A DNA stretch of 62,278 nt. Source: a virus. Lineage: Duplodnaviria > Caudoviricetes. Shown here piece after piece: positions 1 through 62,278 of the stretch (within the stretch, counting starts at the first letter, position 1; each line of letters starts with the position of its first letter). The notes beneath the pieces were generated by a model. That model was not told where the DNA came from. It worked only from the letters and a program-made list of their open reading frames with translations, and did not search any database. The translations under genes and the position numbers were made by a program. The stretch lies in the IMG/VR virus record IMGVR_UViG_3300049893_000311, positions 1 to 62,278 of that record. One strand, 5' to 3'.

Positions 1-2
1 CG

Positions 3-75
3 TGGCTCCCCAGGGAATCGAACCCTGCTCTCTCGGGCTTCAACCGAGCGTATCTTCCGCTTCTACTTAAGAGCC
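3..75 (-). tRNA. tRNA-Phe(GAA)
   Basis: Acceptor GGCTCTT/GGGAGCC-A; anticodon arm CTCGG-TTGAAGC-CCGAG; T-loop TTCGATT. Confidence 0.9.
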
Positions 76-78
76 ATG

Positions 79-152
79 TGGCACACCACCCAGGTACTGC
101 CCCCGGTTTTGCGGGTTTGGAAGCCGCCGTGTCACTTTAACACTTGTGGTGC
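79..152 (-). tRNA. tRNA-Trp(CCA), non-canonical T-loop
   Basis: Acceptor GCACCAC/GTGGTGT-G-CCA; anticodon arm GCGGC-TTCCAAA-CCCGC (one mismatch); T-loop GGCAGTA. Confidence 0.8.
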
Positions 153-156
153 ATGT

Positions 157-528
157 TCATTGTAGCAGATGTGCGAGCCTGTTGTCAACCCAATTGCCCC
201 TGAGGGCTGTTCTGCGTCTGTGACAGAGAACACACACCAAGTTACATTTTTCTATCTCTTCCTTCAAAAGTCTAAGCGATCCATTCTGTACAAAATACTG
301 TATGCTATTAGACTTATCTCTCACATGATCAAATTCCAACAGCCAGGGCTCTCCTGGGAACCTAGCCCCGCAATCGAAGCAGGGCGTAGAGTCTTTGATA
401 TCTAGCACATACTGTCTTAATTCCGCTATTTTCTTTTGGTTCCTGTCATAATACTGCTGCTTATTTTTGTAGTAGTGCCTTAGTCGGGCTTCTCTAGCCC
501 TAGGATCGTTAGGATCTTTGTACGCCAT
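157..528 (-). CDS. HNH endonuclease (leaderless start MAYKDPND...)
   Basis: CxxC...EFDHV...CNLVCVLCH HNH motif; ATG at 528 lies 6 nt after a -10 box; longer ORF-track start overlaps tRNA-Lys. Confidence 0.85.
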   Translation of the reverse strand: MAYKDPNDPRAREARLRHYYKNKQQYYDRNQKKIAELRQYVLDIKDSTPCFDCGARFPGEPWLLEFDHVRDKSNSIQYFVQNGSLRLLKEEIEKCNLVCVLCHRRRTALRGNWVDNRLAHLLQ

Positions 529-534
529 CCAAAC

Positions 535-563
535 AGTGTAGCATAGTTTGGATTCTCTGTCAA
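535..563 (-). promoter_or_regulatory. sigma70-type promoter TTGACA-17-TACACT (leaderless HNH)
   Basis: Consensus hexamers, 17-nt spacer, TGn extension. Confidence 0.8.
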
Positions 564-564
564 G

Positions 565-635
565 TACCCCCAGATCGTACCGACCGATCTTCTCTCGGGT
601 AAGAGCCGAGTGCATCACCTTAATGCTTTAGGGGC
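565..635 (-). tRNA. tRNA-Lys(CTT), variant T-loop
   Basis: Anticodon arm CTCGG-CTCTTAC-CCGAG; T-arm GATCG-GTCGGTA-CGATC. Confidence 0.85.
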
Positions 636-639
636 ATTC

Positions 640-765
640 GGGCCGTCTTGCCGACCCTTGTAATCCTTCACGCGGTATTACATACGCCTTCGGTGAAGCG
701 GCACCGAGGACCAGGCCAGTTAATTACCTGTAACTGGACAGGATTAGGGGATTGCAAGATACCCC
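640..765 (-). ncRNA. Structured RNA between tRNA-Asn and tRNA-Lys (long stem plus three hairpins)
   Basis: TCTTGC/GCAAGA and TAATCCT/AGGATTA enclose CCAGTTA/TAACTGG, TCGGTG/CACCGA and a third hairpin. Confidence 0.6.
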
Positions 766-769
766 TACG

Positions 770-840
770 CTCTCCCGCAGAGATTCGAACTCCGATTCGT
801 CGGTTAACAGCCGACCGTTCTGCCATTGAACTACAGGAGA
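770..840 (-). tRNA. tRNA-Asn(GTT)
   Basis: Canonical cloverleaf; GTCGG-CTGTTAA-CCGAC; G73. Confidence 0.95.
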
Positions 841-841
841 A

Positions 842-928
842 TGGTGGGAAGATTTTGTGAAAAGAAAGCCTCTTGGCAATCGATTCTTTTGTCCCGTCAT
901 CATGTTGCAGCATGACTCTGCTCTTCCC
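842..928 (-). ncRNA. ACCA-ended tRNA-like RNA without T-arm
   Basis: Perfect 7-bp GGGAAGA/TCTTCCC followed by ACCA, 1 nt from the tRNA-Asn 5' end; internal hairpins GTCATG/CATGAT and AAAAGAA/TTCTTTT. Confidence 0.6.
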
Positions 929-972
929 AGAAAGCCCCGAGAATCGACTGCAATCGAGCCCGAGGAGTAACG

Positions 973-1045
973 CGGTCCCGAAGGGAGTTGAACCCTCTAT
1001 TTTACCGTGACAGGGTAACGTGTTAAACCGTTACACTACGGGACC
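973..1045 (-). tRNA. tRNA-Asp(GTC)
   Basis: GGTCCCG/CGGGACC-G; TTACC-CTGTCAC-GGTAA. Confidence 0.95.
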
Positions 1046-1048
1046 ATA

Positions 1049-1078
1049 TGGAGTTTTTCGCTGAGGACTCCAACCTCA
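1049..1078 (-). other. H-type RNA pseudoknot upstream of tRNA-Asp
   Basis: Stem1 TGAGG/CCTCA; loop TGGAGT pairs downstream ACTCCA. Confidence 0.6.
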
Positions 1079-1104
1079 TCCAAATCACCCGAAGGCGGTG
1101 CGAG

Positions 1105-1176
1105 TAGCCCCAGAGAGAATCGAACTCTCATCGCAAGGGTGAAAACCTTGTATCCTAACCACTAGACGATGGGGCC
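1105..1176 (-). tRNA. tRNA-Glu(TTC)
   Basis: CAAGG-TTTTCAC-CCTTG; canonical D and T arms. Confidence 0.95.
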
Positions 1177-1179
1177 ATG

Positions 1180-1236
1180 CTCACGTTTTCTTACTACTTA
1201 GCCGAGACACAGAAACCGTGAAAAACACTTTCTCGG
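1180..1236 (-). other. Probable pseudoknot upstream of tRNA-Glu
   Basis: Stem CCGAGA/TCTCGG; loop TTCACG pairs downstream CGTGAG. Confidence 0.45.
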
Positions 1237-1254
1237 TACTCCAAGCGGAGCGCG

Positions 1255-1325
1255 TACCGGATGAGGGAATCGAACCCCCGAATTTAGTGTGTAAAACTAA
1301 TGTTATGCCATTTAACTAATCCGGT
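1255..1325 (-). tRNA. tRNA-Val(TAC)
   Basis: ACCGGAT/ATCCGGT-A; TTAGT-TTTACAC-ACTAA. Confidence 0.95.
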
Positions 1326-1330
1326 AGGAT

Positions 1331-1407
1331 ACTGGTGGTTCAGCGGGTAGTGAGTGCCATCTTTACTTCAAGGCGAGGTGACACTCAACACTTCTCTTTG
1401 CACCAGT
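1331..1407 (-). ncRNA. Long bulged hairpin RNA starting at predicted +1
   Basis: ACTGGTG/CACCAGT and TGAGTGTCA/TGGCACTCA stems; 5' end 6 nt after -10 box at 1414-1419. Confidence 0.5.
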
Positions 1408-1413
1408 ACCTCT

Positions 1414-1442
1414 ATCTTACACTACTTCTGAAAGTCTGTCAA
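1414..1442 (-). promoter_or_regulatory. Promoter TTGACA-17-TAAGAT for tRNA array
   Basis: Consensus match. Confidence 0.75.
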
Positions 1443-1709
1443 GTTCACATCTGAAACATTATACTTGACCTCTACCTTGGCCCTGCCAATGCACGGCTGA
1501 TTTCTAGCAATCCAGTGCGTCGAGCCGGAACCGCTACTGAATCTCCACATAGACTTCAACGGCTTACCGGTTTTAGAGATTCTAGAGGCAAGGTACGAGT
1601 ATTCTGTCTCTGTGTATAATGTCATATCATATCTTGCTTGATAGGAGGATGCCTCTAAGACCACCCACTTATCTCCATCGATTTCAAAGATATCACCACG
1701 TTGTAGCAT
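1422..1709 (-). CDS. Hypothetical protein
   Basis: 95-aa ORF, TAATG coupling to upstream small ORF. Confidence 0.7.
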   Translation of the reverse strand: MLQRGDIFEIDGDKWVVLEASSYQARYDMTLYTETEYSYLASRISKTGKPLKSMWRFSSGSGSTHWIARNQPCIGRAKVEVKYNVSDVNLTDFQK

Positions 1710-1804
1710 TATGCCTTATCCTTCATAACCTCGGTGCGCTCTCTATAGGCTGCAATAGCATCACGAGCCACCTTAAGAATCTGTATCTCGAACCAACTCG
1801 TCAT
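1709..1804 (-). CDS. Small hypothetical protein (31 aa, MTSWFEIQILKVARDA...)
   Basis: Not in ORF track; AAGGA upstream; stop overlaps next ATG. Confidence 0.45.
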   Translation of the reverse strand: MTSWFEIQILKVARDAIAAYRERTEVMKDKA

Positions 1805-2006
1805 TAGTAAACAATCCTTTCAAAGACATAGCAAACCAGTTGAAGGCTGTCGCTGTTGCGGCTGCCGCGATTTTTTCATCATGAGTCATGTATCCAGAGT
1901 CTATGGCCTCTTGGCTTACTTTAACAACAAACTCTGCCGACTCCACAATATCTCTTAATTTGGGAGGAGAGTTAGCCTGCGAGATAGTATACCCTGGTCC
2001 ACGCAT
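1773..2006 (-). CDS. Hypothetical protein
   Basis: 77-aa ORF, TGATG coupling. Confidence 0.6.
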   Translation of the reverse strand: MRGPGYTISQANSPPKLRDIVESAEFVVKVSQEAIDSGYMTHDEKIAAAATATAFNWFAMSLKGLFTNDELVRDTDS

Positions 2007-2245
2007 CAGTAAACGTCTCCGTTCTCTTCGATCTTCTGATCCTCATAGGGGGCTGCCACGCGCCGGTAGAACTCCAACTTAGCACCCTCTAGAGCACCGA
2101 CAACATCATTGATAGTTTGATATGACAAGCCCTGTTTTTCTATATAATCGGTAATTGCCTCGGTGAAAAGAAAGTTCAGTTCACCAGGACCCTTGGGTCC
2201 AAGCAAATACGTATACTTCCTGTCTTTCTCAGAAATATATGGCAT
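2006..2245 (-). CDS. Conserved phage small protein (MPYI...GELN...AKLEFYRR..PYED.KI.ENGDVY family)
   Basis: Recognisable phage family motif; leaderless promoter upstream. Confidence 0.8.
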   Translation of the reverse strand: MPYISEKDRKYTYLLGPKGPGELNFLFTEAITDYIEKQGLSYQTINDVVGALEGAKLEFYRRVAAPYEDQKIEENGDVY

Positions 2246-2250
2246 TACTT

Positions 2251-2279
2251 ATCCTATCAGTAGATGAATGGATTGTCAA
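2251..2279 (-). promoter_or_regulatory. Promoter TTGACA-17-TAGGAT, leaderless
   Basis: ATG 5 nt after -10. Confidence 0.75.
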
Positions 2280-2283
2280 CGGG

Positions 2284-2371
2284 CGGAAGCGAAGAGGTTC
2301 GAACTCTTACGGGCATTATCCCCAACTGTTTTCAAGACAGCGGCCGTCTCCGTCATTCGGCTGGCGCTTCC
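2284..2371 (-). tRNA. tRNA-Ser(TGA)
   Basis: GGAAGCG/CGCTTCC-G; GCTGT-CTTGAAA-ACAGT; long variable arm. Confidence 0.9.
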
Positions 2372-2375
2372 AAAT

Positions 2376-2457
2376 GTCGCATCACCACTCGCATCCCACC
2401 GCCTTGTTGTCCTCGTCCATAGGGGACTCATGCGCCTAAGCCTTGTCCGTGTGCGAC
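2376..2457 (-). ncRNA. Structured RNA starting at predicted +1
   Basis: GTCGCA/TGCGAC, CGCAT/ATGCG, GTCC/GGAC stems; 5' G exactly 6 nt after -10 box. Confidence 0.5.
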
Positions 2458-2463
2458 TAGACT

Positions 2464-2492
2464 AGTCTATCAAACTATCCTAAGTCTGTCAA
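2464..2492 (-). promoter_or_regulatory. Promoter TTGACA-17-TAGACT
   Basis: Consensus match. Confidence 0.75.
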
Positions 2493-2495
2493 GTC

Positions 2496-3449
2496 CTACT
2501 TCAACCAGTCGGTGAATCCGAATTGACGACCGTACCCAGCCGCATTCACCGGACCCAACGATACTCCGTAAGCATTATTAATTTCCCACGGAATGTACTG
2601 ATTAACAGAATATAGAGGAGGGTAAGCATTGATGGACTTCATAAACTCACCGGCCCTCTTCAATGCGTTGTTCCCCCACGAATATGCGTCTGGATATCCA
2701 GAGTTAGAAAGAATTCTGGCAGTAAGAGTTGCCCCACCAATAAACTCCCACGAATATGTCTTTCCGGTATCGTCAACTGTCGGATATGAGCCTGCTGATC
2801 TAGAGATATCTTCTACACAGGCACCAGACTTTCCTGGGAATCCGGCAGGATTAATAGGTGTCCAACTTGTTGCATTTACCGCCCATGTTGGATCGAAGTC
2901 TGCGGTCTTTCTAAATCCAGCATAAACAGTGTTATCAGAATACCCCTTGAAAATCTTAGCACAGACTGCAAGGTCTGCGGTATCTCCAAGATAGGCGCTT
3001 GCTGCGGTCCTGCTGGCAAGAGCCCAGCCGCCCCAGTTATTTGCAGAATCTGAACTGGTAAAATCAATCTTATACCACCTAGAATGTCCACCAATATTGT
3101 AGGTTCTCATAGACGACACCCATGCTACAAAAGCCGGGTCTCTGTAGCCTACTAGGTCTGCGGCTGCAACGAATCCTGCGAGTTGCCTGGCTACTGATAG
3201 CACCCGAGCATTTGCAAGAGAGGCTGTCGGCAACTGCTTAAGAATATTGACAACCTTATCCTTGTGCGCCATCGAGCCAGTCCTGGCATAAACTAATGCT
3301 GCGGCCAGGGTCCTGGCGGGAGTGGTAGAGTTTTGATCCGAAAGATTGATATACCCCATACTTCCATCAGCAACGGACTTCATTTTTGTCCACGGCGTTC
3401 CTGTAACTGGAAGTGTTTGGAGTTTTGTATTAGAAATTATGATTGACAT
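2496..3449 (-). CDS. Alginate-lyase-like (alpha/alpha toroid) protein
   Basis: Helical protein with NNW, E.SR and downstream Y pattern of alginate-lyase-family proteins; start coupled to upstream stop (TAATG). Confidence 0.55.
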   Translation of the reverse strand: MSIIISNTKLQTLPVTGTPWTKMKSVADGSMGYINLSDQNSTTPARTLAAALVYARTGSMAHKDKVVNILKQLPTASLANARVLSVARQLAGFVAAADLVGYRDPAFVAWVSSMRTYNIGGHSRWYKIDFTSSDSANNWGGWALASRTAASAYLGDTADLAVCAKIFKGYSDNTVYAGFRKTADFDPTWAVNATSWTPINPAGFPGKSGACVEDISRSAGSYPTVDDTGKTYSWEFIGGATLTARILSNSGYPDAYSWGNNALKRAGEFMKSINAYPPLYSVNQYIPWEINNAYGVSLGPVNAAGYGRQFGFTDWLK

Positions 3450-4354
3450 TATTGCCACCCCTTAGGTAGAACGATAAAGTCGTCCCAGGTTATGCCCTTT
3501 AAGGCATCAGATTTTAAACTAGTCCCCCACACAGGAGAAACTGCTGACTCCTGCTCTGCTTTAAGACTGGACGCGCCGCCAGAGTTATCACCGATGTAAC
3601 ACCCATATCTTTGAAGGGTGTTTGCAATTACTTTACCGTATGTAGAAAGAGGTAGTGCTGAAACATTAAGGTCTGGGCGAATAGCAATTCTTAGCCCTTC
3701 CGCGCCGAATCCATAATTTCCAGACTCTGCACCAGTCATGGGGTGGCAGTAGCCAGCGCTAGTTAGCGTCTCGCAGATAAATAGATGCAGGGTATGACCC
3801 AGGTCACCAGAACCGGCAACGGCAGCGTCCGCAAGGCTCTTCCTAATTACCATAGCATCACTAATTCTTCCCCTACTAGTAATATTTCTGACGTCATTAC
3901 TCTTAGGGTTCCTGTAATCCAACCCGTTGCTTGAGTGATATGTTACACCAGCAGATGCTACGCTAATAGTATATGGAGCGACAACCTTAGCCTGAGTTCC
4001 AAATACTGTAAACCCATTGGCTAGATCTAGGACTGCGAACGGAGAGTCTGACGTTCCAGTTAGCCTCTGTCCGAAATTTGCTGGTGCCCTGAATCCGCTA
4101 GTCTTTAAAACCCCAGCCTTAGTAGCAACTGTTCCAGTAAGTTTCCATACTGGATCAGCAGAAGTTCCCTCTGCGAATGTTGTTCCCCACTTATTACTAC
4201 CTACACCGCGAATAATTGGATACGGATAACCCTTCTGATCGGGGTGAGTCTTCATAAAACTACGAAAAGTTGCTGTTGCTACAGAATCAACTGGAGCCCC
4301 AACAACTTTAGATTTAAAGAATGAGTCTGCTGTATATGGCAGATATGTTGACAT
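3449..4354 (-). CDS. Hypothetical protein (actinobacterial-like; GHTL, EG.R, LQ.YG.YI.DN.G motifs)
   Basis: 301-aa ORF with GGAGG SD and own promoter. Confidence 0.8.
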   Translation of the reverse strand: MSTYLPYTADSFFKSKVVGAPVDSVATATFRSFMKTHPDQKGYPYPIIRGVGSNKWGTTFAEGTSADPVWKLTGTVATKAGVLKTSGFRAPANFGQRLTGTSDSPFAVLDLANGFTVFGTQAKVVAPYTISVASAGVTYHSSNGLDYRNPKSNDVRNITSRGRISDAMVIRKSLADAAVAGSGDLGHTLHLFICETLTSAGYCHPMTGAESGNYGFGAEGLRIAIRPDLNVSALPLSTYGKVIANTLQRYGCYIGDNSGGASSLKAEQESAVSPVWGTSLKSDALKGITWDDFIVLPKGWQ

Positions 4355-4380
4355 ATGATTACCTCCAAGATGATATCAAG

Positions 4381-4409
4381 ATCATATCACCCATTTGGCC
4401 TAATGTCAA
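4381..4409 (-). promoter_or_regulatory. Promoter TTGACA-17-TATGAT
   Basis: Consensus match. Confidence 0.8.
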
Positions 4410-4421
4410 GATCGTTTACGG

Positions 4422-4492
4422 TCGCTCTAGATAGAATCGAACTATCGAATAGGGATTATGAGACCCTCGGTTTACCATTAGCCTATAGAGCG
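4422..4492 (-). tRNA. tRNA-Met(CAT) (Met vs Ile2 not resolved)
   Basis: CGCTCTA/TAGAGCG-A; AGGGT-CTCATAA-TCCCT. Confidence 0.85.
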
Positions 4493-4516
4493 TTAAACCT
4501 ACCACCTACGCTTTCT

Positions 4517-4620
4517 GCAACATGAGATTGACCTATCCCTTATTTGCACTCCACGGCGGGTCAGGCGGTAACCGACATATTATCCGCATTTGATGCGTTC
4601 ACACAGGGGGTCAATCCTGC
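4517..4620 (-). ncRNA. Structured RNA between tRNA-Arg and tRNA-Met
   Basis: GATTGACC/GGTCAATC and CCCT/AGGG enclose CGCAT/ATGCG and GTCGG/CTGAC hairpins. Confidence 0.5.
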
Positions 4621-4637
4621 TTCACCGCACCCGAGCG

Positions 4638-4709
4638 TCTCCCCGGCTGGAATCGAACCAGCATCTTTAGTTCCGTAGACTAACGTCGTATCCTTTGGAC
4701 CACGAAGAG
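4638..4709 (-). tRNA. tRNA-Arg(ACG)
   Basis: TTAGT-CTACGGA-ACTAA; canonical T-arm. Confidence 0.9.
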
Positions 4710-4710
4710 A

Positions 4711-4785
4711 TGGGGTGTCTAGAGGGTACTGCCCCCTCTTCTCTACTGTCACAGAGTAGCACATCACTTTAATGCTTTAGACACC
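4711..4785 (-). tRNA. tRNA-His(GTG), non-canonical T-loop
   Basis: G-1:C73, encoded CCA; CTACT-CTGTGAC-AGTAG; T-loop GGCAGTA. Confidence 0.9.
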
Positions 4786-4797
4786 ATGTATCCAACG

Positions 4798-4869
4798 TCC
4801 GCCAGGAGTGAATCGAACACTCTACCTCTCGGTCCCAAGCCGAGCGACCTCCCATTAGCCCACAGGCGG
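4798..4869 (-). tRNA. tRNA-Pro(TGG)
   Basis: CTCGG-CTTGGGA-CCGAG; canonical T-arm. Confidence 0.9.
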
Positions 4870-4870
4870 G

Positions 4871-4945
4871 TGGAGCGTGTGCGGGGAATCGAACCCCGAT
4901 CTCTTGCTTGGAAGGCAAGGATAATGGCCTTTATATGACACACGC
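4871..4945 (-). tRNA. tRNA-Gly(TCC)
   Basis: GCGTGTG/CACACGC-T-CCA; CTTGC-CTTCCAA-GCAAG. Confidence 0.95.
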
Positions 4946-4946
4946 A

Positions 4947-5711
4947 TTAGTAACTCTCGTATGCTACATCATAGCACTTTGAGTCAATCCTGTCAAGTAG
5001 TTCCTGAGCAGGACTTGTTTCTAACCCATCAAGTACCATACTACCATTCCAATCGCGTACTGTCAAGTCGGGTTCATTGAATGGGGTCAGATAGGTGGCA
5101 TCAGTCGGCTCACCGCCCCATTTCTTACGGAAGTAGCCCCTGTGGGCTTCGAACCTCTCAGTAGTCACGTTGGGATTATACTTATCAAACTTTTGGGTCA
5201 TAGATCCCTCATGAATAACATCAATGTCTGTTCTGACGTATCCCTTAACACCGGCAAGGATCATCCTTCGGTGCATATCATTGTCCTCAAAGTAAGCGGG
5301 GTAGAAGTTCTGATCGAACCACCCGGCCTGCTCTGTGACCTGTGGAATATCGATAAAGAAACAGAAAAAGTCTGCACCTTCACGGAGCCCCTCATTCTCA
5401 AACATGTGCTGACGTAGTGGTAGCCTTACCTGATTAGGAGACACGACTCCGGCACCAGTCTCGACAATTGTCTTGTAGAGTTCCTCGATTGCGCCGGGTG
5501 GATACTTAAGATCATCATTAGAAATAAGTGCCCATCTATAACCCAAGTCCCTGGCCCTTCTCATGCCCTCGTTCCAGGCTCCCGACACGCCGCGATTATT
5601 GCGCCATGCATCTATAACGATTGGCCTAATGGCTGTGTCAACAGTTTCAATTGTTTCGGTAAACATATCAAACCGGTTAAGACAGGGGATGATGAATGGA
5701 ATACCGATCAT
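4947..5711 (-). CDS. Glycosyltransferase family 2
   Basis: N.GVSGAWN.G, SNDD (DxD-like), FD.NFYPAYFEDND; ATGA overlap at 5711. Confidence 0.85.
   Translation of the reverse strand: MIGIPFIIPCLNRFDMFTETIETVDTAIRPIVIDAWRNNRGVSGAWNEGMRRARDLGYRWALISNDDLKYPPGAIEELYKTIVETGAGVVSPNQVRLPLRQHMFENEGLREGADFFCFFIDIPQVTEQAGWFDQNFYPAYFEDNDMHRRMILAGVKGYVRTDIDVIHEGSMTQKFDKYNPNVTTERFEAHRGYFRKKWGGEPTDATYLTPFNEPDLTVRDWNGSMVLDGLETSPAQELLDRIDSKCYDVAYESY
4968..5066 (-). promoter_or_regulatory. Tandem promoters (TTGACA-17-TAGTAT 5038-5066; TTGACA-17-TATGAT 4968-4996) for tRNA block
   Basis: Two consensus matches within the 3' end of the glycosyltransferase gene. Confidence 0.7.
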
Positions 5712-6718
5712 ATTGTCAACCACTCCGGGTGGTCTAGTGTCCACTCGACAGTCCTCTGCAGAGATTCCTCTAGGGGCAGTGGGGCTTTCCAGCCTGTTGC
5801 CTCGATGTTATCACAATTAAGTGCATATCTTAGATCGTGTCCTGGCCTAGAACTGTGGAAGTCTACAATCTCATAGTGTAGAGGATTGCCAATGAACTCT
5901 GCAATAAGTGTTGCTAGTTCCAGGTTGTCTACCTCTCGCTCACCGGCGATGTGCAGGCGTAGTGGAGTCTCAGCCTCGCCGTACTTCGGGAATGGCAGGG
6001 AGGCGACGTGCATTAGCCCGTCAGCCTGGTTCCTGGCGTGTAGGTAAAAGCGTGAACCGATACGCCCATCTAGCGAGCCGTGAATCTGTACCAATTCCTC
6101 ATTCAAGATACGCTTAATCACCATAGGAACAAACTTCTCGGGATCCTGCGTCTCACCAATAATGTTCATGGTGTTAGTGATAGCCAGCGGAAGTCCGTAG
6201 GTTCTCCAATAAGAAAACGCAATATCTTCCTGTGCAGCCTTGGAAGCGGAGTACGGATTGCTCGGTAGGTGTTGGTCCTGCCACTCACGGTGGGCGTACC
6301 CATCAGGGGCTGGCCCATAAACCTCATCAGTAGAAATTTGAATGAACTTCTCAATATCAGAGTTACGAGCCCAATCCAAAATGTGTACCATCAAGGATAC
6401 GTTATTGATAATGAACGGTGCCGGTTCCTCGATGCTTCTGTCAACGTGTGACTCACTGGCAACGTTGAACACATAATCGATCTTGCCGAACTCTCTGGCC
6501 GTCAGCGTAGAGATAGGCGAGGTGAAGTCACACCTGATAACCTTGGTGCGGGCATAATCTTCATCAACCTCACGAACGGCGTGACGAATTCTATCCTGCA
6601 GCCCCTTGTGAGTGAAGGTGGTTGGGCATACAATGTCCCAATCAGTATTAACTAGAAAGTGGCGAAGCACATGGCTGCCAACAAAACCGGAAGCACCGGT
6701 CAGCAAAACCCTTTTCAT
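5708..6718 (-). CDS. rmlB: dTDP-glucose 4,6-dehydratase
   Basis: GASGFVG, ASESHVDRSI, STDEVYG, YSASK, RPGHDLRY. Confidence 0.9.
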   Translation of the reverse strand: MKRVLLTGASGFVGSHVLRHFLVNTDWDIVCPTTFTHKGLQDRIRHAVREVDEDYARTKVIRCDFTSPISTLTAREFGKIDYVFNVASESHVDRSIEEPAPFIINNVSLMVHILDWARNSDIEKFIQISTDEVYGPAPDGYAHREWQDQHLPSNPYSASKAAQEDIAFSYWRTYGLPLAITNTMNIIGETQDPEKFVPMVIKRILNEELVQIHGSLDGRIGSRFYLHARNQADGLMHVASLPFPKYGEAETPLRLHIAGEREVDNLELATLIAEFIGNPLHYEIVDFHSSRPGHDLRYALNCDNIEATGWKAPLPLEESLQRTVEWTLDHPEWLTI

Positions 6719-6733
6719 CTGTCTCCTGTCGTC

Positions 6734-7429
6734 CTATCCATTATACCCTATCGGAACAATTGGGGCAACAGCATTTTGCTGACCTAGTTCTATGGTATCC
6801 TGGTGCAGTCCGCTGAATGGGACCGAATATCTATCTGCTATATCACTAATCTTATATCCACTAGCAGTCATATTATCGAGAAAGTGTACCTGATTCCACT
6901 CTACCCCCGAGTAGTTGTGCGCCGGGGCGATAAGCAGTGGAGAACCATGATGCTTAACCATCAACCTTGCTGCCTCGCCACTCAGAAGCCCTACGCTATG
7001 TGCAGCGTGAGGCTGTCCATGAGTATCCAGAATCTTCGGACATACATATGCTACCCCATCAGTCATCCTTTCATAAAATATGTCTATAAAATTATCTACT
7101 GCGGGAACATAATCATCTTCCATCAGAAAATAATCCGTTTCATTACCGGCCCTGACGCTGGCATCTATAGCACTATTCCATCCTCCGTAAGAGAAATCTT
7201 GATTATTTCTTATAATAACAGATAGGTCAGTATAGTATGGTTTATAAGGCTGAACCTCTCTGGCAAAATTTACTATATCATCCTTAGAGTCTGCGTTTAA
7301 GACTAGAACTACCCTGTCTAAGGGAGCGTTTGCGTTACTCAGAAAATCTAGATGATCTCTGACGTGGCACGCAGGTCCAGCGGAGCGTCTCTCCCCCATA
7401 TAGAAAACACTTATATAGGTAACGCTCAA
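6734..7429 (-). CDS. Putative GT-A fold glycosyltransferase
   Basis: R.N...SYGGW and FLMEDDY motifs; context. Confidence 0.5.
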   Translation of the reverse strand: MSVTYISVFYMGERRSAGPACHVRDHLDFLSNANAPLDRVVLVLNADSKDDIVNFAREVQPYKPYYTDLSVIIRNNQDFSYGGWNSAIDASVRAGNETDYFLMEDDYVPAVDNFIDIFYERMTDGVAYVCPKILDTHGQPHAAHSVGLLSGEAARLMVKHHGSPLLIAPAHNYSGVEWNQVHFLDNMTASGYKISDIADRYSVPFSGLHQDTIELGQQNAVAPIVPIGYNG

Positions 7430-8502
7430 CGATATCTCCGAATGCTCTCAATGATAAAATCTGTATCATCATTAGTTAGCCACCAACCACATGGAACATT
7501 TGTTTGGTGTGTAGAGAAGTAGTCCAGTCCTGGCAAGGTTCTAGTATCAAACTCTTTCGTGACACTGTACTTATCATTTCTAGTGTGTACCTGTGCTGCC
7601 TGGATTCCATTGGCATTAAGGTATCTCTCAAAGTCGTCACGATCTATACCGTTATTCACCACAAGTGGGAAGATCCAGTATGAGGTGTCCTCGTAGTAGG
7701 GCGGTACGAACAGCCAATCCAAATCCTTTAAGGCTTCGTACATATGCTTGGCGTTGTTCCTGTGAACGTGAACTCCCATTGCTGCAGATCGCATATTAGC
7801 CAATGCGATAGTTGCGCTGATATCATTCATATTGTACTTATAGCCGATGGTGTTGATATCCTGCATCGACCGGAAACTTTCATTATTATCTCTGTCTAGA
7901 CCATACCAGCGCTTCATACGGGCAAGCCTGTGAGTTTCTTCCGGAGTTACCAGGAGTCCGCCGTCGCCTGCCGTCAGGAACTTAATAGCCTGTAGGCTAT
8001 AAGCAATATAGTCTCCACGAGGCATGTTGTGATCGTATGTGTCCCAGGTGTGGGCGGCATCCTCAATTACTGTGGGTGCTAGCAGTTTGAGAGCATCATA
8101 CTCAGCGAACTGACCAGCCCAATTTACTCCGACAATCGCCTTAGTCTTATCAGTGGCAATTCTTTCAACATCAAATACGCTAATGTTTCCGGTGAATGGG
8201 TAAACATCTGCCCACACAATCTTAGCGCCGCGTCGCATAAGCCCTGCGTTAGTAGCATAGCAGGTCATGGGGGTAGAGATAACCTCGTCACCTGGCTCGA
8301 TTCCGGCCAGGTCGAATGCTAGATCAAGTGCTGACGTAGCAGAGTTGACAGCAACAGGCTCACGAGGAAGATTAAGATACTGATGGGATACGGCCTCTAG
8401 TTCGTCCACCCTCGGGCCCTGCGTGACGAAGCCTGAGGAGAGTGTCTCTGCAACCTTCTCGTTGGCGACCGGTGACATATTTACTTTGAACAGTGGGATC
8501 AT
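7426..8502 (-). CDS. DegT/DnrJ/EryC1/StrS PLP-dependent sugar aminotransferase
   Basis: VNSATSAL, IEDAAH, SLQAIK.L..GDGG, GYKYNMND; leaderless start after TATAAT. Confidence 0.9.
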   Translation of the reverse strand: MIPLFKVNMSPVANEKVAETLSSGFVTQGPRVDELEAVSHQYLNLPREPVAVNSATSALDLAFDLAGIEPGDEVISTPMTCYATNAGLMRRGAKIVWADVYPFTGNISVFDVERIATDKTKAIVGVNWAGQFAEYDALKLLAPTVIEDAAHTWDTYDHNMPRGDYIAYSLQAIKFLTAGDGGLLVTPEETHRLARMKRWYGLDRDNNESFRSMQDINTIGYKYNMNDISATIALANMRSAAMGVHVHRNNAKHMYEALKDLDWLFVPPYYEDTSYWIFPLVVNNGIDRDDFERYLNANGIQAAQVHTRNDKYSVTKEFDTRTLPGLDYFSTHQTNVPCGWWLTNDDTDFIIESIRRYR

Positions 8503-8508
8503 AGTAAC

Positions 8509-8537
8509 ATTATACCAACTCTGTGTCGGTCGGTCCA
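8509..8537 (-). promoter_or_regulatory. Promoter TGGACC-17-TATAAT, leaderless
   Basis: ATG 6 nt after -10. Confidence 0.6.
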
Positions 8538-9238
8538 TCGTCAATTACAACGAAATGATTTGACCTCTGCCCCAATTGATCTGAAAAGACGCCCTTATAC
8601 TGCACAACCATTTCGTTGAATGGGCATGGACCGAAGGCTTCGAACATTTGTGAGTATACCTCAGCGTCTAATGCTGCTGTCTGAGGTGCCGGGAACTTTA
8701 TGCCAGCCTCTTTCCAGTCCTTGATTCGCCAGGATACCTGGCTTGCATCTACCCTGCAGTATGGATCAATTGGCCAAGTGTGGGCGTTTAGAAATGTTCC
8801 ATAGTCGAACGGCATATTATCTATTGACGGATATGTAGTGGGGTCATAGACGCTAACGTGCCCATAACTATACTTGACATCTTGATTGGCAGTGTAATAT
8901 CTGTCCAGACCATTTATATATCCGGGTACCAGGGCGTCGTCGTCACAAAGCATGATTCCTAAATCTGCGTCTGTGTCCTCTATCGCCTTGTTCCAGAAGG
9001 AACCAAATCTGCTCCCTCCCTGAGCCAACTTCTGCTCTACGGAATCGTTAGTGTTATAAAGAGTAACGTCGCCAATTGTCCAGACATATTGATCTATTAC
9101 ATCTCTGAGTGGCTTGGTGGAACCATCATCCACAATCGCCAGGTGGTAGTCTGCATCCCCCTGAGCACAGATAGAGTCTAGCGCCAGTTTGACCATTTCA
9201 GGTCGCTCATAGTATGCCATTAGAATAAGTGTCTTCAA
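8510..9238 (-). CDS. Glycosyltransferase family 2
   Basis: AYYERP, VDDGST, LCDDD motifs. Confidence 0.85.
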   Translation of the reverse strand: MKTLILMAYYERPEMVKLALDSICAQGDADYHLAIVDDGSTKPLRDVIDQYVWTIGDVTLYNTNDSVEQKLAQGGSRFGSFWNKAIEDTDADLGIMLCDDDALVPGYINGLDRYYTANQDVKYSYGHVSVYDPTTYPSIDNMPFDYGTFLNAHTWPIDPYCRVDASQVSWRIKDWKEAGIKFPAPQTAALDAEVYSQMFEAFGPCPFNEMVVQYKGVFSDQLGQRSNHFVVIDDGPTDTELV

Positions 9239-10077
9239 TGATTTATTCGCTCCAATATTTCTGGATTATGCCTATATCTTTCGAGAATGGCCGCTCTTGT
9301 TGGCTCCACCCACTCAAACAAAGACTCGTCCCGGCCTATTGGAATATCATGCGCCAAGGACCACTGAAAGTCTACATCTGGTCTTCTAGAGTCCTGACAC
9401 TCCACCCGATCAAGTACGCCTTTATTCATCTTGACCTCGAACTCCTCTTTAGAAAGAGTAATGTAGTGGTATAGTTTTAACTTGTTCATTGTATAATCGT
9501 CGGGAGAAAATGCTCCATATATTGCATTGTGGTTTTCTGTCACAGAAAAAAGACCTGGCTGGTACAGGAAGTTATGTGGGTGACCGGCGTGTTGGAGGGC
9601 TAGGTGCGGTTGGAAAATAGTCTTTATATGATACATGGGATCCTTAGCAGCATCGAAATAGTTCTCCATCAACAACCCCTCCGGACGATAGATGTGTCCA
9701 GAGGAGTTTATTAGTTGCCATGCTACACTAACTCCCCCATAGTTCTCGTATTCTGACAGCATCTCTGGCAGACTTTTCCCTGTCGGACTAATCAAGCGTT
9801 CATCAATAGCATGATAGTGTAGCCACCTGGTCTTGAATGCTTGCTCCTGAATGCAGTAATCCATCACCCAACTGTTCTTGCTTATGTTTAATCCATCAGG
9901 ATAAGTTCGTAACTCTACCAGGTCTCCGTATGGCTCTAAAATTTCCCTGGTCCCATCCGTGGAGCCATTGTCGTAGAAGATAAAATGGTCGAACCCCTGC
10001 ATGAGATGAAACTCTAGATATTCTGGAAGATATCTCCCTTCATTTTTTATCCAATAAATTCCAGTTAGGTTATACAT
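9235..10077 (-). CDS. Glycosyltransferase family 92-like
   Basis: KNE.RYL.E.LEFH...GFDHF.FYDNGSTD; IDE; HY.T.S.EEF..K. Confidence 0.8.
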   Translation of the reverse strand: MYNLTGIYWIKNEGRYLPEYLEFHLMQGFDHFIFYDNGSTDGTREILEPYGDLVELRTYPDGLNISKNSWVMDYCIQEQAFKTRWLHYHAIDERLISPTGKSLPEMLSEYENYGGVSVAWQLINSSGHIYRPEGLLMENYFDAAKDPMYHIKTIFQPHLALQHAGHPHNFLYQPGLFSVTENHNAIYGAFSPDDYTMNKLKLYHYITLSKEEFEVKMNKGVLDRVECQDSRRPDVDFQWSLAHDIPIGRDESLFEWVEPTRAAILERYRHNPEILERINH

Positions 10078-10513
10078 TTATATACTCCAATGGGTAGTCT
10101 GTACAGATTCCTAAGAGGTTGTCGGTCGGCTCCCACAATTCTGGTAATACAGAGATGCTGTTTTCCAGCGGTGGTGCCGATGGGTGGGTCCATACCACCC
10201 CGTTACTTACCAGGGTGTACGAATCTGTGATATGGAAAAAATACCTCAAATCCTTAAGGAACGAGTTAGAAACCTTTTCTAGCGCAGTGCCGTTCTTGCA
10301 GTGGATCCAAAGGTTGTCTCTGTAGTGGTGCAGCCATTCTGCAGACACCTCGTACTGCAACTCATCGTGTCCTAAATAGAAGCAGCCATTAACCCACCAC
10401 AGGTCTACCTCTACATCAAGCCCTAGGTGAATCACGCTCTGTATCTGCTTGGGTGAATTCTCGGAATTTGGGTCGGGCCCGTACAGGTTGCCCCGGTGAG
10501 AAATAATTACCAC
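10070..10513 (-). CDS. GDPD/PLC-like phosphodiesterase-fold protein
   Basis: ISHRGN, DVEVD, LGHD, WIHCKN, GICTDY. Confidence 0.75.
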   Translation of the reverse strand: MVIISHRGNLYGPDPNSENSPKQIQSVIHLGLDVEVDLWWVNGCFYLGHDELQYEVSAEWLHHYRDNLWIHCKNGTALEKVSNSFLKDLRYFFHITDSYTLVSNGVVWTHPSAPPLENSISVLPELWEPTDNLLGICTDYPLEYINV

Positions 10514-11880
10514 CGATCCTCCTTTAAAAATTCTTCCAGATCTTCTGGTGTGCCGAGACCATGCATATCATCAACATCGAACGTCTTAAACTTTAAACCG
10601 CCCTGTATTCCCTCATTAAATGCCGGACAGACATAAAACTCATTATTAGTTCTAATGTTTTTATCAATCATCTGCTTGGCAGAGGCAACGTAGTCGCTAC
10701 CGCGCTTCCAGTAATAAATACCGACAGTCGCATTATGCGAAATAGGATTTTTTTCGGCTACTCTTTCAACGTATCCATCCTCCCCAACCTTAGCGAACGA
10801 CCACTTGGGGTGAGTGGACTTGAATGTCACTATTCCCCCGTCTGTAGCCGACTCCTGCATAAAGTAGAAGAAGTCTGAGGGCGACCACTCTACATACTGG
10901 TCCGAGTTTGCCAGTAGAAGCGGGCTCTCGTTGTCTATAAACTCTGACGCTAACAGAGTGGTAACTGCTGCGCCCTCCGTCAGACCATCAGTTTCCACGA
11001 TTTTGACCTGACCAGGCGTGATAAGTTGTAGCATTGTGTCAAGATTGTACTTCTGCCGATGTTCTGATCTAACAATGTAAATAAATGTCGCGTCCTGTAT
11101 TCCAAGATTTTCAACAACCACCTGAATCATTGGTTTTCCCCTGACAGAAATCAGAGGCTTAGGAAAAGTATATCCGGCACTCTCAAATCTAGATCCGGCT
11201 CCGGCCATAGGAATAACTACGTTCAGGCTTGACTGTGACCATGAAGAATTCATTTTACCATTATACCCTCCGATTCTAGATTCCACAAACTCTTTTGTCA
11301 CCTCTAGCGGGTCGGAGATTCTTAATGTGTTTGCTCCGGAGAGCGTGGCAGCCCTTAGTCCGACCGGAGAGTCTTCTAGGATCAATGTTTCTTCTGGAAG
11401 AACCCCATAAAGAGACATAACCTTCCAGTACATTTCCGGGTGTGGCTTAGAATTTTTCACATCTTCGTTAGAGACAATGATATCAAAATATTCTTTTATA
11501 CCCAATCTCTCTAGCACGAGGGCCGTAGTGGATCTGATGGAGTTGGAGCAACAGGCAATCTTGACCCCTCTTGCTGTCAACGACCTCATAAGATCTACGA
11601 GAATGTGATTTACGCCAACAGACCTATTTATCACCTCGGCTGTAAACTCCTGCTTTCTTTTCCAGATAGAATCATGGGCTCCTCGTGGGAGTCCACGCTT
11701 TTCTGACAGCATGTTTAACTTCTCGGTAGTCTTTAATCCGTCAAAGACGGACAGGTGCTCTTTCTCGGAGATAACATACTGTGCCCCCTGCTCTTTAAGG
11801 GCTTCGTTCAGGGCGTGAAAATGAATATCTTTAGTAGATACAAGAACTCCATCAAGGTCGAACGCTATAAGTTTTATCAT
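10507..11880 (-). CDS. HAD hydrolase / sugar nucleotidyltransferase fusion
   Basis: N-term FDLDG...SNS...KP.P...EDS; C-term PMAGAGSRF..AGY..PKPL, NSDQ, GLGTPEDL. Confidence 0.9.
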   Translation of the reverse strand: MIKLIAFDLDGVLVSTKDIHFHALNEALKEQGAQYVISEKEHLSVFDGLKTTEKLNMLSEKRGLPRGAHDSIWKRKQEFTAEVINRSVGVNHILVDLMRSLTARGVKIACCSNSIRSTTALVLERLGIKEYFDIIVSNEDVKNSKPHPEMYWKVMSLYGVLPEETLILEDSPVGLRAATLSGANTLRISDPLEVTKEFVESRIGGYNGKMNSSWSQSSLNVVIPMAGAGSRFESAGYTFPKPLISVRGKPMIQVVVENLGIQDATFIYIVRSEHRQKYNLDTMLQLITPGQVKIVETDGLTEGAAVTTLLASEFIDNESPLLLANSDQYVEWSPSDFFYFMQESATDGGIVTFKSTHPKWSFAKVGEDGYVERVAEKNPISHNATVGIYYWKRGSDYVASAKQMIDKNIRTNNEFYVCPAFNEGIQGGLKFKTFDVDDMHGLGTPEDLEEFLKEDRW

Positions 11881-11890
11881 CTATACAACC

Positions 11891-12343
11891 TTATACCGTA
11901 CGCCTAACCATAGAGACTACGCCATTATGCTCAGCAGTCTCGACAAATCCGAGTGATCGATAGAGATTGATTGCCTTATTATTAGTAGAAAGAACGTCCA
12001 ATTCTGGTACGAACTGGTCATCATTAGTCAGATCAATTAGAGTCTGGAACAGTTTTTTCCCATGACCCTGCCCCTGATACTCTTCCAGAATTGCGCCGGT
12101 TAAGAGAGCAGCCGAAGCATCCTGCCTGTTAATAATACCATAGCCAATCGCCTTGCCTTGACTAAAATAAAGAAACAGTCTCAACCTTTCATGGTCGAGA
12201 CTGCTATACCACTCTATCTGCTCACTCTCTGTAATCATTTTGGTGTTATTAGTCATAAATTGACGAACACTATTACGAATCAGGCGGGCCGCTTCAAGTT
12301 CTCGCTCTAGGTTTGGCCTATCAGGAGTAATTTCTACCAGCAT
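11891..12343 (-). CDS. GNAT N-acetyltransferase (PseH-like)
   Basis: RN..RQFM...I...EQ..W; QGQGHG; N.KAINLY.SLGF. Confidence 0.85.
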   Translation of the reverse strand: MLVEITPDRPNLERELEAARLIRNSVRQFMTNNTKMITESEQIEWYSSLDHERLRLFLYFSQGKAIGYGIINRQDASAALLTGAILEEYQGQGHGKKLFQTLIDLTNDDQFVPELDVLSTNNKAINLYRSLGFVETAEHNGVVSMVRRTV

Positions 12344-12344
12344 A

Positions 12345-12626
12345 TTAGAATGTTTCTGTGTTTACTGTTACCGTGTGTCCATCGTCATGATTGATGGTAT
12401 ATGTGTATGGGTCCGCCTTGGTAATGGTGCCGTGGGAGACTATAGGATTCTGCCAGTACGGAGTATAATCACCGGCACCATAAGTCGTCTCAACAACTGT
12501 TTCCTTGACTAAATTACCCTTACCATCATATTCTCTGGTAGTGGTAATTGTCTTAGTAGTACGCGGGTAGTTGTACTGTCCGTAATCGACTACATTCGTT
12601 GGCGGGCCAATCGGATTAATCATCAT
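12345..12626 (-). CDS. Hypothetical protein (start uncertain)
   Basis: ORF directly downstream of tRNA-Ala. Confidence 0.6.
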   Translation of the reverse strand: MMINPIGPPTNVVDYGQYNYPRTTKTITTTREYDGKGNLVKETVVETTYGAGDYTPYWQNPIVSHGTITKADPYTYTINHDDGHTVTVNTETF

Positions 12627-12627
12627 G

Positions 12628-12700
12628 TGGAGCATTAGGGAGTCGAACCCTATCCTATTCCTTGCAAAAGAATCGTGCCATCCCTTAACACCTATGCCCC
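12628..12700 (-). tRNA. tRNA-Ala(TGC)
   Basis: G3:U70 pair; ATTCT-TTTGCAA-GGAAT. Confidence 0.95.
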
Positions 12701-12705
12701 TCTAT

Positions 12706-12776
12706 ACGAGGTGTTCTTTTTTGAACTACCGGAGTCTCGACTTCCAGGCAATGAATTTCACATTGCGTTTCCTCGT
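12706..12776 (-). ncRNA. Circularly permuted tRNA-like module (YrlA-type topology)
   Basis: ACGAGG-AAAC-[GCAATG-TGAAATT-CATTGC]-[CTGGA..TCCGG]-TA-[GTTC-AAAAAA-GAAC]-A-CCTCGT. Confidence 0.65.
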
Positions 12777-12849
12777 GGCTTCGGGTCAGAGGGTCGAACT
12801 CCGATTCGTAGATTCAAAGTCTACTGTCCTGCCATTAGACGAACCCGAA
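12776..12849 (-). tRNA. tRNA-Gln(TTG)
   Basis: TTCGGGT/ACCCGAA-G-CCA; GTAGA-CTTTGAA-TCTAC. Confidence 0.95.
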
Positions 12850-13266
12850 TTAAATTAATTCTTTGCAATTACCCTTCCATGTTCTGATGCGGTGGCAGTT
12901 GCTACACACAACATCACACTTAGAAATTTCCTTTTCGATCTTTTCTACGCTTCCGAGGTTAATCATCTTTGCAATTGTGAACTCTTTATCCGCCGGGTCT
13001 CGGTGATCAAAGTCCATAACATAGAATGGATATTTGACTCCACAATCCATACATGGAACGTCTCTAGCCACTCTAGTAACTTTTCTTAGAGCATCTTGAC
13101 TCGCCTTGTTTCTAGTATACAGTCTTTCTCGCTCCTTGTCAACCGAGTTGTAGTATTCCTTATACCACATCTTTTGACACTCACGACACTTAGACTGATA
13201 CTTGTCCCTTTTCCGATTGAACTGGTCTACCGGCTTTGAAACACCACACGAATTGCAAGTTTTCAT
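12850..13266 (-). CDS. HNH endonuclease with N-terminal Zn finger (leaderless start MKTCNSCG)
   Basis: CxxC pairs, MDFDH...CDVVCSNCHRIR. Confidence 0.85.
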   Translation of the reverse strand: MKTCNSCGVSKPVDQFNRKRDKYQSKCRECQKMWYKEYYNSVDKERERLYTRNKASQDALRKVTRVARDVPCMDCGVKYPFYVMDFDHRDPADKEFTIAKMINLGSVEKIEKEISKCDVVCSNCHRIRTWKGNCKELI

Positions 13267-13272
13267 ACCATG

Positions 13273-13301
13273 ATTATACATGGATTCGAACCCTATGTCA
13301 A
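13273..13301 (-). promoter_or_regulatory. Perfect consensus promoter TTGACA-17-TATAAT, leaderless
   Basis: ATG 6 nt after -10. Confidence 0.85.
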
Positions 13302-13311
13302 GTTCGAGGGG

Positions 13312-13385
13312 CTCGGCGGGGAAGGATCGAACTTCCGACTTCAAGATTCAGAGTCTTGCTGCATATGCCAACAATGCGCCGCCGA
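13312..13385 (-). tRNA. tRNA-Gln(CTG)
   Basis: TCGGCGG/CCGCCGA-G; CAAGA-CTCTGAA-TCTTG. Confidence 0.9.
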
Positions 13386-13397
13386 ATAACTATTATT

Positions 13398-13426
13398 AGT
13401 TTAGCACACTATATAAAGCGTGTCAA
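13398..13426 (-). promoter_or_regulatory. Promoter TTGACA-17-TAAACT
   Basis: Consensus match upstream of tRNA-Gln(CTG). Confidence 0.75.
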
Positions 13427-13429
13427 CTT

Positions 13430-13504
13430 TGGTGCATCCGGACGGTGCTGCCCCGCCGACATTCGCGTTTAGAGTGCGACGTTCTACTGTTGAACTACGG
13501 ATGC
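13430..13504 (-). tRNA. Amber-anticodon tRNA(CTA) #1, full cloverleaf
   Basis: GCATCCG/CGGATGC-A-CCA; TCGCA-CTCTAAA-CGCGA; T-loop GGCAGCA. Confidence 0.85.
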
Positions 13505-13505
13505 T

Positions 13506-13657
13506 TGGTGGGCATATGCGTTACTAGCGCAACCTAGCAGATCAAGGAAACGGACTACCTATAGGATATCCTTCCGCAGCCTGGGCCTTGGATATAGGCG
13601 TTTATCGTGTGCTGTCACTACTAGAGGAAGGCGTTACTAGCAATACCTTCGCTGCCC
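13506..13657 (-). ncRNA. 152-nt ACCA-ended RNA with two CU-AGU-AA loops
   Basis: GGGCA/TGCCC-ACCA; GAAGGT..G-CTAGTAA-C-GCCTTC; CTAGTAG/CTGCTAG; TGCG-CTAGTAA-CGCA; fills the space between two tRNAs. Confidence 0.75.
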
Positions 13658-13658
13658 G

Positions 13659-13725
13659 AGCCCCGGAGGGGAATTGAACCCCAAGTCTGGCTTTTAGAGA
13701 GCCGTCTTGCGCCTGCGTCCGAGGC
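13659..13725 (-). tRNA. Amber-anticodon tRNA(CTA) #2, 67 nt with reduced D-arm
   Basis: GCCTCGG/CCGGGGC-T; GGCT-CTCTAAA-AGCC; GGGG-TTCAATT-CCCC. Confidence 0.7.
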
Positions 13726-13728
13726 AGA

Positions 13729-13756
13729 TGAGCAGTTTTAGTCATGCTCAGGACTA
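13729..13756 (-). other. Compact H-type pseudoknot upstream of tRNA(CTA) #2
   Basis: TAGTC/GACTA stem; loop TGAGCA pairs TGCTCA. Confidence 0.65.
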
Positions 13757-13790
13757 GGGATAAAAGATTTTATCCTCCACCACTTAGTTG

Positions 13791-13820
13791 TTACTAAGTC
13801 TATGTCTAGGTCTATGTCAC
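13791..13820 (-). CDS. Minigene GTG-ACA-TAG-ACC-TAG-ACA-TAG-ACT-TAG-TAA (M-T-X-T-X-T-X-T-X if amber is read)
   Basis: SD AGGGGGTG 7 nt upstream; repeat varies only at the Thr wobble position; ends in TAA. Confidence 0.65.
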
Positions 13821-13861
13821 GACTCACCACCCCCTATAAGAGATTGGCGTTTCGCCTTAAC

Positions 13862-14416
13862 CTATGGGTCTAGAAAATCCCCATCTAGAACAGTTTTCAT
13901 TGCCGCCTCGCGTGGAATCATACCCAAGTAACACATCCAACAGTGCCACGGACCTGAGTGTGGACATTCCTTAGGACGCAACTGGTAGACTGCCGGAGCA
14001 GTTGCAGGCTGCGGTCCAGATCCACAGTCAGGACATTCCTCACCAATAAGCAGGATGCGTCCAGACATACAGGTATCGCAAACATCTAGACGCCCAGCAC
14101 GCTTTTCAGCGCGGCGCTTAAACGTGCTCTGACGGCGCTGTGGAAGCGTGCCGTCCTTGTAAGGAACCATATCACCCTTAAGTTGGTTACACTTGCGATG
14201 CATCAACTTTAGATTATCAAGATCCCACGTTCCGCCATTAGAAAGCGGATTCCAGTGGTCTAGGGTAACGGCCCACCTGTTGTTCTCATCTTCGTAATCG
14301 ATAGAAAAGTCTAGTGGCTCCCCACACTCCGGGTGCATACAAAAATCGCCGTCCCTCTCACGAAGGAATGCGATTCGCTCTTCTCTCGATGGAGCGCGAG
14401 TCTCCACGGTTATCAC
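13862..14416 (-). CDS. HNH endonuclease with C-terminal Cys/His clusters (start 14416 or 14407; in-frame ATG-ACT-TAG at 14440)
   Basis: RDG..C...CG, TLDH..PLS.GG...DNL...H..CN..K. Confidence 0.85.
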   Translation of the reverse strand: MITVETRAPSREERIAFLRERDGDFCMHPECGEPLDFSIDYEDENNRWAVTLDHWNPLSNGGTWDLDNLKLMHRKCNQLKGDMVPYKDGTLPQRRQSTFKRRAEKRAGRLDVCDTCMSGRILLIGEECPDCGSGPQPATAPAVYQLRPKECPHSGPWHCWMCYLGMIPREAAMKTVLDGDFLDP

Positions 14417-14444
14417 CTTTTCGCTAGTGTTCTAAGTCATGGGT

Positions 14445-14651
14445 CTATTGTAGCACATCACCGGTCAGTAGGTCAAGTTGGCCCACAATTGGGGCGTAGG
14501 CACAGTCATCGTCAACGTCTGGACGATTATAGTCACTGACCTCACCACAGTATTTACACGTCAAATAATCTACCTCGTCTGGATCTAAGTTGTCCAGATC
14601 GTCCAGGTCCATGCCTGGAAAGATCGCCCTATCGTGCCATGCGTGCTTCAC
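14445..14651 (-). CDS. Hypothetical acidic protein with CxxC
   Basis: GTGA overlap with upstream stop. Confidence 0.6.
   Translation of the reverse strand: MKHAWHDRAIFPGMDLDDLDNLDPDEVDYLTCKYCGEVSDYNRPDVDDDCAYAPIVGQLDLLTGDVLQ
14447..14476 (-). promoter_or_regulatory. Promoter TTGACC-18-TACAAT; ATG-ACT-TAG at predicted +1
   Basis: TGn extended -10; ATG 6 nt downstream like other leaderless genes here. Confidence 0.7.
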
Positions 14652-14881
14652 CAGAAATCATACCCTTCGAATACTTCCCCCATCGCTGATACGGGGAAAC
14701 CTGATTTTGTGTAGTTGCACCAGCCAGAGTGCTTGCGCTTCTCAAAGCAGTACAGTGTCCTGCCAATCCACTCTATCTTGTCTGCACACCGGCCATGCCA
14801 GTCCTGTAGGTGAGCCATGTACTCCTGCTCTGTGAACCTTTCGTGGTCGATATTGCAGTTCTGATTGAACCGCTCTATCAT
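14648..14881 (-). CDS. Hypothetical protein (Cys/His-rich)
   Basis: AGGAGG SD. Confidence 0.7.
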   Translation of the reverse strand: MIERFNQNCNIDHERFTEQEYMAHLQDWHGRCADKIEWIGRTLYCFEKRKHSGWCNYTKSGFPVSAMGEVFEGYDFW

Positions 14882-14889
14882 CGTACCTC

Positions 14890-16677
14890 CTAGATCAGTC
14901 TCATGCGATCAAGGTAATCCTCGATCTCAGGGGGCATCCTCTTAGGTGCCTGAATCACACCCTCATCATACTCCCTCTTGTCCAAGTTGTCAATAGTAGT
15001 TAGATCACGAGGTTCGTAGATCTCAATGACCGGGTTAAGATCCTTCGGGGTCAAAGAAATTGCATTGAATATAGCACCACAGGTGGCGTCAGCCAAGTCC
15101 TTACTGCCTTGCCTTGGGTGGTCAACCTTGTCCTTATTGATCCTTAGTTTCAGAAGTTCCCTGATGAGGATGGGAAGGTGCGGTCCCTTTACCCTGTCCT
15201 CATAAACGGCCAGTGCCATATCCTCGTAATGCTTTTTAGCAACCGATAGAGTCTCAGACTTCAAACCATATTCACGGAGTTGCTGCATCATATCGTGGCT
15301 GTTCCAGCGGTCGAAGGTGACCATTCGGATATCGAAGCCGAGCCTCTTAAGGTTCAGAATGTAGTCCTTAACCTCTGTGAAATCAACCGATTTGTCTGAC
15401 GAAGGTGTCCAGTAACGTACCGCGTCAACAATAACATACGGAGCAATGATATTTGTCTGCCCCATGATCCTCTGATTCTTCCAGTGGTCAACGTGGGCCA
15501 TAGCAACAGCACAACGGTCATGCTTCTGAGCCAGGTCAACGTGAAGGTAGTAGGCCTTGTCATGCTCCGGCTTAAACCAGTCAGCGAACGATCCATGCTC
15601 TGTAATGGCAATGTTCATTTCTCGGAAAGCCTTCTCTACCTTTTCCTTAGACTTGAAGAATGCGTCGATGGCCTCGGGAGGCATGCACGCAAATCGAGAC
15701 AGAGCATCTACCGAGTCAGTGAGGAATGCGTTTTTCAGGTCGTCCAGGTTGATCAGTGGGTTAACCTCCCACGTTGGGCGCTTCATTGCGAACACCTTTG
15801 GGTACTTGTAGGAGATAATTCTATCCTCTTCCCACTCGATTGTGAACTCGTTATCTGGTAGCCCGCCCGGAAGTGACTCATCAATTTGGAAGGTGTAAGT
15901 TTGGATGACCGTTTCCTTGTCTGCAATAACTTCGTTGTACCTTTGCTGGATGAAGTCCTCTTTATATCGGGGGAAGGATAGCAGCAGAACCTTGCCGAAT
16001 TGCGGGAATCGTGAGTCTACGGAGCCCCTATACATCTTGTAGATGGCGTCAGCGGTCTTAGCGTTCTCGTTTCCAGACATATTCTCGATTGCGAAACCTG
16101 AAATCTCGTCAAGGATGACCAGGATAACGTTGTATCCCTCCCAGGACTCTCGCTCAGAGTGGCCGGAGTGTACGGTCACGTTCTTGATAAATGATACCGC
16201 GTCGGCCTTCTGTGTGTATTTACCTGCGAACCAGGGTGACTTTTCAATCCTGTTCTTGAAGCCCTTGAAGAAAACGTTGCGAGCCTGCTGGCTGTTAATA
16301 GCAATGTTCAGAATGTCAATGGAGTCGCCAGGTGGCTTTCCATAGTACCGCGCCGGGTCTTTTAAGCAGAGCAACAGATAAACGATATAAGCACACGCAA
16401 TTGTCGATGTATAGTCTTTCCCCGAACCCTTCCCCAACTGCATGATGATCTCGGTATATGTCTGCTTCCACCGCCTGTTTCCTTCCTCCGGGCCATAAAG
16501 GTTGATCAGCGTGTCATACTTATAAATCTGTGATGACGCCTCAATGATCTTATACTGATTCTCAGACAGCGGTGGAAGCCCCAAATACTTGTCAGAGGTA
16601 ACGAATTCCTTGACCGGAACCGGCCTTTCATCGAACTCGTCACCACTAAGAATATCTAGAAAGTCAGTCAGACTCAA
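14890..16677 (-). CDS. terL: Terminase large subunit
   Basis: Walker A GKGSGKD, Walker B VILDE, nuclease HVDLA, FDRWNS, KVDHP..GSKDLADA. Confidence 0.9.
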   Translation of the reverse strand: MSLTDFLDILSGDEFDERPVPVKEFVTSDKYLGLPPLSENQYKIIEASSQIYKYDTLINLYGPEEGNRRWKQTYTEIIMQLGKGSGKDYTSTIACAYIVYLLLCLKDPARYYGKPPGDSIDILNIAINSQQARNVFFKGFKNRIEKSPWFAGKYTQKADAVSFIKNVTVHSGHSERESWEGYNVILVILDEISGFAIENMSGNENAKTADAIYKMYRGSVDSRFPQFGKVLLLSFPRYKEDFIQQRYNEVIADKETVIQTYTFQIDESLPGGLPDNEFTIEWEEDRIISYKYPKVFAMKRPTWEVNPLINLDDLKNAFLTDSVDALSRFACMPPEAIDAFFKSKEKVEKAFREMNIAITEHGSFADWFKPEHDKAYYLHVDLAQKHDRCAVAMAHVDHWKNQRIMGQTNIIAPYVIVDAVRYWTPSSDKSVDFTEVKDYILNLKRLGFDIRMVTFDRWNSHDMMQQLREYGLKSETLSVAKKHYEDMALAVYEDRVKGPHLPILIRELLKLRINKDKVDHPRQGSKDLADATCGAIFNAISLTPKDLNPVIEIYEPRDLTTIDNLDKREYDEGVIQAPKRMPPEIEDYLDRMRLI

Positions 16678-17200
16678 CCCTGATTACAGTCCCCTCTGCC
16701 GTATTTGTAACCCTGCCAAGTTCCTTGCGAATAAAGGCGGCAGCGTCAGGATACTCATTCGCAACTGTGCGTAGAATATTAACAAGGATCTCCTGCTTAC
16801 GCTCAGTCTCCACAACCTGCTGAGCCAACTCCTGATTGTCCAGAAGTCCAGACTTCTGCAACATTTCGATCCTATTCTTCTCAATGTCAGAAATCATCTT
16901 TAGGGTCGAAGCCTTGACCTTTAGGTCGCTATTAGCGTTAGCCTCTTCGACAGTCTCCCAAAGCCGGTTGATAATCATGTTGTAGTGCTGATCTGTGGCT
17001 ACCAGGGCGTCCCTCGCCCGGTCAGCGATATGCTCACTGTTCCGCGCAAAATCCTGCCACTCAGCAATATACCTATTGACCTCGACCTGCTTAAGACCCA
17101 GTTCCTTGCTGATTGACCTAGGGGTTTCCCCCTTCAACATTCTCTCTACAACCTTGTTCATCATATCATAATGATCAACAAGGTCCAGATCACTCACCAA
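16664..17200 (-). CDS. HTH/helical protein, candidate terminase small subunit
   Basis: N-terminal HTH then helices, directly upstream of terL. Confidence 0.5.
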   Translation of the reverse strand: MVSDLDLVDHYDMMNKVVERMLKGETPRSISKELGLKQVEVNRYIAEWQDFARNSEHIADRARDALVATDQHYNMIINRLWETVEEANANSDLKVKASTLKMISDIEKNRIEMLQKSGLLDNQELAQQVVETERKQEILVNILRTVANEYPDAAAFIRKELGRVTNTAEGTVIRVESD

Positions 17201-17486
17201 CCTTTTTCCTCCTGCTACGCTTAGGCTTTACCTTTCGCTGGATTCTATCCAGGGAAAACGAGTGCCACGACCCACGAGATACGCTCATGCAATCAATCCA
17301 GGTCGTATCATTCTTAATGTGATGCGCTAACCTGAGAAAGTGGTATGTATCGCGGTCGAATTTAATTTTGATTTTATCACCTGGGACAATAATGTCATTC
17401 TTGAATTTCAATTCATATTCCACATAAACATTGTCATTGTTCCTATATGGAATATATTCAATTGGTGTACGCTTTTTAGAAGCCAT
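17190..17486 (-). CDS. Hypothetical protein
   Basis: 98-aa ORF with basic C-terminus. Confidence 0.75.
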   Translation of the reverse strand: MASKKRTPIEYIPYRNNDNVYVEYELKFKNDIIVPGDKIKIKFDRDTYHFLRLAHHIKNDTTWIDCMSVSRGSWHSFSLDRIQRKVKPKRSRRKKVGE

Positions 17487-17495
17487 TATCTTCCC

Positions 17496-17666
17496 TTATC
17501 TGTGCCCCCCGGCGGTGGGTGCCCACACAGTCCCGGTGAATGAAACAACTCTTTCGGTATTGGACTCACACTGACGGCAGCACGGCGGCTCATCCCTCTG
17601 TGCAATTACCCTGATATAAGTATCCCGATATCCACATTCGGTACACCTGTATTCATAAGTAGGCAT
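17496..17666 (-). CDS. FmdB-family zinc-ribbon protein (56 aa)
   Basis: Not in ORF track; MPTYEYRCTECG...CRQC; ATG 5 nt after TATAAT. Confidence 0.85.
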   Translation of the reverse strand: MPTYEYRCTECGYRDTYIRVIAQRDEPPCCRQCESNTERVVSFTGTVWAPTAGGHR

Positions 17667-17672
17667 GATTAA

Positions 17673-18224
17673 TTATACCATAACAATGCTGCCGAGTAAT
17701 TCTATAATTCGGTCAGCCCTTTCCTCTGCGGTACCATTAGGTACAGTGTGATAAAAGAAACCCAACTCGTCTGCGAAATCCCTAATGTAATAATCAATGG
17801 CGTCCTGGTAGTTAACGTCCCCATCCCTGGTCCCATCCTCTTCCGGATGAAATGTTACAGGGAAGTAAAATAGTGCCGTGTATCTCCACATGGTATTACG
17901 AACAAGGTTCTTAGACTCATTGATGTAAATGTCATGTGTCTCCTGCCAAATGTTGTCTATCTGATACTGAGTGTATGCCAACGAGTCTAGTGGCGTCCGG
18001 TCGGCCACATAAAGCCCAGGGGTTCCAGAATAGTGCATCGCCTGGTTCCCACGAGCCGTGGTAATCAGCAACTGGCTCAGATGTGATGCCTCTCTATTGA
18101 TGGGCATAACCTCCCCGACGTCACGCGACTTAGAGGTCAGAGCAGTGCAGCCAGTCTTTTCACTAATAATGTCTGCTGTAGTTGTCTTGCCGGTTCCATG
18201 CGAACCAAAAAATCCTATGATCAC
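17673..18224 (-). CDS. P-loop nucleotide-kinase-like protein (AAA_28/NadR type)
   Basis: GSHGTGKTT, DRTPLD, EEDGTRD; GTGA-overlap start. Confidence 0.8.
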   Translation of the reverse strand: MIIGFFGSHGTGKTTTADIISEKTGCTALTSKSRDVGEVMPINREASHLSQLLITTARGNQAMHYSGTPGLYVADRTPLDSLAYTQYQIDNIWQETHDIYINESKNLVRNTMWRYTALFYFPVTFHPEEDGTRDGDVNYQDAIDYYIRDFADELGFFYHTVPNGTAEERADRIIELLGSIVMV

Positions 18225-18379
18225 TTTAACTTCCTTGGGTTTAGTATTAGTCCAAACTTGACTAGGTGGTTGTAGATCGTCTGGCCGGAGCATCCTGCTT
18301 CCTTAGCCATCTCGTCTAGGCTCTTCCTCTGAACAGTATACCTCAGATAGAGCCAGTCCCGCGACTTGTAAAGTTTCAT
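18221..18379 (-). CDS. Small HTH DNA-binding protein (52 aa)
   Basis: Not in ORF track; MKLYKSRDWL...SLDEMAKEAGCSGQTIYNHL; overlaps both neighbours' start/stop. Confidence 0.8.
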   Translation of the reverse strand: MKLYKSRDWLYLRYTVQRKSLDEMAKEAGCSGQTIYNHLVKFGLILNPRKLK

Positions 18380-18945
18380 CGTGTCATCTCCTCGTAGGCG
18401 TAGAACGCCACTCCAATAGCGTCAGCCACATCGTTGTCATCATTGATGATATCATACTCGTCATTGAAATAGTCTATCGTGTACTGCTTCCTAAGCCTAC
18501 GAATTTCTTCCTTTATCCAAGAGTCGGACTTTCCAGGGTTGTTTGCCTTAAGTTCGGCCTTCTCCGCTTTAGTCCAATTCTTATTTCCAATATACGACTG
18601 CCAACTGATTGGCGGAACCTCTACAACAGTGGTGTGGTCCCTAAGCACCGACGCGATTACGACACCTAGGGCCATGCCCATCTTGATTGCTGTACCGACG
18701 CCAGAGCGGGCCATGATAGCCTTTTCTACAGCGATGTAGTCAACCTCAAACTGGTCGCTCAGCGCCAGCAACTTAGCCTGCGAGTCAGCCAGTCTATCGT
18801 AGGCAGAGTTTCCATCGAAGAAAATCTTACCATACTTTATTAAGTGCCCATCCTGAATAATAGCAAAGGCAAGGCTATGGGTGGACGAATCTATCCCCAT
18901 AACCGTAGTCTGCTTCTCTTTGACCAGTGTAGATATTATTCCCAC
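18376..18945 (-). CDS. ruvC: RuvC-like Holliday junction resolvase
   Basis: GIDSS, AVEK, DNDVADAIG acidic motifs. Confidence 0.8.
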   Translation of the reverse strand: MGIISTLVKEKQTTVMGIDSSTHSLAFAIIQDGHLIKYGKIFFDGNSAYDRLADSQAKLLALSDQFEVDYIAVEKAIMARSGVGTAIKMGMALGVVIASVLRDHTTVVEVPPISWQSYIGNKNWTKAEKAELKANNPGKSDSWIKEEIRRLRKQYTIDYFNDEYDIINDDNDVADAIGVAFYAYEEMTR

Positions 18946-19232
18946 ACAATCACCGCTATCTGATTCATGAGAAGCGTCTTTCCGTCCTCGACAGTCCTTG
19001 CTTCACAGGCTGAACACACCTTGCCAAGATTATACTTGGACAGGGTGGCCGAGCATTCCTTGCACCGCCTGGGCGCACCTGATCGCAGACGCTTGTTCTC
19101 ATAATATCTGTCCATGATTTTGCGGTTAGTCGCCTCCCGGCAACACTTATCAGAACAGTATTTTTGATTGTGAGTTTTCTTTTTAAAGGTATTCTCGCAA
19201 CCATCATTAGCGCAGATGTTGCTATACTCCAC
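18936..19232 (-). CDS. Cys-rich Zn-binding protein
   Basis: Multiple CxxC, KYCS..C. Confidence 0.75.
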   Translation of the reverse strand: MEYSNICANDGCENTFKKKTHNQKYCSDKCCREATNRKIMDRYYENKRLRSGAPRRCKECSATLSKYNLGKVCSACEARTVEDGKTLLMNQIAVIVWE

Positions 19233-20017
19233 TAAGGCTTAGGCACCTCCAATACCGGCAACTCTACTACACCAGGCCCGAATTCTTCGAAGCAGGCCTT
19301 CTGCACAGGGCAGCCTTGACACACCTTAGCGTTCTTCCTTGTCCACGGACGTACAGGCAACTGGCCATCTTTGTATGCGTCGAAAGTATTTTCCATCCAC
19401 TCAAAGAGGTAGTTGACGATTTCCTTGTTCCGCTCGCTTACCACGATTGGAATGACCAGGATCTCCTGCGTGTCCTTGTTCTCATAAAGAAGAAATCCCT
19501 CGCGGGATTTTGTAAGTTTTAGGTAAATTAGAAACTGGACGAAGTGGCTATCGGAAGGCTTCCCCGTATTTGTCCTAAACTGGAAACTGTTACTGTTCGC
19601 AGTCTTGACCTCTACAGGGAGATCCATTTCCTTCCAGTCGATGATAGCATCAATAAACCCTCTGATTGGAGGGTATTCGTTCGTTACTTCTAATTCCTTG
19701 TGCTTTAGCACACCCATAGTCTCTAGGTTGGCCTGAATTCGCTCGTGCGAATACGAACCATTGTCCATGTTGGCCAGCGACTTCGAATCGAACGTGTCAT
19801 CGAAGTGGGCTCCGGTGAAGGCTATGAACCAATACCGAGGGCACGTCCCGTGCCCATACCCTAGGGTAGATGGTGAAAATGACTTCTTCCTCTTGAATCC
19901 AGACCTGTTTCCAGCATCGACATAGGACTTCTCATATGCCTTAATGAACTCTTGGGGATCAAATTCGCCAGGCCCCTGACGCTGCATCATGCCAATAATG
20001 CTCTTCTCTTTGGCCAT
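19232..20017 (-). CDS. Cas4-like PD-(D/E)xK exonuclease
   Basis: CPRY, G...HE, GFID, EVKT, Q..IY, C..CP....C. Confidence 0.85.
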   Translation of the reverse strand: MAKEKSIIGMMQRQGPGEFDPQEFIKAYEKSYVDAGNRSGFKRKKSFSPSTLGYGHGTCPRYWFIAFTGAHFDDTFDSKSLANMDNGSYSHERIQANLETMGVLKHKELEVTNEYPPIRGFIDAIIDWKEMDLPVEVKTANSNSFQFRTNTGKPSDSHFVQFLIYLKLTKSREGFLLYENKDTQEILVIPIVVSERNKEIVNYLFEWMENTFDAYKDGQLPVRPWTRKNAKVCQGCPVQKACFEEFGPGVVELPVLEVPKP

Positions 20018-20023
20018 AATTAA

Positions 20024-20359
20024 TTATACCACTCCGTATCTCGCTGAATATTTCAGAGCATCCACAATCTTGTCCAATGCCTCAGACGTAGAGTAGTAGA
20101 CATTCTTTTTGTGTGCGTTGGACGATCCAGACGCACCCTTTTTAACCGTTGTATATATGACTGCCATAATCCTCATCTTGGCTGCGATGGCCTGCAACTT
20201 TACGATTAGCGGAATCGCCTTGGTCGCTGGAACCTCAGGGTATGAGATCAATTTCACAACAAGTGACAGAGCCTCATCCAGTTCCTTGTCGTCCATGAAG
20301 TCGTGCAGTTCAACGAACTCGTCAATCTGATTGATCAGAGACAGTGTATCCTCAGCCAT
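20024..20359 (-). CDS. Hypothetical helical protein
   Basis: ORF with GGAGG SD before MAEDTL. Confidence 0.75.
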   Translation of the reverse strand: MAEDTLSLINQIDEFVELHDFMDDKELDEALSLVVKLISYPEVPATKAIPLIVKLQAIAAKMRIMAVIYTTVKKGASGSSNAHKKNVYYSTSEALDKIVDALKYSARYGVV

Positions 20360-20654
20360 ACTTTTCCTCCCAAGCATCTCTCATCTGCTGAAACATTTCA
20401 TCTTCAATAACCCATAGTCTAGTTTTGTAGTTGCCTTCACCAAGGACAATCTTTAGGGCTGGTTCCCGCCTGCCCGACCGAAATGCGTCGTCGCAAATCT
20501 TAGCCCACACGTCCTTAGACAGTGAAAAGGACTTACCGTACTCTTTGATATCGTAACAGAATGGGCCCAGTAATGCATCCCCCTTTTGAATCTTACCCCT
20601 GCCGGAATTCTTCTGAGCCTTGCCGCCATCGCGCTTGATTTCTTCCTTCTCCAT
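20352..20654 (-). CDS. Hjc-like PD-(D/E)xK resolvase/nuclease
   Basis: E......G....NSG......GD.......D.KE pattern. Confidence 0.65.
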   Translation of the reverse strand: MEKEEIKRDGGKAQKNSGRGKIQKGDALLGPFCYDIKEYGKSFSLSKDVWAKICDDAFRSGRREPALKIVLGEGNYKTRLWVIEDEMFQQMRDAWEEKYG

Positions 20655-20842
20655 CAGATCTTAAAGGCAATACTGTTGTTGTGTCCGTCTGGACAATCCC
20701 AATACAACCTTTCCTCTCTGCGGTTATAGATAGCGCTGGCGACAACCTTAAAGCACACATCGCACTCAAAGGCCCCGGTGATGACTGAGCCGACGATCTT
20801 CTCCTGACGAGGCTGGTCGTCGGGGTCCCTGAACCTGCTCAT
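20654..20842 (-). CDS. Small Zn-finger protein (62 aa)
   Basis: CDVC...CPDGH; ATGA overlap with recA stop. Confidence 0.7.
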   Translation of the reverse strand: MSRFRDPDDQPRQEKIVGSVITGAFECDVCFKVVASAIYNRREERLYWDCPDGHNNSIAFKI

Positions 20843-21831
20843 GCTACCAGTTCCTTTAGAATCTTCTCCTGTAGCCCTAGATCCTGCCTCAGCAATTCTA
20901 GAGCCTTCACGCGGCCCTGAGCCTGCACACCGTCTACGGTATACCAAGCGCCCTTGCGCTGGACGATGCCGTACTTCTCAGCAATGTCGAGCAGTTCACC
21001 AACAGCGTCGATACCGATAAACTCTCCATCGTAGTAGAAGTCATAAGTTCCAGTGTGGTTAGGTGACCCTAACTTGTTGAACTCGATTAGCCAGTTCACC
21101 GGACGACCAACAGCCTGCTTGAAAATCTTATTGCCAACGTGAACCTCACCAGTCAACTGGTCAGCCTCACGAGCAGACGAGGTTAGCCTAATGGCTGTGC
21201 TACTAAAGAATGAAACCGCATTTCCACCAGTAGGCTTCTGACTCGCTCCGTATGAGTGAATCTGATTCCTGATCTGCGAGATTAGGACAAGTGCTGTGTG
21301 GCTGTTTGAATAGTTAAGCATACGAACAGCGTTAGCCATATCCCTAGCCTCAGAGCCGATCTGCTTGGTGCCTTCCAATTCCTTGAGTTCCTCGTCCTTA
21401 GAGAACCACGAGGTTGGAAGTAGTGATGAGATCGAGTCAACGACAATGATATCCACCCCTGCCTTCATAAGTTCTGTGCCCACCTCTGTCATATCAGCGA
21501 TGGTCTTTACTTCTGAAATAAGAAGTTTTTCACTATCGACGCCGAGCCTGGCTGCCCAGGCGGGGTCGTAAGACTGCTCTGCATCAATCCAGGCAGCAGA
21601 ATAACCCTTCTCCTGCGCCTGTCCGATCATTTGCAGACAGAAAGCAGACTTGCCAGAAGACTTATTGCCCCATAGGAGAGTCTGTCTCCCGAATCCAATT
21701 CCACCCTTTAGATCCTGATTCAAGGAAATGCTGGGTGTTGGTAACTTTTCGATAACGATTTCCGAGGCCGCATGGACCCTTTCCCTCGTTTTCGGACTTA
21801 AACCACCTATAATTTCTGAAACGTCTATCAA
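20839..21831 (-). CDS. recA: RecA/UvsX-like recombinase
   Basis: GNKSSGKS, IDAEQ, VVDS, SQIR, TGGNA, GAWY. Confidence 0.95.
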   Translation of the reverse strand: MIDVSEIIGGLSPKTRERVHAASEIVIEKLPTPSISLNQDLKGGIGFGRQTLLWGNKSSGKSAFCLQMIGQAQEKGYSAAWIDAEQSYDPAWAARLGVDSEKLLISEVKTIADMTEVGTELMKAGVDIIVVDSISSLLPTSWFSKDEELKELEGTKQIGSEARDMANAVRMLNYSNSHTALVLISQIRNQIHSYGASQKPTGGNAVSFFSSTAIRLTSSAREADQLTGEVHVGNKIFKQAVGRPVNWLIEFNKLGSPNHTGTYDFYYDGEFIGIDAVGELLDIAEKYGIVQRKGAWYTVDGVQAQGRVKALELLRQDLGLQEKILKELVA

Positions 21832-22043
21832 TCAAAGTCTCCTCTTTCCTCTATTGTACCATTCCAAGCAACATAAGGTCTATCCCAAAAAAGCGTATGG
21901 AGCCTTATGTCCTCCCCGTTCACATTGTCTAACGGGCAGGTTTCACACACGACAACTCCTAGCCTGCTGTGGCGAACATAGCCTTTAGCGCCTATCATTT
22001 CGCCGCATACCGCGCAATCTCTGAATCTATCCTCGTACGCCAT
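21828..22043 (-). CDS. Small Zn-binding hypothetical protein
   Basis: CAVC...CETC. Confidence 0.6.
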   Translation of the reverse strand: MAYEDRFRDCAVCGEMIGAKGYVRHSRLGVVVCETCPLDNVNGEDIRLHTLFWDRPYVAWNGTIEERGDFD

Positions 22044-22365
22044 GCTTGTGTGGCCTCTTCTTATTTTTCATTGACTTCTCGATGATCGCCCTGTCGAGAC
22101 TCAGATCCTTACTGATCTCCCCGGTCACCTTTAGACCCTCAAAGAGATCAAGAGTCCGAATAACCAAGTCTGCAATCTCTTCCAATATCTCATCTTCGCC
22201 CTTGTCCTTCCTAATAGCCTCCATGATCTCAGTCGCTTCCGAGTGGATCATGGCGATCTGCTTGGCATAGAAAATGAAGGGCTTGTCTGCATCAAAGTCG
22301 TTCCAGAACCCCTTTTCCATAGCGGTGGAGTTCAACTCTTTAGCCAATGTGTCCAACTTAGTCAT
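22027..22365 (-). CDS. MazG-like NTP pyrophosphohydrolase
   Basis: IHSE..E..EA.RK, EEIAD..IR..D, K...N..RP..HG. Confidence 0.85.
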   Translation of the reverse strand: MTKLDTLAKELNSTAMEKGFWNDFDADKPFIFYAKQIAMIHSEATEIMEAIRKDKGEDEILEEIADLVIRTLDLFEGLKVTGEISKDLSLDRAIIEKSMKNKKRPHKHGVRG

Positions 22366-25300
22366 TTAATATATCCTTTACATATAGTGCGTCGTCCTGT
22401 GTACGACCTAGGCTCAACTTCACCACGGCACCGCGCTTGAATCGGTCGAGAGCCTTCGGGTAAACCTTGGTGAAGATGATGACCCTGTGCATGTTCTTTT
22501 CCTTGTCAGCAATGACAGCGTGGGCATATTTCTTTCCGGCCTTGGTGCTCATCGAATTGAATGACAACACCACCCACTTATCATCCGGAATCCTGATCTC
22601 ATCAGCCTCCAAGAACCTGATAAGCGCATCGTCCTGATTCTCGTCAACCTCATCGATTGCAATAAACCTAGAGATACGGTTATCAGCAGCAAGAACTAGG
22701 TACATCTGCCCCGGCTCGATGGAGGTCTGTTCCTTGTGGAATAGACCAATGGTGCCAGTCTCGTCAACCAACTCGACCCTGCTCCACCCCTTACCACGCT
22801 TGATATCTGTCACCATCGCCAGGTGAATGAAGCAACCCTCTTCCTCGAAATCATCGAGTGGAGAGATCCTGTTCATAATCTTCGGAGATAGATTGCCGTT
22901 CTTAAACTTGGGTACACTCAGATATTCGTACAGGTTGTTTGACTCGTCCCCTCTTAGCGGATTGTCCTTAAACGATGCCGCCCCAATAGCATTGAGCGAG
23001 TCAATCATCCTGCTGTTTATCCCACTGCCCTTCTGACCGGAATACTCCATGAAAACCGAGTATGACTCGTATGGAGCACCGGCCATAATACGGATAGCAC
23101 CCTTCTCCGGAGAAATCGACTTGATATCCCCAAGACCGAACCTGATAGCGTCACCCTCCAACTGGAAGTCTGGACCAGACTTATTGATATGTGGCAGAAG
23201 AATCTTGATGCCTAGACGCTTGGCCTCGATGAAATACTTTAGCCGAGTCTTGTCGTTCTTCTCGTTCTTGAGAATAGCATACATAAATTCTGTCGGATAG
23301 TAATATTTTAGCCATGCCGTCCACATCGACACCATCGAGTACGCTACAGCGTGAGACTTGTTGAACGAGTACCCAGCGTGCGCCTCGAAGTCATGCCATA
23401 GCCTTTCGGCTACGGCCTGCGAAACGTGCTGAGAAGCACCCGTAACAAACTTTTCACGGTACTGCTCGAACTCTTTAACGTCCTTTTTCTTACCGATAAT
23501 CTTACGGATCTTATCGGCTTCCGACCAGGACATACCCGCCAACTTCACACAGGCCTGCATAACCTGCTCCTGGTAGATAATCACACCATAGGTTTCCTTC
23601 GTGATCTCCTCTAGGATCGGGTGGTCGTACTTAACCTGCTCCCTACCGTCCTTACGAGCAACGAACGAGGCACCTACCGTATTCATAGCACCAGGACGCA
23701 CCAGAGCGTTAGACGCAGCCAAGTGGTCAAACTTTGAGGTGCCCATCTTCATGATGAGATTTGTGTACGGCACAGCCTCAACCTGGAACACTCCCTTGGT
23801 AAAGCCAGCAGAAAGCATAGCGTGAACCTTGGGATCATCCAGATCAATTTCAAGCAAGTCGATATCTTGGCCAGTACGTCCCTTAATTGCCTTAAGAGTG
23901 TCATCGATGACCGAAAGCGTCTTAAGACCTAGAAGGTCATACTTGATCAGTCCAATATCTGCGACCTGATCCATGCTGTTGGCTGTTACGATTAGTCGTC
24001 CGCTGACCGCATTTCCGCTGTCGCTACGAGTCTCGATGGGTGTGTACTTGGATATGGAGTCCTTTGCAACAACAACCCCAGCGGCATGAGCACCAGTTCC
24101 GCGAATGCGTCCGCGCAATTTCTTAGCATACTCTAGCACCTCCGGATACTTTTTCCTGAATTCCTTGGTGTTCGGACTAGTCTCAAAGTCCTCGAACGAG
24201 TCCACCGTCTTAAGTGCCTTGTTTACCTCACCCAGCGGGACGTGGAACACTCTAGCGGTATCGCGCAACACACCCTTATCCTTGAAGTATGAATAGGTGG
24301 CGATGCTGGCTACGTTCTTGAACTTCCGTGCCAGATATTCCTTTACCTCTCCACGACGGGTGTCCTGAAAGTCGGTGTCAATATCTGGGAAGTCATTACG
24401 CTCCTCATTGATGAACCTCGCAAAGAGCAGGCCGTACTTGATTGGGTCAACCTGTGTAATACCTAGTAGGTAGCACACTAGGCTTCCTGCTGCGCTACCG
24501 CGACCAGGACCAACGAGGATACCCTTGCTGTTCGCCCACTTGATCATATCGGCTTCGATCAGGAAGTAAGACGAGAACCTCTTGTTCTTGATTACCTCCA
24601 ACTCGATGCCAAGACGCTTGACATACTCCTCGTTCTTGTCCAGCCCACGCTTTTTCATAGCAGCGTTGCACATAGACACGAGCCTGTCATCAGGGTCGGT
24701 CTTCGGCACAGGCAGCAACTCTAGATTCTTATTGTAGTCGTAGTCCCCAACTTCGTCAGCAATTGCCACTGTGTTCTCGAAGATATCTTCACGAGTAATT
24801 CCCTGCTCTGCCAGAGTCTTGGCCGCATCCATTCGTGACTGAATAAACACATCAATCTCAGCGAAGGAAATGGGGCGGTCAGGGTACAGGTAGTTGTACC
24901 TCTCGAATACGTCCTTGATTTCCTTGGACTTAGCGTAGGTGGCACCGTCAGCCAACTTCGGCTTCGTGGACAGAATCAGGAGCGCCTCTTCTACGGCCCT
25001 CTGGTCCTCTGTGGCAAAGTGGCAGTCGCTCGTGACTACCGGCTTCACACTGTAAAGGTCTGCCAATTCTAGAAGCGTGTGATTCAATTCGGCAGGGTTG
25101 TGTGGCTGAATCTCCACATAAAAGTTCTGATCGAAGTTATCCTTGAACCAGCGCATCCACCTGTGAGCGTTGTCCATATCTCCGCGCTCGATAGCCTTGG
25201 ACACAATTCCATTCATGCATCCAGACAGCACAATAAGGCCGTCAGCATTCTCTGAGAGAACCTCGGCGTCAATTCGTGGCTTGCGATAAAATCCTTCCGT

Positions 25301-25651
25301 CCAGGCAACCTCTGACAACCTATTCATATTTGCCAGACCCTTCTGATTCTTGGCCAGAAGGATGATGTGGTTGAACACCTGGGTATTGTCGTCGCGGTTC
25401 TTGACAGCGCGACGGTCGAAACGGTCTGTCTCAGAAATGTATGCCTCGACTCCGAGGATTGGCTTTAGGCCTGCTTCCTTAGCAGCCTCCTGTGCCTCTC
25501 TGTGGACCGACAACGTTCCGTGGTCTGTGAATGCTAGGGCGTGGTGGCCAATACTCTTGGCGGCGTCCAGCAACTCTGCTGGCGTACACAGCCCGTCCAT
25601 AAGTGAATACTGCGAATGGCAGTGAAGATGTACAAAATCTCCTGCGTACAA
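22358..25651 (-). CDS. dnaE: DNA polymerase III alpha subunit
   Basis: PHP HLHCHS/TDHG, GPGRGSAAGS, PDIDTD, KYDLLGL, YSFNKSHA. Confidence 0.97.
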   Translation of the reverse strand: MYAGDFVHLHCHSQYSLMDGLCTPAELLDAAKSIGHHALAFTDHGTLSVHREAQEAAKEAGLKPILGVEAYISETDRFDRRAVKNRDDNTQVFNHIILLAKNQKGLANMNRLSEVAWTEGFYRKPRIDAEVLSENADGLIVLSGCMNGIVSKAIERGDMDNAHRWMRWFKDNFDQNFYVEIQPHNPAELNHTLLELADLYSVKPVVTSDCHFATEDQRAVEEALLILSTKPKLADGATYAKSKEIKDVFERYNYLYPDRPISFAEIDVFIQSRMDAAKTLAEQGITREDIFENTVAIADEVGDYDYNKNLELLPVPKTDPDDRLVSMCNAAMKKRGLDKNEEYVKRLGIELEVIKNKRFSSYFLIEADMIKWANSKGILVGPGRGSAAGSLVCYLLGITQVDPIKYGLLFARFINEERNDFPDIDTDFQDTRRGEVKEYLARKFKNVASIATYSYFKDKGVLRDTARVFHVPLGEVNKALKTVDSFEDFETSPNTKEFRKKYPEVLEYAKKLRGRIRGTGAHAAGVVVAKDSISKYTPIETRSDSGNAVSGRLIVTANSMDQVADIGLIKYDLLGLKTLSVIDDTLKAIKGRTGQDIDLLEIDLDDPKVHAMLSAGFTKGVFQVEAVPYTNLIMKMGTSKFDHLAASNALVRPGAMNTVGASFVARKDGREQVKYDHPILEEITKETYGVIIYQEQVMQACVKLAGMSWSEADKIRKIIGKKKDVKEFEQYREKFVTGASQHVSQAVAERLWHDFEAHAGYSFNKSHAVAYSMVSMWTAWLKYYYPTEFMYAILKNEKNDKTRLKYFIEAKRLGIKILLPHINKSGPDFQLEGDAIRFGLGDIKSISPEKGAIRIMAGAPYESYSVFMEYSGQKGSGINSRMIDSLNAIGAASFKDNPLRGDESNNLYEYLSVPKFKNGNLSPKIMNRISPLDDFEEEGCFIHLAMVTDIKRGKGWSRVELVDETGTIGLFHKEQTSIEPGQMYLVLAADNRISRFIAIDEVDENQDDALIRFLEADEIRIPDDKWVVLSFNSMSTKAGKKYAHAVIADKEKNMHRVIIFTKVYPKALDRFKRGAVVKLSLGRTQDDALYVKDILND

Positions 25652-25652
25652 A

Positions 25653-25811
25653 CTAATCTCTCCTCAATATTGCGATTACCGCAATCGTAGTGAGTCCCGT
25701 TACTCCAACAACGACATACGGGATCTCGATAACTAAGTATCCTATTAAAACTACTAGTGCAAATAGTACCAGAAGTGTAAATGCACCAGCAAGTATCTTT
25801 TCAAAGAACAT
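25653..25811 (-). CDS. Small membrane protein (52 aa, two hydrophobic segments)
   Basis: Not in ORF track; AGGAG SD; MFFEKILAGAFTLLVLFALVVLIGYL... Confidence 0.7.
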   Translation of the reverse strand: MFFEKILAGAFTLLVLFALVVLIGYLVIEIPYVVVGVTGLTTIAVIAILRRD

Positions 25812-25828
25812 AATATCTCCTAATGAGT

Positions 25829-25852
25829 GAGGGGCCGGTTTCCCGGCCCCTC
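25829..25852 (-). terminator. GC-rich hairpin after SSB gene
   Basis: GAGGGGCCGG-GAAA-CCGGCCCCTC; no U-tract. Confidence 0.6.
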
Positions 25853-25857
25853 CCCAA

Positions 25858-26550
25858 TTACCAAGCGATATCTGTGGTATCCTCTGAGGAACCTGAGTCC
25901 TCTTCCTTCTCCATGCCGTAGAACTTGGCCTGCTCCTCGTAAGGAACGCTGCGGGTGCAGATAGCCTCTAGGTCATAGAGTTCGTAGTGGCTCACATCTT
26001 CGTCATCCTTATTGGGTAGAACCACAAGGCTGTACGAGGTGTTGTTGAAGCCACCGCCGTTCCTTTTAATGCGGAACTGGTTTTCAGTGATACCGCCGTA
26101 CTCATTGGAAATCTCAATAAGAGTCGGGGTGATCGACTTCGGGCCAATGCCCTGGCGCAGAATGGCAACATACGGGTCACCGTCAACCGGCGTTACAAGA
26201 ACGTTGGCGTACAGGCTAGTCTTGCCGTACCACGAATTCGAGCGCTCTTCCTTAGGAAGTGCGTTGTCCTTCCTGTTCATTTCACATGCGAAGCACTTAC
26301 CCTCATCTGCGGTGCAGAGAGCCTTTGTGCGGAAATCTCCGGGTGCTGAGTGCTCAATGGCAACGAGTACGCTGCCCTTCTCCGGGTTGTACGAGGCTGA
26401 ATTCTCGTCAAACTCTTGGAGGAAACGGACCTTGGCAGACTGACCATCTTCCAACTTGAACCAGCGTGCCTTCGGACTGTCGTCCGAGTCCTTGTTGTTG
26501 CTCTTGTCAACCAACTTCGAAATTGCGTCAATACCTTTTACTAATCCCAT
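25858..26550 (-). CDS. Single-stranded DNA-binding protein (gp32-like)
   Basis: W.KLEDGQS..VRF, H/C Zn site, I.R.G....T.Y, acidic tail ending in W. Confidence 0.75.
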   Translation of the reverse strand: MGLVKGIDAISKLVDKSNNKDSDDSPKARWFKLEDGQSAKVRFLQEFDENSASYNPEKGSVLVAIEHSAPGDFRTKALCTADEGKCFACEMNRKDNALPKEERSNSWYGKTSLYANVLVTPVDGDPYVAILRQGIGPKSITPTLIEISNEYGGITENQFRIKRNGGGFNNTSYSLVVLPNKDDEDVSHYELYDLEAICTRSVPYEEQAKFYGMEKEEDSGSSEDTTDIAW

Positions 26551-26606
26551 TTTATGTTATTCTCCTAGTTATGTAGTTGGGCGCGTTAGTGGCCCTGTAG
26601 ATACCA

Positions 26607-27626
26607 TTATACCATAGTTGAAGCATACTCAAAGTGCGAAATGGAGTTGTTGATGCACTGTGCTACAGCATCTTCTCCATACCCCTTAAGTATGTCTGTG
26701 GCGTCCTTTAGGTCGCCTGGGTAGGTCTGCTCCCAGTTATACTGGGCAAGCAGGATCTCTTTGTGGCGACCTAGACGCTTGATCATCTTTTCGATGTAGG
26801 CTTGTCCAGCCTCATCGTAGTCTCTATTGTCCACGAACAGGATGATCCTGTCAAAGTATCTGGCCAACAGATTATACTTCTCGTCCGACATAGCCGTGCC
26901 TAGTCCTGCGACTACGTTCGGGAAACCCGACTGATAGACAGCCAGCGCGTCAAACGACGACTCCACAACAATTACTGTTGCGCCTATGCGCTTTGCGCGA
27001 TGCAGGTTAAAGAAAACTTTTGAGGTTGGCAGGCCGACACTGTTCTTGAATGCCTTGCCAGTAATCGACCTACCAACCACCCCAACAGGGATGCCATTTG
27101 CTGAATGAACCGGGACTGCAACCATATTACGCTTAGCGGAATATCCGATCTTAAACTTCTCTACGGTGTCATCCGTGAATCCTCTACCATTCATGTAAAC
27201 CATACCGGGGTTGCCGGGGACTAAAATGTCCTTGTGCATCCTGTCGAGGGTTTCCTGACTAAATTCTGTGAACTCGGGTGTGTCAGACAGAACGATAGTC
27301 AGGTCTTCCTCGAAATTATCCTGCTCGGAAGGGCTGTGGTTCAGGATAAACCTTGTGGCCTCGAAAGCGTTTCTACCCGTTACCTTACCTACAAGGTCGA
27401 GCAGCGTACCGGATGCGCCACATGCAGCGTTGAAACAAATATATCCGTCCTTGGTCTTGGACACGCTCATGCTTGGCGTGTTCCTATTGCCGTGAATAGG
27501 ACAGAAGCAGAGAAAATCGTGGCCAGTCTCGGTGACAATCGTGACACCAATATCCCGAAGGATCGCCTTTACTTGGCGTTCGGAGTATTTTTTGGTATCA
27601 GTTTGCTCCCGCTGAAACCTTCCCAT
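26607..27626 (-). CDS. dnaG: DNA primase (Zn finger + TOPRIM)
   Basis: CPIH..RNTPS, CF...CG.SG, VES.FDA, D..D.AG, KDA.D. Confidence 0.9.
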   Translation of the reverse strand: MGRFQREQTDTKKYSERQVKAILRDIGVTIVTETGHDFLCFCPIHGNRNTPSMSVSKTKDGYICFNAACGASGTLLDLVGKVTGRNAFEATRFILNHSPSEQDNFEEDLTIVLSDTPEFTEFSQETLDRMHKDILVPGNPGMVYMNGRGFTDDTVEKFKIGYSAKRNMVAVPVHSANGIPVGVVGRSITGKAFKNSVGLPTSKVFFNLHRAKRIGATVIVVESSFDALAVYQSGFPNVVAGLGTAMSDEKYNLLARYFDRIILFVDNRDYDEAGQAYIEKMIKRLGRHKEILLAQYNWEQTYPGDLKDATDILKGYGEDAVAQCINNSISHFEYASTMV

Positions 27627-27865
27627 TGATATGCCCTTTTCTTCCCTAAATAGATTCCATAGACAGAGAGGGCAAACAGCCATCTGTCGTTATCAGCATC
27701 GTACTCTGTCGCCCATTGTGTGTCAAGATCCAATACCGGGACGTATCCCTTGGACCTCAAATCATGCACAAGCAGGGACTCATACTGAGCCCTTATGCGG
27801 GGAATGTCTGAGTCTTGCCTCAGAACCCCGTCGATACTGAACTTGCTGATGTTCTTATGTTTCAT
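27569..27865 (-). CDS. Conserved hypothetical phage protein
   Basis: ORF between helicase and primase. Confidence 0.75.
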   Translation of the reverse strand: MKHKNISKFSIDGVLRQDSDIPRIRAQYESLLVHDLRSKGYVPVLDLDTQWATEYDADNDRWLFALSVYGIYLGKKRAYQWEGFSGSKLIPKNTPNAK

Positions 27866-27888
27866 TCAGGCATAATTCTGTAGGGGAG

Positions 27889-29118
27889 TTAATCGATTTC
27901 CTCGAAACTCTCCTCAATTATACCCTCATTCAGATTAACATTCAAATATACGTTGAACTCTGTTCCGTGCCTATTCTTGCGGGACACCACCTCAATAATG
28001 TCGGTGTCCTGGTGTCTGTGGACAGACATAGCCATATCAGCATCATATTCGATGGCCTTTGACCAGGCCACCTGGCTCAGAAGCGGCGGGGTGTCCTGGG
28101 TATTAGTGTCATCCATAGTCACAGCAGAGATAGCCATGACAGGAATATTATTCCTCGTGGCCATCAACTTCAATTCTCTGGACAGGTTCATCATCCTAGG
28201 CGTCAGACTCTCAGACATTCTATTGTCCGAAAGCAACTGCATGTAGTCACAAACCACTAGATCAGGCTTGTGCTGGTCGATCTTGGACTGGATAACCGCA
28301 GGGGTGATCTCGCCCTCACCGGACGCATTTGACACGATTGGGAAACTCTGTCTATCCTCTAGAGTTTTCTTAGCCCAATTCCTGAACTCGTCAGGGTCCA
28401 CATCGCCCTTCTGAAAATCTGACACCCGGAACAAACCGGACGCCATAAGCGCATAGATTCTGTTACGCATATCGTCTGCGCTCATCTCAGCGGACACGAT
28501 CATGGGCTTGAATCCCTGCTGCCAGGCCTTGACCGCCAGGTAAGCGGTGAACCACGTCTTACCCCTCGACGGATACCCGATCACCACAATGTAGTGACCA
28601 GGAGCCATTCCAGTGGGGTAGGACAAATCAATAGAGTCGAAGCCGGTCTTGATACCAGGAGAACCTCCCATTTCCAGAGAGCGCTTCCTGACCGCCTCCA
28701 TGTGGACCTCTGCCTCTTTCCAGTCAGTCAGGTCCATATCCTTGATAGCGTGAGTGTGCTTGGCAATATCTGAAAGGTCAGCCTCAAGATTGGTAATGAC
28801 CTTCTCGATTGGATTGCTCTTAAGCCTCTGCCCAGCCTTCATCAGCGCGTCCCTGAGACGTGCGCTGGCATAGTCGTTCTTTAGGTTATCCAGATAATAC
28901 TGGGTCGGTGATGTTACCGGAACCGCGTCAAAATCCCTGAACTTGTCCTGCAACTGGTCAATCGAGGGAACCTCACGATACTTATTCCAGTGGTCTTTGA
29001 TCTCTTCCCATACGTCGCCGTGTGACTCAAATAGTCTGTCTACATCTGCATCTACGATAAGTGTGCCAATATCCTTGTTCTCGCACAGCGCGGAGATAAC
29101 TGCTGCTTCGTTGTTAAT
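27889..29118 (-). CDS. dnaB: DnaB-like replicative helicase (probable ATT start at 29118)
   Basis: GYPSRGKT, SAEM, DYMQL, IEYDAD, KNRHG; frame open 55 codons upstream of the called TTG to an SD-preceded ATT. Confidence 0.9.
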   Translation of the reverse strand: MNNEAAVISALCENKDIGTLIVDADVDRLFESHGDVWEEIKDHWNKYREVPSIDQLQDKFRDFDAVPVTSPTQYYLDNLKNDYASARLRDALMKAGQRLKSNPIEKVITNLEADLSDIAKHTHAIKDMDLTDWKEAEVHMEAVRKRSLEMGGSPGIKTGFDSIDLSYPTGMAPGHYIVVIGYPSRGKTWFTAYLAVKAWQQGFKPMIVSAEMSADDMRNRIYALMASGLFRVSDFQKGDVDPDEFRNWAKKTLEDRQSFPIVSNASGEGEITPAVIQSKIDQHKPDLVVCDYMQLLSDNRMSESLTPRMMNLSRELKLMATRNNIPVMAISAVTMDDTNTQDTPPLLSQVAWSKAIEYDADMAMSVHRHQDTDIIEVVSRKNRHGTEFNVYLNVNLNEGIIEESFEEID

Positions 29119-29458
29119 TTTTCTGCTCCTCCACTCTTCTCTTCGTGTTCCTCAATAGTGTAGCACGACGCTCTTTGTCAGCCGTGATGATGGTTAAATT
29201 GTTATCTAACTTATCAAAGTTCTTGTAGAAGAACTCTAGGGAGTGGTCAGTCTTGGTGCGGAAGTAGTATTCCAACACCTCACCGGCGCGCTCAGCGCCG
29301 AGACTATCAACCACGTCAGCCATACCCCACTTAGCAGAGTACCTATTTACTACCGGCTTCCTACCATGCACCTCCCTATATAGGGCGATGTACCTAGAAA
29401 TCAAAATGTACGCTAGGCGGTGCTTCTCTTTATCGCTTAGTTCTCTTAGGTCTGACAT
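29114..29458 (-). CDS. Hypothetical protein (replication module)
   Basis: 114-aa ORF coupled to dnaB. Confidence 0.75.
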   Translation of the reverse strand: MSDLRELSDKEKHRLAYILISRYIALYREVHGRKPVVNRYSAKWGMADVVDSLGAERAGEVLEYYFRTKTDHSLEFFYKNFDKLDNNLTIITADKERRATLLRNTKRRVEEQKN

Positions 29459-29684
29459 AAATCTCTTCCACCTCTGCCTTAGTATTTTCCATCTTCTCCA
29501 TCAACTTCGCCTGGACGTACTCGTAGATTCGCTCTACGGCCTCGTCTGTGGTTTCCTCAGCGCGAACATGGTCCGTCAGACCAATACTAACATTGACAGA
29601 ATTATAGTTCCAAGTCGATTTGAAACTAAGGTTTATCTCAACCTTCGGGGGAGTCGGTGGAGGGCTCAGCCTCTTCTTTTCCAT
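29430..29684 (-). CDS. Hypothetical protein
   Basis: AGGAGG SD before MEKKRL; promoter TTGACA-18-TATAGT at 29761-29790. Confidence 0.75.
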   Translation of the reverse strand: MEKKRLSPPPTPPKVEINLSFKSTWNYNSVNVSIGLTDHVRAEETTDEAVERIYEYVQAKLMEKMENTKAEVEEIYVRPKRTKR

Positions 29685-29979
29685 GATTGTGTCCTCCTGC
29701 AAATCCGAATACCATCTCTTGATCGTGCTTCCCAGCGAAAGCAGCAGTCTCTTCCTCATCACTATACACCAACTCGACCCCATGTGTCAAGAGTTGGTTT
29801 CCAATCTCTGCCCAGGCATTCGCAATTTCTACCATCTGAGCAGACTCTTCACGCTGCATGGCAAACTTTTGAGCATACGCAAGCGCGTCCATCGCTGACA
29901 CATAGGCCAGAGGAGCGTTGATATTTACTACTATTGGTTCTTCGTGGTGAATATGCTTCTTTTTCTTTTTCTTTGCCAT
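29638..29979 (-). CDS. Hypothetical protein with poly-Lys N-terminus
   Basis: TAATG coupling. Confidence 0.65.
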   Translation of the reverse strand: MAKKKKKKHIHHEEPIVVNINAPLAYVSAMDALAYAQKFAMQREESAQMVEIANAWAEIGNQLLTHGVELVYSDEEETAAFAGKHDQEMVFGFAGGHNHGKEEAEPSTDSPEG

Positions 29980-30494
29980 TACCAATCTTCCGCTAGGTAT
30001 ACAGGGACAAACTCTCCATCCTCTGTCCGGGCGTACAACTGCATATCATGCTTCACAGCAGCGCGAACATCAGACTTGCCAAGAACATTCTTGGGCTTGA
30101 TCAATCCATCCTTACGGGGGCGTCCTAGGTGCTTGTTTGCCATGACCTCCTGAATCTGGAAGATATTTTCTTCCGAGAAGATCCTACGCACCGGCCTACC
30201 GTCTACCTGAGAGTATAGCATACCGTCTGATTCTATCTCACCCGCCATTAGGTAGTTGTGAATCTGGCGGGTGGTACGGTTGACGATCTTGGACACCTGA
30301 CCGATGGTGAAGCCGCGTGAAGCGTGCCGCCTTACATCTGACCATGCAAACATTCGCATGGTACTATCCTCTAGACATAAGGCGACCGCCTCATCACGAG
30401 CATAGATAACTCGAACAAGTTTATATAGTTTTCCGTCGATGAAGAAATACTTCCATTTCTTCTTCAACTTGACTACGCTTGGTCGCTTAGCCAA
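29979..30494 (-). CDS. MerR-like HTH DNA-binding protein
   Basis: FTIGQVSKIVNRTTRQI..Y...G.I...R.FSEE.I. Confidence 0.75.
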   Translation of the reverse strand: MAKRPSVVKLKKKWKYFFIDGKLYKLVRVIYARDEAVALCLEDSTMRMFAWSDVRRHASRGFTIGQVSKIVNRTTRQIHNYLMAGEIESDGMLYSQVDGRPVRRIFSEENIFQIQEVMANKHLGRPRKDGLIKPKNVLGKSDVRAAVKHDMQLYARTEDGEFVPVYLAEDW

Positions 30495-30653
30495 CTATGC
30501 CTTGCTCCTCTCATAGAGCCATCGTCCAAACGGGTTGTCGTATTTACTGACGTACACTCTCTTGCCACACATGATGCAAAATACATCAATTTTGTTAGCC
30601 TCAGAGAACATGGCGTCAACATACATACGACCACCACATTTCTTGCAGTGCAT
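30495..30653 (-). CDS. Small Zn-ribbon protein (52 aa)
   Basis: Not in ORF track; MHCKKCGGRMYVD...FCIMCGKR. Confidence 0.8.
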   Translation of the reverse strand: MHCKKCGGRMYVDAMFSEANKIDVFCIMCGKRVYVSKYDNPFGRWLYERSKA

Positions 30654-30949
30654 TACGCCTTCTTAATTGAGGTGGCGTTCTTGATAGCAGTGTCGAGGCC
30701 TGTCGGGTTGTAGAAGCCTGAGTACGCAGCAACAGCAGCAACGAAGATTGCAATGGCTGACGTGCCCCAAGTCTCTAGCGATAGTCCCTCAGCAGACTGA
30801 GCAGCAACCACAACACCAGTAATACCGGCGAGAACGGTGGCTACTACAGCGTTAACCTTAGAAGACCACCCCTGCTGCTTTACAAGAGCCGCTACAATCG
30901 GAAAGAACACTCCGATAAAGGCGCTCACCTGTACTAGATTCTCATTCAT
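30653..30949 (-). CDS. Holin-like membrane protein
   Basis: 98 aa, three hydrophobic segments, charged C-terminus; strong SD. Confidence 0.7.
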   Translation of the reverse strand: MNENLVQVSAFIGVFFPIVAALVKQQGWSSKVNAVVATVLAGITGVVVAAQSAEGLSLETWGTSAIAIFVAAVAAYSGFYNPTGLDTAIKNATSIKKA

Positions 30950-30977
30950 TAATTTGTTTCCTCCTCTTTATATGTCA

Positions 30978-31736
30978 TTAGGCGGTGTATTTCTTTCCAC
31001 CTACAAAGCAATTATACCCCTCATCAGTCTCTTTGATCGGAACTAGTTCAAGAAAATGTTGTCCCCCTGAAATATATCCATAAAGAAATCCCTGTTGCCA
31101 GTTCCTCTGATTGGAGTAATCTGCCTTCTCAACCTTCATCATGTGACCGATTTCATACCCTTCCAGGCGCTGACCGGTAATTTCGTAGGTCTTGAAGTAG
31201 TCCCCGAGCCTGTGCGAGTGACCCCTGATTAAGGACACCCCCCAGGAATCAATGTCTGCCTTCACGGATTCGCCGGAGTGCTTAGAAACGGCTACGCCGT
31301 GATGAACGTACATATCGTTAAACCTGTTGTAAGGAAGGTCGCCATAGTAGTGGAACTCCACCCCATAGTCACTGTGCTTGTACAGTGTATCAGGCGTGAT
31401 CTGTCCTGCGAATTGCGGGGCATTGTCCTTGATAAACTTGTCGTGCCTAGTCCAGCCGTGGTTACCGTCAAACAAGTGGATATCACCCTTAGGAGCAATA
31501 CCTCTAATTGTTTCCAAGAACTCTCTCGTAGCCTTGGCACCGGCCTCATCCACGCTGATCATTTTCTCAGGCCCAACCGCCCAGCGAGAGGTACTGTCGG
31601 AGTCATCAAGGTCGCCCACAAGGTCAATCATGTGGGGCTTGAAGCCCTTTAGTACACTCAGCCAAAGGTTGACAGCCCTATCGTCCTGTAGTGGAAACTG
31701 AATGTCACTACAGGCCAGATATCTTAAATCCGACAT
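30978..31736 (-). CDS. Calcineurin-like metallophosphoesterase
   Basis: SD.Q, GD.DD, GNH, HHG, GHSHR. Confidence 0.9.
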   Translation of the reverse strand: MSDLRYLACSDIQFPLQDDRAVNLWLSVLKGFKPHMIDLVGDLDDSDSTSRWAVGPEKMISVDEAGAKATREFLETIRGIAPKGDIHLFDGNHGWTRHDKFIKDNAPQFAGQITPDTLYKHSDYGVEFHYYGDLPYNRFNDMYVHHGVAVSKHSGESVKADIDSWGVSLIRGHSHRLGDYFKTYEITGQRLEGYEIGHMMKVEKADYSNQRNWQQGFLYGYISGGQHFLELVPIKETDEGYNCFVGGKKYTA

Positions 31737-31984
31737 TTATCTCCTTTTTGGAAGTTACATTCCGCGTGGGCCGACTGTACGTTATCGTAAGTGTGTGCGC
31801 CACCGATGGCCACTGGAACGATGTGATCCAGAGTTGCAGCCTTTGGGTGCGGTAGTCTAAGTGTACTATCAATCGGCTCATCGCACAACTTGCAAATCCA
31901 CCCATCCCGCTCAAACACCAGAAGCCGGTCAACCCTGTCCCCGCGCATATAAATGCGTCGTCTGCGTGGGGAATACTTTCTCAA
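31724..31984 (-). CDS. HNH endonuclease
   Basis: VFERDGWICKLC, TLDHIVP...GG.H..DNVQ.AH..CN..K. Confidence 0.9.
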   Translation of the reverse strand: MRKYSPRRRRIYMRGDRVDRLLVFERDGWICKLCDEPIDSTLRLPHPKAATLDHIVPVAIGGAHTYDNVQSAHAECNFQKGDKCRI

Positions 31985-32415
31985 GCGGTGGCTTTTGGTC
32001 CTACCAAGACGATAGACAGCCCCCTGAGGTCAATGTCTCCGGTTGTAGCACCGACCGACCTCACGCTCACTACCGCCCCATCGCCATCAAGTGACGAGAT
32101 CGATGCCATAAGAGGCTTGTTTGCGATTGGTAGCACAGACATTGCTGGCTGCTTAGAAAATGACACAGGGAAGTTGACGCTAACGTTCTTGTCAGTTTCA
32201 CCCTCACGAATTGTCATCGTGTCAAAAATTTTAATGAATCCTATAACCTGAACGTTGTCCCCATCTCTGGAGTCCTTACGCTGGTTGCCATCGGTTGACC
32301 GCCGAACCCAAAGTACCCTGGCAGTCTGATCCTTTAGTTCTTTCAGATACTCGATCATATCATTGAACGGATCAACACTTACAGGGGTACCCTCATAGAA
32401 ATCGCTCAGAGCCAT
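31981..32415 (-). CDS. Hypothetical, possible tail-associated protein
   Basis: V.FP..FS..P motif seen in tail-fibre C-terminal modules. Confidence 0.6.
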   Translation of the reverse strand: MALSDFYEGTPVSVDPFNDMIEYLKELKDQTARVLWVRRSTDGNQRKDSRDGDNVQVIGFIKIFDTMTIREGETDKNVSVNFPVSFSKQPAMSVLPIANKPLMASISSLDGDGAVVSVRSVGATTGDIDLRGLSIVLVGPKATA

Positions 32416-32810
32416 TAAATTTCCTCGCCGTCAAGATGGAATTCAGCCTCGGCGTCCGAAACTTCGATCACTTGCGAGTAATCAAACCCGTAATCGCCCA
32501 GAGGGGCGGTGACCAGACATTTCTTAGCATTGCTGATTATGTATATTTTACCATCTTTGGCGTTCTGAATCAAGGTTCCGTCTCTGAACCCGAGTGTTCC
32601 GACAATTTTGCGTGGGAACGAATCGGCCAACCTATCCAGAGGATAGACGGGAAGCCCCCATGATGCCAAGGCCCGGTCACTATAGAATCTATATCCATTA
32701 CCACCCTTAGCCATAAATACTATAGAACCCCAAGAATAGACTAATCCATCAATTACCTTATCTATAGGATAATATAAAATTTCTTGATCTCTTTGTTTCT
32801 TAAAGAACAT
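32415..32810 (-). CDS. Hypothetical protein (leaderless)
   Basis: GFRDGTLI......G.IY.I motif; promoter upstream. Confidence 0.75.
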   Translation of the reverse strand: MFFKKQRDQEILYYPIDKVIDGLVYSWGSIVFMAKGGNGYRFYSDRALASWGLPVYPLDRLADSFPRKIVGTLGFRDGTLIQNAKDGKIYIISNAKKCLVTAPLGDYGFDYSQVIEVSDAEAEFHLDGEEI

Positions 32811-32816
32811 ATCTAT

Positions 32817-32845
32817 ATGGTAGCCCCTCGCTAATAGCCTGTCAA
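32817..32845 (-). promoter_or_regulatory. Promoter TTGACA-17-TACCAT, leaderless
   Basis: ATG 6 nt after -10. Confidence 0.75.
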
Positions 32846-32849
32846 GTAG

Positions 32850-35800
32850 TTATTCTACGACGTTGTAGGTGATGCGGAGACGACGCACTCCGACCATTAC
32901 CTCGGAGCCGAAGTAGACAGGACTTCCGTCATAGGCACTCAGCAGAACGCCTCGGTACCTAGTTCCAGTAGTGCTGGTCCCCCAGAGAGACTTGGTTCCC
33001 ATGTTTGAAATATCAAACCAGGCCACTCGTGATGGGGAGGTAAACCTTGAATACTGTGACGTTAGATTTGGAATAGAAATGGAGTTCGGATAATTTGAGG
33101 CATATGGCGTCGTAGCCCCGGTCGATCCTTGGAAGTAAATACTGTTCGGCTCACCAGTAGAAATTTCTAGTTCCATTTCTACCTTTACGATAGAGGAGTC
33201 TGGATAGACACCTGAAGTATCAGTCGAAGATACCAACTGGTCATAAATGGTGTAAACGCTATTCTTCAGGGTCCCCTGCATTTCCCCACCGATGTGTGCC
33301 TCTGTTGTAACCATTTCTCCTGTTCCATTAGAGATAAGGGCTCCGTCCTGACCGTAATAACCCCACCACTTCGGGCTAAAGTACACCGTTTTTGTGATCT
33401 TCCTCGTATCAGCGTCCGTTCCAGAAGTACGAGAAACTCCGGAGGGAGCCACGTTAATTCCAACGTCCTCAATAACCAGTTGTGCAGGAGAGTTAGACGC
33501 ACCGTCAAATCTAATGGTTCCTCCTGGGGCACTCACGTCAGACCCTCCATAAATCAAGAACCTATAGTTCCCAGATGTGGGTGGGTTAAAGATTCTTGAC
33601 ACATAACCCATAGTTATATTCTGGTTCGCCTGCTTTCCAAGGCGGTATTTCATGATAACATCGTCTAGTCCAGCGCTAGTATCTGCACGAGGAATAGCGG
33701 GTATCGTAGTTGCGTTAAATCTATATCCGACCATAACATCAACGAACGTAGTGTTCGCATTTGTGTTGTAAATTCGGAACGGGCCAGCGGAGATTTTATA
33801 CATTCTTCCGGAATCCAAGTTGTCAGCAGAAACTTCAAGATATGGCACTCCGGAGGAATAGGTGACGCCACCTGACCAGTTGGTGTGTGGCACTTCGGCG
33901 TTTACAAAGTCCTGATTGCTTGACCTATTACCTCGTGCCACAACCCCTCGACCAACATCTGTAAGATATTCTACAAGGCTAGTGCTTCCAACCGTCACAT
34001 CATCTGTGAATGATCCAGCCTCAGCCTGAATACTTGATGTGGCTCCGTCGAGAACCATATTTCCACCAAGTTTAATGAAGTCTCCTGAGTCAGACGAATC
34101 AGCCATAAGACTAACCGTTTCATTTCCGTGCTCGTCAAACAGGCGGATACCAGCATCGGTTAGTTCTCCGGAAGTTCTTCCATCGATAGAGAGCCATACA
34201 TCTTCTATATACAGGAGACCCTTTTCTGCCGTTCCCGTGTTTTTGAATACCGCGCGTACATACCCCGCACCGGGGCTGTCCCACTTTAGCAGACTAGTGC
34301 CAGCGGTCGCAGGAGTTAAACTTTCAGTCAATGTTACGATTCCCCCAGTTGGTACGGTAACTGTTGGTGATCCGAATGCCAGCGTAGCAGAATATTCAAA
34401 GGTTACCTGCAACTGCTGGTTAATATCTCCATAGTAGTAAAACCCGAGGTTGTAGGTAGAGTCTGCTGTAATCTCAACAGGATCAGATGTTAGGCTAGTT
34501 CCATGAGTAGTTGTTGTTGAACCTTTTCCAAGAACGGCCTTGGCTAGTCCACTTCTCGCCCTGCTGGTGAAGGTGAACGGGTCTGTAACCGCTGTTGTCC
34601 CGTATTTCAGAGTAGCCGTGTCAACGAGAGTATTCATCGAAGAGGTGGCCGCAGTAGCAACGACTAGAATTGCCACCCTAATAGAATCGAAAAATCCGTT
34701 GGCGGTGAAGTTGACCGTTGGGCTGGTCTGCCACGAGCCGGTGGTAGTTAAGGCTGCTGACTGCACCATGCTTGCAGTATCGGTAACCTTGGCTGCACGG
34801 GGGCTCCATGTTCCATTGGTAGCGCCAGATGTAGCATATGTAAAGGTTGTTGTGCCGGTGACAGTAATAGTCTTTGCACCATTAAAGTTTTGTAGTGTTG
34901 GGTCGTTGTTGTAGTACACACCCTCAATTTCTACCGAGTCCGAAGTGGCCAGCCCGTGTGGAGCGACCGTTGTCACTGTTACTAGGTTGGTTCCAGAGGT
35001 AGTCACAGAAGAAATACCGATTTGGCCGGTCAACCTGAACCTAAGGTCTGCTGTTGTGCGAGAGGAAATATTGTATTTAAAGTTTCCCGCCATAACACTT
35101 GTAGAACCATAAGCAATTGGGACAGACTGAACAACACCATAAATTGCTCCGGAAGCCATTGCTGTTGGGTTCAATTTCTGAGTACGGCTGTATGACAGGT
35201 ACCCGTTAGGCGTTGCTGCGCTGTAGGAGTCTGACACAGATGTACCGGCGGTGTAGGCAACTCTATAAGTTGGGCTTATGGGAACATAGGTAACAGATGA
35301 ACCTGTACCAGTAATATCAAGTGCCGCACCGCCAGGGCTAGCAGAAAGTTGGAAGGTGGTACTCGTCGCATTAATGATATAGTACGTCGTATTTGTAGAG
35401 ACTCCTGTGGTGGTTCCCAGGCTAGAGAAGAATATAGAGTCTCCATTTTCAAACGTGTGGGGGTTGGTGGTTGTGAATAAGTCTGTGGCGGTCGTGCTTG
35501 TGGCGGTTAGGCTTCCCCAGACCATCTGCGTGCCGGTGTAGTTTGTCAAGTCTGTCACCGTAAAGCGATCTGCGGTAGAAATGGCGATCTTGTTTTCAAG
35601 AGTCACGATCCTGTTGGTGGTGGTAGACTCCTTGAATAGAATCCTATTTGTTGGGCCAGGAGTGCTACCGTTATAGTCAATTGTTGCAGATGGAGTTACT
35701 GTTCCAGAAGTATATGTCGCCCATCCGGTGCTTACCGTCGGATTTGTAGAGTTTACAGGAACGTACTCAAACCACGGGTTTACCACGAGGTTGTCATCGG

Positions 35801-38800
35801 TTGAATAATCTCCCCATTCTAGAGAATGGAAGGACGCTGAATCGCCGCCAATTCTTGCCGTTGTCCAACCAGGAATTGTTCCGGAGTTGGAAAGCGTTAC
35901 CGGGGAGCGCTGCTTAACCCTTGGATATACCCCAGTATCCTCAAACGATCCATTTTGGACTAGGTTAGATCCGAATAGACCGAGACTGATCTTATTTGTT
36001 GCCAGCGAGCCCGTGCTGATTGAATTTCCATCAATAACCGTCAGAGCCGCGCCGGTAAATGGAGAAGGGGTTGATAGATAACCAACCTGCTTCTCGATCA
36101 TCATTCCATCGATGTAGTATGTTCCTACAGCACTAAATGATCTAAGTCCTAGAACGGCAAGGTCGTCTGACGCACCGGTCGTAAATGATGCGTAGATTCT
36201 TTGCCATGATCCGGAAGGAATTGCCGTGGTGCCACCAACCACCGTCGCGGCATAGTCGTTATTCAATCCGGTGCTCTGAGGCTTATACCTAAATGAAATT
36301 GTCTGGGTTGATCCAGTCCCCTGATAAATATATCCAGAGATTATGTATGTTGTACTGGGAAGAACTCTAAAGTTATAGTCAGTATTGTTAACCCCCAGAA
36401 ACACAGTATTGTTAGGTTGAACTGTTGTTACAACCTTGATAGACTGTGATCCGAATTTCTCCTGCTCTGTAGATGCCAGCGCGGTAGCGTTAACACCATC
36501 CATCTTTCCAACGTAGTAATAATCCTCCCACTCAAAGTCCGACCACTGTGGGGGCAGAAGATTGTTGCCCTGTCCACCGATCAGCACCTTATCTGCGCTT
36601 AGGCTCCCAGCAGCAATTCTTGCGGCGTTAAGCGTGCCGGTCGTGATATTGTCAGCATTGAGTGCCGTTGTCGCAATTCTAGCCGCATCTAGAGTTCCAG
36701 TGGTTATGTTTGTTGCACTTAGATTTGTGACAGAAACCTGTGAAGCGTTAAGTGTGCCTGTAGTAATTTTATCAGCGCTTAGTGTTCCGGTGACAATCTG
36801 ACCACCGTCAATCACTGTTCCTGGCTTTACAAATCCTGACGGGGTGTTCTGTGTTCCAACTCTTTCCTCCATCATTACACCGTCAATATACTGGACCCCT
36901 GAGGTTGCCGCAAAGATGATACTGATGTTTACCGTTGTGTCGGCTGCCGCCGTGTAGGTACCATATACTCTAGTCCAGGTGCTTGCGGTAGTGTCATCGA
37001 CAAGGTTCGACAGAGTGGTGTCTGCTCCGCCGCTCGGCTTGACCCTTAGGGTCGCTCCGGTGCCGCTCGTGATTGTCGAATATACATATGCTGAGATAAT
37101 ATATGTCTTTCCATTTAGAACAGGAATATTGTAGGTTGTGGCGCTGGTATTGAAATATACACCCTCTGATGCCGCGTCTACGGTTACAGCCAGAGCACGC
37201 GCACCGAACTTAAACTGGGTTGCTGATGTCTGAACCAGTGTCGGGGTTCCAACAAATGCTGGCCTTAGTGCTCCTCCAGAATCGTACATCGTGCTTGTAA
37301 GTTCGAAGTCTGCCCACTCTTGGGGAACCATGTTTGAAGCATTTCCACCAATATTTATCTTGTTTGCATTAATTCCTGTTGCGTTAATATGGTTGGTATC
37401 GATTTCACCAGCCTTGATCTTTGCAGCAATCACCGCGTCGGTGGCAATTTGGGTAGCAGTAATAGCATTGGCATTAATATCGGCAGTGTCAGCCTTGGAC
37501 AATTGTACTGCGCTAGAAACCGTTCCAGCCGCAGCGGAGCCATCAACATCCTTCGCAATAATCTTGAAAAAATAATCTGTAGAATATGCAAGGGCGGCTC
37601 CAGACCCATCAGTCTTAACGAACATATATGTTCCATCTATCTCTCCAACCTTCGTACTTCCAGATGGAGTAAATCCTGATGCCGTTCCAACATGGACCTC
37701 GTAGGTCACAGGATTAGTGTTTGCAACCGCAGACCATCTAACGTGTACTCCGTTAATTCCAGAGATAACAGATCCGGCGGCAGCGAGACTTGGGCTGGAA
37801 GCCGGTGCTGCACCATCCTTTATTACTACAGAGGACCCAACTGTTATGCTCGCCGGAGTTGTAGCAACCCATCCCGTATCTGTTGTTGGGTTTCCAACAG
37901 CATCAAGAGTTCTTACCCTTGCCCAGTACGGAGTTCCTGGGGTGAGTCCGGTAAATGATTCTACACCGGAGGCTCCTGCCAGACCTCCTGGCTGAATCTT
38001 GGTAACCTTGCCAGTTGTAAATCCAGAGTTTGTAGCAATTTGGATTTCTGTTCTTCCATTTCCGTTAATGAAGTCAGTATCAGACGGTCCAGTCCATGCC
38101 ACCATAAGGCTTGTAGCACCTGTAGTTAATGTAACAGAGGTTGGGGCTGCCGGGGCTGTAGTGTCTACAGCCTGTGTAACCGGAGAGCCGGTGGAGGCTA
38201 CCCATGTTCCAGAAACTCTACCCATAACATCATAAGATGCCATTTCAACCGTGTAAGCAACCCCAACAGAAAGGCCTCTAATAATGTATGTTGTGGCAGA
38301 CTTATTGATATCAATTTCTGTGTATTGACCAGCAGTATCGCTAGACTTTCTATACCTAACTTTAAATCCAGCAAGAATCGGGCTAGACGGTCCAGAAATA
38401 GAGGTGAGAACAATCTGTGCTGTTCTATTGGTCGGATCATTTGTATCATAACTTCCAGTTGCGGTGCTGGTTGGTCCAGTTAACGTACTTGTAGCAACAA
38501 TGCTAACTTCTGTGCTGTACGATGTGCTGTAGCGTCCGAACTTATCACGAGTTCTTGCTCTAAAGTAATATGTCCCAGAGTATGCAGATGGCAGGGCATA
38601 TCTAAAGAATGTTGCATTTCCAGTATAGACAACCGTGGTGCTTCCTGTTCCAGTACCGTATAGTTCATATGAGTCAAGTATGCCGCTAGTGTCTGAAACC
38701 GCTGGCCATGAAATATAGATACCACCAGCATCGATAACTGGCGTAGCAAGCACCGGCGCTGCCAGCGCAGCAGGAGCAGCATCGGTCGCGGCAGCGTTAA

Positions 38801-39863
38801 GTTCAGTATATGTTGCAGAGATATTGCCAGAAGCATCAATCGCCCATACTCGAACGTAGAAGGGGTCGAGTTCAACAGACCCGAAGGCATTGATATTATC
38901 CTGCAGGCTAAGTTCAAATCTCGGACCCTCGGAGTAGAAGGTTTTTGTAACAGTGTTTCCGTTGTTTCTTATATCGATCTGATATCTTACAACATCTAGA
39001 TCCGCAGGAGGGGTCCAGGTCAGAACATATGAAGTACCCTGCCAGGCGTCAGCGAGCGCAGTTGGAACCGCTGGCGGGGTAGTGTCTGTTCCAACAGACC
39101 CGGCAGTCTCAGAATCCTCAGCAGACCATGTAGTCTGACCAAAGATATCAACGGCCCCAACACGGTAGTACCTAAGTCCAGTGGTTATATGATTAAACTC
39201 TCTAACCTTACCACGGTAAATCTCTGTACCAGTGACAGGGGGATTCGCCATAGACGCTGTGTGAGACTGTAGGACATATTCCACGGTATCTGCTCCACCG
39301 GCTGTCCATGTGAGGTTAATTCCTCCACCGAACGGTGTGCTAGTAATCGTTCCTACCGACGGTGCCGCGTTTGTGGCGTTAGCGGTATCAGGAGCCGAAC
39401 GGTTGTTAGTAGTATCCCTAGCATAAATTCTTGCATATAGAGTTGGAGTTGCTGTTCCGTACAACTCTTTATTCATCTTATATGTGAATTCAAACTGGTG
39501 GGCCCTATCTACCGCTGAAAGATCCTTAGGTTTATTATGTTCTGGAATAAGATATGTCGCATCTGCTGTTCCGAAAGTAACATCGCTTACCTCTAGAATA
39601 TAGTCCTTCATATCATTTAGAACTGTTCCGTCCGCATTGTATATTGGGGCGGTCCATGTAATTATGAACGAGTCAATTGTTGGTGTGACAGTTAGGTCAG
39701 TTACGGCTGCCGGAGCCTTGTCGCCGGTTCCTGCTGATGTATCAGAGAATACATCGATCTCATAAGTTGGTGACCATTCACCGGCCTGTCCATCGAAAAT
39801 ACCACGAACACGAACGTCGTACTTGAAACCTGGCGCTAGGCCATTGATACCTAGTTCTGTCAC
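32850..39863 (-). CDS. Large minor tail / host-specificity protein (FN3 repeats, carbohydrate-binding-like domains)
   Basis: Repeated FN3 motifs (W..P, Y..RV.A.D..G..S), ITTGTL.A..I repeats, two W.RIY/YIDG.M.E domains. Confidence 0.8.
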   Translation of the reverse strand: MTELGINGLAPGFKYDVRVRGIFDGQAGEWSPTYEIDVFSDTSAGTGDKAPAAVTDLTVTPTIDSFIITWTAPIYNADGTVLNDMKDYILEVSDVTFGTADATYLIPEHNKPKDLSAVDRAHQFEFTYKMNKELYGTATPTLYARIYARDTTNNRSAPDTANATNAAPSVGTITSTPFGGGINLTWTAGGADTVEYVLQSHTASMANPPVTGTEIYRGKVREFNHITTGLRYYRVGAVDIFGQTTWSAEDSETAGSVGTDTTPPAVPTALADAWQGTSYVLTWTPPADLDVVRYQIDIRNNGNTVTKTFYSEGPRFELSLQDNINAFGSVELDPFYVRVWAIDASGNISATYTELNAAATDAAPAALAAPVLATPVIDAGGIYISWPAVSDTSGILDSYELYGTGTGSTTVVYTGNATFFRYALPSAYSGTYYFRARTRDKFGRYSTSYSTEVSIVATSTLTGPTSTATGSYDTNDPTNRTAQIVLTSISGPSSPILAGFKVRYRKSSDTAGQYTEIDINKSATTYIIRGLSVGVAYTVEMASYDVMGRVSGTWVASTGSPVTQAVDTTAPAAPTSVTLTTGATSLMVAWTGPSDTDFINGNGRTEIQIATNSGFTTGKVTKIQPGGLAGASGVESFTGLTPGTPYWARVRTLDAVGNPTTDTGWVATTPASITVGSSVVIKDGAAPASSPSLAAAGSVISGINGVHVRWSAVANTNPVTYEVHVGTASGFTPSGSTKVGEIDGTYMFVKTDGSGAALAYSTDYFFKIIAKDVDGSAAAGTVSSAVQLSKADTADINANAITATQIATDAVIAAKIKAGEIDTNHINATGINANKINIGGNASNMVPQEWADFELTSTMYDSGGALRPAFVGTPTLVQTSATQFKFGARALAVTVDAASEGVYFNTSATTYNIPVLNGKTYIISAYVYSTITSGTGATLRVKPSGGADTTLSNLVDDTTASTWTRVYGTYTAAADTTVNISIIFAATSGVQYIDGVMMEERVGTQNTPSGFVKPGTVIDGGQIVTGTLSADKITTGTLNASQVSVTNLSATNITTGTLDAARIATTALNADNITTGTLNAARIAAGSLSADKVLIGGQGNNLLPPQWSDFEWEDYYYVGKMDGVNATALASTEQEKFGSQSIKVVTTVQPNNTVFLGVNNTDYNFRVLPSTTYIISGYIYQGTGSTQTISFRYKPQSTGLNNDYAATVVGGTTAIPSGSWQRIYASFTTGASDDLAVLGLRSFSAVGTYYIDGMMIEKQVGYLSTPSPFTGAALTVIDGNSISTGSLATNKISLGLFGSNLVQNGSFEDTGVYPRVKQRSPVTLSNSGTIPGWTTARIGGDSASFHSLEWGDYSTDDNLVVNPWFEYVPVNSTNPTVSTGWATYTSGTVTPSATIDYNGSTPGPTNRILFKESTTTNRIVTLENKIAISTADRFTVTDLTNYTGTQMVWGSLTATSTTATDLFTTTNPHTFENGDSIFFSSLGTTTGVSTNTTYYIINATSTTFQLSASPGGAALDITGTGSSVTYVPISPTYRVAYTAGTSVSDSYSAATPNGYLSYSRTQKLNPTAMASGAIYGVVQSVPIAYGSTSVMAGNFKYNISSRTTADLRFRLTGQIGISSVTTSGTNLVTVTTVAPHGLATSDSVEIEGVYYNNDPTLQNFNGAKTITVTGTTTFTYATSGATNGTWSPRAAKVTDTASMVQSAALTTTGSWQTSPTVNFTANGFFDSIRVAILVVATAATSSMNTLVDTATLKYGTTAVTDPFTFTSRARSGLAKAVLGKGSTTTTHGTSLTSDPVEITADSTYNLGFYYYGDINQQLQVTFEYSATLAFGSPTVTVPTGGIVTLTESLTPATAGTSLLKWDSPGAGYVRAVFKNTGTAEKGLLYIEDVWLSIDGRTSGELTDAGIRLFDEHGNETVSLMADSSDSGDFIKLGGNMVLDGATSSIQAEAGSFTDDVTVGSTSLVEYLTDVGRGVVARGNRSSNQDFVNAEVPHTNWSGGVTYSSGVPYLEVSADNLDSGRMYKISAGPFRIYNTNANTTFVDVMVGYRFNATTIPAIPRADTSAGLDDVIMKYRLGKQANQNITMGYVSRIFNPPTSGNYRFLIYGGSDVSAPGGTIRFDGASNSPAQLVIEDVGINVAPSGVSRTSGTDADTRKITKTVYFSPKWWGYYGQDGALISNGTGEMVTTEAHIGGEMQGTLKNSVYTIYDQLVSSTDTSGVYPDSSIVKVEMELEISTGEPNSIYFQGSTGATTPYASNYPNSISIPNLTSQYSRFTSPSRVAWFDISNMGTKSLWGTSTTGTRYRGVLLSAYDGSPVYFGSEVMVGVRRLRITYNVVE

Positions 39864-41050
39864 AGGTTAAACACCAACTTATATTCGATATCCATTACCT
39901 TTCCGGCGCTCTTGATGGCTAGCGGAGGAGCATAGTAAACACCTGTTCCATCAGCAGTTAATAGATCAATGGCTGCGCCACCAACTGTCAGTGCGACCTG
40001 AAATGTATTGGTTGTTGGATTAACAACATAGTATTTTGTATTCGCTGAAATTCCAGTGGTAGTAGTAACCGTCTTAAAGATAATTTCATCTCCGGCACGA
40101 AGCCCGTGATTATTGTATGTAACAGTATTGGGAGTGACCTGGAAGGTACATGAAATTTCAGTACCAGCAGCAACCCTGGAAACAAGTACCGAGTTTAGGT
40201 TAAGGTCGTCCTTGTCGAGCATTCCAATGAAGTCCCATGCACCCTGACCGTATGCAGAGGTTCCAGCAGAAGCCGAACCGTTTGTACGAACAGTGATCTT
40301 GACTATATTAGACCAGTCGAATGCAGCATTTGATAGAGTAAAGTTACCCTTATTTACCCTATAGATATTGTACTGTGCCACCCCTTCCGCCGGAACGTGT
40401 GTGGTAACGTTGGTCGTTGGAATTGTTGCAGTATAGCCAGCGCCATCAGTAAATGTAAGTACGAGAGTAGACAACTTAGCGGTCCATGAAATGTGACCGA
40501 ACACGACCTGATCAGTGGAAGAATATCCGCTAAGGTCTAGATTCTTGTAGTAGTCATAACTGATCCAGCCGCTGTTGGTCTGGATGCTTGCATACTCATA
40601 TTCTGTTCCAACCCTAGCAGGTGCGTATGAATATGCGTCTGTCTGCACAACAGTACCGCTGGTAGAGGCTGTCCAAGTTTCGTAGGGCGCGAAGGTGGTG
40701 ATGATCTGTGTGGCATATGCACCTGTTAGACTATCTAGTTTCAGGGTCGAAAGTCCACTCTCATAAATTCTACCGGCCCAGTTTGAGTCTAGCGTGGCCT
40801 TAAATAGCACGGTCTGGTTGGTGTAATCAACAGACTTCATAATCACCGGAGCCGCAGCCGTCTGGTACCCCAGCCTCATATCTCCCACAACTGGGGCGGT
40901 CCCATCGAGCCCCACGAGAATTGACCCAGCATAGTCCGGAACCATCTTGGCTAGATACCTGAGAACAGCCGACTTACCAGCCGTTGTAATCAGATTATCT
41001 CTCTGACCGACTAGTTCGCCATCCTCATAGAAAGAAAATGTACCCCTCAT
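39860..41050 (-). CDS. Minor tail protein
   Basis: N-terminal NLITT.GK motif; position in tail module. Confidence 0.7.
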   Translation of the reverse strand: MRGTFSFYEDGELVGQRDNLITTAGKSAVLRYLAKMVPDYAGSILVGLDGTAPVVGDMRLGYQTAAAPVIMKSVDYTNQTVLFKATLDSNWAGRIYESGLSTLKLDSLTGAYATQIITTFAPYETWTASTSGTVVQTDAYSYAPARVGTEYEYASIQTNSGWISYDYYKNLDLSGYSSTDQVVFGHISWTAKLSTLVLTFTDGAGYTATIPTTNVTTHVPAEGVAQYNIYRVNKGNFTLSNAAFDWSNIVKITVRTNGSASAGTSAYGQGAWDFIGMLDKDDLNLNSVLVSRVAAGTEISCTFQVTPNTVTYNNHGLRAGDEIIFKTVTTTTGISANTKYYVVNPTTNTFQVALTVGGAAIDLLTADGTGVYYAPPLAIKSAGKVMDIEYKLVFNL

Positions 41051-41391
41051 TGCTTTGCCCAGATCACCTCGTATTTAGTAGCACCAACGTCTGAAACGTC
41101 GAATTTGATATCGTATACAACCTCGCCAGTCGCCAAAACTCTGCGGGTCTTGGTAACGCTGGTCAAGTCTATTGTCGGTACCGGATAAAACCCGGTTCCG
41201 GTGGTATCAATTGGCAGTTCTAGACCCGCTAGGCTGCCATCCAGATCTGGGTCGATGTATCCAACATCGCCCTCTACAAGAACATCGTCAAAGTCGTCAA
41301 CATCTACGGTGTCAACATAGGCCTCGTTAATCTCTAGAGATTGGGCCTTGGTATCTTCTACGGTAATCTTGGGAGGTAGTTTTTCCGCCAT
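41047..41391 (-). CDS. Acidic hypothetical tail-region protein
   Basis: Leaderless promoter TTGATT-17-TAGAAT at 41399-41427. Confidence 0.7.
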   Translation of the reverse strand: MAEKLPPKITVEDTKAQSLEINEAYVDTVDVDDFDDVLVEGDVGYIDPDLDGSLAGLELPIDTTGTGFYPVPTIDLTSVTKTRRVLATGEVVYDIKFDVSDVGATKYEVIWAKQ

Positions 41392-41423
41392 ATCTCAAAT
41401 TCTAGCATATCAGACAGCATAAA

Positions 41424-44400
41424 TCAAACGGAGTCTACGGCCTGCGTGGTGTAGCCAGGAGGCTTGGCGGCGTTGGCCTCTACGCTGTCATCGTTAGTTG
41501 TGTAGTTCTTGGCCGGTGGACTGGTAATTCTCATTGACATAGAAATGTTAGTATCCAGACCATTATTCCAACCGTTAGAAACCTTGGTTACCACATAGGT
41601 AAAGTTAGCAATCCTCTTACCGGGCCAGTACACGCTCACAATGTCACCCACCTGGATTAGAGGGTTTCCATAAATTTCAAGATCATAATTGCTGGTCTGG
41701 GTTCCGAACCTGTCCCTAATAAACTTTCCAAGGTCTTCCGCCGACTCTCGGCGTTGAATCCAGGTACCAGTCAACTCCACAGTCTTTTCACCGAACTGAT
41801 CAATAAGATCCTTGTCTTTATAGTCTAGAGTCTGCTCAGCACCCAGGAACAGCGTGCTTCCCGCAATTAGGAAGGTTTCATTTCTTCTGGCGTCAGCAAC
41901 ATTAGTCTCCCTCTCTCCGTTAACCATCTGCAACTTCTCGCTTCTATTGTGGAGCGTGAACGATGCCCCGAGGGGACGCTTCTTATAACGACTCACCATA
42001 ACATTCTTATTACTTGAAATGATTTCCTGTGAGGTGGCTGGCATCTCAAAGTCCGCCTTGTAGTGGGCGATCTCTCTGGCCGTAGCCCACCCGCCGTGGT
42101 TAAAGTTGTAAACCCAACACCTAGCGTCGCTCTTCCTGCTCATCCAATGCTGCAAATACTTGTTGAACAACTTATCCCCAGGAGCAGCCTTATCGCTATG
42201 TGCCTTGTCCTTACGGGAAAGGTTATACAGGTACCCTCGCTTGTAGTCATTAATTCCAACCGTATTCACAACATAGAATTTGTCCACAAGAACCTTGCCG
42301 TCGCCCTTGACGAAGAATTGTGCCTTCTTCGTTCTTGAGAGTGTGGCGTCAGACTTATCCGCCCACTCGCCTACGAAGTTTCCGTTAATGAATACGGCGA
42401 AGCGCCAATCCTTGTCGTTTCCTGTAACCAAAACCTCTAGATATGTCCAGTCCGTCTTGGTTACTCTCGGAGACTCGTATGTCTTTTCCTGGCGGTAGTC
42501 TGCGAACTGAACGAAGTCAATTGTTCTTGGCAGTTGCTTTTCCCCACCGGTTCCATTTACCCTGACAACATTCACGTCGGAGGCTAGCGTGCTCAGATTA
42601 ACCCTGTCACCGTCAACGCCCGGAAGAGGTCCGAAGATTTGCGGTGCCACAGAAATATGGTATCCCCCTGCGAAGTGATTTCCTGTGGGGAAGATTACGA
42701 CTCCAATTTCAGGATCATCACCGTCAGCAAACTTGAACTTCACACCAACCCTGTCATACTTATCGTATGAAGCACTGTCCTTCCAGATCTTATACCTAGA
42801 ACCTCCGGTGAAGTTTGTGGTGATCTTTAGGTACCCGCCCTTGTCGCCGCCACTGTCTCTCCTGACAAACTTGATCGGAGCCATATCGTTCTGGCCTGTT
42901 CCGGAGTCCTTAGCAAACTTCATGCACTTCCAGTTCTGCCTGAACTCGTAGTAGATTGCGTTAATTCCAGCAGCAGCAGGGTCGGGAAGTCTTAGCCAGC
43001 CGGTGAAGGTTGGCCTAATTCCGTTGTTCTGTTCAATGGCGTAGATCATATCTGTGTCGCTAGATACCCATACGGTTCCCCCGCCAAACAACTGATACTT
43101 CTTGGCGTCGTATTCGTACATCTTTCCGGTGTCTTCAACAACGAATCTTCCACGGTATTTGAACAGGGTGTCATCAACTGTCTGCACCTTGATTTGTGTA
43201 GCACCCTGCGCGAAACTCTGAATAATCTCTGCAGCACCGACAAACATTGGATCTTCTGCCTTCCACATCGGAGCCCTAGTTGTTCTCCTGTGTCCACGGG
43301 CTGTAAAGAACTTGTTAGCAGCCTTGTACTTGACCTTAGCCCAGTTAAAGATTTCAGACTCCTTACGCTGATCTGAAATAATGTTAGATAGGTGAGCGCC
43401 AGACGGAACTCCGTATAGCGTCAGGTCTGATGTGGTGCCAGACGGCAATTCTGAGTCCCTATCAAATAGGTACTTGCGTGTAGTGATCTGTAGCCTTCCG
43501 AATTCATCAAAGTAGACCGCCAACTGGAAGGAACTTGCGATCTCCTGAATAATCTCCCAGACCTTTTTATCTGGGTCAGCCCAGAACCACTCAATCATAT
43601 AGTCGTCTTCGGTGGCGGTTGACCTGTTAACGTCAGCCCTTCCGAACCCGGCTCCGTCGCACAGAAGCCAGATTGCAGCGAACGCTGGGATATTAGTAAC
43701 AAGCGTCTCCTGAGCATTGGTTTCCTGTAGAGCCTTCGAGTAGTCAACGAGGTTGACTGTGGTGGTGTCCTGGCTCTCCGAGGTCCAGTTATCGCTTACC
43801 ATTGTCAATTGGCGAACGGTCCTGTCTGTGGCTGTTCCACCGATACTAGAGTTGTAGATTAGGTTGACCTGGAACTCTACGAACTCGTCAAGTTTTCCGT
43901 TTAGTAGCGACTGTGAACTTACGGTGTCGAGGAAGCCATCGTCGTTAGAGAATACAATGTTTCCGGTATTTGTGGAAGCAGAGCCAATCATCAGGTCGCC
44001 GTTCTCCATGCCCAACTCGTTGTCAACAGAATATGACTCTGTTCTTTCTGAAAGGTCAATGACTAGGCGAGGAGTGAACTCGATAAGTTCTAGGCTGGCA
44101 TTGACAGCATTTTCTGTTGCAGCAGACGGTAGAATTCTAAGCATAGAGTCAACCGACATTCTGATGCCCTGAATTGATACGCTGTTCGGCGCTGCTGTTG
44201 TGTAGTAGACTGGTGTGGTGGTCCATGTTCCACCGGCTGCCGGTCGATAAATCTCCACGACTCCGTTATCCGAACAGTTAATTCCTGTTGCTACAGTGGT
44301 CCACGAACCTGAAATCTTAACCTCAAACTTAATTCCCTGGGGATTTCCGATGTGCGTATTCATCTTGGCGACAAGTTTATTAGCATCTACCGCTGTGTCG

Positions 44401-44906
44401 AACTCGATAGTTACTCTAAGCGCTCTAGAACCATCTGCGAGTTCGCAGGAAAACTGTCCCGGTGTCCTACCATTAGCGTCAGTCTTGGCTAGCGTTCTAG
44501 CACTAGAAATCCAGTATTGGAAAACATTGTCCCTACCGGCAAAGTAGCAGCGAGGATACTTCTTGTTATCTGTGCGCTTAGTTTCGTTTAGCGAATACTT
44601 AGCGAACTTAACGGTATTAACGCCCTCCTGGTTTTGCGTAGAGTAATTGGTGCCCCAGGAGTCGTACAGTGTCGAGTAAACAATTCCTGGGTCGCGCTGT
44701 GGCCTTGTAATGGAGGTAATTGGGAACAGATCGTCGTATCCACGGTCCACACCCCACGCCTTCTGCTCATCGGTTTGAGTAGTCCTTGGGAAGTCGGCTG
44801 TTACTGTGGTATACCTAATCATGTTCCACTCACCAAGAACCTGCGGAACAGCGTTGTTGGTGCTGGTATCCTCAATAGCCGTTTTAATAAACGGCTTGGA
44901 AATCAT
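41424..44906 (-). CDS. Minor tail protein (tail-tip/hub-like)
   Basis: AVYFDEFGRL and GNPLIQVGDIVSV motifs; after tape measure. Confidence 0.75.
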   Translation of the reverse strand: MISKPFIKTAIEDTSTNNAVPQVLGEWNMIRYTTVTADFPRTTQTDEQKAWGVDRGYDDLFPITSITRPQRDPGIVYSTLYDSWGTNYSTQNQEGVNTVKFAKYSLNETKRTDNKKYPRCYFAGRDNVFQYWISSARTLAKTDANGRTPGQFSCELADGSRALRVTIEFDTAVDANKLVAKMNTHIGNPQGIKFEVKISGSWTTVATGINCSDNGVVEIYRPAAGGTWTTTPVYYTTAAPNSVSIQGIRMSVDSMLRILPSAATENAVNASLELIEFTPRLVIDLSERTESYSVDNELGMENGDLMIGSASTNTGNIVFSNDDGFLDTVSSQSLLNGKLDEFVEFQVNLIYNSSIGGTATDRTVRQLTMVSDNWTSESQDTTTVNLVDYSKALQETNAQETLVTNIPAFAAIWLLCDGAGFGRADVNRSTATEDDYMIEWFWADPDKKVWEIIQEIASSFQLAVYFDEFGRLQITTRKYLFDRDSELPSGTTSDLTLYGVPSGAHLSNIISDQRKESEIFNWAKVKYKAANKFFTARGHRRTTRAPMWKAEDPMFVGAAEIIQSFAQGATQIKVQTVDDTLFKYRGRFVVEDTGKMYEYDAKKYQLFGGGTVWVSSDTDMIYAIEQNNGIRPTFTGWLRLPDPAAAGINAIYYEFRQNWKCMKFAKDSGTGQNDMAPIKFVRRDSGGDKGGYLKITTNFTGGSRYKIWKDSASYDKYDRVGVKFKFADGDDPEIGVVIFPTGNHFAGGYHISVAPQIFGPLPGVDGDRVNLSTLASDVNVVRVNGTGGEKQLPRTIDFVQFADYRQEKTYESPRVTKTDWTYLEVLVTGNDKDWRFAVFINGNFVGEWADKSDATLSRTKKAQFFVKGDGKVLVDKFYVVNTVGINDYKRGYLYNLSRKDKAHSDKAAPGDKLFNKYLQHWMSRKSDARCWVYNFNHGGWATAREIAHYKADFEMPATSQEIISSNKNVMVSRYKKRPLGASFTLHNRSEKLQMVNGERETNVADARRNETFLIAGSTLFLGAEQTLDYKDKDLIDQFGEKTVELTGTWIQRRESAEDLGKFIRDRFGTQTSNYDLEIYGNPLIQVGDIVSVYWPGKRIANFTYVVTKVSNGWNNGLDTNISMSMRITSPPAKNYTTNDDSVEANAAKPPGYTTQAVDSV

Positions 44907-45391
44907 ACTTCCTCCAAGGAAAGGCTAACGTTCCAGAGGTCCGTTATTACAGAAACTCCTCTTTCCATCCTGACATTACGCTTTGCAATGTCGTAGGAGA
45001 AGTCAGAAAACCTCATGGTATATCTGTCACCGGCTGAAATGACCGCTGACTCTAATGTGCCTCTTGCTGCTAGGTCGCGGCTGTAAAGGAATACATAAAA
45101 TTCCTTGTCATAGTATGATCGGTAAAAGTCTAGAATATCCCAGCCGCCCTTGTATCCGTCGAGTGTGTGCTGATATGTCGCTGGGAGGCCGTCCCACGAA
45201 ACCTGGAAGGAAGTTTTCTGTGCCACAACGTATGAGCGCATTGTTCCATTTACAGTGCGCTTACGGTTTTCAATGATTTCCTCGGTAACATTTAGTTCGC
45301 TGCGGTTATGCTCAGAAAGGAAGCCGTCCTTTGCACCGGCTCCGGTGTCCTTAAAATAGATAAGACTATTTACGGGTAGAGTCAATGGCAT
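44903..45391 (-). CDS. Minor (distal) tail protein
   Basis: LSEHNR, R..NGTMR, WNVSLSLEEV; directly after tape measure. Confidence 0.7.
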   Translation of the reverse strand: MPLTLPVNSLIYFKDTGAGAKDGFLSEHNRSELNVTEEIIENRKRTVNGTMRSYVVAQKTSFQVSWDGLPATYQHTLDGYKGGWDILDFYRSYYDKEFYVFLYSRDLAARGTLESAVISAGDRYTMRFSDFSYDIAKRNVRMERGVSVITDLWNVSLSLEEV

Positions 45392-48300
45392 TAGATTCTC
45401 CTACTCCTTCCGCTTCTAACCTGCTGCTTCCTTTCGTGCTTTACAACGAAGCGCTCGAACGCACGCTCAAGGTCAACTTCCGAACTTAGATTTTCGATGG
45501 TCACATCAAAATTATACTCGTTTCCGCCCAAGTTTGCAATGTTATCCTCCAACTTGTCGCTAAGAGTCTTGGTTAGAACGGTTTCGCCCTTGTGTAGATT
45601 AGCAATAGTGTTGTCGTAGTTAATTCTTCCACCGGACCTTAGTCCCAACTGGTTCTTAAGACCTGGGATTGGGGCTAGGTGTGGTCCGTAGTATGGGCTA
45701 CTTCCACTAAGACCATTGCTGCTCATATCAATATATGCCTGCCTCTGCCACGCGGCGGTAGGTGATGGATTCGGAGAGAACAGCGAAATAGCGTGAATGT
45801 GTGGCTCCCAGTCTCCGTGCTGTGGACCACGCCACCAGGCCGCGAATCCGGCACGCTGTAGAGCCCTAACACCAGGACCATACATTCCTCCGTATGGCGG
45901 CGTGTCAATTGTTCCGCCGCCCATGTGAGAAGTTCCACTATAAGATGTTTCTTCCTGATATGAACCCTGTGTTACAGAGAATCTCTGTCCAAGTAGCCTA
46001 CCGGCGATCTTGAGTTGCTTAGCAACCAACTGGTCAATTGGCTCTCCATCCCAATAAACTCTATCTCCAGTTGGGGCAGACTTCATTCCACCGAACTGAT
46101 CCACCTGAGCCCGTGCTGCTTCGGCTCTCTTAGACGCCTCTGCCTTAACCACCTTGGCCATAGCCTGACCCGCTGGCTTAAGAATACCGCTGGAAATTAC
46201 TGGCCAAACAATTCCGCCCTTAGCGTAACCTCGCTGACCAGCGCCGCTACCTGGAGCGCCGCCAACATTGTGCCCACCATTCAACTTGTCAAAGAACGAC
46301 TTTCCATACTTCTGAACCTTAGCCGCCTTAATAACATATTCTCCATTGGACAGTTTAGCAGGAATTGAGTCTGATGTTCCAGATCCAGGGCCACTTACAA
46401 ATCCACCCGTAGCCATTCCTGTAGGACTAGTTGCTGGATTTCCGGAGCCAGGCGATGAGCCACCAGGATCATCATAGACCGACTTCCAACTAGCAAGGTC
46501 CGCGAGTTCCTTATTGCTCATCCCCTCAATCTTCCCCTTCATCAACTTCTGCAGAAGATCCCAGTTTCCATTCATAATAGACGAAGACACGGAATCATAA
46601 AGTTTGTCCGGAAGGAATCCAAACTGCTTAGCAACGAAATCAGAAATAAGAGCAGAGCGCTCTTTAGCATTAATTCCTAGAGCCTTAGCCTCTTCTCGGA
46701 AATCCTTCATCCTGCCCTTTATTAGAAGGTCGAACAGTTTCTTACTGTCAGCAGCAGCATCCTCTTCATTTTCAGCAATCTTCTTATTCTTGTCCTCGGC
46801 CAACTTAATTTCTTTCCTATTCTGCCTTTCGGCAGCCTCGATAGCGGCCTCGGAAGCCTCCTGTGCAGCCTCAATCTTAGCCTCAGACGCCTCTTGTGCA
46901 GCCTCAATAGCCTTCTCGTTGGCGCGCTGCTCGGCACGAAGTTCCTTGTTCAGAATTCTGATCTTCTCATTCTTTTCCTTCTCAAGAATCTTTACTTTCT
47001 TATCAGACTTCTCCTGACTCTTCTCTGCCCTACTTTGAGACTCTTCCTGCTTCCTGATGGCCTTAATGTCCATACGAATTCTAGCAGCCTCAAACAGTTG
47101 ACCAGTAGCAATCGCCTCCTCGTAAGAGATCTGCATATTACGCATCTCTTGACGCTTTTGAGCACGCTCCTCTTCGTTAGCAAACGCTTCCTGTCGCTTC
47201 TCTTCCGCCCTCTGAATCGCAGCAATTTCCTTGTTGTACTCTCTCTCAACCTGATTGATTTCCTTCTGGATTGCATTTTCGCGCTTTTCAGCAGCCCTCT
47301 GCATCTGCTCTAGCCGCTCATCCTCAGCCTCCTGCAGAGCGTCCAACTTGTCCTGCTCATGCTCCTGCATAAGTTCCATTTCCCTGGACTGCTGACGCTC
47401 CAACTGAGCGATGTTAACCTTATCAGCAGACGTTGGGCCGGTAGTATTCATATACTGCTGGGCAAGGTTGCCGAACGACAGCGACATATCAGCAGTTCTT
47501 GCTGCAATTTCAGCAAGTACAATTGCCTGATCAACCGCAGAAACTGCCCCGGCAGCCTCTTCCGCATCAGCAACAATACTCTTAAACTCAGGTCCAAGTG
47601 AATCCCTTAGGCTGTGGGCCAATGTAATAGATGCCTGCTCAGCCGCAGTTACAGTGTTAGCAAATTGGGGATCTAGTCCGTTATTTCCAAGCAGTGCCTC
47701 TCGCGCATCCGGGCCAAGCCTGATAATTTCCTGCAGAACCTCTTCAACACTCTTTCCCTCTACAGAAATTCCCTGCTCTGCCAACAATTCGACGTTTCTA
47801 GCGGTGAACGCAGCCTCTTCTGAGATAGTCTTAGCGGCATCCTTTGCAATTTTGTCGAGGCTCGTTTTATAATATTCACTAATATCTCCAGTGTTCTTGA
47901 TTGCTCCACTCTGCATACCGTTTTCAAATCCATCAGCGTAGGCTGTTCCAGCAGCAACGCCGGACTTTGCAGCAGCCTCTAGGTTTGCTTCTGCTGTAGC
48001 CGCGCTATATGTTTGACCAGGAGTTAGTTGAACGTCTCCAATTCCACCAACAACGGCATTATTTGTACCAACAGTTTGGAATGCACTGCTCACCTGAGAC
48101 TTAACAGAATCATCAATAAACTTGATGGCCTTTGAAACAGTATCAATGTCTGCAGACATAACTTCTACGAACTCGCTTGTCTTACCAGCGGCACTCATAA
48201 TTTCATATATAATTCCGCGAGCCTCTTCGGGAGAAACTCCAGACCTAATTAATTCAGCAAGGATTCTCTGTGTGTATCCAACCGAATCTGTACCATCCCT

Positions 48301-51300
48301 AATGGTTTCAATTTCCTTGCTGAACATTTCCTTTAGGGCCTCTACGCGACTTTCGTCAACCTCCTCTACCGGCATCCCGCTCGGCATTGTTAGGTCCATT
48401 GTCACGTCATTCTTTATATCAATACCCATTTCCTTAAGACCAGGAACGTTTAGGTCAATGCTAGAGAAGTTCTGGTCCCAGGTGGCTTCGGCCTTTCTAA
48501 GTTCTTCTGCAGCATCAGCATTTATCTTCTTGAAGATTTCTGTAATACCACCAACAGCAAGACCTGCGATTCCTCCAATTGCTAGGCCCCAAGGCCCAAA
48601 CATTCCGCCGACTCCTGCTCCCATCATGGTCATATTCGCTATATTAGATGCTGGTCCCTGAGGAAGAAGCATTGAGCCCATCATGGCACCGCCCATTAGT
48701 GCTCCACCAGCCATCATAGACTTATTGTTCTTCATATAGTTCATTATTCCACCGCCTGCTGGTGCTGCTGCACCAGCCATCTCAGACGCGGCACTAGCAT
48801 TGTTTGCAGTAACCTCTCTATATTCAGAAGATGCACTAGCCTCATTAGCACCGACTTCAGCAACTTCAGCAGCAGTATCTAGTTCGGTAGCAGAAGAGTG
48901 GGCCCTGGTTGCAGTTTCATCTACAACAATGGCGTCGGTAATACTTCTACGCTGCTTTTCCTCTACCTGCATAGAACCCGTTGTGTCTGCCAATGCAGCA
49001 TTTAGATCATCAAGGTGCTTGGCGTTGCTCTTAGCAGCAAGGGAGGCGGTTCCCCCTGCGTCTGTAATAAGGAATGAAGACTCCTTAATTACGTTTCCTG
49101 CTTGGTCGAGTGCAACCGCGTATCTCTTTCCGGCGGCGGTAACCTCTGTAAACGTTACCCCCTCCACCTTTAGTGCGGCTTCCATCATAGCCTTTTCTAA
49201 TCTATCAACACCATTAGCATTCAGACCATTAACGTTTCCGACGAACTCGCTTACCTCTGCGGTTACCTTTTCCATCCAGGCGTTAGCCTCGTTGACGTTC
49301 TGGTTGAATCTAGCAAGTACCGATGCCAACTCGTCTTCTGTAAGTCCGATCTTGTCTGATGTATTGGCACGCTTAAGAACTGATGCCTTCAAATCCTCTA
49401 GGTTGAGTCCGTACTCTTTCTCCATAGAGGTAATCATTGTCATTGCATCTTCTACGGTCTGAGTCTTACCGATCAGGTGCTCTAGTTCTGCAGCCAGTTT
49501 ATCCCCGGCAGCGGCTAGCACTGAAAGTGTTTCATTAGATGTAAGAGCCTTAAACTTAGTAGCGTCTAGGTTCGCAGGTGCGGTTTGACCAGGCATAACT
49601 GCGCTGGCAGCAACAGCGTTGAGAGCCATAAGCCTTGGGCCGAGGTTTCCAGACTGCATACTCTTTTCTGTCTGTAGCCTCATCTCCCTCGCTACAAGTT
49701 GAGCAGCGTATCTTCCTGGGTTATTTTCTGCCGATGCAAATTCCTTGGCGTATGCTGCCTGAACTGACGGATCGTTTACAGCCCTAACGACCATATCATT
49801 CCAAGCCTCAGGAGCGCCTCCCTTAGCAGCGGTCAGCGCAGAACTGGCAGCAGTTGTAGAGTTTCCAGAAACACCCGGAATAGTAACTCCACCAGTTTCG
49901 ATCATTCTCATTACTAGGCCCATTCTTGCTAGTTGCTGTGGGCTCATCTTTGAGAGTTCTGCCGGAGTATAGTTTGCTATTCCGGCGCGGTTTCTACCCT
50001 GGTTATTGGCCTCTGTTCCAAGCAATACGCCCTTTGTCTTCGCCCTTGGCTGCGCCCCCATAAGCCTTGTGTACTTATCGGCCATCAGAGGATCAGTAAT
50101 ATTCATTGCGGAAACTGCGGTAGAAGTGCTACGCGCCTGACTCTGTAGCATTTCTAGTGCAAGTGTGTATTCTTTGACTGCTTGGGTGAGAACTTCCTGA
50201 GCGGTCTTCTGCTCATACATGCTTCCGGTAAGTTGTTCTACTGCCGTGTCCGCCTGGAACGACTCTGCTGTTAGAACCTCAAATGTCTTACCAATTCCGC
50301 CGCCACTTGCCAGAACCTTAAACATATTAACAAGTCTTAGACCACCCTTGGTAATCATACCAAGCATGTTTCCGAATAGACCCATAAGCATAATTACGGG
50401 ACCAATGGCCGCTGCCGCCATTCCAAGGTATTTAACAAGATTTAGCAGCCACTCGTTTTTAGACACGAATCCGAAAATATCGTTGAATATATCTACTACC
50501 ATTGTTCCAAGTTTCAGAAGGTCTTCTCCGATTACTGCAATGTTAATCTTGAAGTCTTCCCAAGCACGCTCCCACTTTCCAGAAACAGACTCGGCCTTGG
50601 CACCGGCCTCCTGGTCGGCCAATTTTCCAAGATCCTCTATGCTTGCGCCCATAAGGTCAAATACCTTCTGAGTTTGAGAGCCTTGCGCTCCAAGGTTATT
50701 GAAAAATGCGTTCATCCTTGCGAACTGGTACTTACCGAACAACTTTGTGATTACTTGCTGACGAGCCAAGTCGTCCAGTTTCTTTAGTTGCTCTTGGAAG
50801 GCTAGAAGCGTTGGAGTAAGTTGTCCAGCGTTTTCCTGAACGATCTTTGGAAGGTTAATGCCGAATTCTTTCATGAATTCTGTGGCAGCCTTCGGAGGAG
50901 CAATAATGCTAGAAAGACCGGACTTTAGAGCGTTAGCACCCTCCGCTGCTGAGATACCGCCCTCACGCATCGCCACCATGTATAGGGCGAGGTCTTCTAC
51001 GCTTCCGCCTAGACCTTCTACAACGGTTCCAGCACGAGGGATAGCCTCTACCAAATCGTTTAGGCTGGCAGATGTTTGGTTTTCCACTGCGTTCAAGAAT
51101 AGAACAGAGTCAGCAACCTCGTCTGTGGACATTTTGAATGCGGATTGTAGAGCAACTGTGGCCTTCATTGCCTCTTGACGGTCAACCTCTCCAAGTGTTG
51201 CAAGTTTTGTAGTCTGCTCTGTCATCTTCATAAGGTCTTCACCCTCGAAGCCTGTAGCAGCCAGATCAGCCATCAGAGCAGCAGTTTCTGTTCCGGCCTG

Positions 51301-52056
51301 ACCATAGGCCTGTGCCATATCGTGAGCCATAGCGATAGCAGCGGTGCGAATTTCCTCTGACTGCTTCTTAAAGTCGTCTCCGAACGTAAAACCGGATCCA
51401 TAAACCTTCTGTAGCCTTACAAGTTCCTCGTCAAGTTCCTTAAACGTCCTTGCGGCCAGTCCACCGGCGATCATAAGCGGCACGGTGAAACCAACCATCA
51501 ACTGACGACCAGCCCACTGAGTATTCTTACCCCAGTTAACCATCTGAGTGGCACCCTGCTGTGCTGTAGCGTTAAAGACCTCCCAGGACTTATTGGCCAC
51601 GCGCATCTGGGTTGCGAAGTCTTTATCGAGTCCGGTCGGTGTAACTACACTAGCAGTAACCTTTCCTGTCGGGCTAACTCCGTGAGGCATAACAACAGAG
51701 TTCTGCATCATTACCTGCTGCTTAGCGAGATCCCTAACAAGACCGCCTCGTCCTGTTACATATCTACGAGCCTCTGTAAAGGCCTGACGCATTGTAACAT
51801 TCTGCCTCTGAATTGCCTCAGCGAACAGGTCTGTGGAGGTTCTCATTGTAACCATCTGCTGAGTGAACTGTCCAGAAGTTGTCAGCATTCGTCCGAACTG
51901 CGCGTTTGCAGATTGCAAATCGATGTTGGACATACTGCGGTCAACCGCAGTCATGGTGCCAGCAACACTCATCAACTCGGCGTTAAGAGTCTGAACCTGC
52001 TTGTGCAGGCTAGACATATTACCAGTTACAAGAAAATCAATCTTTACTTGACTCAT
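45391..52056 (-). CDS. Tape measure protein with C-terminal peptidase-like domain
   Basis: 2221 aa helical/coiled-coil; TP901-type core; A.GG.V.GPG..TSDSIPA.LSNGEYV. Confidence 0.92.
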   Translation of the reverse strand: MSQVKIDFLVTGNMSSLHKQVQTLNAELMSVAGTMTAVDRSMSNIDLQSANAQFGRMLTTSGQFTQQMVTMRTSTDLFAEAIQRQNVTMRQAFTEARRYVTGRGGLVRDLAKQQVMMQNSVVMPHGVSPTGKVTASVVTPTGLDKDFATQMRVANKSWEVFNATAQQGATQMVNWGKNTQWAGRQLMVGFTVPLMIAGGLAARTFKELDEELVRLQKVYGSGFTFGDDFKKQSEEIRTAAIAMAHDMAQAYGQAGTETAALMADLAATGFEGEDLMKMTEQTTKLATLGEVDRQEAMKATVALQSAFKMSTDEVADSVLFLNAVENQTSASLNDLVEAIPRAGTVVEGLGGSVEDLALYMVAMREGGISAAEGANALKSGLSSIIAPPKAATEFMKEFGINLPKIVQENAGQLTPTLLAFQEQLKKLDDLARQQVITKLFGKYQFARMNAFFNNLGAQGSQTQKVFDLMGASIEDLGKLADQEAGAKAESVSGKWERAWEDFKINIAVIGEDLLKLGTMVVDIFNDIFGFVSKNEWLLNLVKYLGMAAAAIGPVIMLMGLFGNMLGMITKGGLRLVNMFKVLASGGGIGKTFEVLTAESFQADTAVEQLTGSMYEQKTAQEVLTQAVKEYTLALEMLQSQARSTSTAVSAMNITDPLMADKYTRLMGAQPRAKTKGVLLGTEANNQGRNRAGIANYTPAELSKMSPQQLARMGLVMRMIETGGVTIPGVSGNSTTAASSALTAAKGGAPEAWNDMVVRAVNDPSVQAAYAKEFASAENNPGRYAAQLVAREMRLQTEKSMQSGNLGPRLMALNAVAASAVMPGQTAPANLDATKFKALTSNETLSVLAAAGDKLAAELEHLIGKTQTVEDAMTMITSMEKEYGLNLEDLKASVLKRANTSDKIGLTEDELASVLARFNQNVNEANAWMEKVTAEVSEFVGNVNGLNANGVDRLEKAMMEAALKVEGVTFTEVTAAGKRYAVALDQAGNVIKESSFLITDAGGTASLAAKSNAKHLDDLNAALADTTGSMQVEEKQRRSITDAIVVDETATRAHSSATELDTAAEVAEVGANEASASSEYREVTANNASAASEMAGAAAPAGGGIMNYMKNNKSMMAGGALMGGAMMGSMLLPQGPASNIANMTMMGAGVGGMFGPWGLAIGGIAGLAVGGITEIFKKINADAAEELRKAEATWDQNFSSIDLNVPGLKEMGIDIKNDVTMDLTMPSGMPVEEVDESRVEALKEMFSKEIETIRDGTDSVGYTQRILAELIRSGVSPEEARGIIYEIMSAAGKTSEFVEVMSADIDTVSKAIKFIDDSVKSQVSSAFQTVGTNNAVVGGIGDVQLTPGQTYSAATAEANLEAAAKSGVAAGTAYADGFENGMQSGAIKNTGDISEYYKTSLDKIAKDAAKTISEEAAFTARNVELLAEQGISVEGKSVEEVLQEIIRLGPDAREALLGNNGLDPQFANTVTAAEQASITLAHSLRDSLGPEFKSIVADAEEAAGAVSAVDQAIVLAEIAARTADMSLSFGNLAQQYMNTTGPTSADKVNIAQLERQQSREMELMQEHEQDKLDALQEAEDERLEQMQRAAEKRENAIQKEINQVEREYNKEIAAIQRAEEKRQEAFANEEERAQKRQEMRNMQISYEEAIATGQLFEAARIRMDIKAIRKQEESQSRAEKSQEKSDKKVKILEKEKNEKIRILNKELRAEQRANEKAIEAAQEASEAKIEAAQEASEAAIEAAERQNRKEIKLAEDKNKKIAENEEDAAADSKKLFDLLIKGRMKDFREEAKALGINAKERSALISDFVAKQFGFLPDKLYDSVSSSIMNGNWDLLQKLMKGKIEGMSNKELADLASWKSVYDDPGGSSPGSGNPATSPTGMATGGFVSGPGSGTSDSIPAKLSNGEYVIKAAKVQKYGKSFFDKLNGGHNVGGAPGSGAGQRGYAKGGIVWPVISSGILKPAGQAMAKVVKAEASKRAEAARAQVDQFGGMKSAPTGDRVYWDGEPIDQLVAKQLKIAGRLLGQRFSVTQGSYQEETSYSGTSHMGGGTIDTPPYGGMYGPGVRALQRAGFAAWWRGPQHGDWEPHIHAISLFSPNPSPTAAWQRQAYIDMSSNGLSGSSPYYGPHLAPIPGLKNQLGLRSGGRINYDNTIANLHKGETVLTKTLSDKLEDNIANLGGNEYNFDVTIENLSSEVDLERAFERFVVKHERKQQVRSGRSRRI

Positions 52057-52436
52057 ACGATGTTGTAGTTAAGACCTCCTTCGATTCCGATTCCAAACCC
52101 TTCCTCATGTGCAACATTTCCGCTAAGACCTAGGATATCGTCAGGGTCACCGCCCTGTGCGCGAATAGCCGCATCACGCCTGATCTGCTCGAAGGTTCGT
52201 GGACCCTCTTCGCCAGGCTCCTCAGGAATAGTGATGCCCTGCATCGCTGCCTGAAAACGGTAATCCTTCCACTTGACCTTGCGGGAAGCCTCCAAGGTGG
52301 CCAGTAACTCCGGCATTGACAAATCCTCTTCCAGATCCTGATAATTCTTCCAGTGTCCGAGTAGGAATGCCTCTGCCTCCATTTCTGCCAGGTTTAAATC
52401 AGCCCAGGTAGGGCCGCTTCCCTCTGTGGATTTGGG
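52053..52436 (-). CDS. Tail assembly chaperone, -1 frameshift extension (gpGT-like)
   Basis: Frame open from slippery C-CCA-AAT (52430-52436) through TWADLNLAEMEAEAFLLGHW. Confidence 0.8.
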   Translation of the reverse strand, partial: PKSTEGSGPTWADLNLAEMEAEAFLLGHWKNYQDLEEDLSMPELLATLEASRKVKWKDYRFQAAMQGITIPEEPGEEGPRTFEQIRRDAAIRAQGGDPDDILGLSGNVAHEEGFGIGIEGGLNYNIV

Positions 52437-52747
52437 CCACCGAGCGAAATACCTGCCGCCACCTCCAAAATCTTCCAGATTGTCGGAATGTCTAGAGCCT
52501 CTTCAAACTTGTCGTCATCCTTCACCAAATCTGGGAGTTGCTTCTCCAAGCAAATCTTTGTGGCTGCAATCAGGAACGATAGGTTGTCCTCATCGTTCTC
52601 TGCGACTGGCTCATCACCAGTAGCCGCATTCATATCCTCAATAACCTTCATTACTTTACGAAGACGCTTTAGATCGAGCGGACGCACCTGTACTTCTGTG
52701 CCGTCCTGCAATTCTAGATCCAAAATGTCATATACAGTAGTTGCCAA
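52394..52747 (-). CDS. Tail assembly chaperone (gpG-like)
   Basis: AAGGAGGT SD + TTG start; between major tail and tape measure. Confidence 0.85.
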   Translation of the reverse strand: MATTVYDILDLELQDGTEVQVRPLDLKRLRKVMKVIEDMNAATGDEPVAENDEDNLSFLIAATKICLEKQLPDLVKDDDKFEEALDIPTIWKILEVAAGISLGGPNPQREAALPGLI

Positions 52748-52799
52748 AATGACCTCCTTATTGTCTTTACAATTATATGGCAATTAGCCCTATAACGCA

Positions 52800-52832
52800 A
52801 GGTGGCCACCCCCTCACCGGGGGTGGCCACCT
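52800..52832 (-). terminator. Strong hairpin after major tail gene, followed by promoter TTGCGT-17-TATAAT
   Basis: AGGTGGCCACCCCC / GGGGGTGGCCACCT. Confidence 0.7.
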
Positions 52833-52853
52833 GACAACTACTGTATTTAGTTA

Positions 52854-53558
52854 TTAGGAAACATCTACTACTCGACCATAAGAAGAGTAAGATGCAAGTG
52901 TGTCTGGAAGGAGACGGAATGACACCGGGAAAACCGTTGCCTCGCTGCGGCGCATTGCGCTGCTAGAAGCCTCTACGGATAGAGCACGGGTTGCCAAGTA
53001 TACGCGCTGCTTGTATGAAGTAGCCGTGTTCGGAGCGTTTCCAACGAATAGTAGACACTTTTCAATCGGAGCCTCACCGAGAGCACCACCAGACATACGA
53101 ACCTCTTCACCAGCGGTACCGGTGAACTTAGTTCCTGTGCCCTGTGCCCAAACGGTCAGAAGGTTGTCCAGTGTTGCCTCCGCGAATGTGGTAGCAACAG
53201 AAACTGTCATCCTCTGCTTGAACAACTTAGCAGCGTCTAGCAACTGGTCTACCTCAACCTCACCGAAGTCTGGCTGGTACTGTACCTCTACACCCTCCTG
53301 AGTAAGACCAACGTCCTTGAACTGAATGTTACCTGCTGGGGTCGGAGAGGTACCTCCTGCACCAGTCATAGAAACCGGGGTTGCAGCACCAGAAGATCCG
53401 CTAAGGCTGCTAACCCATCCACGGAAGTCCTTTCCGGCACCTACGGCACCCTTAACAACTGTCCATACCTGGTCGCCATTTCCTGCGAAGTCGTGAGAGT
53501 ATGTTCCAACGGCTAGGTTGGCTGCACCAACGAGAATATTGCTTGTACTTTGCGACAT
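52854..53558 (-). CDS. Major tail (tube) protein
   Basis: NILVGAA, DVG.T..G.E..YQPDFGEV.VDQLLD, FPVSFRLLP; strong SD and terminator. Confidence 0.85.
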   Translation of the reverse strand: MSQSTSNILVGAANLAVGTYSHDFAGNGDQVWTVVKGAVGAGKDFRGWVSSLSGSSGAATPVSMTGAGGTSPTPAGNIQFKDVGLTQEGVEVQYQPDFGEVEVDQLLDAAKLFKQRMTVSVATTFAEATLDNLLTVWAQGTGTKFTGTAGEEVRMSGGALGEAPIEKCLLFVGNAPNTATSYKQRVYLATRALSVEASSSAMRRSEATVFPVSFRLLPDTLASYSSYGRVVDVS

Positions 53559-53630
53559 ATTTTATATTTCACCTCCCTGTGTCATGGGTTATTTCTTGCT
53601 TCGCCAGTTCTTATAGTACCGTGAATATTC

Positions 53631-54143
53631 TTATGAAGCAAACCTGCCGTTAGCGCCTACCGGCCCTGTGTACTGGTAAGAAATGACCATGTTTAATCCA
53701 TACCTGCCGAGCACCATATCGATATTGCTGCTTGGTAGGCCCATCATAATGTCAAAGTAGTGGAACTTGTATGTTGTGCTGATCTGGTTTACGTCCTCCG
53801 CTGTCAGGTCAAATCTGCGGAACAGGTCGTAAAGAAAGTCCTTAACCTCCATTAACTTTTCAATATCATAGTCGTAAATCCATAGCACCACTTCATCCCT
53901 ACAGTTCCAGTATTCGGTGTCATACCCGCCTGGAACTAGAATGTCGTATACGATAAATGGTGCATCTTCTGGCAGGCCTACCGGCGCGTCAGACTTATTT
54001 CCGAAGGCCTCTGGGATCTGCTGAATTGGGACAATTGGGGACGAATTGGCATAATCTGACTCATTAAAAATGCCAGAGGAATACAGTTCGTTGATCATCC
54101 ACTGACGAACCGTATAGAATGCGCTGTTAGAATAATCAACCAC
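53631..54143 (-). CDS. Tail terminator-like protein
   Basis: Position; P.IVYD motif. Confidence 0.6.
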   Translation of the reverse strand: MVDYSNSAFYTVRQWMINELYSSGIFNESDYANSSPIVPIQQIPEAFGNKSDAPVGLPEDAPFIVYDILVPGGYDTEYWNCRDEVVLWIYDYDIEKLMEVKDFLYDLFRRFDLTAEDVNQISTTYKFHYFDIMMGLPSSNIDMVLGRYGLNMVISYQYTGPVGANGRFAS

Positions 54144-54966
54144 TTGGCGTCAACGCCTCCGTCATTCTGCTTGCAATCGCGTTTGCATATCCATCAGACG
54201 GAGTGCTTACAGAGAGCATAACAGACGCCCGATCAGCAGCCCTAGCAGCCTTAGTTCCGTAATTAGACACATCACGATTAATTTCTTGGCCACCGATACC
54301 CGCAAAGAACGATTCGGTTGCCGCCTGTAGACCGTGGTACGTTGGTAGTCGGGAGTAGTCGATTGCCACCGGTTTAGCCGTAAATGTCAGTCCTGAAAGC
54401 GTCTTTCTTCCGTTGATCGGATTGTCAAATGCTAGGTATTGTGAAATCGTTGGCCTAATGATAACCTTCTGACCATATTCCATTACCATAGCCTTATTGA
54501 AGAATACATGGCGCTGCTCAACAGTTTTTCCTGTTGGACCGGGGGTTGCCTGAGCCTCGGTCAGGGGAACTAGCGTCTTGGATGGCCTAAACTCTAGCCT
54601 CATAGAAAAATTCGCCTTGCCACGACTCATCGGCGGAATCTTAAGGTCGAACAATCTTCCGCTGGTCTGTCCAACCTTTCCCCACTCATATGCGTGGTGC
54701 ATCGACTTCTTATTGGCCGATGCCATAGCGTTAACATAGGGGAGATACTTTCTTTTTACAGAGTTCTCGATAGTGCGCTGAATATTTTTCTGGCCCTTGG
54801 GAGATGAGATAGCCCATGCTACCGTAGCAATAGAGTTAGCAATTGCCTGTGACATTAGTGGCAGTTCATTCACTCCGCGCAACTTTCTGCCAGAAATTTT
54901 TGTCGGTGCCGGAGCCGTCAGCCTATAGTTATTAAACTCTTTGAACAGTGCGTCTAGATCGTTCAT
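54136..54966 (-). CDS. Neck/tail completion protein
   Basis: HH.YEW...G...GRLF, VF.NKA.VME.G; position. Confidence 0.6.
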   Translation of the reverse strand: MNDLDALFKEFNNYRLTAPAPTKISGRKLRGVNELPLMSQAIANSIATVAWAISSPKGQKNIQRTIENSVKRKYLPYVNAMASANKKSMHHAYEWGKVGQTSGRLFDLKIPPMSRGKANFSMRLEFRPSKTLVPLTEAQATPGPTGKTVEQRHVFFNKAMVMEYGQKVIIRPTISQYLAFDNPINGRKTLSGLTFTAKPVAIDYSRLPTYHGLQAATESFFAGIGGQEINRDVSNYGTKAARAADRASVMLSVSTPSDGYANAIASRMTEALTPSG

Positions 54967-55436
54967 ATTACGACCACCTGACTAGTTTCAGAAGAGTTGA
55001 TCTGGACTGTATCAACGCTAGAATCACCTGGCAGCCTGACATTAACCTCAGACAAGTTGCAGAGAATGTCGTACTCCATGAATGATCCGAATGGCTCATA
55101 GGTCGGTGTTACTCCGATAACAATAAACTGGATCCTGTCGTCAAGGTAGTATTGTCCGTCGGCGTCCCTAATTTTTGTTAGAATATCTCCCTCTCGCATC
55201 TTATATGCACTTTTTACTCTGAGGTAGTGGTATTCATCCAATTTGTTTCCCCAGTCCTGCTCTGTTCCTGAGTCCTTACCCCTTAGGTTAGCCAGGCCAC
55301 GAGCGATAAGAGGGACCTCTTGGTATTCTGAGTAGACAGCCTTAACCTGCCCGCTTCTAGTGTTTTGCTCGGTGGTCTTAGCATAAACTCTACCGGTCAT
55401 GTTATACTTTCCAGAAGTTAAGCAGCCACCGATCAT
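54963..55436 (-). CDS. Head-closure (stopper)-like protein
   Basis: Beta-rich small protein after adaptor. Confidence 0.6.
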   Translation of the reverse strand: MIGGCLTSGKYNMTGRVYAKTTEQNTRSGQVKAVYSEYQEVPLIARGLANLRGKDSGTEQDWGNKLDEYHYLRVKSAYKMREGDILTKIRDADGQYYLDDRIQFIVIGVTPTYEPFGSFMEYDILCNLSEVNVRLPGDSSVDTVQINSSETSQVVVI

Positions 55437-56314
55437 ATAGCCACCATGTTAATAGATCTAAAGTCTGAAAGGATTTGATCAGCGAAAAAGTTACCAGTGC
55501 CCTGGAACTGCTTTTGATTAAATACAATTCTCCAGTCGGAAGCATTGATTTGTTCCACGAAGCGCTTCTTCCAGGCCGTTTCCTTACAGAAATAGTCCTC
55601 GACTAGAAGTTGGGCGACAAAGTTAACCTCGTCAGGAACCTGCTCCCACCCATAGACACCCGAGAGCGAGTACCACTTGTACTTGTTCCAAACTGTGCTA
55701 GACGGTCCATCGGACCAGACAGGAACCTCATCAAACTTATAAGCCCTGAGCCCGTAGTTTGTGTCAGTAATCTCTACGTTTCTTCCAAAATCGTTGACGC
55801 TCGGGGTCCACACAACCTCATCTTCAAGTTTAATCTCTGTTAAACTAATAATCCTCTGCGGAAGAACGAGCACCTCCTTGTCGTTACCGTGCATTTTTAT
55901 TATGTCCGAACGCTTACCGAATGACTGCCCAGTATAATTATTTATCATATACCTGGCAAACAACTCTGCGTTCTCTACCTCGGCATTTGTCTCGTCTGGG
56001 AATTTGGCCTTCATTTCATAAAAATTGACGTATGGAGTTACTACGTTAATATAGTCGGTTTTACCAGATGTTTCTCCGGAAACCGTATATTGCCAGGTGA
56101 CACTAATCTGACACTCAAGGAGGGATTCGTCCAGTTCGGTCAGCACATAATAAACTCCAGTAGATTCGTGTACTGCTGTTCCGGTTCTTGGCGTGTTTCC
56201 AGAGCCCACGACTGTCACAGAGTACGTTGGATTATAGTCAGAATCAGTTGGAACACCGTCCTGATAAATCTTTAGATAGACCTTTTCAGTCGTGTTTACA
56301 TAGATTTGCTTCAT
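55433..56314 (-). CDS. Head-to-tail adaptor
   Basis: AE..AR..I..YTGQ.F, G.YGW..VP..V, TGN..AD.IL. Confidence 0.75.
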   Translation of the reverse strand: MKQIYVNTTEKVYLKIYQDGVPTDSDYNPTYSVTVVGSGNTPRTGTAVHESTGVYYVLTELDESLLECQISVTWQYTVSGETSGKTDYINVVTPYVNFYEMKAKFPDETNAEVENAELFARYMINNYTGQSFGKRSDIIKMHGNDKEVLVLPQRIISLTEIKLEDEVVWTPSVNDFGRNVEITDTNYGLRAYKFDEVPVWSDGPSSTVWNKYKWYSLSGVYGWEQVPDEVNFVAQLLVEDYFCKETAWKKRFVEQINASDWRIVFNQKQFQGTGNFFADQILSDFRSINMVAI

Positions 56315-56365
56315 GGAAACTCCCTAAATAAGATAAAATCATTGTATCATATCGAGCGTCTAAAT

Positions 56366-59300
56366 TCACCATACAGAGACTCCGCCGCCGGTGGTCCCCT
56401 CAGAAACAGAAACAGATTGTCCTGTCGTACCCTCTACATTAACCTCTCCAAATACGACTGTAGTAACACTAGATGAATCAATAGCGCTAATCGTAGAGAA
56501 GTCAGAGCCAGTTACAGAAATTTGAGTAATTTCTTCAACCACTACCGACTCTGACCCCTGGATTACCCCAGAATCGCTGGCCGACTTCGACACAACACCA
56601 ACTATTTCAACAGTAGAAACGTCTGCCCCATTTATTCCACCAGAGTCAAATACCTGAACAAGCGCTGAGACCGCAACTGATTCAGAAGAGGTCAGGGAAC
56701 TAGAGTCTGATGCCGCAACAGGGATCTGTGCGAAGGTGCCCGAGTCGGTACCGATTACCTGGCCTATATCGGTGGTGCTAAGTGTTACATATGTTCCAAC
56801 GCTTTCTGTACTAGAAATTGTTCCCGTGTCAGAGATGTTCGCCCTTGCCGCAATTGCTACAGACTCAGAAGATGAAATGCTACCGCTGTCACTGGTTGAC
56901 TTTGTGTCAAAGACCGTCAGCACGGTTGCAGAATCTGAACCTTGAATTACACCACTATCTGATCCCGGTAGGCTGTTAAATACCGTAACCGTGGTGTCTG
57001 TTCCAACCAGCGTGCCGGTGTCTGTCGCAGACAGGGCAATGGGTGTCTGGAATGCCCCAGAGTCGGCGGCTGCAATATTTGAGGTGTCAGAGGCTGCAAC
57101 AGATACCGTTCCGAAGGCTGTCGTTTCAGAAGAATTCAGGGTTCCAGTATCAGAGGAAGTTACAGACACTACCACAATAGCGGTCTCGCTGGATGATAGT
57201 GTTCCTGTATCAGAAGCAGTAATATCAGAAACTCCAGAGGCTACAACGGATGCAGAGTCGGATCCGGAAATTGTTCCAGAGTCACTTGTGGATATTGGAA
57301 CCATAATTGCAGACGAATCTGTTCCAATAACCGCTCCCGTGTCTGTGGTAGAATTCTTAAATACGTTTGCAGAGTCAGAACCGCTAACTGTGCTGGAATC
57401 TGTAGATGAGAACGATGCCGTTACCGACGCTATATCACTTCCAGAAATTGTCCCGGTATCACTGGCAGAAACCGTAATATTTCCAGAAATATCAATTGTC
57501 GCCGTGTCTGTTCCTACAATTACTCCAGAGTCAGACCCTGGATAATTAACAAAGATGAGGGCGCTATCTGTTCCAGAAATAGTGCTGGAGTCTGCTGCTG
57601 TTACCGACACTGTGGCAAACAGGCCGGTGTCTGTTCCTACCACCGCACCAGTATCTGTGGTTGACAGCGTGACATAAAATGCAGTGGTCTCTGTGGCGGA
57701 AACCGTGCCAGTATCGGTTGTTGATGTAGAAACTGCCGTTGCTACAGATTCAGTCGAAACTATTGCTCCGGAATCAGTTGCAGCAATTGGAACCTGAGTC
57801 GTCACAGATTCAGAAGAACTTATCGTTCCGGTATCTGTTGTGCTAAATGATGCTCTCGTTGCTACTGACTCTGTTCCGGTTACCGCGCTCGTATCGGTCG
57901 TAGACATTGTTATGCTTGTTGAAATAGCAGCATCTGTTCCAGTTATTGCTCCGGTATCGGTTGTCGAAATTGATACTGCTATTACTGACGAATCGGTGCC
58001 AGTTATTGTACTAGAGTCAGAGGCAGATACCGATACCGTAGCGAACGTTCCGACGTCAGTTCCGGTAATTGCATTAGAGTCTGATACTGTAATTGTTACC
58101 AGGGAGATGGACCCTGAGTCTGTTCCAACAACCACGCCAGAATCTGTGGTGCTTAACGAAACCGCCGTCGATACAGACTCTGCAAGGACCAGGGTACCTG
58201 TATCAGAAGCATTTACAGATATCGTTCCAGTAATTTGGACATTTGATGTGTCAGATACAGAAATTGTGCCTGTGTCCGACCCTGGATAATCTGCTCTGGT
58301 TGATACAGACTCAGAAGAAGATATCGCTCCAGTGTCACTGGCTGCCACAGCCACCGTCGAGAATGTGCCTACGTCAGAGCCAGAGATTACTCCGGAGTCG
58401 GTAGTTGACAGGGTTGCAGACGTTGCTACGGATTCACTAGAAGAGATGGCCCCTGTATCAGTGGTTGATAATGTCACGCTTGTTGATGTAACCGTATCTG
58501 TACCAGTTATGGCTCCAGTGTCTGTTGTAGAGAATGATGCGACAGGGCTGGAAGATTCAGAACTTGCAAGCGTTCCTGTGTCTGCCGCCGTGATCGGGAT
58601 TGTTCCGAATACATAAGATTCGGTAGATGAAATTGTTCCTGTATCCGAGGCCGTTGTCGTTGCAGTTATCGCTACCGACTCAGTAAGCGCTACAGTTCCA
58701 GTATCAGAAGCGCTGGCTGGAGTTATATCTAGACCTGGCTTAATTGCAAGTACCAACACTACCCTGTTTGTGGTTGACTGGTCGTATCCTCCGTCGGTGG
58801 TTGCTCCAACCTGAACACTGGCCCCTCCGGTAACCTCCTTCTGGTTTATAGCAGTGGCGAATGTTGGTGCTGCAGCAGCGTTTAGAGATGTTTCTACTAC
58901 CTCAGAATATCCCGTTGGCGCAGTTTGTGTAGTTGTGCCTGTATTATTTACTCTCCAAGAGTGGAATGCTAAGATCAGGTCGTCTGCTGTAACCGGTGTG
59001 GTCGCAGAGGTACCCCAAGTTGATGAGGCTGTTCCAGATGCGACAGCCGTTTCCTGTACATCCACCCCTCCGTCGTTTTCTACAATTACAACACCAATCG
59101 ACCATTTCTGGGAGTTTGTCAGTGTCCATGAAACATTCGTTCCTGAGTCAGATGAGGCTAGGGACTTTCTATATACCTTCTGCTGTAGAACTGTTGAAGA
59201 TGACGTAAAGTCCAGAAGGGTCCACCCGGACGGGTCTCCACGGTCAGTGGCGGTGTTTGCCTCCACGACCATGTAAGCAACATCTCCGGTGTTGATTCCG

Positions 59301-61903
59301 CTCGGAAGTGTCACATTTGTTGCCGAGGATGCTCCAGTTCCAGAGTTATTACTTGCAGAACTTTTAACTACCGGTCCCTTTCTTACCGTCACAGATTCAG
59401 ATAGTGAAATTGTTCCGGAGTCGCTGGCAGAGATTGGCACGAATGTTGCTGAACTGTCCGTTCCAACGACTGCACCCGTATCTGTTGTAGAAAATGAAAC
59501 ATTGGTTGTTACAGACTCTGTTAATGCTAGTGTACCTGTATCAGAAGCGGAGGTTACAATTGTCCCTAGAGTTCCTACGTCAGAACCCACAATTGTTCCG
59601 GAATCAGTTGTAGACATTGTAATGCTAGTTGACGCCACAGAATCAGTACCGACAACTGTTCCAGTATCAGTTGTTGGGACGGTGGCTAGCAACGTCATAT
59701 TATCTGTTACACTTATAGTTCCAGTATCTGTGGCTGATGTAACAACCTGTACCGATGCCGTGTCTGTTCCTACAATTGTTCCGGTGTCAGTAATTGTAGA
59801 TGTTACCAGAATGGATGCAGATTCGGTTGCCGAAAGTGTTCCGGTATCGCTGGCAGACTTATTGGTTGATCCACCTACCGACGTGCTCATTGTAATTCTG
59901 TTAATATTGTTTACATAATCATATCCAGTAAAATCAATAGTTACTGTGGTTCCGTCGTCGGTGAAGTCTAGAATACCGTATTGCTTATAGGTTGCTGCAT
60001 CTGCTGCGGTAGGGTATGCACCCTGAGACCAGGTTGATCCTCCTCGCACAGTAGCAGAGTTGTTTACTGGTGCCACCTGAATGGCGGGGAAGCCACCCGG
60101 AGCATTTGTGCCATTGTCTGCTGCTAGGAAGTGAGAGTCTCCTGAGACAAAGTACAGTCCGGTGATGTTATTGGAGGAGATGTAGTTCAGAAGTTCTGTT
60201 CTTTCTGTACTGTACTTGGCCCAGGTATCATCAGTTGTCGTGGTTCCGTGCCACACCATTCCAGACATTACTACCTTAACCGGTTCAGTAGCATTTAGAA
60301 GTTCTGATTTTAGCCACGCCTTTTGAGTGGTTCCGAGCATGGTTTTGGACGAGTTATCTGTGGCTGCCGGGTCTGATCTGTGAGCGCGGACGTCTAGAAT
60401 AATAAATCTGATTCTTCCAATTGTGAAGGCATGTTCTAGTGAGTCTGATACCGGAAGTGTATATGTTGGAAACATTTCTCTGACTGTAGCCTGCACCGCA
60501 GGAATACCTGGCGCTGTACCATCAATATTGTTACCGCTATAATCGTGATCGTCTGGCATATAGACCAGGGCGGTGTCTCTCAATGATGCCCTTATTGCCT
60601 GCTTCTCCATTGCCACCCTCATGGCGGTTCTTGCTAGGTTTTGGTCATTAGTTCCGATATCTTCGTAGTGGATATCTCCCATATGCAACCAGAAGGCTGG
60701 TCTGGTCGATCTGCTGGCTGAGTGGTACAGGGCTTCACCGGCTGAACCAGAGGTGATACACGATCCTAGGTGTATCGTGAAGTTTGTTGCCGTACCAGCG
60801 GCATTTGGAGTTTTTACAGCACCCTTAGAGTTTTTGTCATAATATCTCTGTCCGAGATTATCCTCTAGAAAGTAGTAATACTGAGTATTTGCTGACAGCG
60901 TTCCTGTCGTAAACTTGGTAAATCCATTCGTACCAGTATTCTGATAAGAAGTATAGGTTACTCCAGTTGCGAATGTTGAGTCGGTGGTGTATCCCATTCG
61001 AGCATTGGTTACTCCTAGGGTGTGGAATGTGACAGAGAACTGTGTTGCTGTTAGTCCTCCTGCTACGCGACTTAGAACAGTTCCGGCGTATGCTGTCTGA
61101 CCAATCCAGTCATCGAACGACATTGCAATATCATCCATCCACATTTCCTGGGTAACTGCGGCGGTGTTACCCCATCTGACCTCATCAAAGTGGGGGCCGG
61201 TATTCCTTGCGGTATACGCCCAGGTTTCTGTCGCGGTCGCAGACTGTGGACTATTGTATAGGCGCATATCGACGGTTCCCGTCGTAGCGTTTGTGAAAAC
61301 CTTACCTTCTATTCTTACCCATTGCCCCAAGGAGATGCTTGTTGTTGACAGACCCATCGACGTATTTGCAGCATCGTAACTTTGCACCTTTCCGCCGGTG
61401 CTGATGTTCAGGCCGAAGACCAGGGTGTTTGTATTATCATAAAATGCTGCTATTCTTCTGGTAGTTGATGGGTTGGCATCCATCCACAAATACAATCTAA
61501 AGTAGAAGGTCGTTGGAGGAGTCTCTCCTATTTGGAAGGCATCCCATCTAGTATAAGCGTTGGTTGTTGCATTAATATGCATAGACCTAGTTCCGTTAAC
61601 GGACCTGCTTGTGTCATAAGTTAGGGCCGATCCGGTGTCAGAAATTAGAGAGAATGAGTCTCCACCTCCCCTAGAAGTGGTAGTAGTAACAAGTGCTCCG
61701 TTAGTTCCGTTTTCAAATGTCTGCCTCAGTAGGTGCTTTGTTGGCTCTACAATTACAATCTGGGCGGTGTCTGTGCCGACTAGGGTTCCTGTATCTGTAG
61801 TGCTTGGGGTTAGGGTAGAGGGCTGATTGAATAGAACAGTTTCAATAGCGGGGTTTGGCTGCGCTATTGGCTGAATTCTAAAGGCTCTACCCAGTCTAGC
61901 CAT
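56366..61903 (-). CDS. phoD: 1845-aa protein: lectin-like domain + PhoD alkaline phosphatase + ~45 Ser/Thr-rich repeats
   Basis: GSC, HMGDIHY.D, DDHDY..NN, LD.R..R, MLG..QK.WL, D.W..Y..ER, SGDSH; xxD(T/S)Gxhxxx(D/E) repeats. Confidence 0.85.
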   Translation of the reverse strand: MARLGRAFRIQPIAQPNPAIETVLFNQPSTLTPSTTDTGTLVGTDTAQIVIVEPTKHLLRQTFENGTNGALVTTTTSRGGGDSFSLISDTGSALTYDTSRSVNGTRSMHINATTNAYTRWDAFQIGETPPTTFYFRLYLWMDANPSTTRRIAAFYDNTNTLVFGLNISTGGKVQSYDAANTSMGLSTTSISLGQWVRIEGKVFTNATTGTVDMRLYNSPQSATATETWAYTARNTGPHFDEVRWGNTAAVTQEMWMDDIAMSFDDWIGQTAYAGTVLSRVAGGLTATQFSVTFHTLGVTNARMGYTTDSTFATGVTYTSYQNTGTNGFTKFTTGTLSANTQYYYFLEDNLGQRYYDKNSKGAVKTPNAAGTATNFTIHLGSCITSGSAGEALYHSASRSTRPAFWLHMGDIHYEDIGTNDQNLARTAMRVAMEKQAIRASLRDTALVYMPDDHDYSGNNIDGTAPGIPAVQATVREMFPTYTLPVSDSLEHAFTIGRIRFIILDVRAHRSDPAATDNSSKTMLGTTQKAWLKSELLNATEPVKVVMSGMVWHGTTTTDDTWAKYSTERTELLNYISSNNITGLYFVSGDSHFLAADNGTNAPGGFPAIQVAPVNNSATVRGGSTWSQGAYPTAADAATYKQYGILDFTDDGTTVTIDFTGYDYVNNINRITMSTSVGGSTNKSASDTGTLSATESASILVTSTITDTGTIVGTDTASVQVVTSATDTGTISVTDNMTLLATVPTTDTGTVVGTDSVASTSITMSTTDSGTIVGSDVGTLGTIVTSASDTGTLALTESVTTNVSFSTTDTGAVVGTDSSATFVPISASDSGTISLSESVTVRKGPVVKSSASNNSGTGASSATNVTLPSGINTGDVAYMVVEANTATDRGDPSGWTLLDFTSSSTVLQQKVYRKSLASSDSGTNVSWTLTNSQKWSIGVVIVENDGGVDVQETAVASGTASSTWGTSATTPVTADDLILAFHSWRVNNTGTTTQTAPTGYSEVVETSLNAAAAPTFATAINQKEVTGGASVQVGATTDGGYDQSTTNRVVLVLAIKPGLDITPASASDTGTVALTESVAITATTTASDTGTISSTESYVFGTIPITAADTGTLASSESSSPVASFSTTDTGAITGTDTVTSTSVTLSTTDTGAISSSESVATSATLSTTDSGVISGSDVGTFSTVAVAASDTGAISSSESVSTRADYPGSDTGTISVSDTSNVQITGTISVNASDTGTLVLAESVSTAVSLSTTDSGVVVGTDSGSISLVTITVSDSNAITGTDVGTFATVSVSASDSSTITGTDSSVIAVSISTTDTGAITGTDAAISTSITMSTTDTSAVTGTESVATRASFSTTDTGTISSSESVTTQVPIAATDSGAIVSTESVATAVSTSTTDTGTVSATETTAFYVTLSTTDTGAVVGTDTGLFATVSVTAADSSTISGTDSALIFVNYPGSDSGVIVGTDTATIDISGNITVSASDTGTISGSDIASVTASFSSTDSSTVSGSDSANVFKNSTTDTGAVIGTDSSAIMVPISTSDSGTISGSDSASVVASGVSDITASDTGTLSSSETAIVVVSVTSSDTGTLNSSETTAFGTVSVAASDTSNIAAADSGAFQTPIALSATDTGTLVGTDTTVTVFNSLPGSDSGVIQGSDSATVLTVFDTKSTSDSGSISSSESVAIAARANISDTGTISSTESVGTYVTLSTTDIGQVIGTDSGTFAQIPVAASDSSSLTSSESVAVSALVQVFDSGGINGADVSTVEIVGVVSKSASDSGVIQGSESVVVEEITQISVTGSDFSTISAIDSSSVTTVVFGEVNVEGTTGQSVSVSEGTTGGGVSVW

Positions 61904-61906
61904 TTG

Positions 61907-62278
61907 TTACCACCTACTTGACCTGTGGCTGGCAGGAGTCCACAGTTGGGCTGATTTTGCCTCGTTCCAGCCGAAAATGGTATCTACAGTTGGTTGAAAT
62001 GCTACTGCTGTTGCAAGTACCCTAGACGATACTGTCGCTGATGGGGTAATTGCTGCTGCTGCTACCGCACCCGCCGTACCTTGGACAAGGCTGGATACTT
62101 CGGTTCCGTGGCCTGTACCGGAGGTGGTATGGTCATCAGAGCGCTCAGTATATGTAGCAACAGTAAATGTGTGTGCGGTATCGTTAACACGCATACCAAT
62201 ACCAATAACAAGTGCGTTGTTGGTTGCTGTGGTAATAGTTGGAATGTTAAAAGATGTTGTGGCTGCCGCGTCTGTTGG
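61907..62278 (-). CDS. 3' part of probable virion protein (truncated by window edge)
   Basis: Frame open to window end; Thr/Ala-rich beta-type sequence. Confidence 0.7.
   Translation of the reverse strand, partial: PTDAAATTSFNIPTITTATNNALVIGIGMRVNDTAHTFTVATYTERSDDHTTSGTGHGTEVSSLVQGTAGAVAAAAITPSATVSSRVLATAVAFQPTVDTIFGWNEAKSAQLWTPASHRSSRW

Follow-up and report, generated by a model that had tools for sequence, protein, structure and literature searches.

A ten-codon mini-ORF of tandem UAG codons beside CUA-anticodon tRNA genes in a tailed phage: a tentative leader ORF

Leader-peptide attenuators are known from amino-acid operons (the trp, his, thr and leu leaders), and the autoregulation of prfB, which encodes release factor 2, uses an in-frame UGA. 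Toxic minigenes of the lambda bar type have a strong Shine-Dalgarno sequence (SD) and a start codon, and stop after only one or two sense codons. An engineered case is the synthetic 'Uaa transcriptional switch': one TAG inserted into a leader peptide of tna/trp type governs transcription further downstream, the output being the unmasking of a rut site (PMC6412442). Suppressor-tRNA 'code change modules' have been reported in phages with recoded stop codons (bioRxiv 10.1101/2021.08.26.457843) and theta ribozymes adjoin phage suppressor tRNAs (PMC10879173). Phages of standard code that have acquired a suppressor tRNA are also on record in this literature.

The DNA analysed here is a stretch of 62,278 nt from a member of the Caudoviricetes (IMG/VR record IMGVR_UViG_3300049893_000311), hereafter called the window. 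The phage is present in freshwater and sediment samples. Its minus strand carries at 13820-13791 a mini-ORF of exactly ten codons, GTG (ACN TAG)x4 TAA, with the start GTG at 13820-13818 and the closing TAA at 13793-13791. We tentatively interpret this element, with somewhat less than even confidence, as a cis-acting leader mini-ORF, in effect a test track of UAGs that ribosomes would read and that is tied to the CUA tRNAs of the phage. It would form part of a module, proposed with the same reserve, in which a UAG-terminated HNH gene is followed by the mini-ORF and then by one or two CUA-anticodon tRNA genes. From 5' to 3' on the minus strand the features are:

14447..14476, minus strand: sigma-70-like promoter, TTGACC-18-TACAAT with TG (consensus scan, 10 of 12 matches; putative function)
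13862..14416, minus strand: HNH endonuclease gene, 184 aa, stop TAG at 13864-13862 (Pfam HNH PF01844, E 5.3e-07)
13817..13861, minus strand: frame beyond the HNH TAG, 14 open codons and then TGA at 13819-13817 (frame analysis)
13819..13855, minus strand: predicted imperfect hairpin, anti-SD (TCTCT, CGCCA) with the SD and part of GTG (prediction only)
13828..13835, minus strand: Shine-Dalgarno AGGGGGTG, 7 nt 5' of GTG (duplex energy -16.1 kcal/mol)
13791..13820, minus strand: mini-ORF GTG ACA TAG ACC TAG ACA TAG ACT TAG TAA (homologs in five further loci)
13782..13799, minus strand: hairpin 1, ACTTAGT-AACA-ACTAAGT, containing the last TAG and the TAA (sequence not conserved in the other five loci)
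13758..13775, minus strand: hairpin 2, GGATAAAA-TC-TTTTATCC (window-specific, no T run after it)
13729..13750, minus strand: hairpin 3, TGAGCA-(10-nt loop ending TAAAAC)-TGCTCA, directly 5' of tRNA1 (homolog comparison)
13659..13725, minus strand: tRNA1, 67-nt non-canonical tRNA-like gene, anticodon CTA at 13697-13695 (covariation; sub-threshold in Rfam)
13505..13658, minus strand: spacer between the two CUA tRNAs, with direct repeat GCTAGTAACGC at 13641-13631 and 13528-13518 (repeat family D3)
13430..13504, minus strand: tRNA2, 72-nt tRNA, anticodon CTA at 13472-13470, encoded CCA at 13432-13430 (Rfam tRNA RF00005)
13398..13426, minus strand: separate promoter-like site TTGACA-17-TAAACT for tRNA-Gln(CTG) (consensus scan; module end)
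13386-13309, minus strand: tRNA-Gln(CTG) (ARAGORN)

As in the attenuator leaders, the genes that would be regulated are preceded by a short ORF equipped with its own SD and start, the codons that would be sensed are in tandem, and the downstream genes supply the decoding capacity in question. However, it is a stop codon that would be sensed here, tRNAs and not biosynthetic enzymes are encoded downstream, no terminator/antiterminator pair was found, and entry seems to be gated by read-through of an upstream UAG. The single-TAG Uaa switch is engineered, whereas the phage element is natural, has 3-4 tandem TAGs and precedes the suppressor tRNA genes themselves. With prfB the locus shares an early in-frame stop that would gauge release factor against alternative decoding, as well as a cis link to a termination or decoding gene, but prfB relies on a single UGA with a +1 frameshift within the gene that it regulates while here the UAGs are in tandem in a separate mini-ORF and no frameshift is implied. 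Lambda bar minigenes are not known to have stop-codon repeats, a second, closing type of stop or a linkage to suppressor tRNAs, all of which the phage element has. The code change modules and theta ribozymes resemble the locus in their CUA tRNAs, often non-canonical and missed by finders, and in cis elements that may control maturation. Unlike the recoded phages, the phage of the window shows no in-frame TAG in the 62 kb seen, and no ribozyme family was matched.

The 8-nt SD AGGGGGTG is separated from the start by a 7-nt spacer, GTGAGTC. Its duplex energy is equalled or beaten by only 2 of 60 window genes, and an SD this strong or stronger occurs in 0.18% of 1678 background windows; the SDs of the homologous mini-ORFs range from -17.0 to -22.1. 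Tandem Repeats Finder reports a period of 6 with 4.2 copies (13794-13818), and the RTG(NNNTAG)3 pattern occurs once in the window against 0 of 100 dinucleotide shuffles. The 12-mer ACNTAGACNTAG is by itself not rare (4 matches vs 3.67 expected), and TAGACNTAGAC with at most one mismatch gives 6 matches vs 3.67 expected. The core of the mini-ORF is found only once in the 62-kb window, and a reiterated promoter or operator motif was therefore rejected. A weak GTAACA-16-TAAAAT site (13794-13767) was discarded as well, being by eye not preserved in the homologs. The frame of AGA codons (CAT AGA CCT AGA...) opens with TGA and has no start codon, and quadruplet UAGA decoding, in which the repeat frame would be lost after one event, was rejected by reasoning only. 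The preliminary description of this DNA had reported a ten-codon minigene with an SD 7 nt upstream, an invariant TAG and a closing TAA, together with a hairpin ACTTAGT/ACTAAGT overlapping its end and a second hairpin behind it. All are present as described, the minigene lying on the minus strand.

Five other metagenomic phage loci carry the arrangement SD-GTG-(ACN/AAC TAG)3-4-TAA, giving six with the window. The SD, the 7-nt spacer, GTG, the 3-4 in-frame TAGs and the final TAA are kept in all six, the TAA being doubled (TAA TAA) in three; the preliminary description had counted frame breaks or loss of the SD or start in homologs against its reading, and the anatomy proved intact throughout. 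Across the six sequences, 31 positions of a 35-nt core (13834-13800) are invariant, as are five of the seven spacer bases and, in every locus, the third bases of Thr codons 1 and 2 (units 1-2). Comparable four-fold sites in the neighbouring HNH gene number 27 and only 2 of them are invariant, which is near saturation, and the HNH proteins are 64-88% identical (window against each homolog). Fixation of the Thr wobble bases in six of six loci against 2/27 HNH four-fold sites therefore places the constraint on the nucleotides and not only on the amino acids. The number of repeat units varies between loci by whole repeats, and the fourth unit of one locus, L109, has AAC (Asn) in place of ACN. These alignments indicate that the mini-ORF element is not a chance repeat. 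As the known loci are six and belong to one small clade, they represent few independent evolutionary events. The argument that synonymous-only variation reveals selection on the decoded sequence, also put forward initially, fails on several grounds: the wobble bases of Thr codons 1-2 are invariant and L109 departs from Thr; differences between repeat units inside one genome are not evolutionary evidence; and the GAC-NTA frame is equally conservative (Ile/Leu, Asp to Glu).

An exact 21-mer scan of viral contigs returned six loci with long (AGACNN)n arrays on unrelated low-GC contigs, which are not homologs. In the L004 array, the opposite strand encodes, by eye, an (X-Ser)n protein repeat. A scan of viral contigs for GGAG-N4-10-RTG-(NNN TAG)3 gave at least 117 stretches, most of which look like coding repeats of another frame; among the matches listed, only the L009 contig is homologous and no independent mini-ORF family was found. 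ARAGORN, which also misses the tRNAs of the present family, found a CTA tRNA in none of the 117 stretches listed. Prokaryote genomes gave no match to the core and none to the tRNA2 body with the anticodon left free, and cultured phages showed no similarity to 13250-13900 (12 records, all matches of 22-27 nt, E about 0.7).

Within the 62 kb seen, the phage otherwise uses the standard code. Genome-wide TAG recoding (code 15) was rejected for the 62-kb window, which is about half of the genome. The ORF length gained by reading TAG as sense is smaller than that gained by reading TGA or TAA as sense, and code 11 leaves the large genes for replication and structure intact. Minus-strand TAG junctions with two long flanks number only three, of which at least two correspond to adjacent genes (6734-7429 with 5708-6718; 19232-20017 with ORF 18936-19232), and no in-frame TAG needing suppression was found in the window genes. 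The six mini-ORFs contain 20 UAGs: 14 precede another unit and all of these have A at +4, and the other six precede the closing TAA. Of ten genuine TAG stops in window genes, two have A at +4. This base is reported as a context favouring amber suppression (PMC6266110).

Two CTCTAAA loops, each with a CUA anticodon, lie downstream of the mini-ORF (13699-13693 and 13474-13468). The first belongs to tRNA1, which has an 8-bp acceptor stem, a 4-bp T stem and no D stem (13-nt connector). In this 8/4 fold 98% of 51 cells are paired vs 33-59% in slid controls, and 5 of 17 pairs show changes on both sides. It misses the Rfam tRNA threshold (best tRNA-Sec, 16.5 bits, E 1.7); the counterpart in L100 is tRNA-Pyl(cta) according to ARAGORN. 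The cloverleaf of tRNA2 scores 47 bits vs Rfam tRNA (gathering score 29), with equal scores in L100 and L105, and the cut copy in L106 scores 29.8 bits and shows by eye compensatory changes in the D stem and anticodon stem. The T loop of tRNA2, GGCAGCA, is abnormal (non-TΨC) and its D loop is devoid of GG. The anticodon stems covary and the loop that they enclose is invariant. Both tRNA1 and tRNA2 are putative amber suppressors. On the window ARAGORN called neither of them and no tmRNA, and comparisons for their origin or identity gave top scores of only 11-13, to tRNA-Arg(TCT), Asn and Lys, which are unconvincing. Rfam searches of 13400-13900 at E up to 10 returned only tRNA-class matches and one chance CRISPR-DR match. 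A tmRNA, T-box, ribozyme or any other Rfam family over the mini-ORF was rejected, none being matched.

A stem-flanked CTCTAAA loop is found in all six mini-ORF loci vs 0 of 2 HNH loci that have no mini-ORF (L107 and L110), L107 being a syntenic relative devoid of both. Among 79 other terminase relatives there are four CTCTAAA matches, all on the minus strand (terminase on plus) and none tRNA-like by eye. Either tRNA1 or tRNA2 can be absent from a mini-ORF locus; both are never absent together. The spacer between them is missing from L100, where the two tRNAs are 6 nt apart. A contig from a metatranscriptome library (X7, 238 nt, depth 6) maps to 13510-13739, covering tRNA1 and the spacer and stopping short of the mini-ORF; it may derive from DNA carry-over.

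Upstream, the promoter at 14447..14476 is likely, from its sequence, to be the start of a transcript comprising HNH, mini-ORF and CUA tRNAs; a TTGACA-N17-TATACT site is seen by eye at the same place in L100. The HNH gene stops at TAG in all seven homologs whose frame was checked. Beyond this stop the read-through frame is open and in phase in all five HNH-adjacent loci. It exists in two versions, of 13 and 14 codons, that are unrelated in sequence, and its TGA overlaps the mini-ORF start as GTGA. In L109 an ORF is inserted upstream, whose own ATG by eye overlaps the TGA of the HNH read-through frame and whose native end is at a TGA overlapping GTG. The SD is predicted to pair with a segment upstream of it, with a probability of 0.88 for the window, 0.98-1.00 for L105, L100, L009 and L106, and 0.58 for L109; L009 and L106 have a different anti-SD (CCTCCC/GGGAGG). 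No covariation was seen in the outer helix (HNH UAGG with CCUA of unit 2) or in most pairs of the SD hairpin, 1 of 20 pairs being changed on both sides.

Downstream, none of the other loci preserves hairpin 1 or hairpin 2. The stem of hairpin 3 varies (GGTC/GACC in L009, GATCC/GGATC in L100, TGAGTA/TGCTCA in L109) and the A run of its loop is retained. The hairpin 3 sequence also occurs in the 5' leaders of protein genes in four distant relatives. The region 12400-15000 holds no terminator-like site; with hairpins 1-2 unconserved, no classical attenuator output is therefore visible. The next tRNA gene with its own promoter-like site is found in the same arrangement in L100 and L009.

In the leader-ORF reading, HNH, mini-ORF and CUA tRNAs would be carried on a single transcript, as suggested by the promoter-like sites and the lack of any terminator-like one. 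With the strong SD and GTG locked in a hairpin, it is proposed that ribosomes would therefore enter mainly by reading through the HNH UAG. They would unwind the hairpin, halt at the UGA overlapping GUG and restart there, a putative coupling. On the mini-ORF they would meet 3-4 UAGs in the suppression-friendly UAG-A context, and UAA (or UAA UAA) would be reached only if every UAG were decoded. Each UAG would set the phage CUA tRNAs against release factor 1, which may yield a steep read-out of UAG-decoding capacity. How far the ribosome travels could decide how the RNA immediately upstream of the tRNAs is folded, processed or stabilised, and this might feed back on the supply of suppressor tRNA or on the HNH mRNA. 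That the whole operates as a natural stop-codon gauge, in which a cooperative track of 3-4 UAGs entered by HNH UAG read-through controls suppressor-tRNA supply, is possible but rather unlikely.

A short ORF with SD and start is indeed present in the 5' leader, probably co-transcribed with the tRNAs, and 3-4 tandem in-frame TAGs stand beside CUA anticodon loops in six of six loci. Mutually exclusive structures, either a terminator or a helix sequestering the SD of a regulated gene, were not found at the locus; only the SD of the mini-ORF itself is predicted to be sequestered. Conservation at the nucleotide level, which a plain leader ORF does not need and which would fit a protein- or RNA-binding site, counts against the leader ORF, as do the AAC of L109, the missing terminator, the sub-threshold score of tRNA1, the odd T loop of tRNA2 and the lack of any TAG needing suppression.

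The same conservation is the principal argument for another explanation, which we consider doubtful although by no means negligible. The 35-nt core could be a sequence-specific RNA or DNA site made of TAGAC repeats, its ORF appearance being incidental or secondary; it might bind a phage or host protein, or serve as a nuclease or processing signal for the pre-tRNA transcript. The invariance of 31 of 35 nucleotides, including the wobble bases of units 1-2 and most of the spacer, where neutral sites are saturated, is expected of such a site. Unit number changes by whole repeats, as in any tandem site, what is fixed is TAGA and not Thr (TAGAAC in L109), and the joint presence or absence of module and tRNAs suits a processing or regulatory signal too. 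This explanation does not account, however, for one of the strongest SDs of the window standing at the correct distance from GTG, for the TAA directly after the last TAG in six of six loci, for an upstream frame that always closes at a TGA overlapping GTG, or for a repeated triplet that is the exact codon for the adjacent tRNAs. The core is moreover single-copy in 62 kb and matches no Rfam family, and protein operators seldom have a period of 6 bp.

If UAG simply terminates here, the very strong SD and start followed by one sense codon and a stop make up a bar-type minigene. Endless initiation on the two-codon ORF GTG ACA TAG would then occupy peptidyl-tRNA, ribosomes or release factor 1, either weakening translation in the host or shifting the competition at UAG in favour of the phage suppressor tRNAs. 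Conservation and the proximity of tRNAs competing with release factor 1 agree with this, but a sink of this kind has no need of 3-4 units or a closing TAA, nor of an occluded SD or coupling to HNH read-through. ACA is also a common codon of the phage (529 ACA vs 228 ACG in 60 window genes), and sequestering its tRNA would therefore hurt the phage itself; we regard this explanation as improbable. A small protein could instead be encoded in the GAC-NTA frame from a GTG GTG start within the 'SD' (VVSRDIDLDIDL...), since in all six loci this frame stays open over 16 to more than 50 codons and repeat variation in it is conservative (Ile/Leu, with Asp to Glu in L109). Its C-terminal parts nevertheless differ in length and sequence (16 to 58 residues), in L009 the frame passes through the tRNA, and the G-rich run directly adjoins GTG, which leaves no SD at a workable distance, so that such a protein appears very improbable. 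A functionless hexamer repeat born of slippage would explain the period of 6, the 4.2 copies and the variable copy number among loci. Its retention with SD/GTG and TAA in six loci, despite 64-88% HNH identity and four-fold sites near saturation, makes this scarcely credible.

No description of a stop-codon-repeat leader ORF beside suppressor tRNA genes was found in full-text searches of the literature outside subscription journals, and the words 'leader' and 'minigene' each occur 0 times in bioRxiv 10.1101/2021.08.26.457843. Both CUA tRNAs are missed by standard finders, which bears on estimates of the number of suppressor-carrying phages. Phages with suppressor tRNAs must alter stop-codon reading in a host of standard code, and the timing and limits of this change are a question raised in PMC10879173. 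A mini-ORF of UAG codons wired to UAG-reading tRNAs would be a testable control element for code change and a natural counterpart of the engineered amber-leader switches, and it could serve synthetic biology as a compact, steep reporter of amber suppression. If the mini-ORF does gauge stop-codon decoding as proposed, it would be the first leader ORF in nature to be assembled from stop codons, as well as a candidate device for triggering the switch of the genetic code in phages.

The element stands on the minus strand of the window, between an HNH endonuclease gene and two genes with a CUA anticodon (tRNA1 and tRNA2). The features of the region are as follows.

Features of the region (window coordinates unless a locus is named)
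14476-14447, minus: candidate sigma-70-like promoter of the HNH gene
13862-14416, minus: HNH endonuclease gene (Pfam HNH), 184 aa, TAG stop, upstream of the mini-ORF
13835-13828, minus: Shine-Dalgarno sequence (SD) AGGGGGTG, then the 7-nt spacer GTGAGTC
13820-13818, minus: GTG start of the mini-ORF, then ACA TAG ACC TAG ACA TAG ACT TAG
13793-13791, minus: closing TAA of the mini-ORF
13799-13782, minus: hairpin 1, ACTTAGT-AACA-ACTAAGT, with the last TAG and the TAA inside
13775-13758, minus: hairpin 2, GGATAAAA-TC-TTTTATCC
13750-13729, minus: hairpin 3, downstream of the mini-ORF and before tRNA1 (TAGTCCTGAGCATGACT..AAAACTGCTC, shared with distant relatives over 13729-13756)
13659-13725, minus: tRNA1, a 67-nt tRNA-like gene (L009 5639-5705; L109 683-749)
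13631-13641 and 13518-13528, minus: direct repeat GCTAGTAACGC in the spacer between both CUA tRNAs
13504-13433 plus CCA, minus: tRNA2 (CUA; Rfam tRNA; L100 3273-3344; L105 910-981)
13426-13398, minus: promoter-like site for the next gene, tRNA-Gln(CTG), separate from the HNH promoter

Everything that the preliminary description reported of the element itself (sequence, SD, repeat units, TAA, hairpins) was verified on this strand. Tandem Repeats Finder detects a period-6 repeat of 4.2 copies at the mini-ORF, and RTG(NNNTAG)3 has a single match in the window vs 0 in 100 shuffles. The core is single-copy in the window, has no match in 185,579 prokaryote species (one genome each) or in 50,697 cultured-phage records, and among the 80 best terminase relatives is found in L009 alone. 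TAGTAAC has five minus-strand copies in the whole window, three of them within 13526-13796, including the one at the mini-ORF end. Arrays of (AGACNN)n, tens of units long, were also encountered in six unrelated low-GC viral contigs (L003-L008). The arrays have no relation to the mini-ORF and look like a low-complexity protein repeat that is widespread in phages; in L004, read by eye, the other strand carries an SD, an ATG and MATKRTKY followed by (X-Ser)n, X being R, G, W, M or V.

Viral and metagenome contigs were scanned with terminase, HNH-protein and DNA-pattern queries, which recovered a homologous element in five further loci (L009 and L108 are apparently one contig of 6,221 nt; L100 and L096 derive from one contig).

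Mini-ORF sequences in the window and in five metagenomic or viral contig loci
Window: GTG ACA TAG ACC TAG ACA TAG ACT TAG TAA
L100: GTG ACA TAG ACC TAG ACC TAG TAA TAA
L009: GTG ACA TAG ACC TAG ACA TAG TAA
L105: GTG ACA TAG ACC TAG ACA TAG TAA TAA
L106: GTG ACA TAG ACC TAG ACT TAG TAA
L109: GTG ACA TAG ACC TAG ACT TAG AAC TAG TAA TAA

All six have an in-frame TAG array closed by TAA and retain the SD and the start, the loss of which two had been proposed as a refutation. In 6/6 loci the mini-ORF is accompanied by a CTCTAAA loop on a stem of 4 or more pairs, which is found at neither of the two HNH loci lacking the mini-ORF (L107 and L110, the latter a distant relative with 43% identity and a flank of just ~230 nt). 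Both CUA tRNAs are present in the window and L100, tRNA1 alone in L009 and L109, and tRNA2 alone in L105 and L106. L107 is syntenic: the HNH gene, the ORF after it and the same series of following tRNAs (Gln, Gln, Ala, Gly, Pro, Arg, Met, Ser) are all present, and what is missing is precisely the mini-ORF plus the CUA tRNAs. In that locus (about 1630-1660) HNH is followed by TAG AAA GGC AAA TAG ATG, and the next ORF is in the HNH frame, so that two in-frame genes are separated by two UAGs.

The CTCTAAA loops (CUA anticodon) belong in the window to the two genes downstream of hairpin 3. The loop is invariant, while the anticodon stems vary by compensating substitutions (tRNA1: CGGCT/AGCCA, AGATC/GATCT, GGATC/GATCT, ACCGT/ACGGT; tRNA2: TCGCA/CGCGA vs GGGCA/CGCCT). 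tRNA2 scores 47 bits against Rfam tRNA (gathering score 29) equally in the window, L100 and L105, despite HNH four-fold sites merely 0.49-0.55 identical among the three. It receives no ARAGORN call in the window, and exhibits an atypical T loop, GGCAGCA, and a D loop that lacks GG; its A-C mismatch beside the anticodon loop is retained in L106. tRNA1 is recognized neither by ARAGORN nor by Rfam (best tRNA-Sec, 16.5 bits, E 1.7). In the window, L009 and L109 it folds with an 8-bp acceptor, a 4-bp T stem and a 5-bp anticodon stem, the D stem being replaced by an invariant 12-nt connector, GCAGGCGCAAGA. Over these three homologs 98% of 51 cells are paired and 5/17 pairs are changed on both sides, vs 33-59% paired in controls whose partner was shifted by 1-3 columns. 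Its L100 counterpart, with a normal D arm, is called tRNA-Pyl(cta).

The preliminary description took the variation between units as synonymous-only and hence as selection on the decoded sequence with TAG as sense. The alignment contradicts this. In the 35-nt block 13834-13800 (SD to third TAG), 31/35 positions are invariant and both flanks diverge freely; in the adjacent HNH gene, the neutral yardstick, only 2/27 four-fold sites (residue conserved, six sequences) share the same third base, with pairwise identities of 0.28-0.55. Thr codons 1 and 2 show no third-base change (6/6), 5/7 bases of the SD-GTG spacer are invariant, L109 has AAC where other units have ACN, and variation is just as conservative in the GAC-NTA frame. 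Selection, as judged from these sequences, is therefore on the nucleotide string. Contigs that bridge 13505-14483 or beyond come from two DNA runs, X2 and X3, which belong to different studies. In the HNH ORF they depart from the window at 18 (15 synonymous) and 11 (all synonymous) sites respectively, in 13505-13885 at none; either strong constraint or a recent mosaic exchange of the segment would account for this. In the near-identical strains of X2, X3 and a further run, X5, contigs that cover 13505 continue into unrelated sequence on the low-coordinate side exactly at the tRNA2 5' end, so the major variant of those strains lacks tRNA2 there; in X2 the window's own variant is minor (depth 40 vs 1603).

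Several features concern translation. In the window the SD duplex has an energy of -16.1 kcal/mol (homologs, -17.0 to -22.1), a strength equalled or exceeded by only 2/60 window genes and 0.18% of 1678 background positions. TAA directly follows the last TAG in 6/6 loci and is doubled in three. In every one of the seven homologs with a checked frame, the HNH stop is TAG. Reading through it would lead, in 5/5 HNH-adjacent loci, into a frame that ends at a TGA overlapping the mini-ORF GTG (GTGA), after a spacer of 13 or 14 codons that exists in two unrelated versions (xVKAKRQSLIGGGES, xGKPILPIKGGGQW). L109 has a small Cys-rich ORF (333-600, ~100 codons, with runs of CxxC and CCC) as an insertion between HNH and mini-ORF; its native TGA stop is the one overlapping the GTG, and by eye its ATG overlaps a TGA of the HNH read-through frame. 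An anti-SD lying upstream, within the spacer, is the predicted pairing partner of the SD and, in the window, of part of the GTG (probability 0.88-1.00 in the five HNH-adjacent loci, 0.58 in L109), the anti-SD sequence of L009 and L106 being unlike that of other loci. Of 20 UAGs in the six mini-ORFs, all 14 with a further unit after them have A at +4, a context reported to favour amber suppression (PMC6266110); among the window's real TAG stops it is seen in 2/10. RNAalifold pairs the HNH UAGG with the unit-2 CCUA in a helix enclosing the SD hairpin, with 1/20 pairs changed on both sides. Hairpins 1 and 2 are window-specific among the loci.

Promoter-like sites, together with the absence of terminator-like sites within 12400-15000, suggest that HNH, mini-ORF and CUA tRNAs are probably one transcript. 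The lack of a terminator also leaves no output device visible. The hairpin-3 sequence recurs in four distant terminase relatives (L042 9191-9221, L045 12318-12348, L066 7057-7091, L068 9298-9328), where it closes a ~100-nt structured leader between a TAGTATAAT-like -10 box and a protein-gene SD/ATG. Judged on these occurrences, this hairpin type is a conserved 5'-leader element in the phage group.

The window, an IMG/VR virus record of 62,278 bases, is estimated to be 50% complete. Matches to its terminase region, with nucleotide identities of 60-90%, come from 118 cultured-phage records, 116 of them Streptomyces phages; one of these, Wakanda, is filed under Stanwilliamsviridae. The genes, nearly all on the minus strand, form an ordinary phage set (Pol III alpha, DnaB, primase, RecA, tape measure, terminase, sugar-modification cluster) and are intact under code 11, TAG-as-sense extends minus-strand ORFs less than TGA- or TAA-as-sense, and 10/60 genes stop at TAG. 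The part of the phage seen (~50% of the genome) therefore uses the standard code. The sugar-nucleotide and glycosylation cluster (4947-12343, minus) includes 2-3 family-2 glycosyltransferases, an epimerase/dehydratase, a DegT-type aminotransferase, a HAD-nucleotidyltransferase fusion and a GNAT acetyltransferase. A 231-aa ORF with a TAG stop (6734-7429, minus) is in frame with the next gene, an NAD-dependent epimerase (5708-6718); read-through would continue for 341 codons and join the two (5708-7429), an arrangement that may be due to chance.

The strong SD, constant TAA closure, GTGA overlap, predicted SD occlusion and +4 A speak for reading by ribosomes, while the invariant nucleotides, window-only hairpins 1 and 2, little covariation and lack of a terminator speak against a simple leader ORF. 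We tentatively regard the element as a putative leader mini-ORF of the CUA-tRNA module, gauging UAG decoding in cis, and give this reading somewhat less than even chances. Ribosomes would enter by reading through the HNH UAG and would then decode 3-4 more UAGs before UAA, so that their travel would report UAG-decoding capacity steeply and would act in cis on the RNA adjoining the tRNAs. The nucleotide-level constraint may come from extended context preferences around UAG, which PMC6266110 reports on the basis of a selection study (its ref. 39), or may come from a second or a non-translational function. The main rival is a sequence-specific RNA or DNA site built of TAGAC repeats, which is somewhat less probable but deserves serious weight, with the constraint on the nucleotide string on its side and the signs of ribosome reading on the other. 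A bar-like sink minigene is improbable. A small protein in another frame is more doubtful still, and a slippage repeat without function, set beside the largely invariant block, is hardly credible.

In prfB an in-frame stop codon serves as a gauge, and the resemblance of the putative UAG-gauging leader to it is conceptual. The closest likeness in working is with leader-peptide attenuators, together with an engineered switch in which a TAG in a tna/trp-type leader peptide governs downstream transcription (PMC6412442). Since neither a terminator nor an antiterminator was found, the element falls outside the attenuator family in its usual definition. Suppressor tRNAs are described in work on recoded phages, as are 'code change modules' and phages of standard code with an acquired suppressor (bioRxiv 10.1101/2021.08.26.457843); the main text of that preprint contains 'leader' and 'minigene' 0 times each. 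Theta ribozymes, which adjoin suppressor tRNAs (PMC10879173), are a different kind of cis element. A full-text literature search returned no description of a stop-codon-repeat ORF beside suppressor tRNA genes. We class the module as a putative leader-ORF sensor. The element and its neighbours are a real, conserved and unusual module of a small clade of uncultured actinophage-like viruses.
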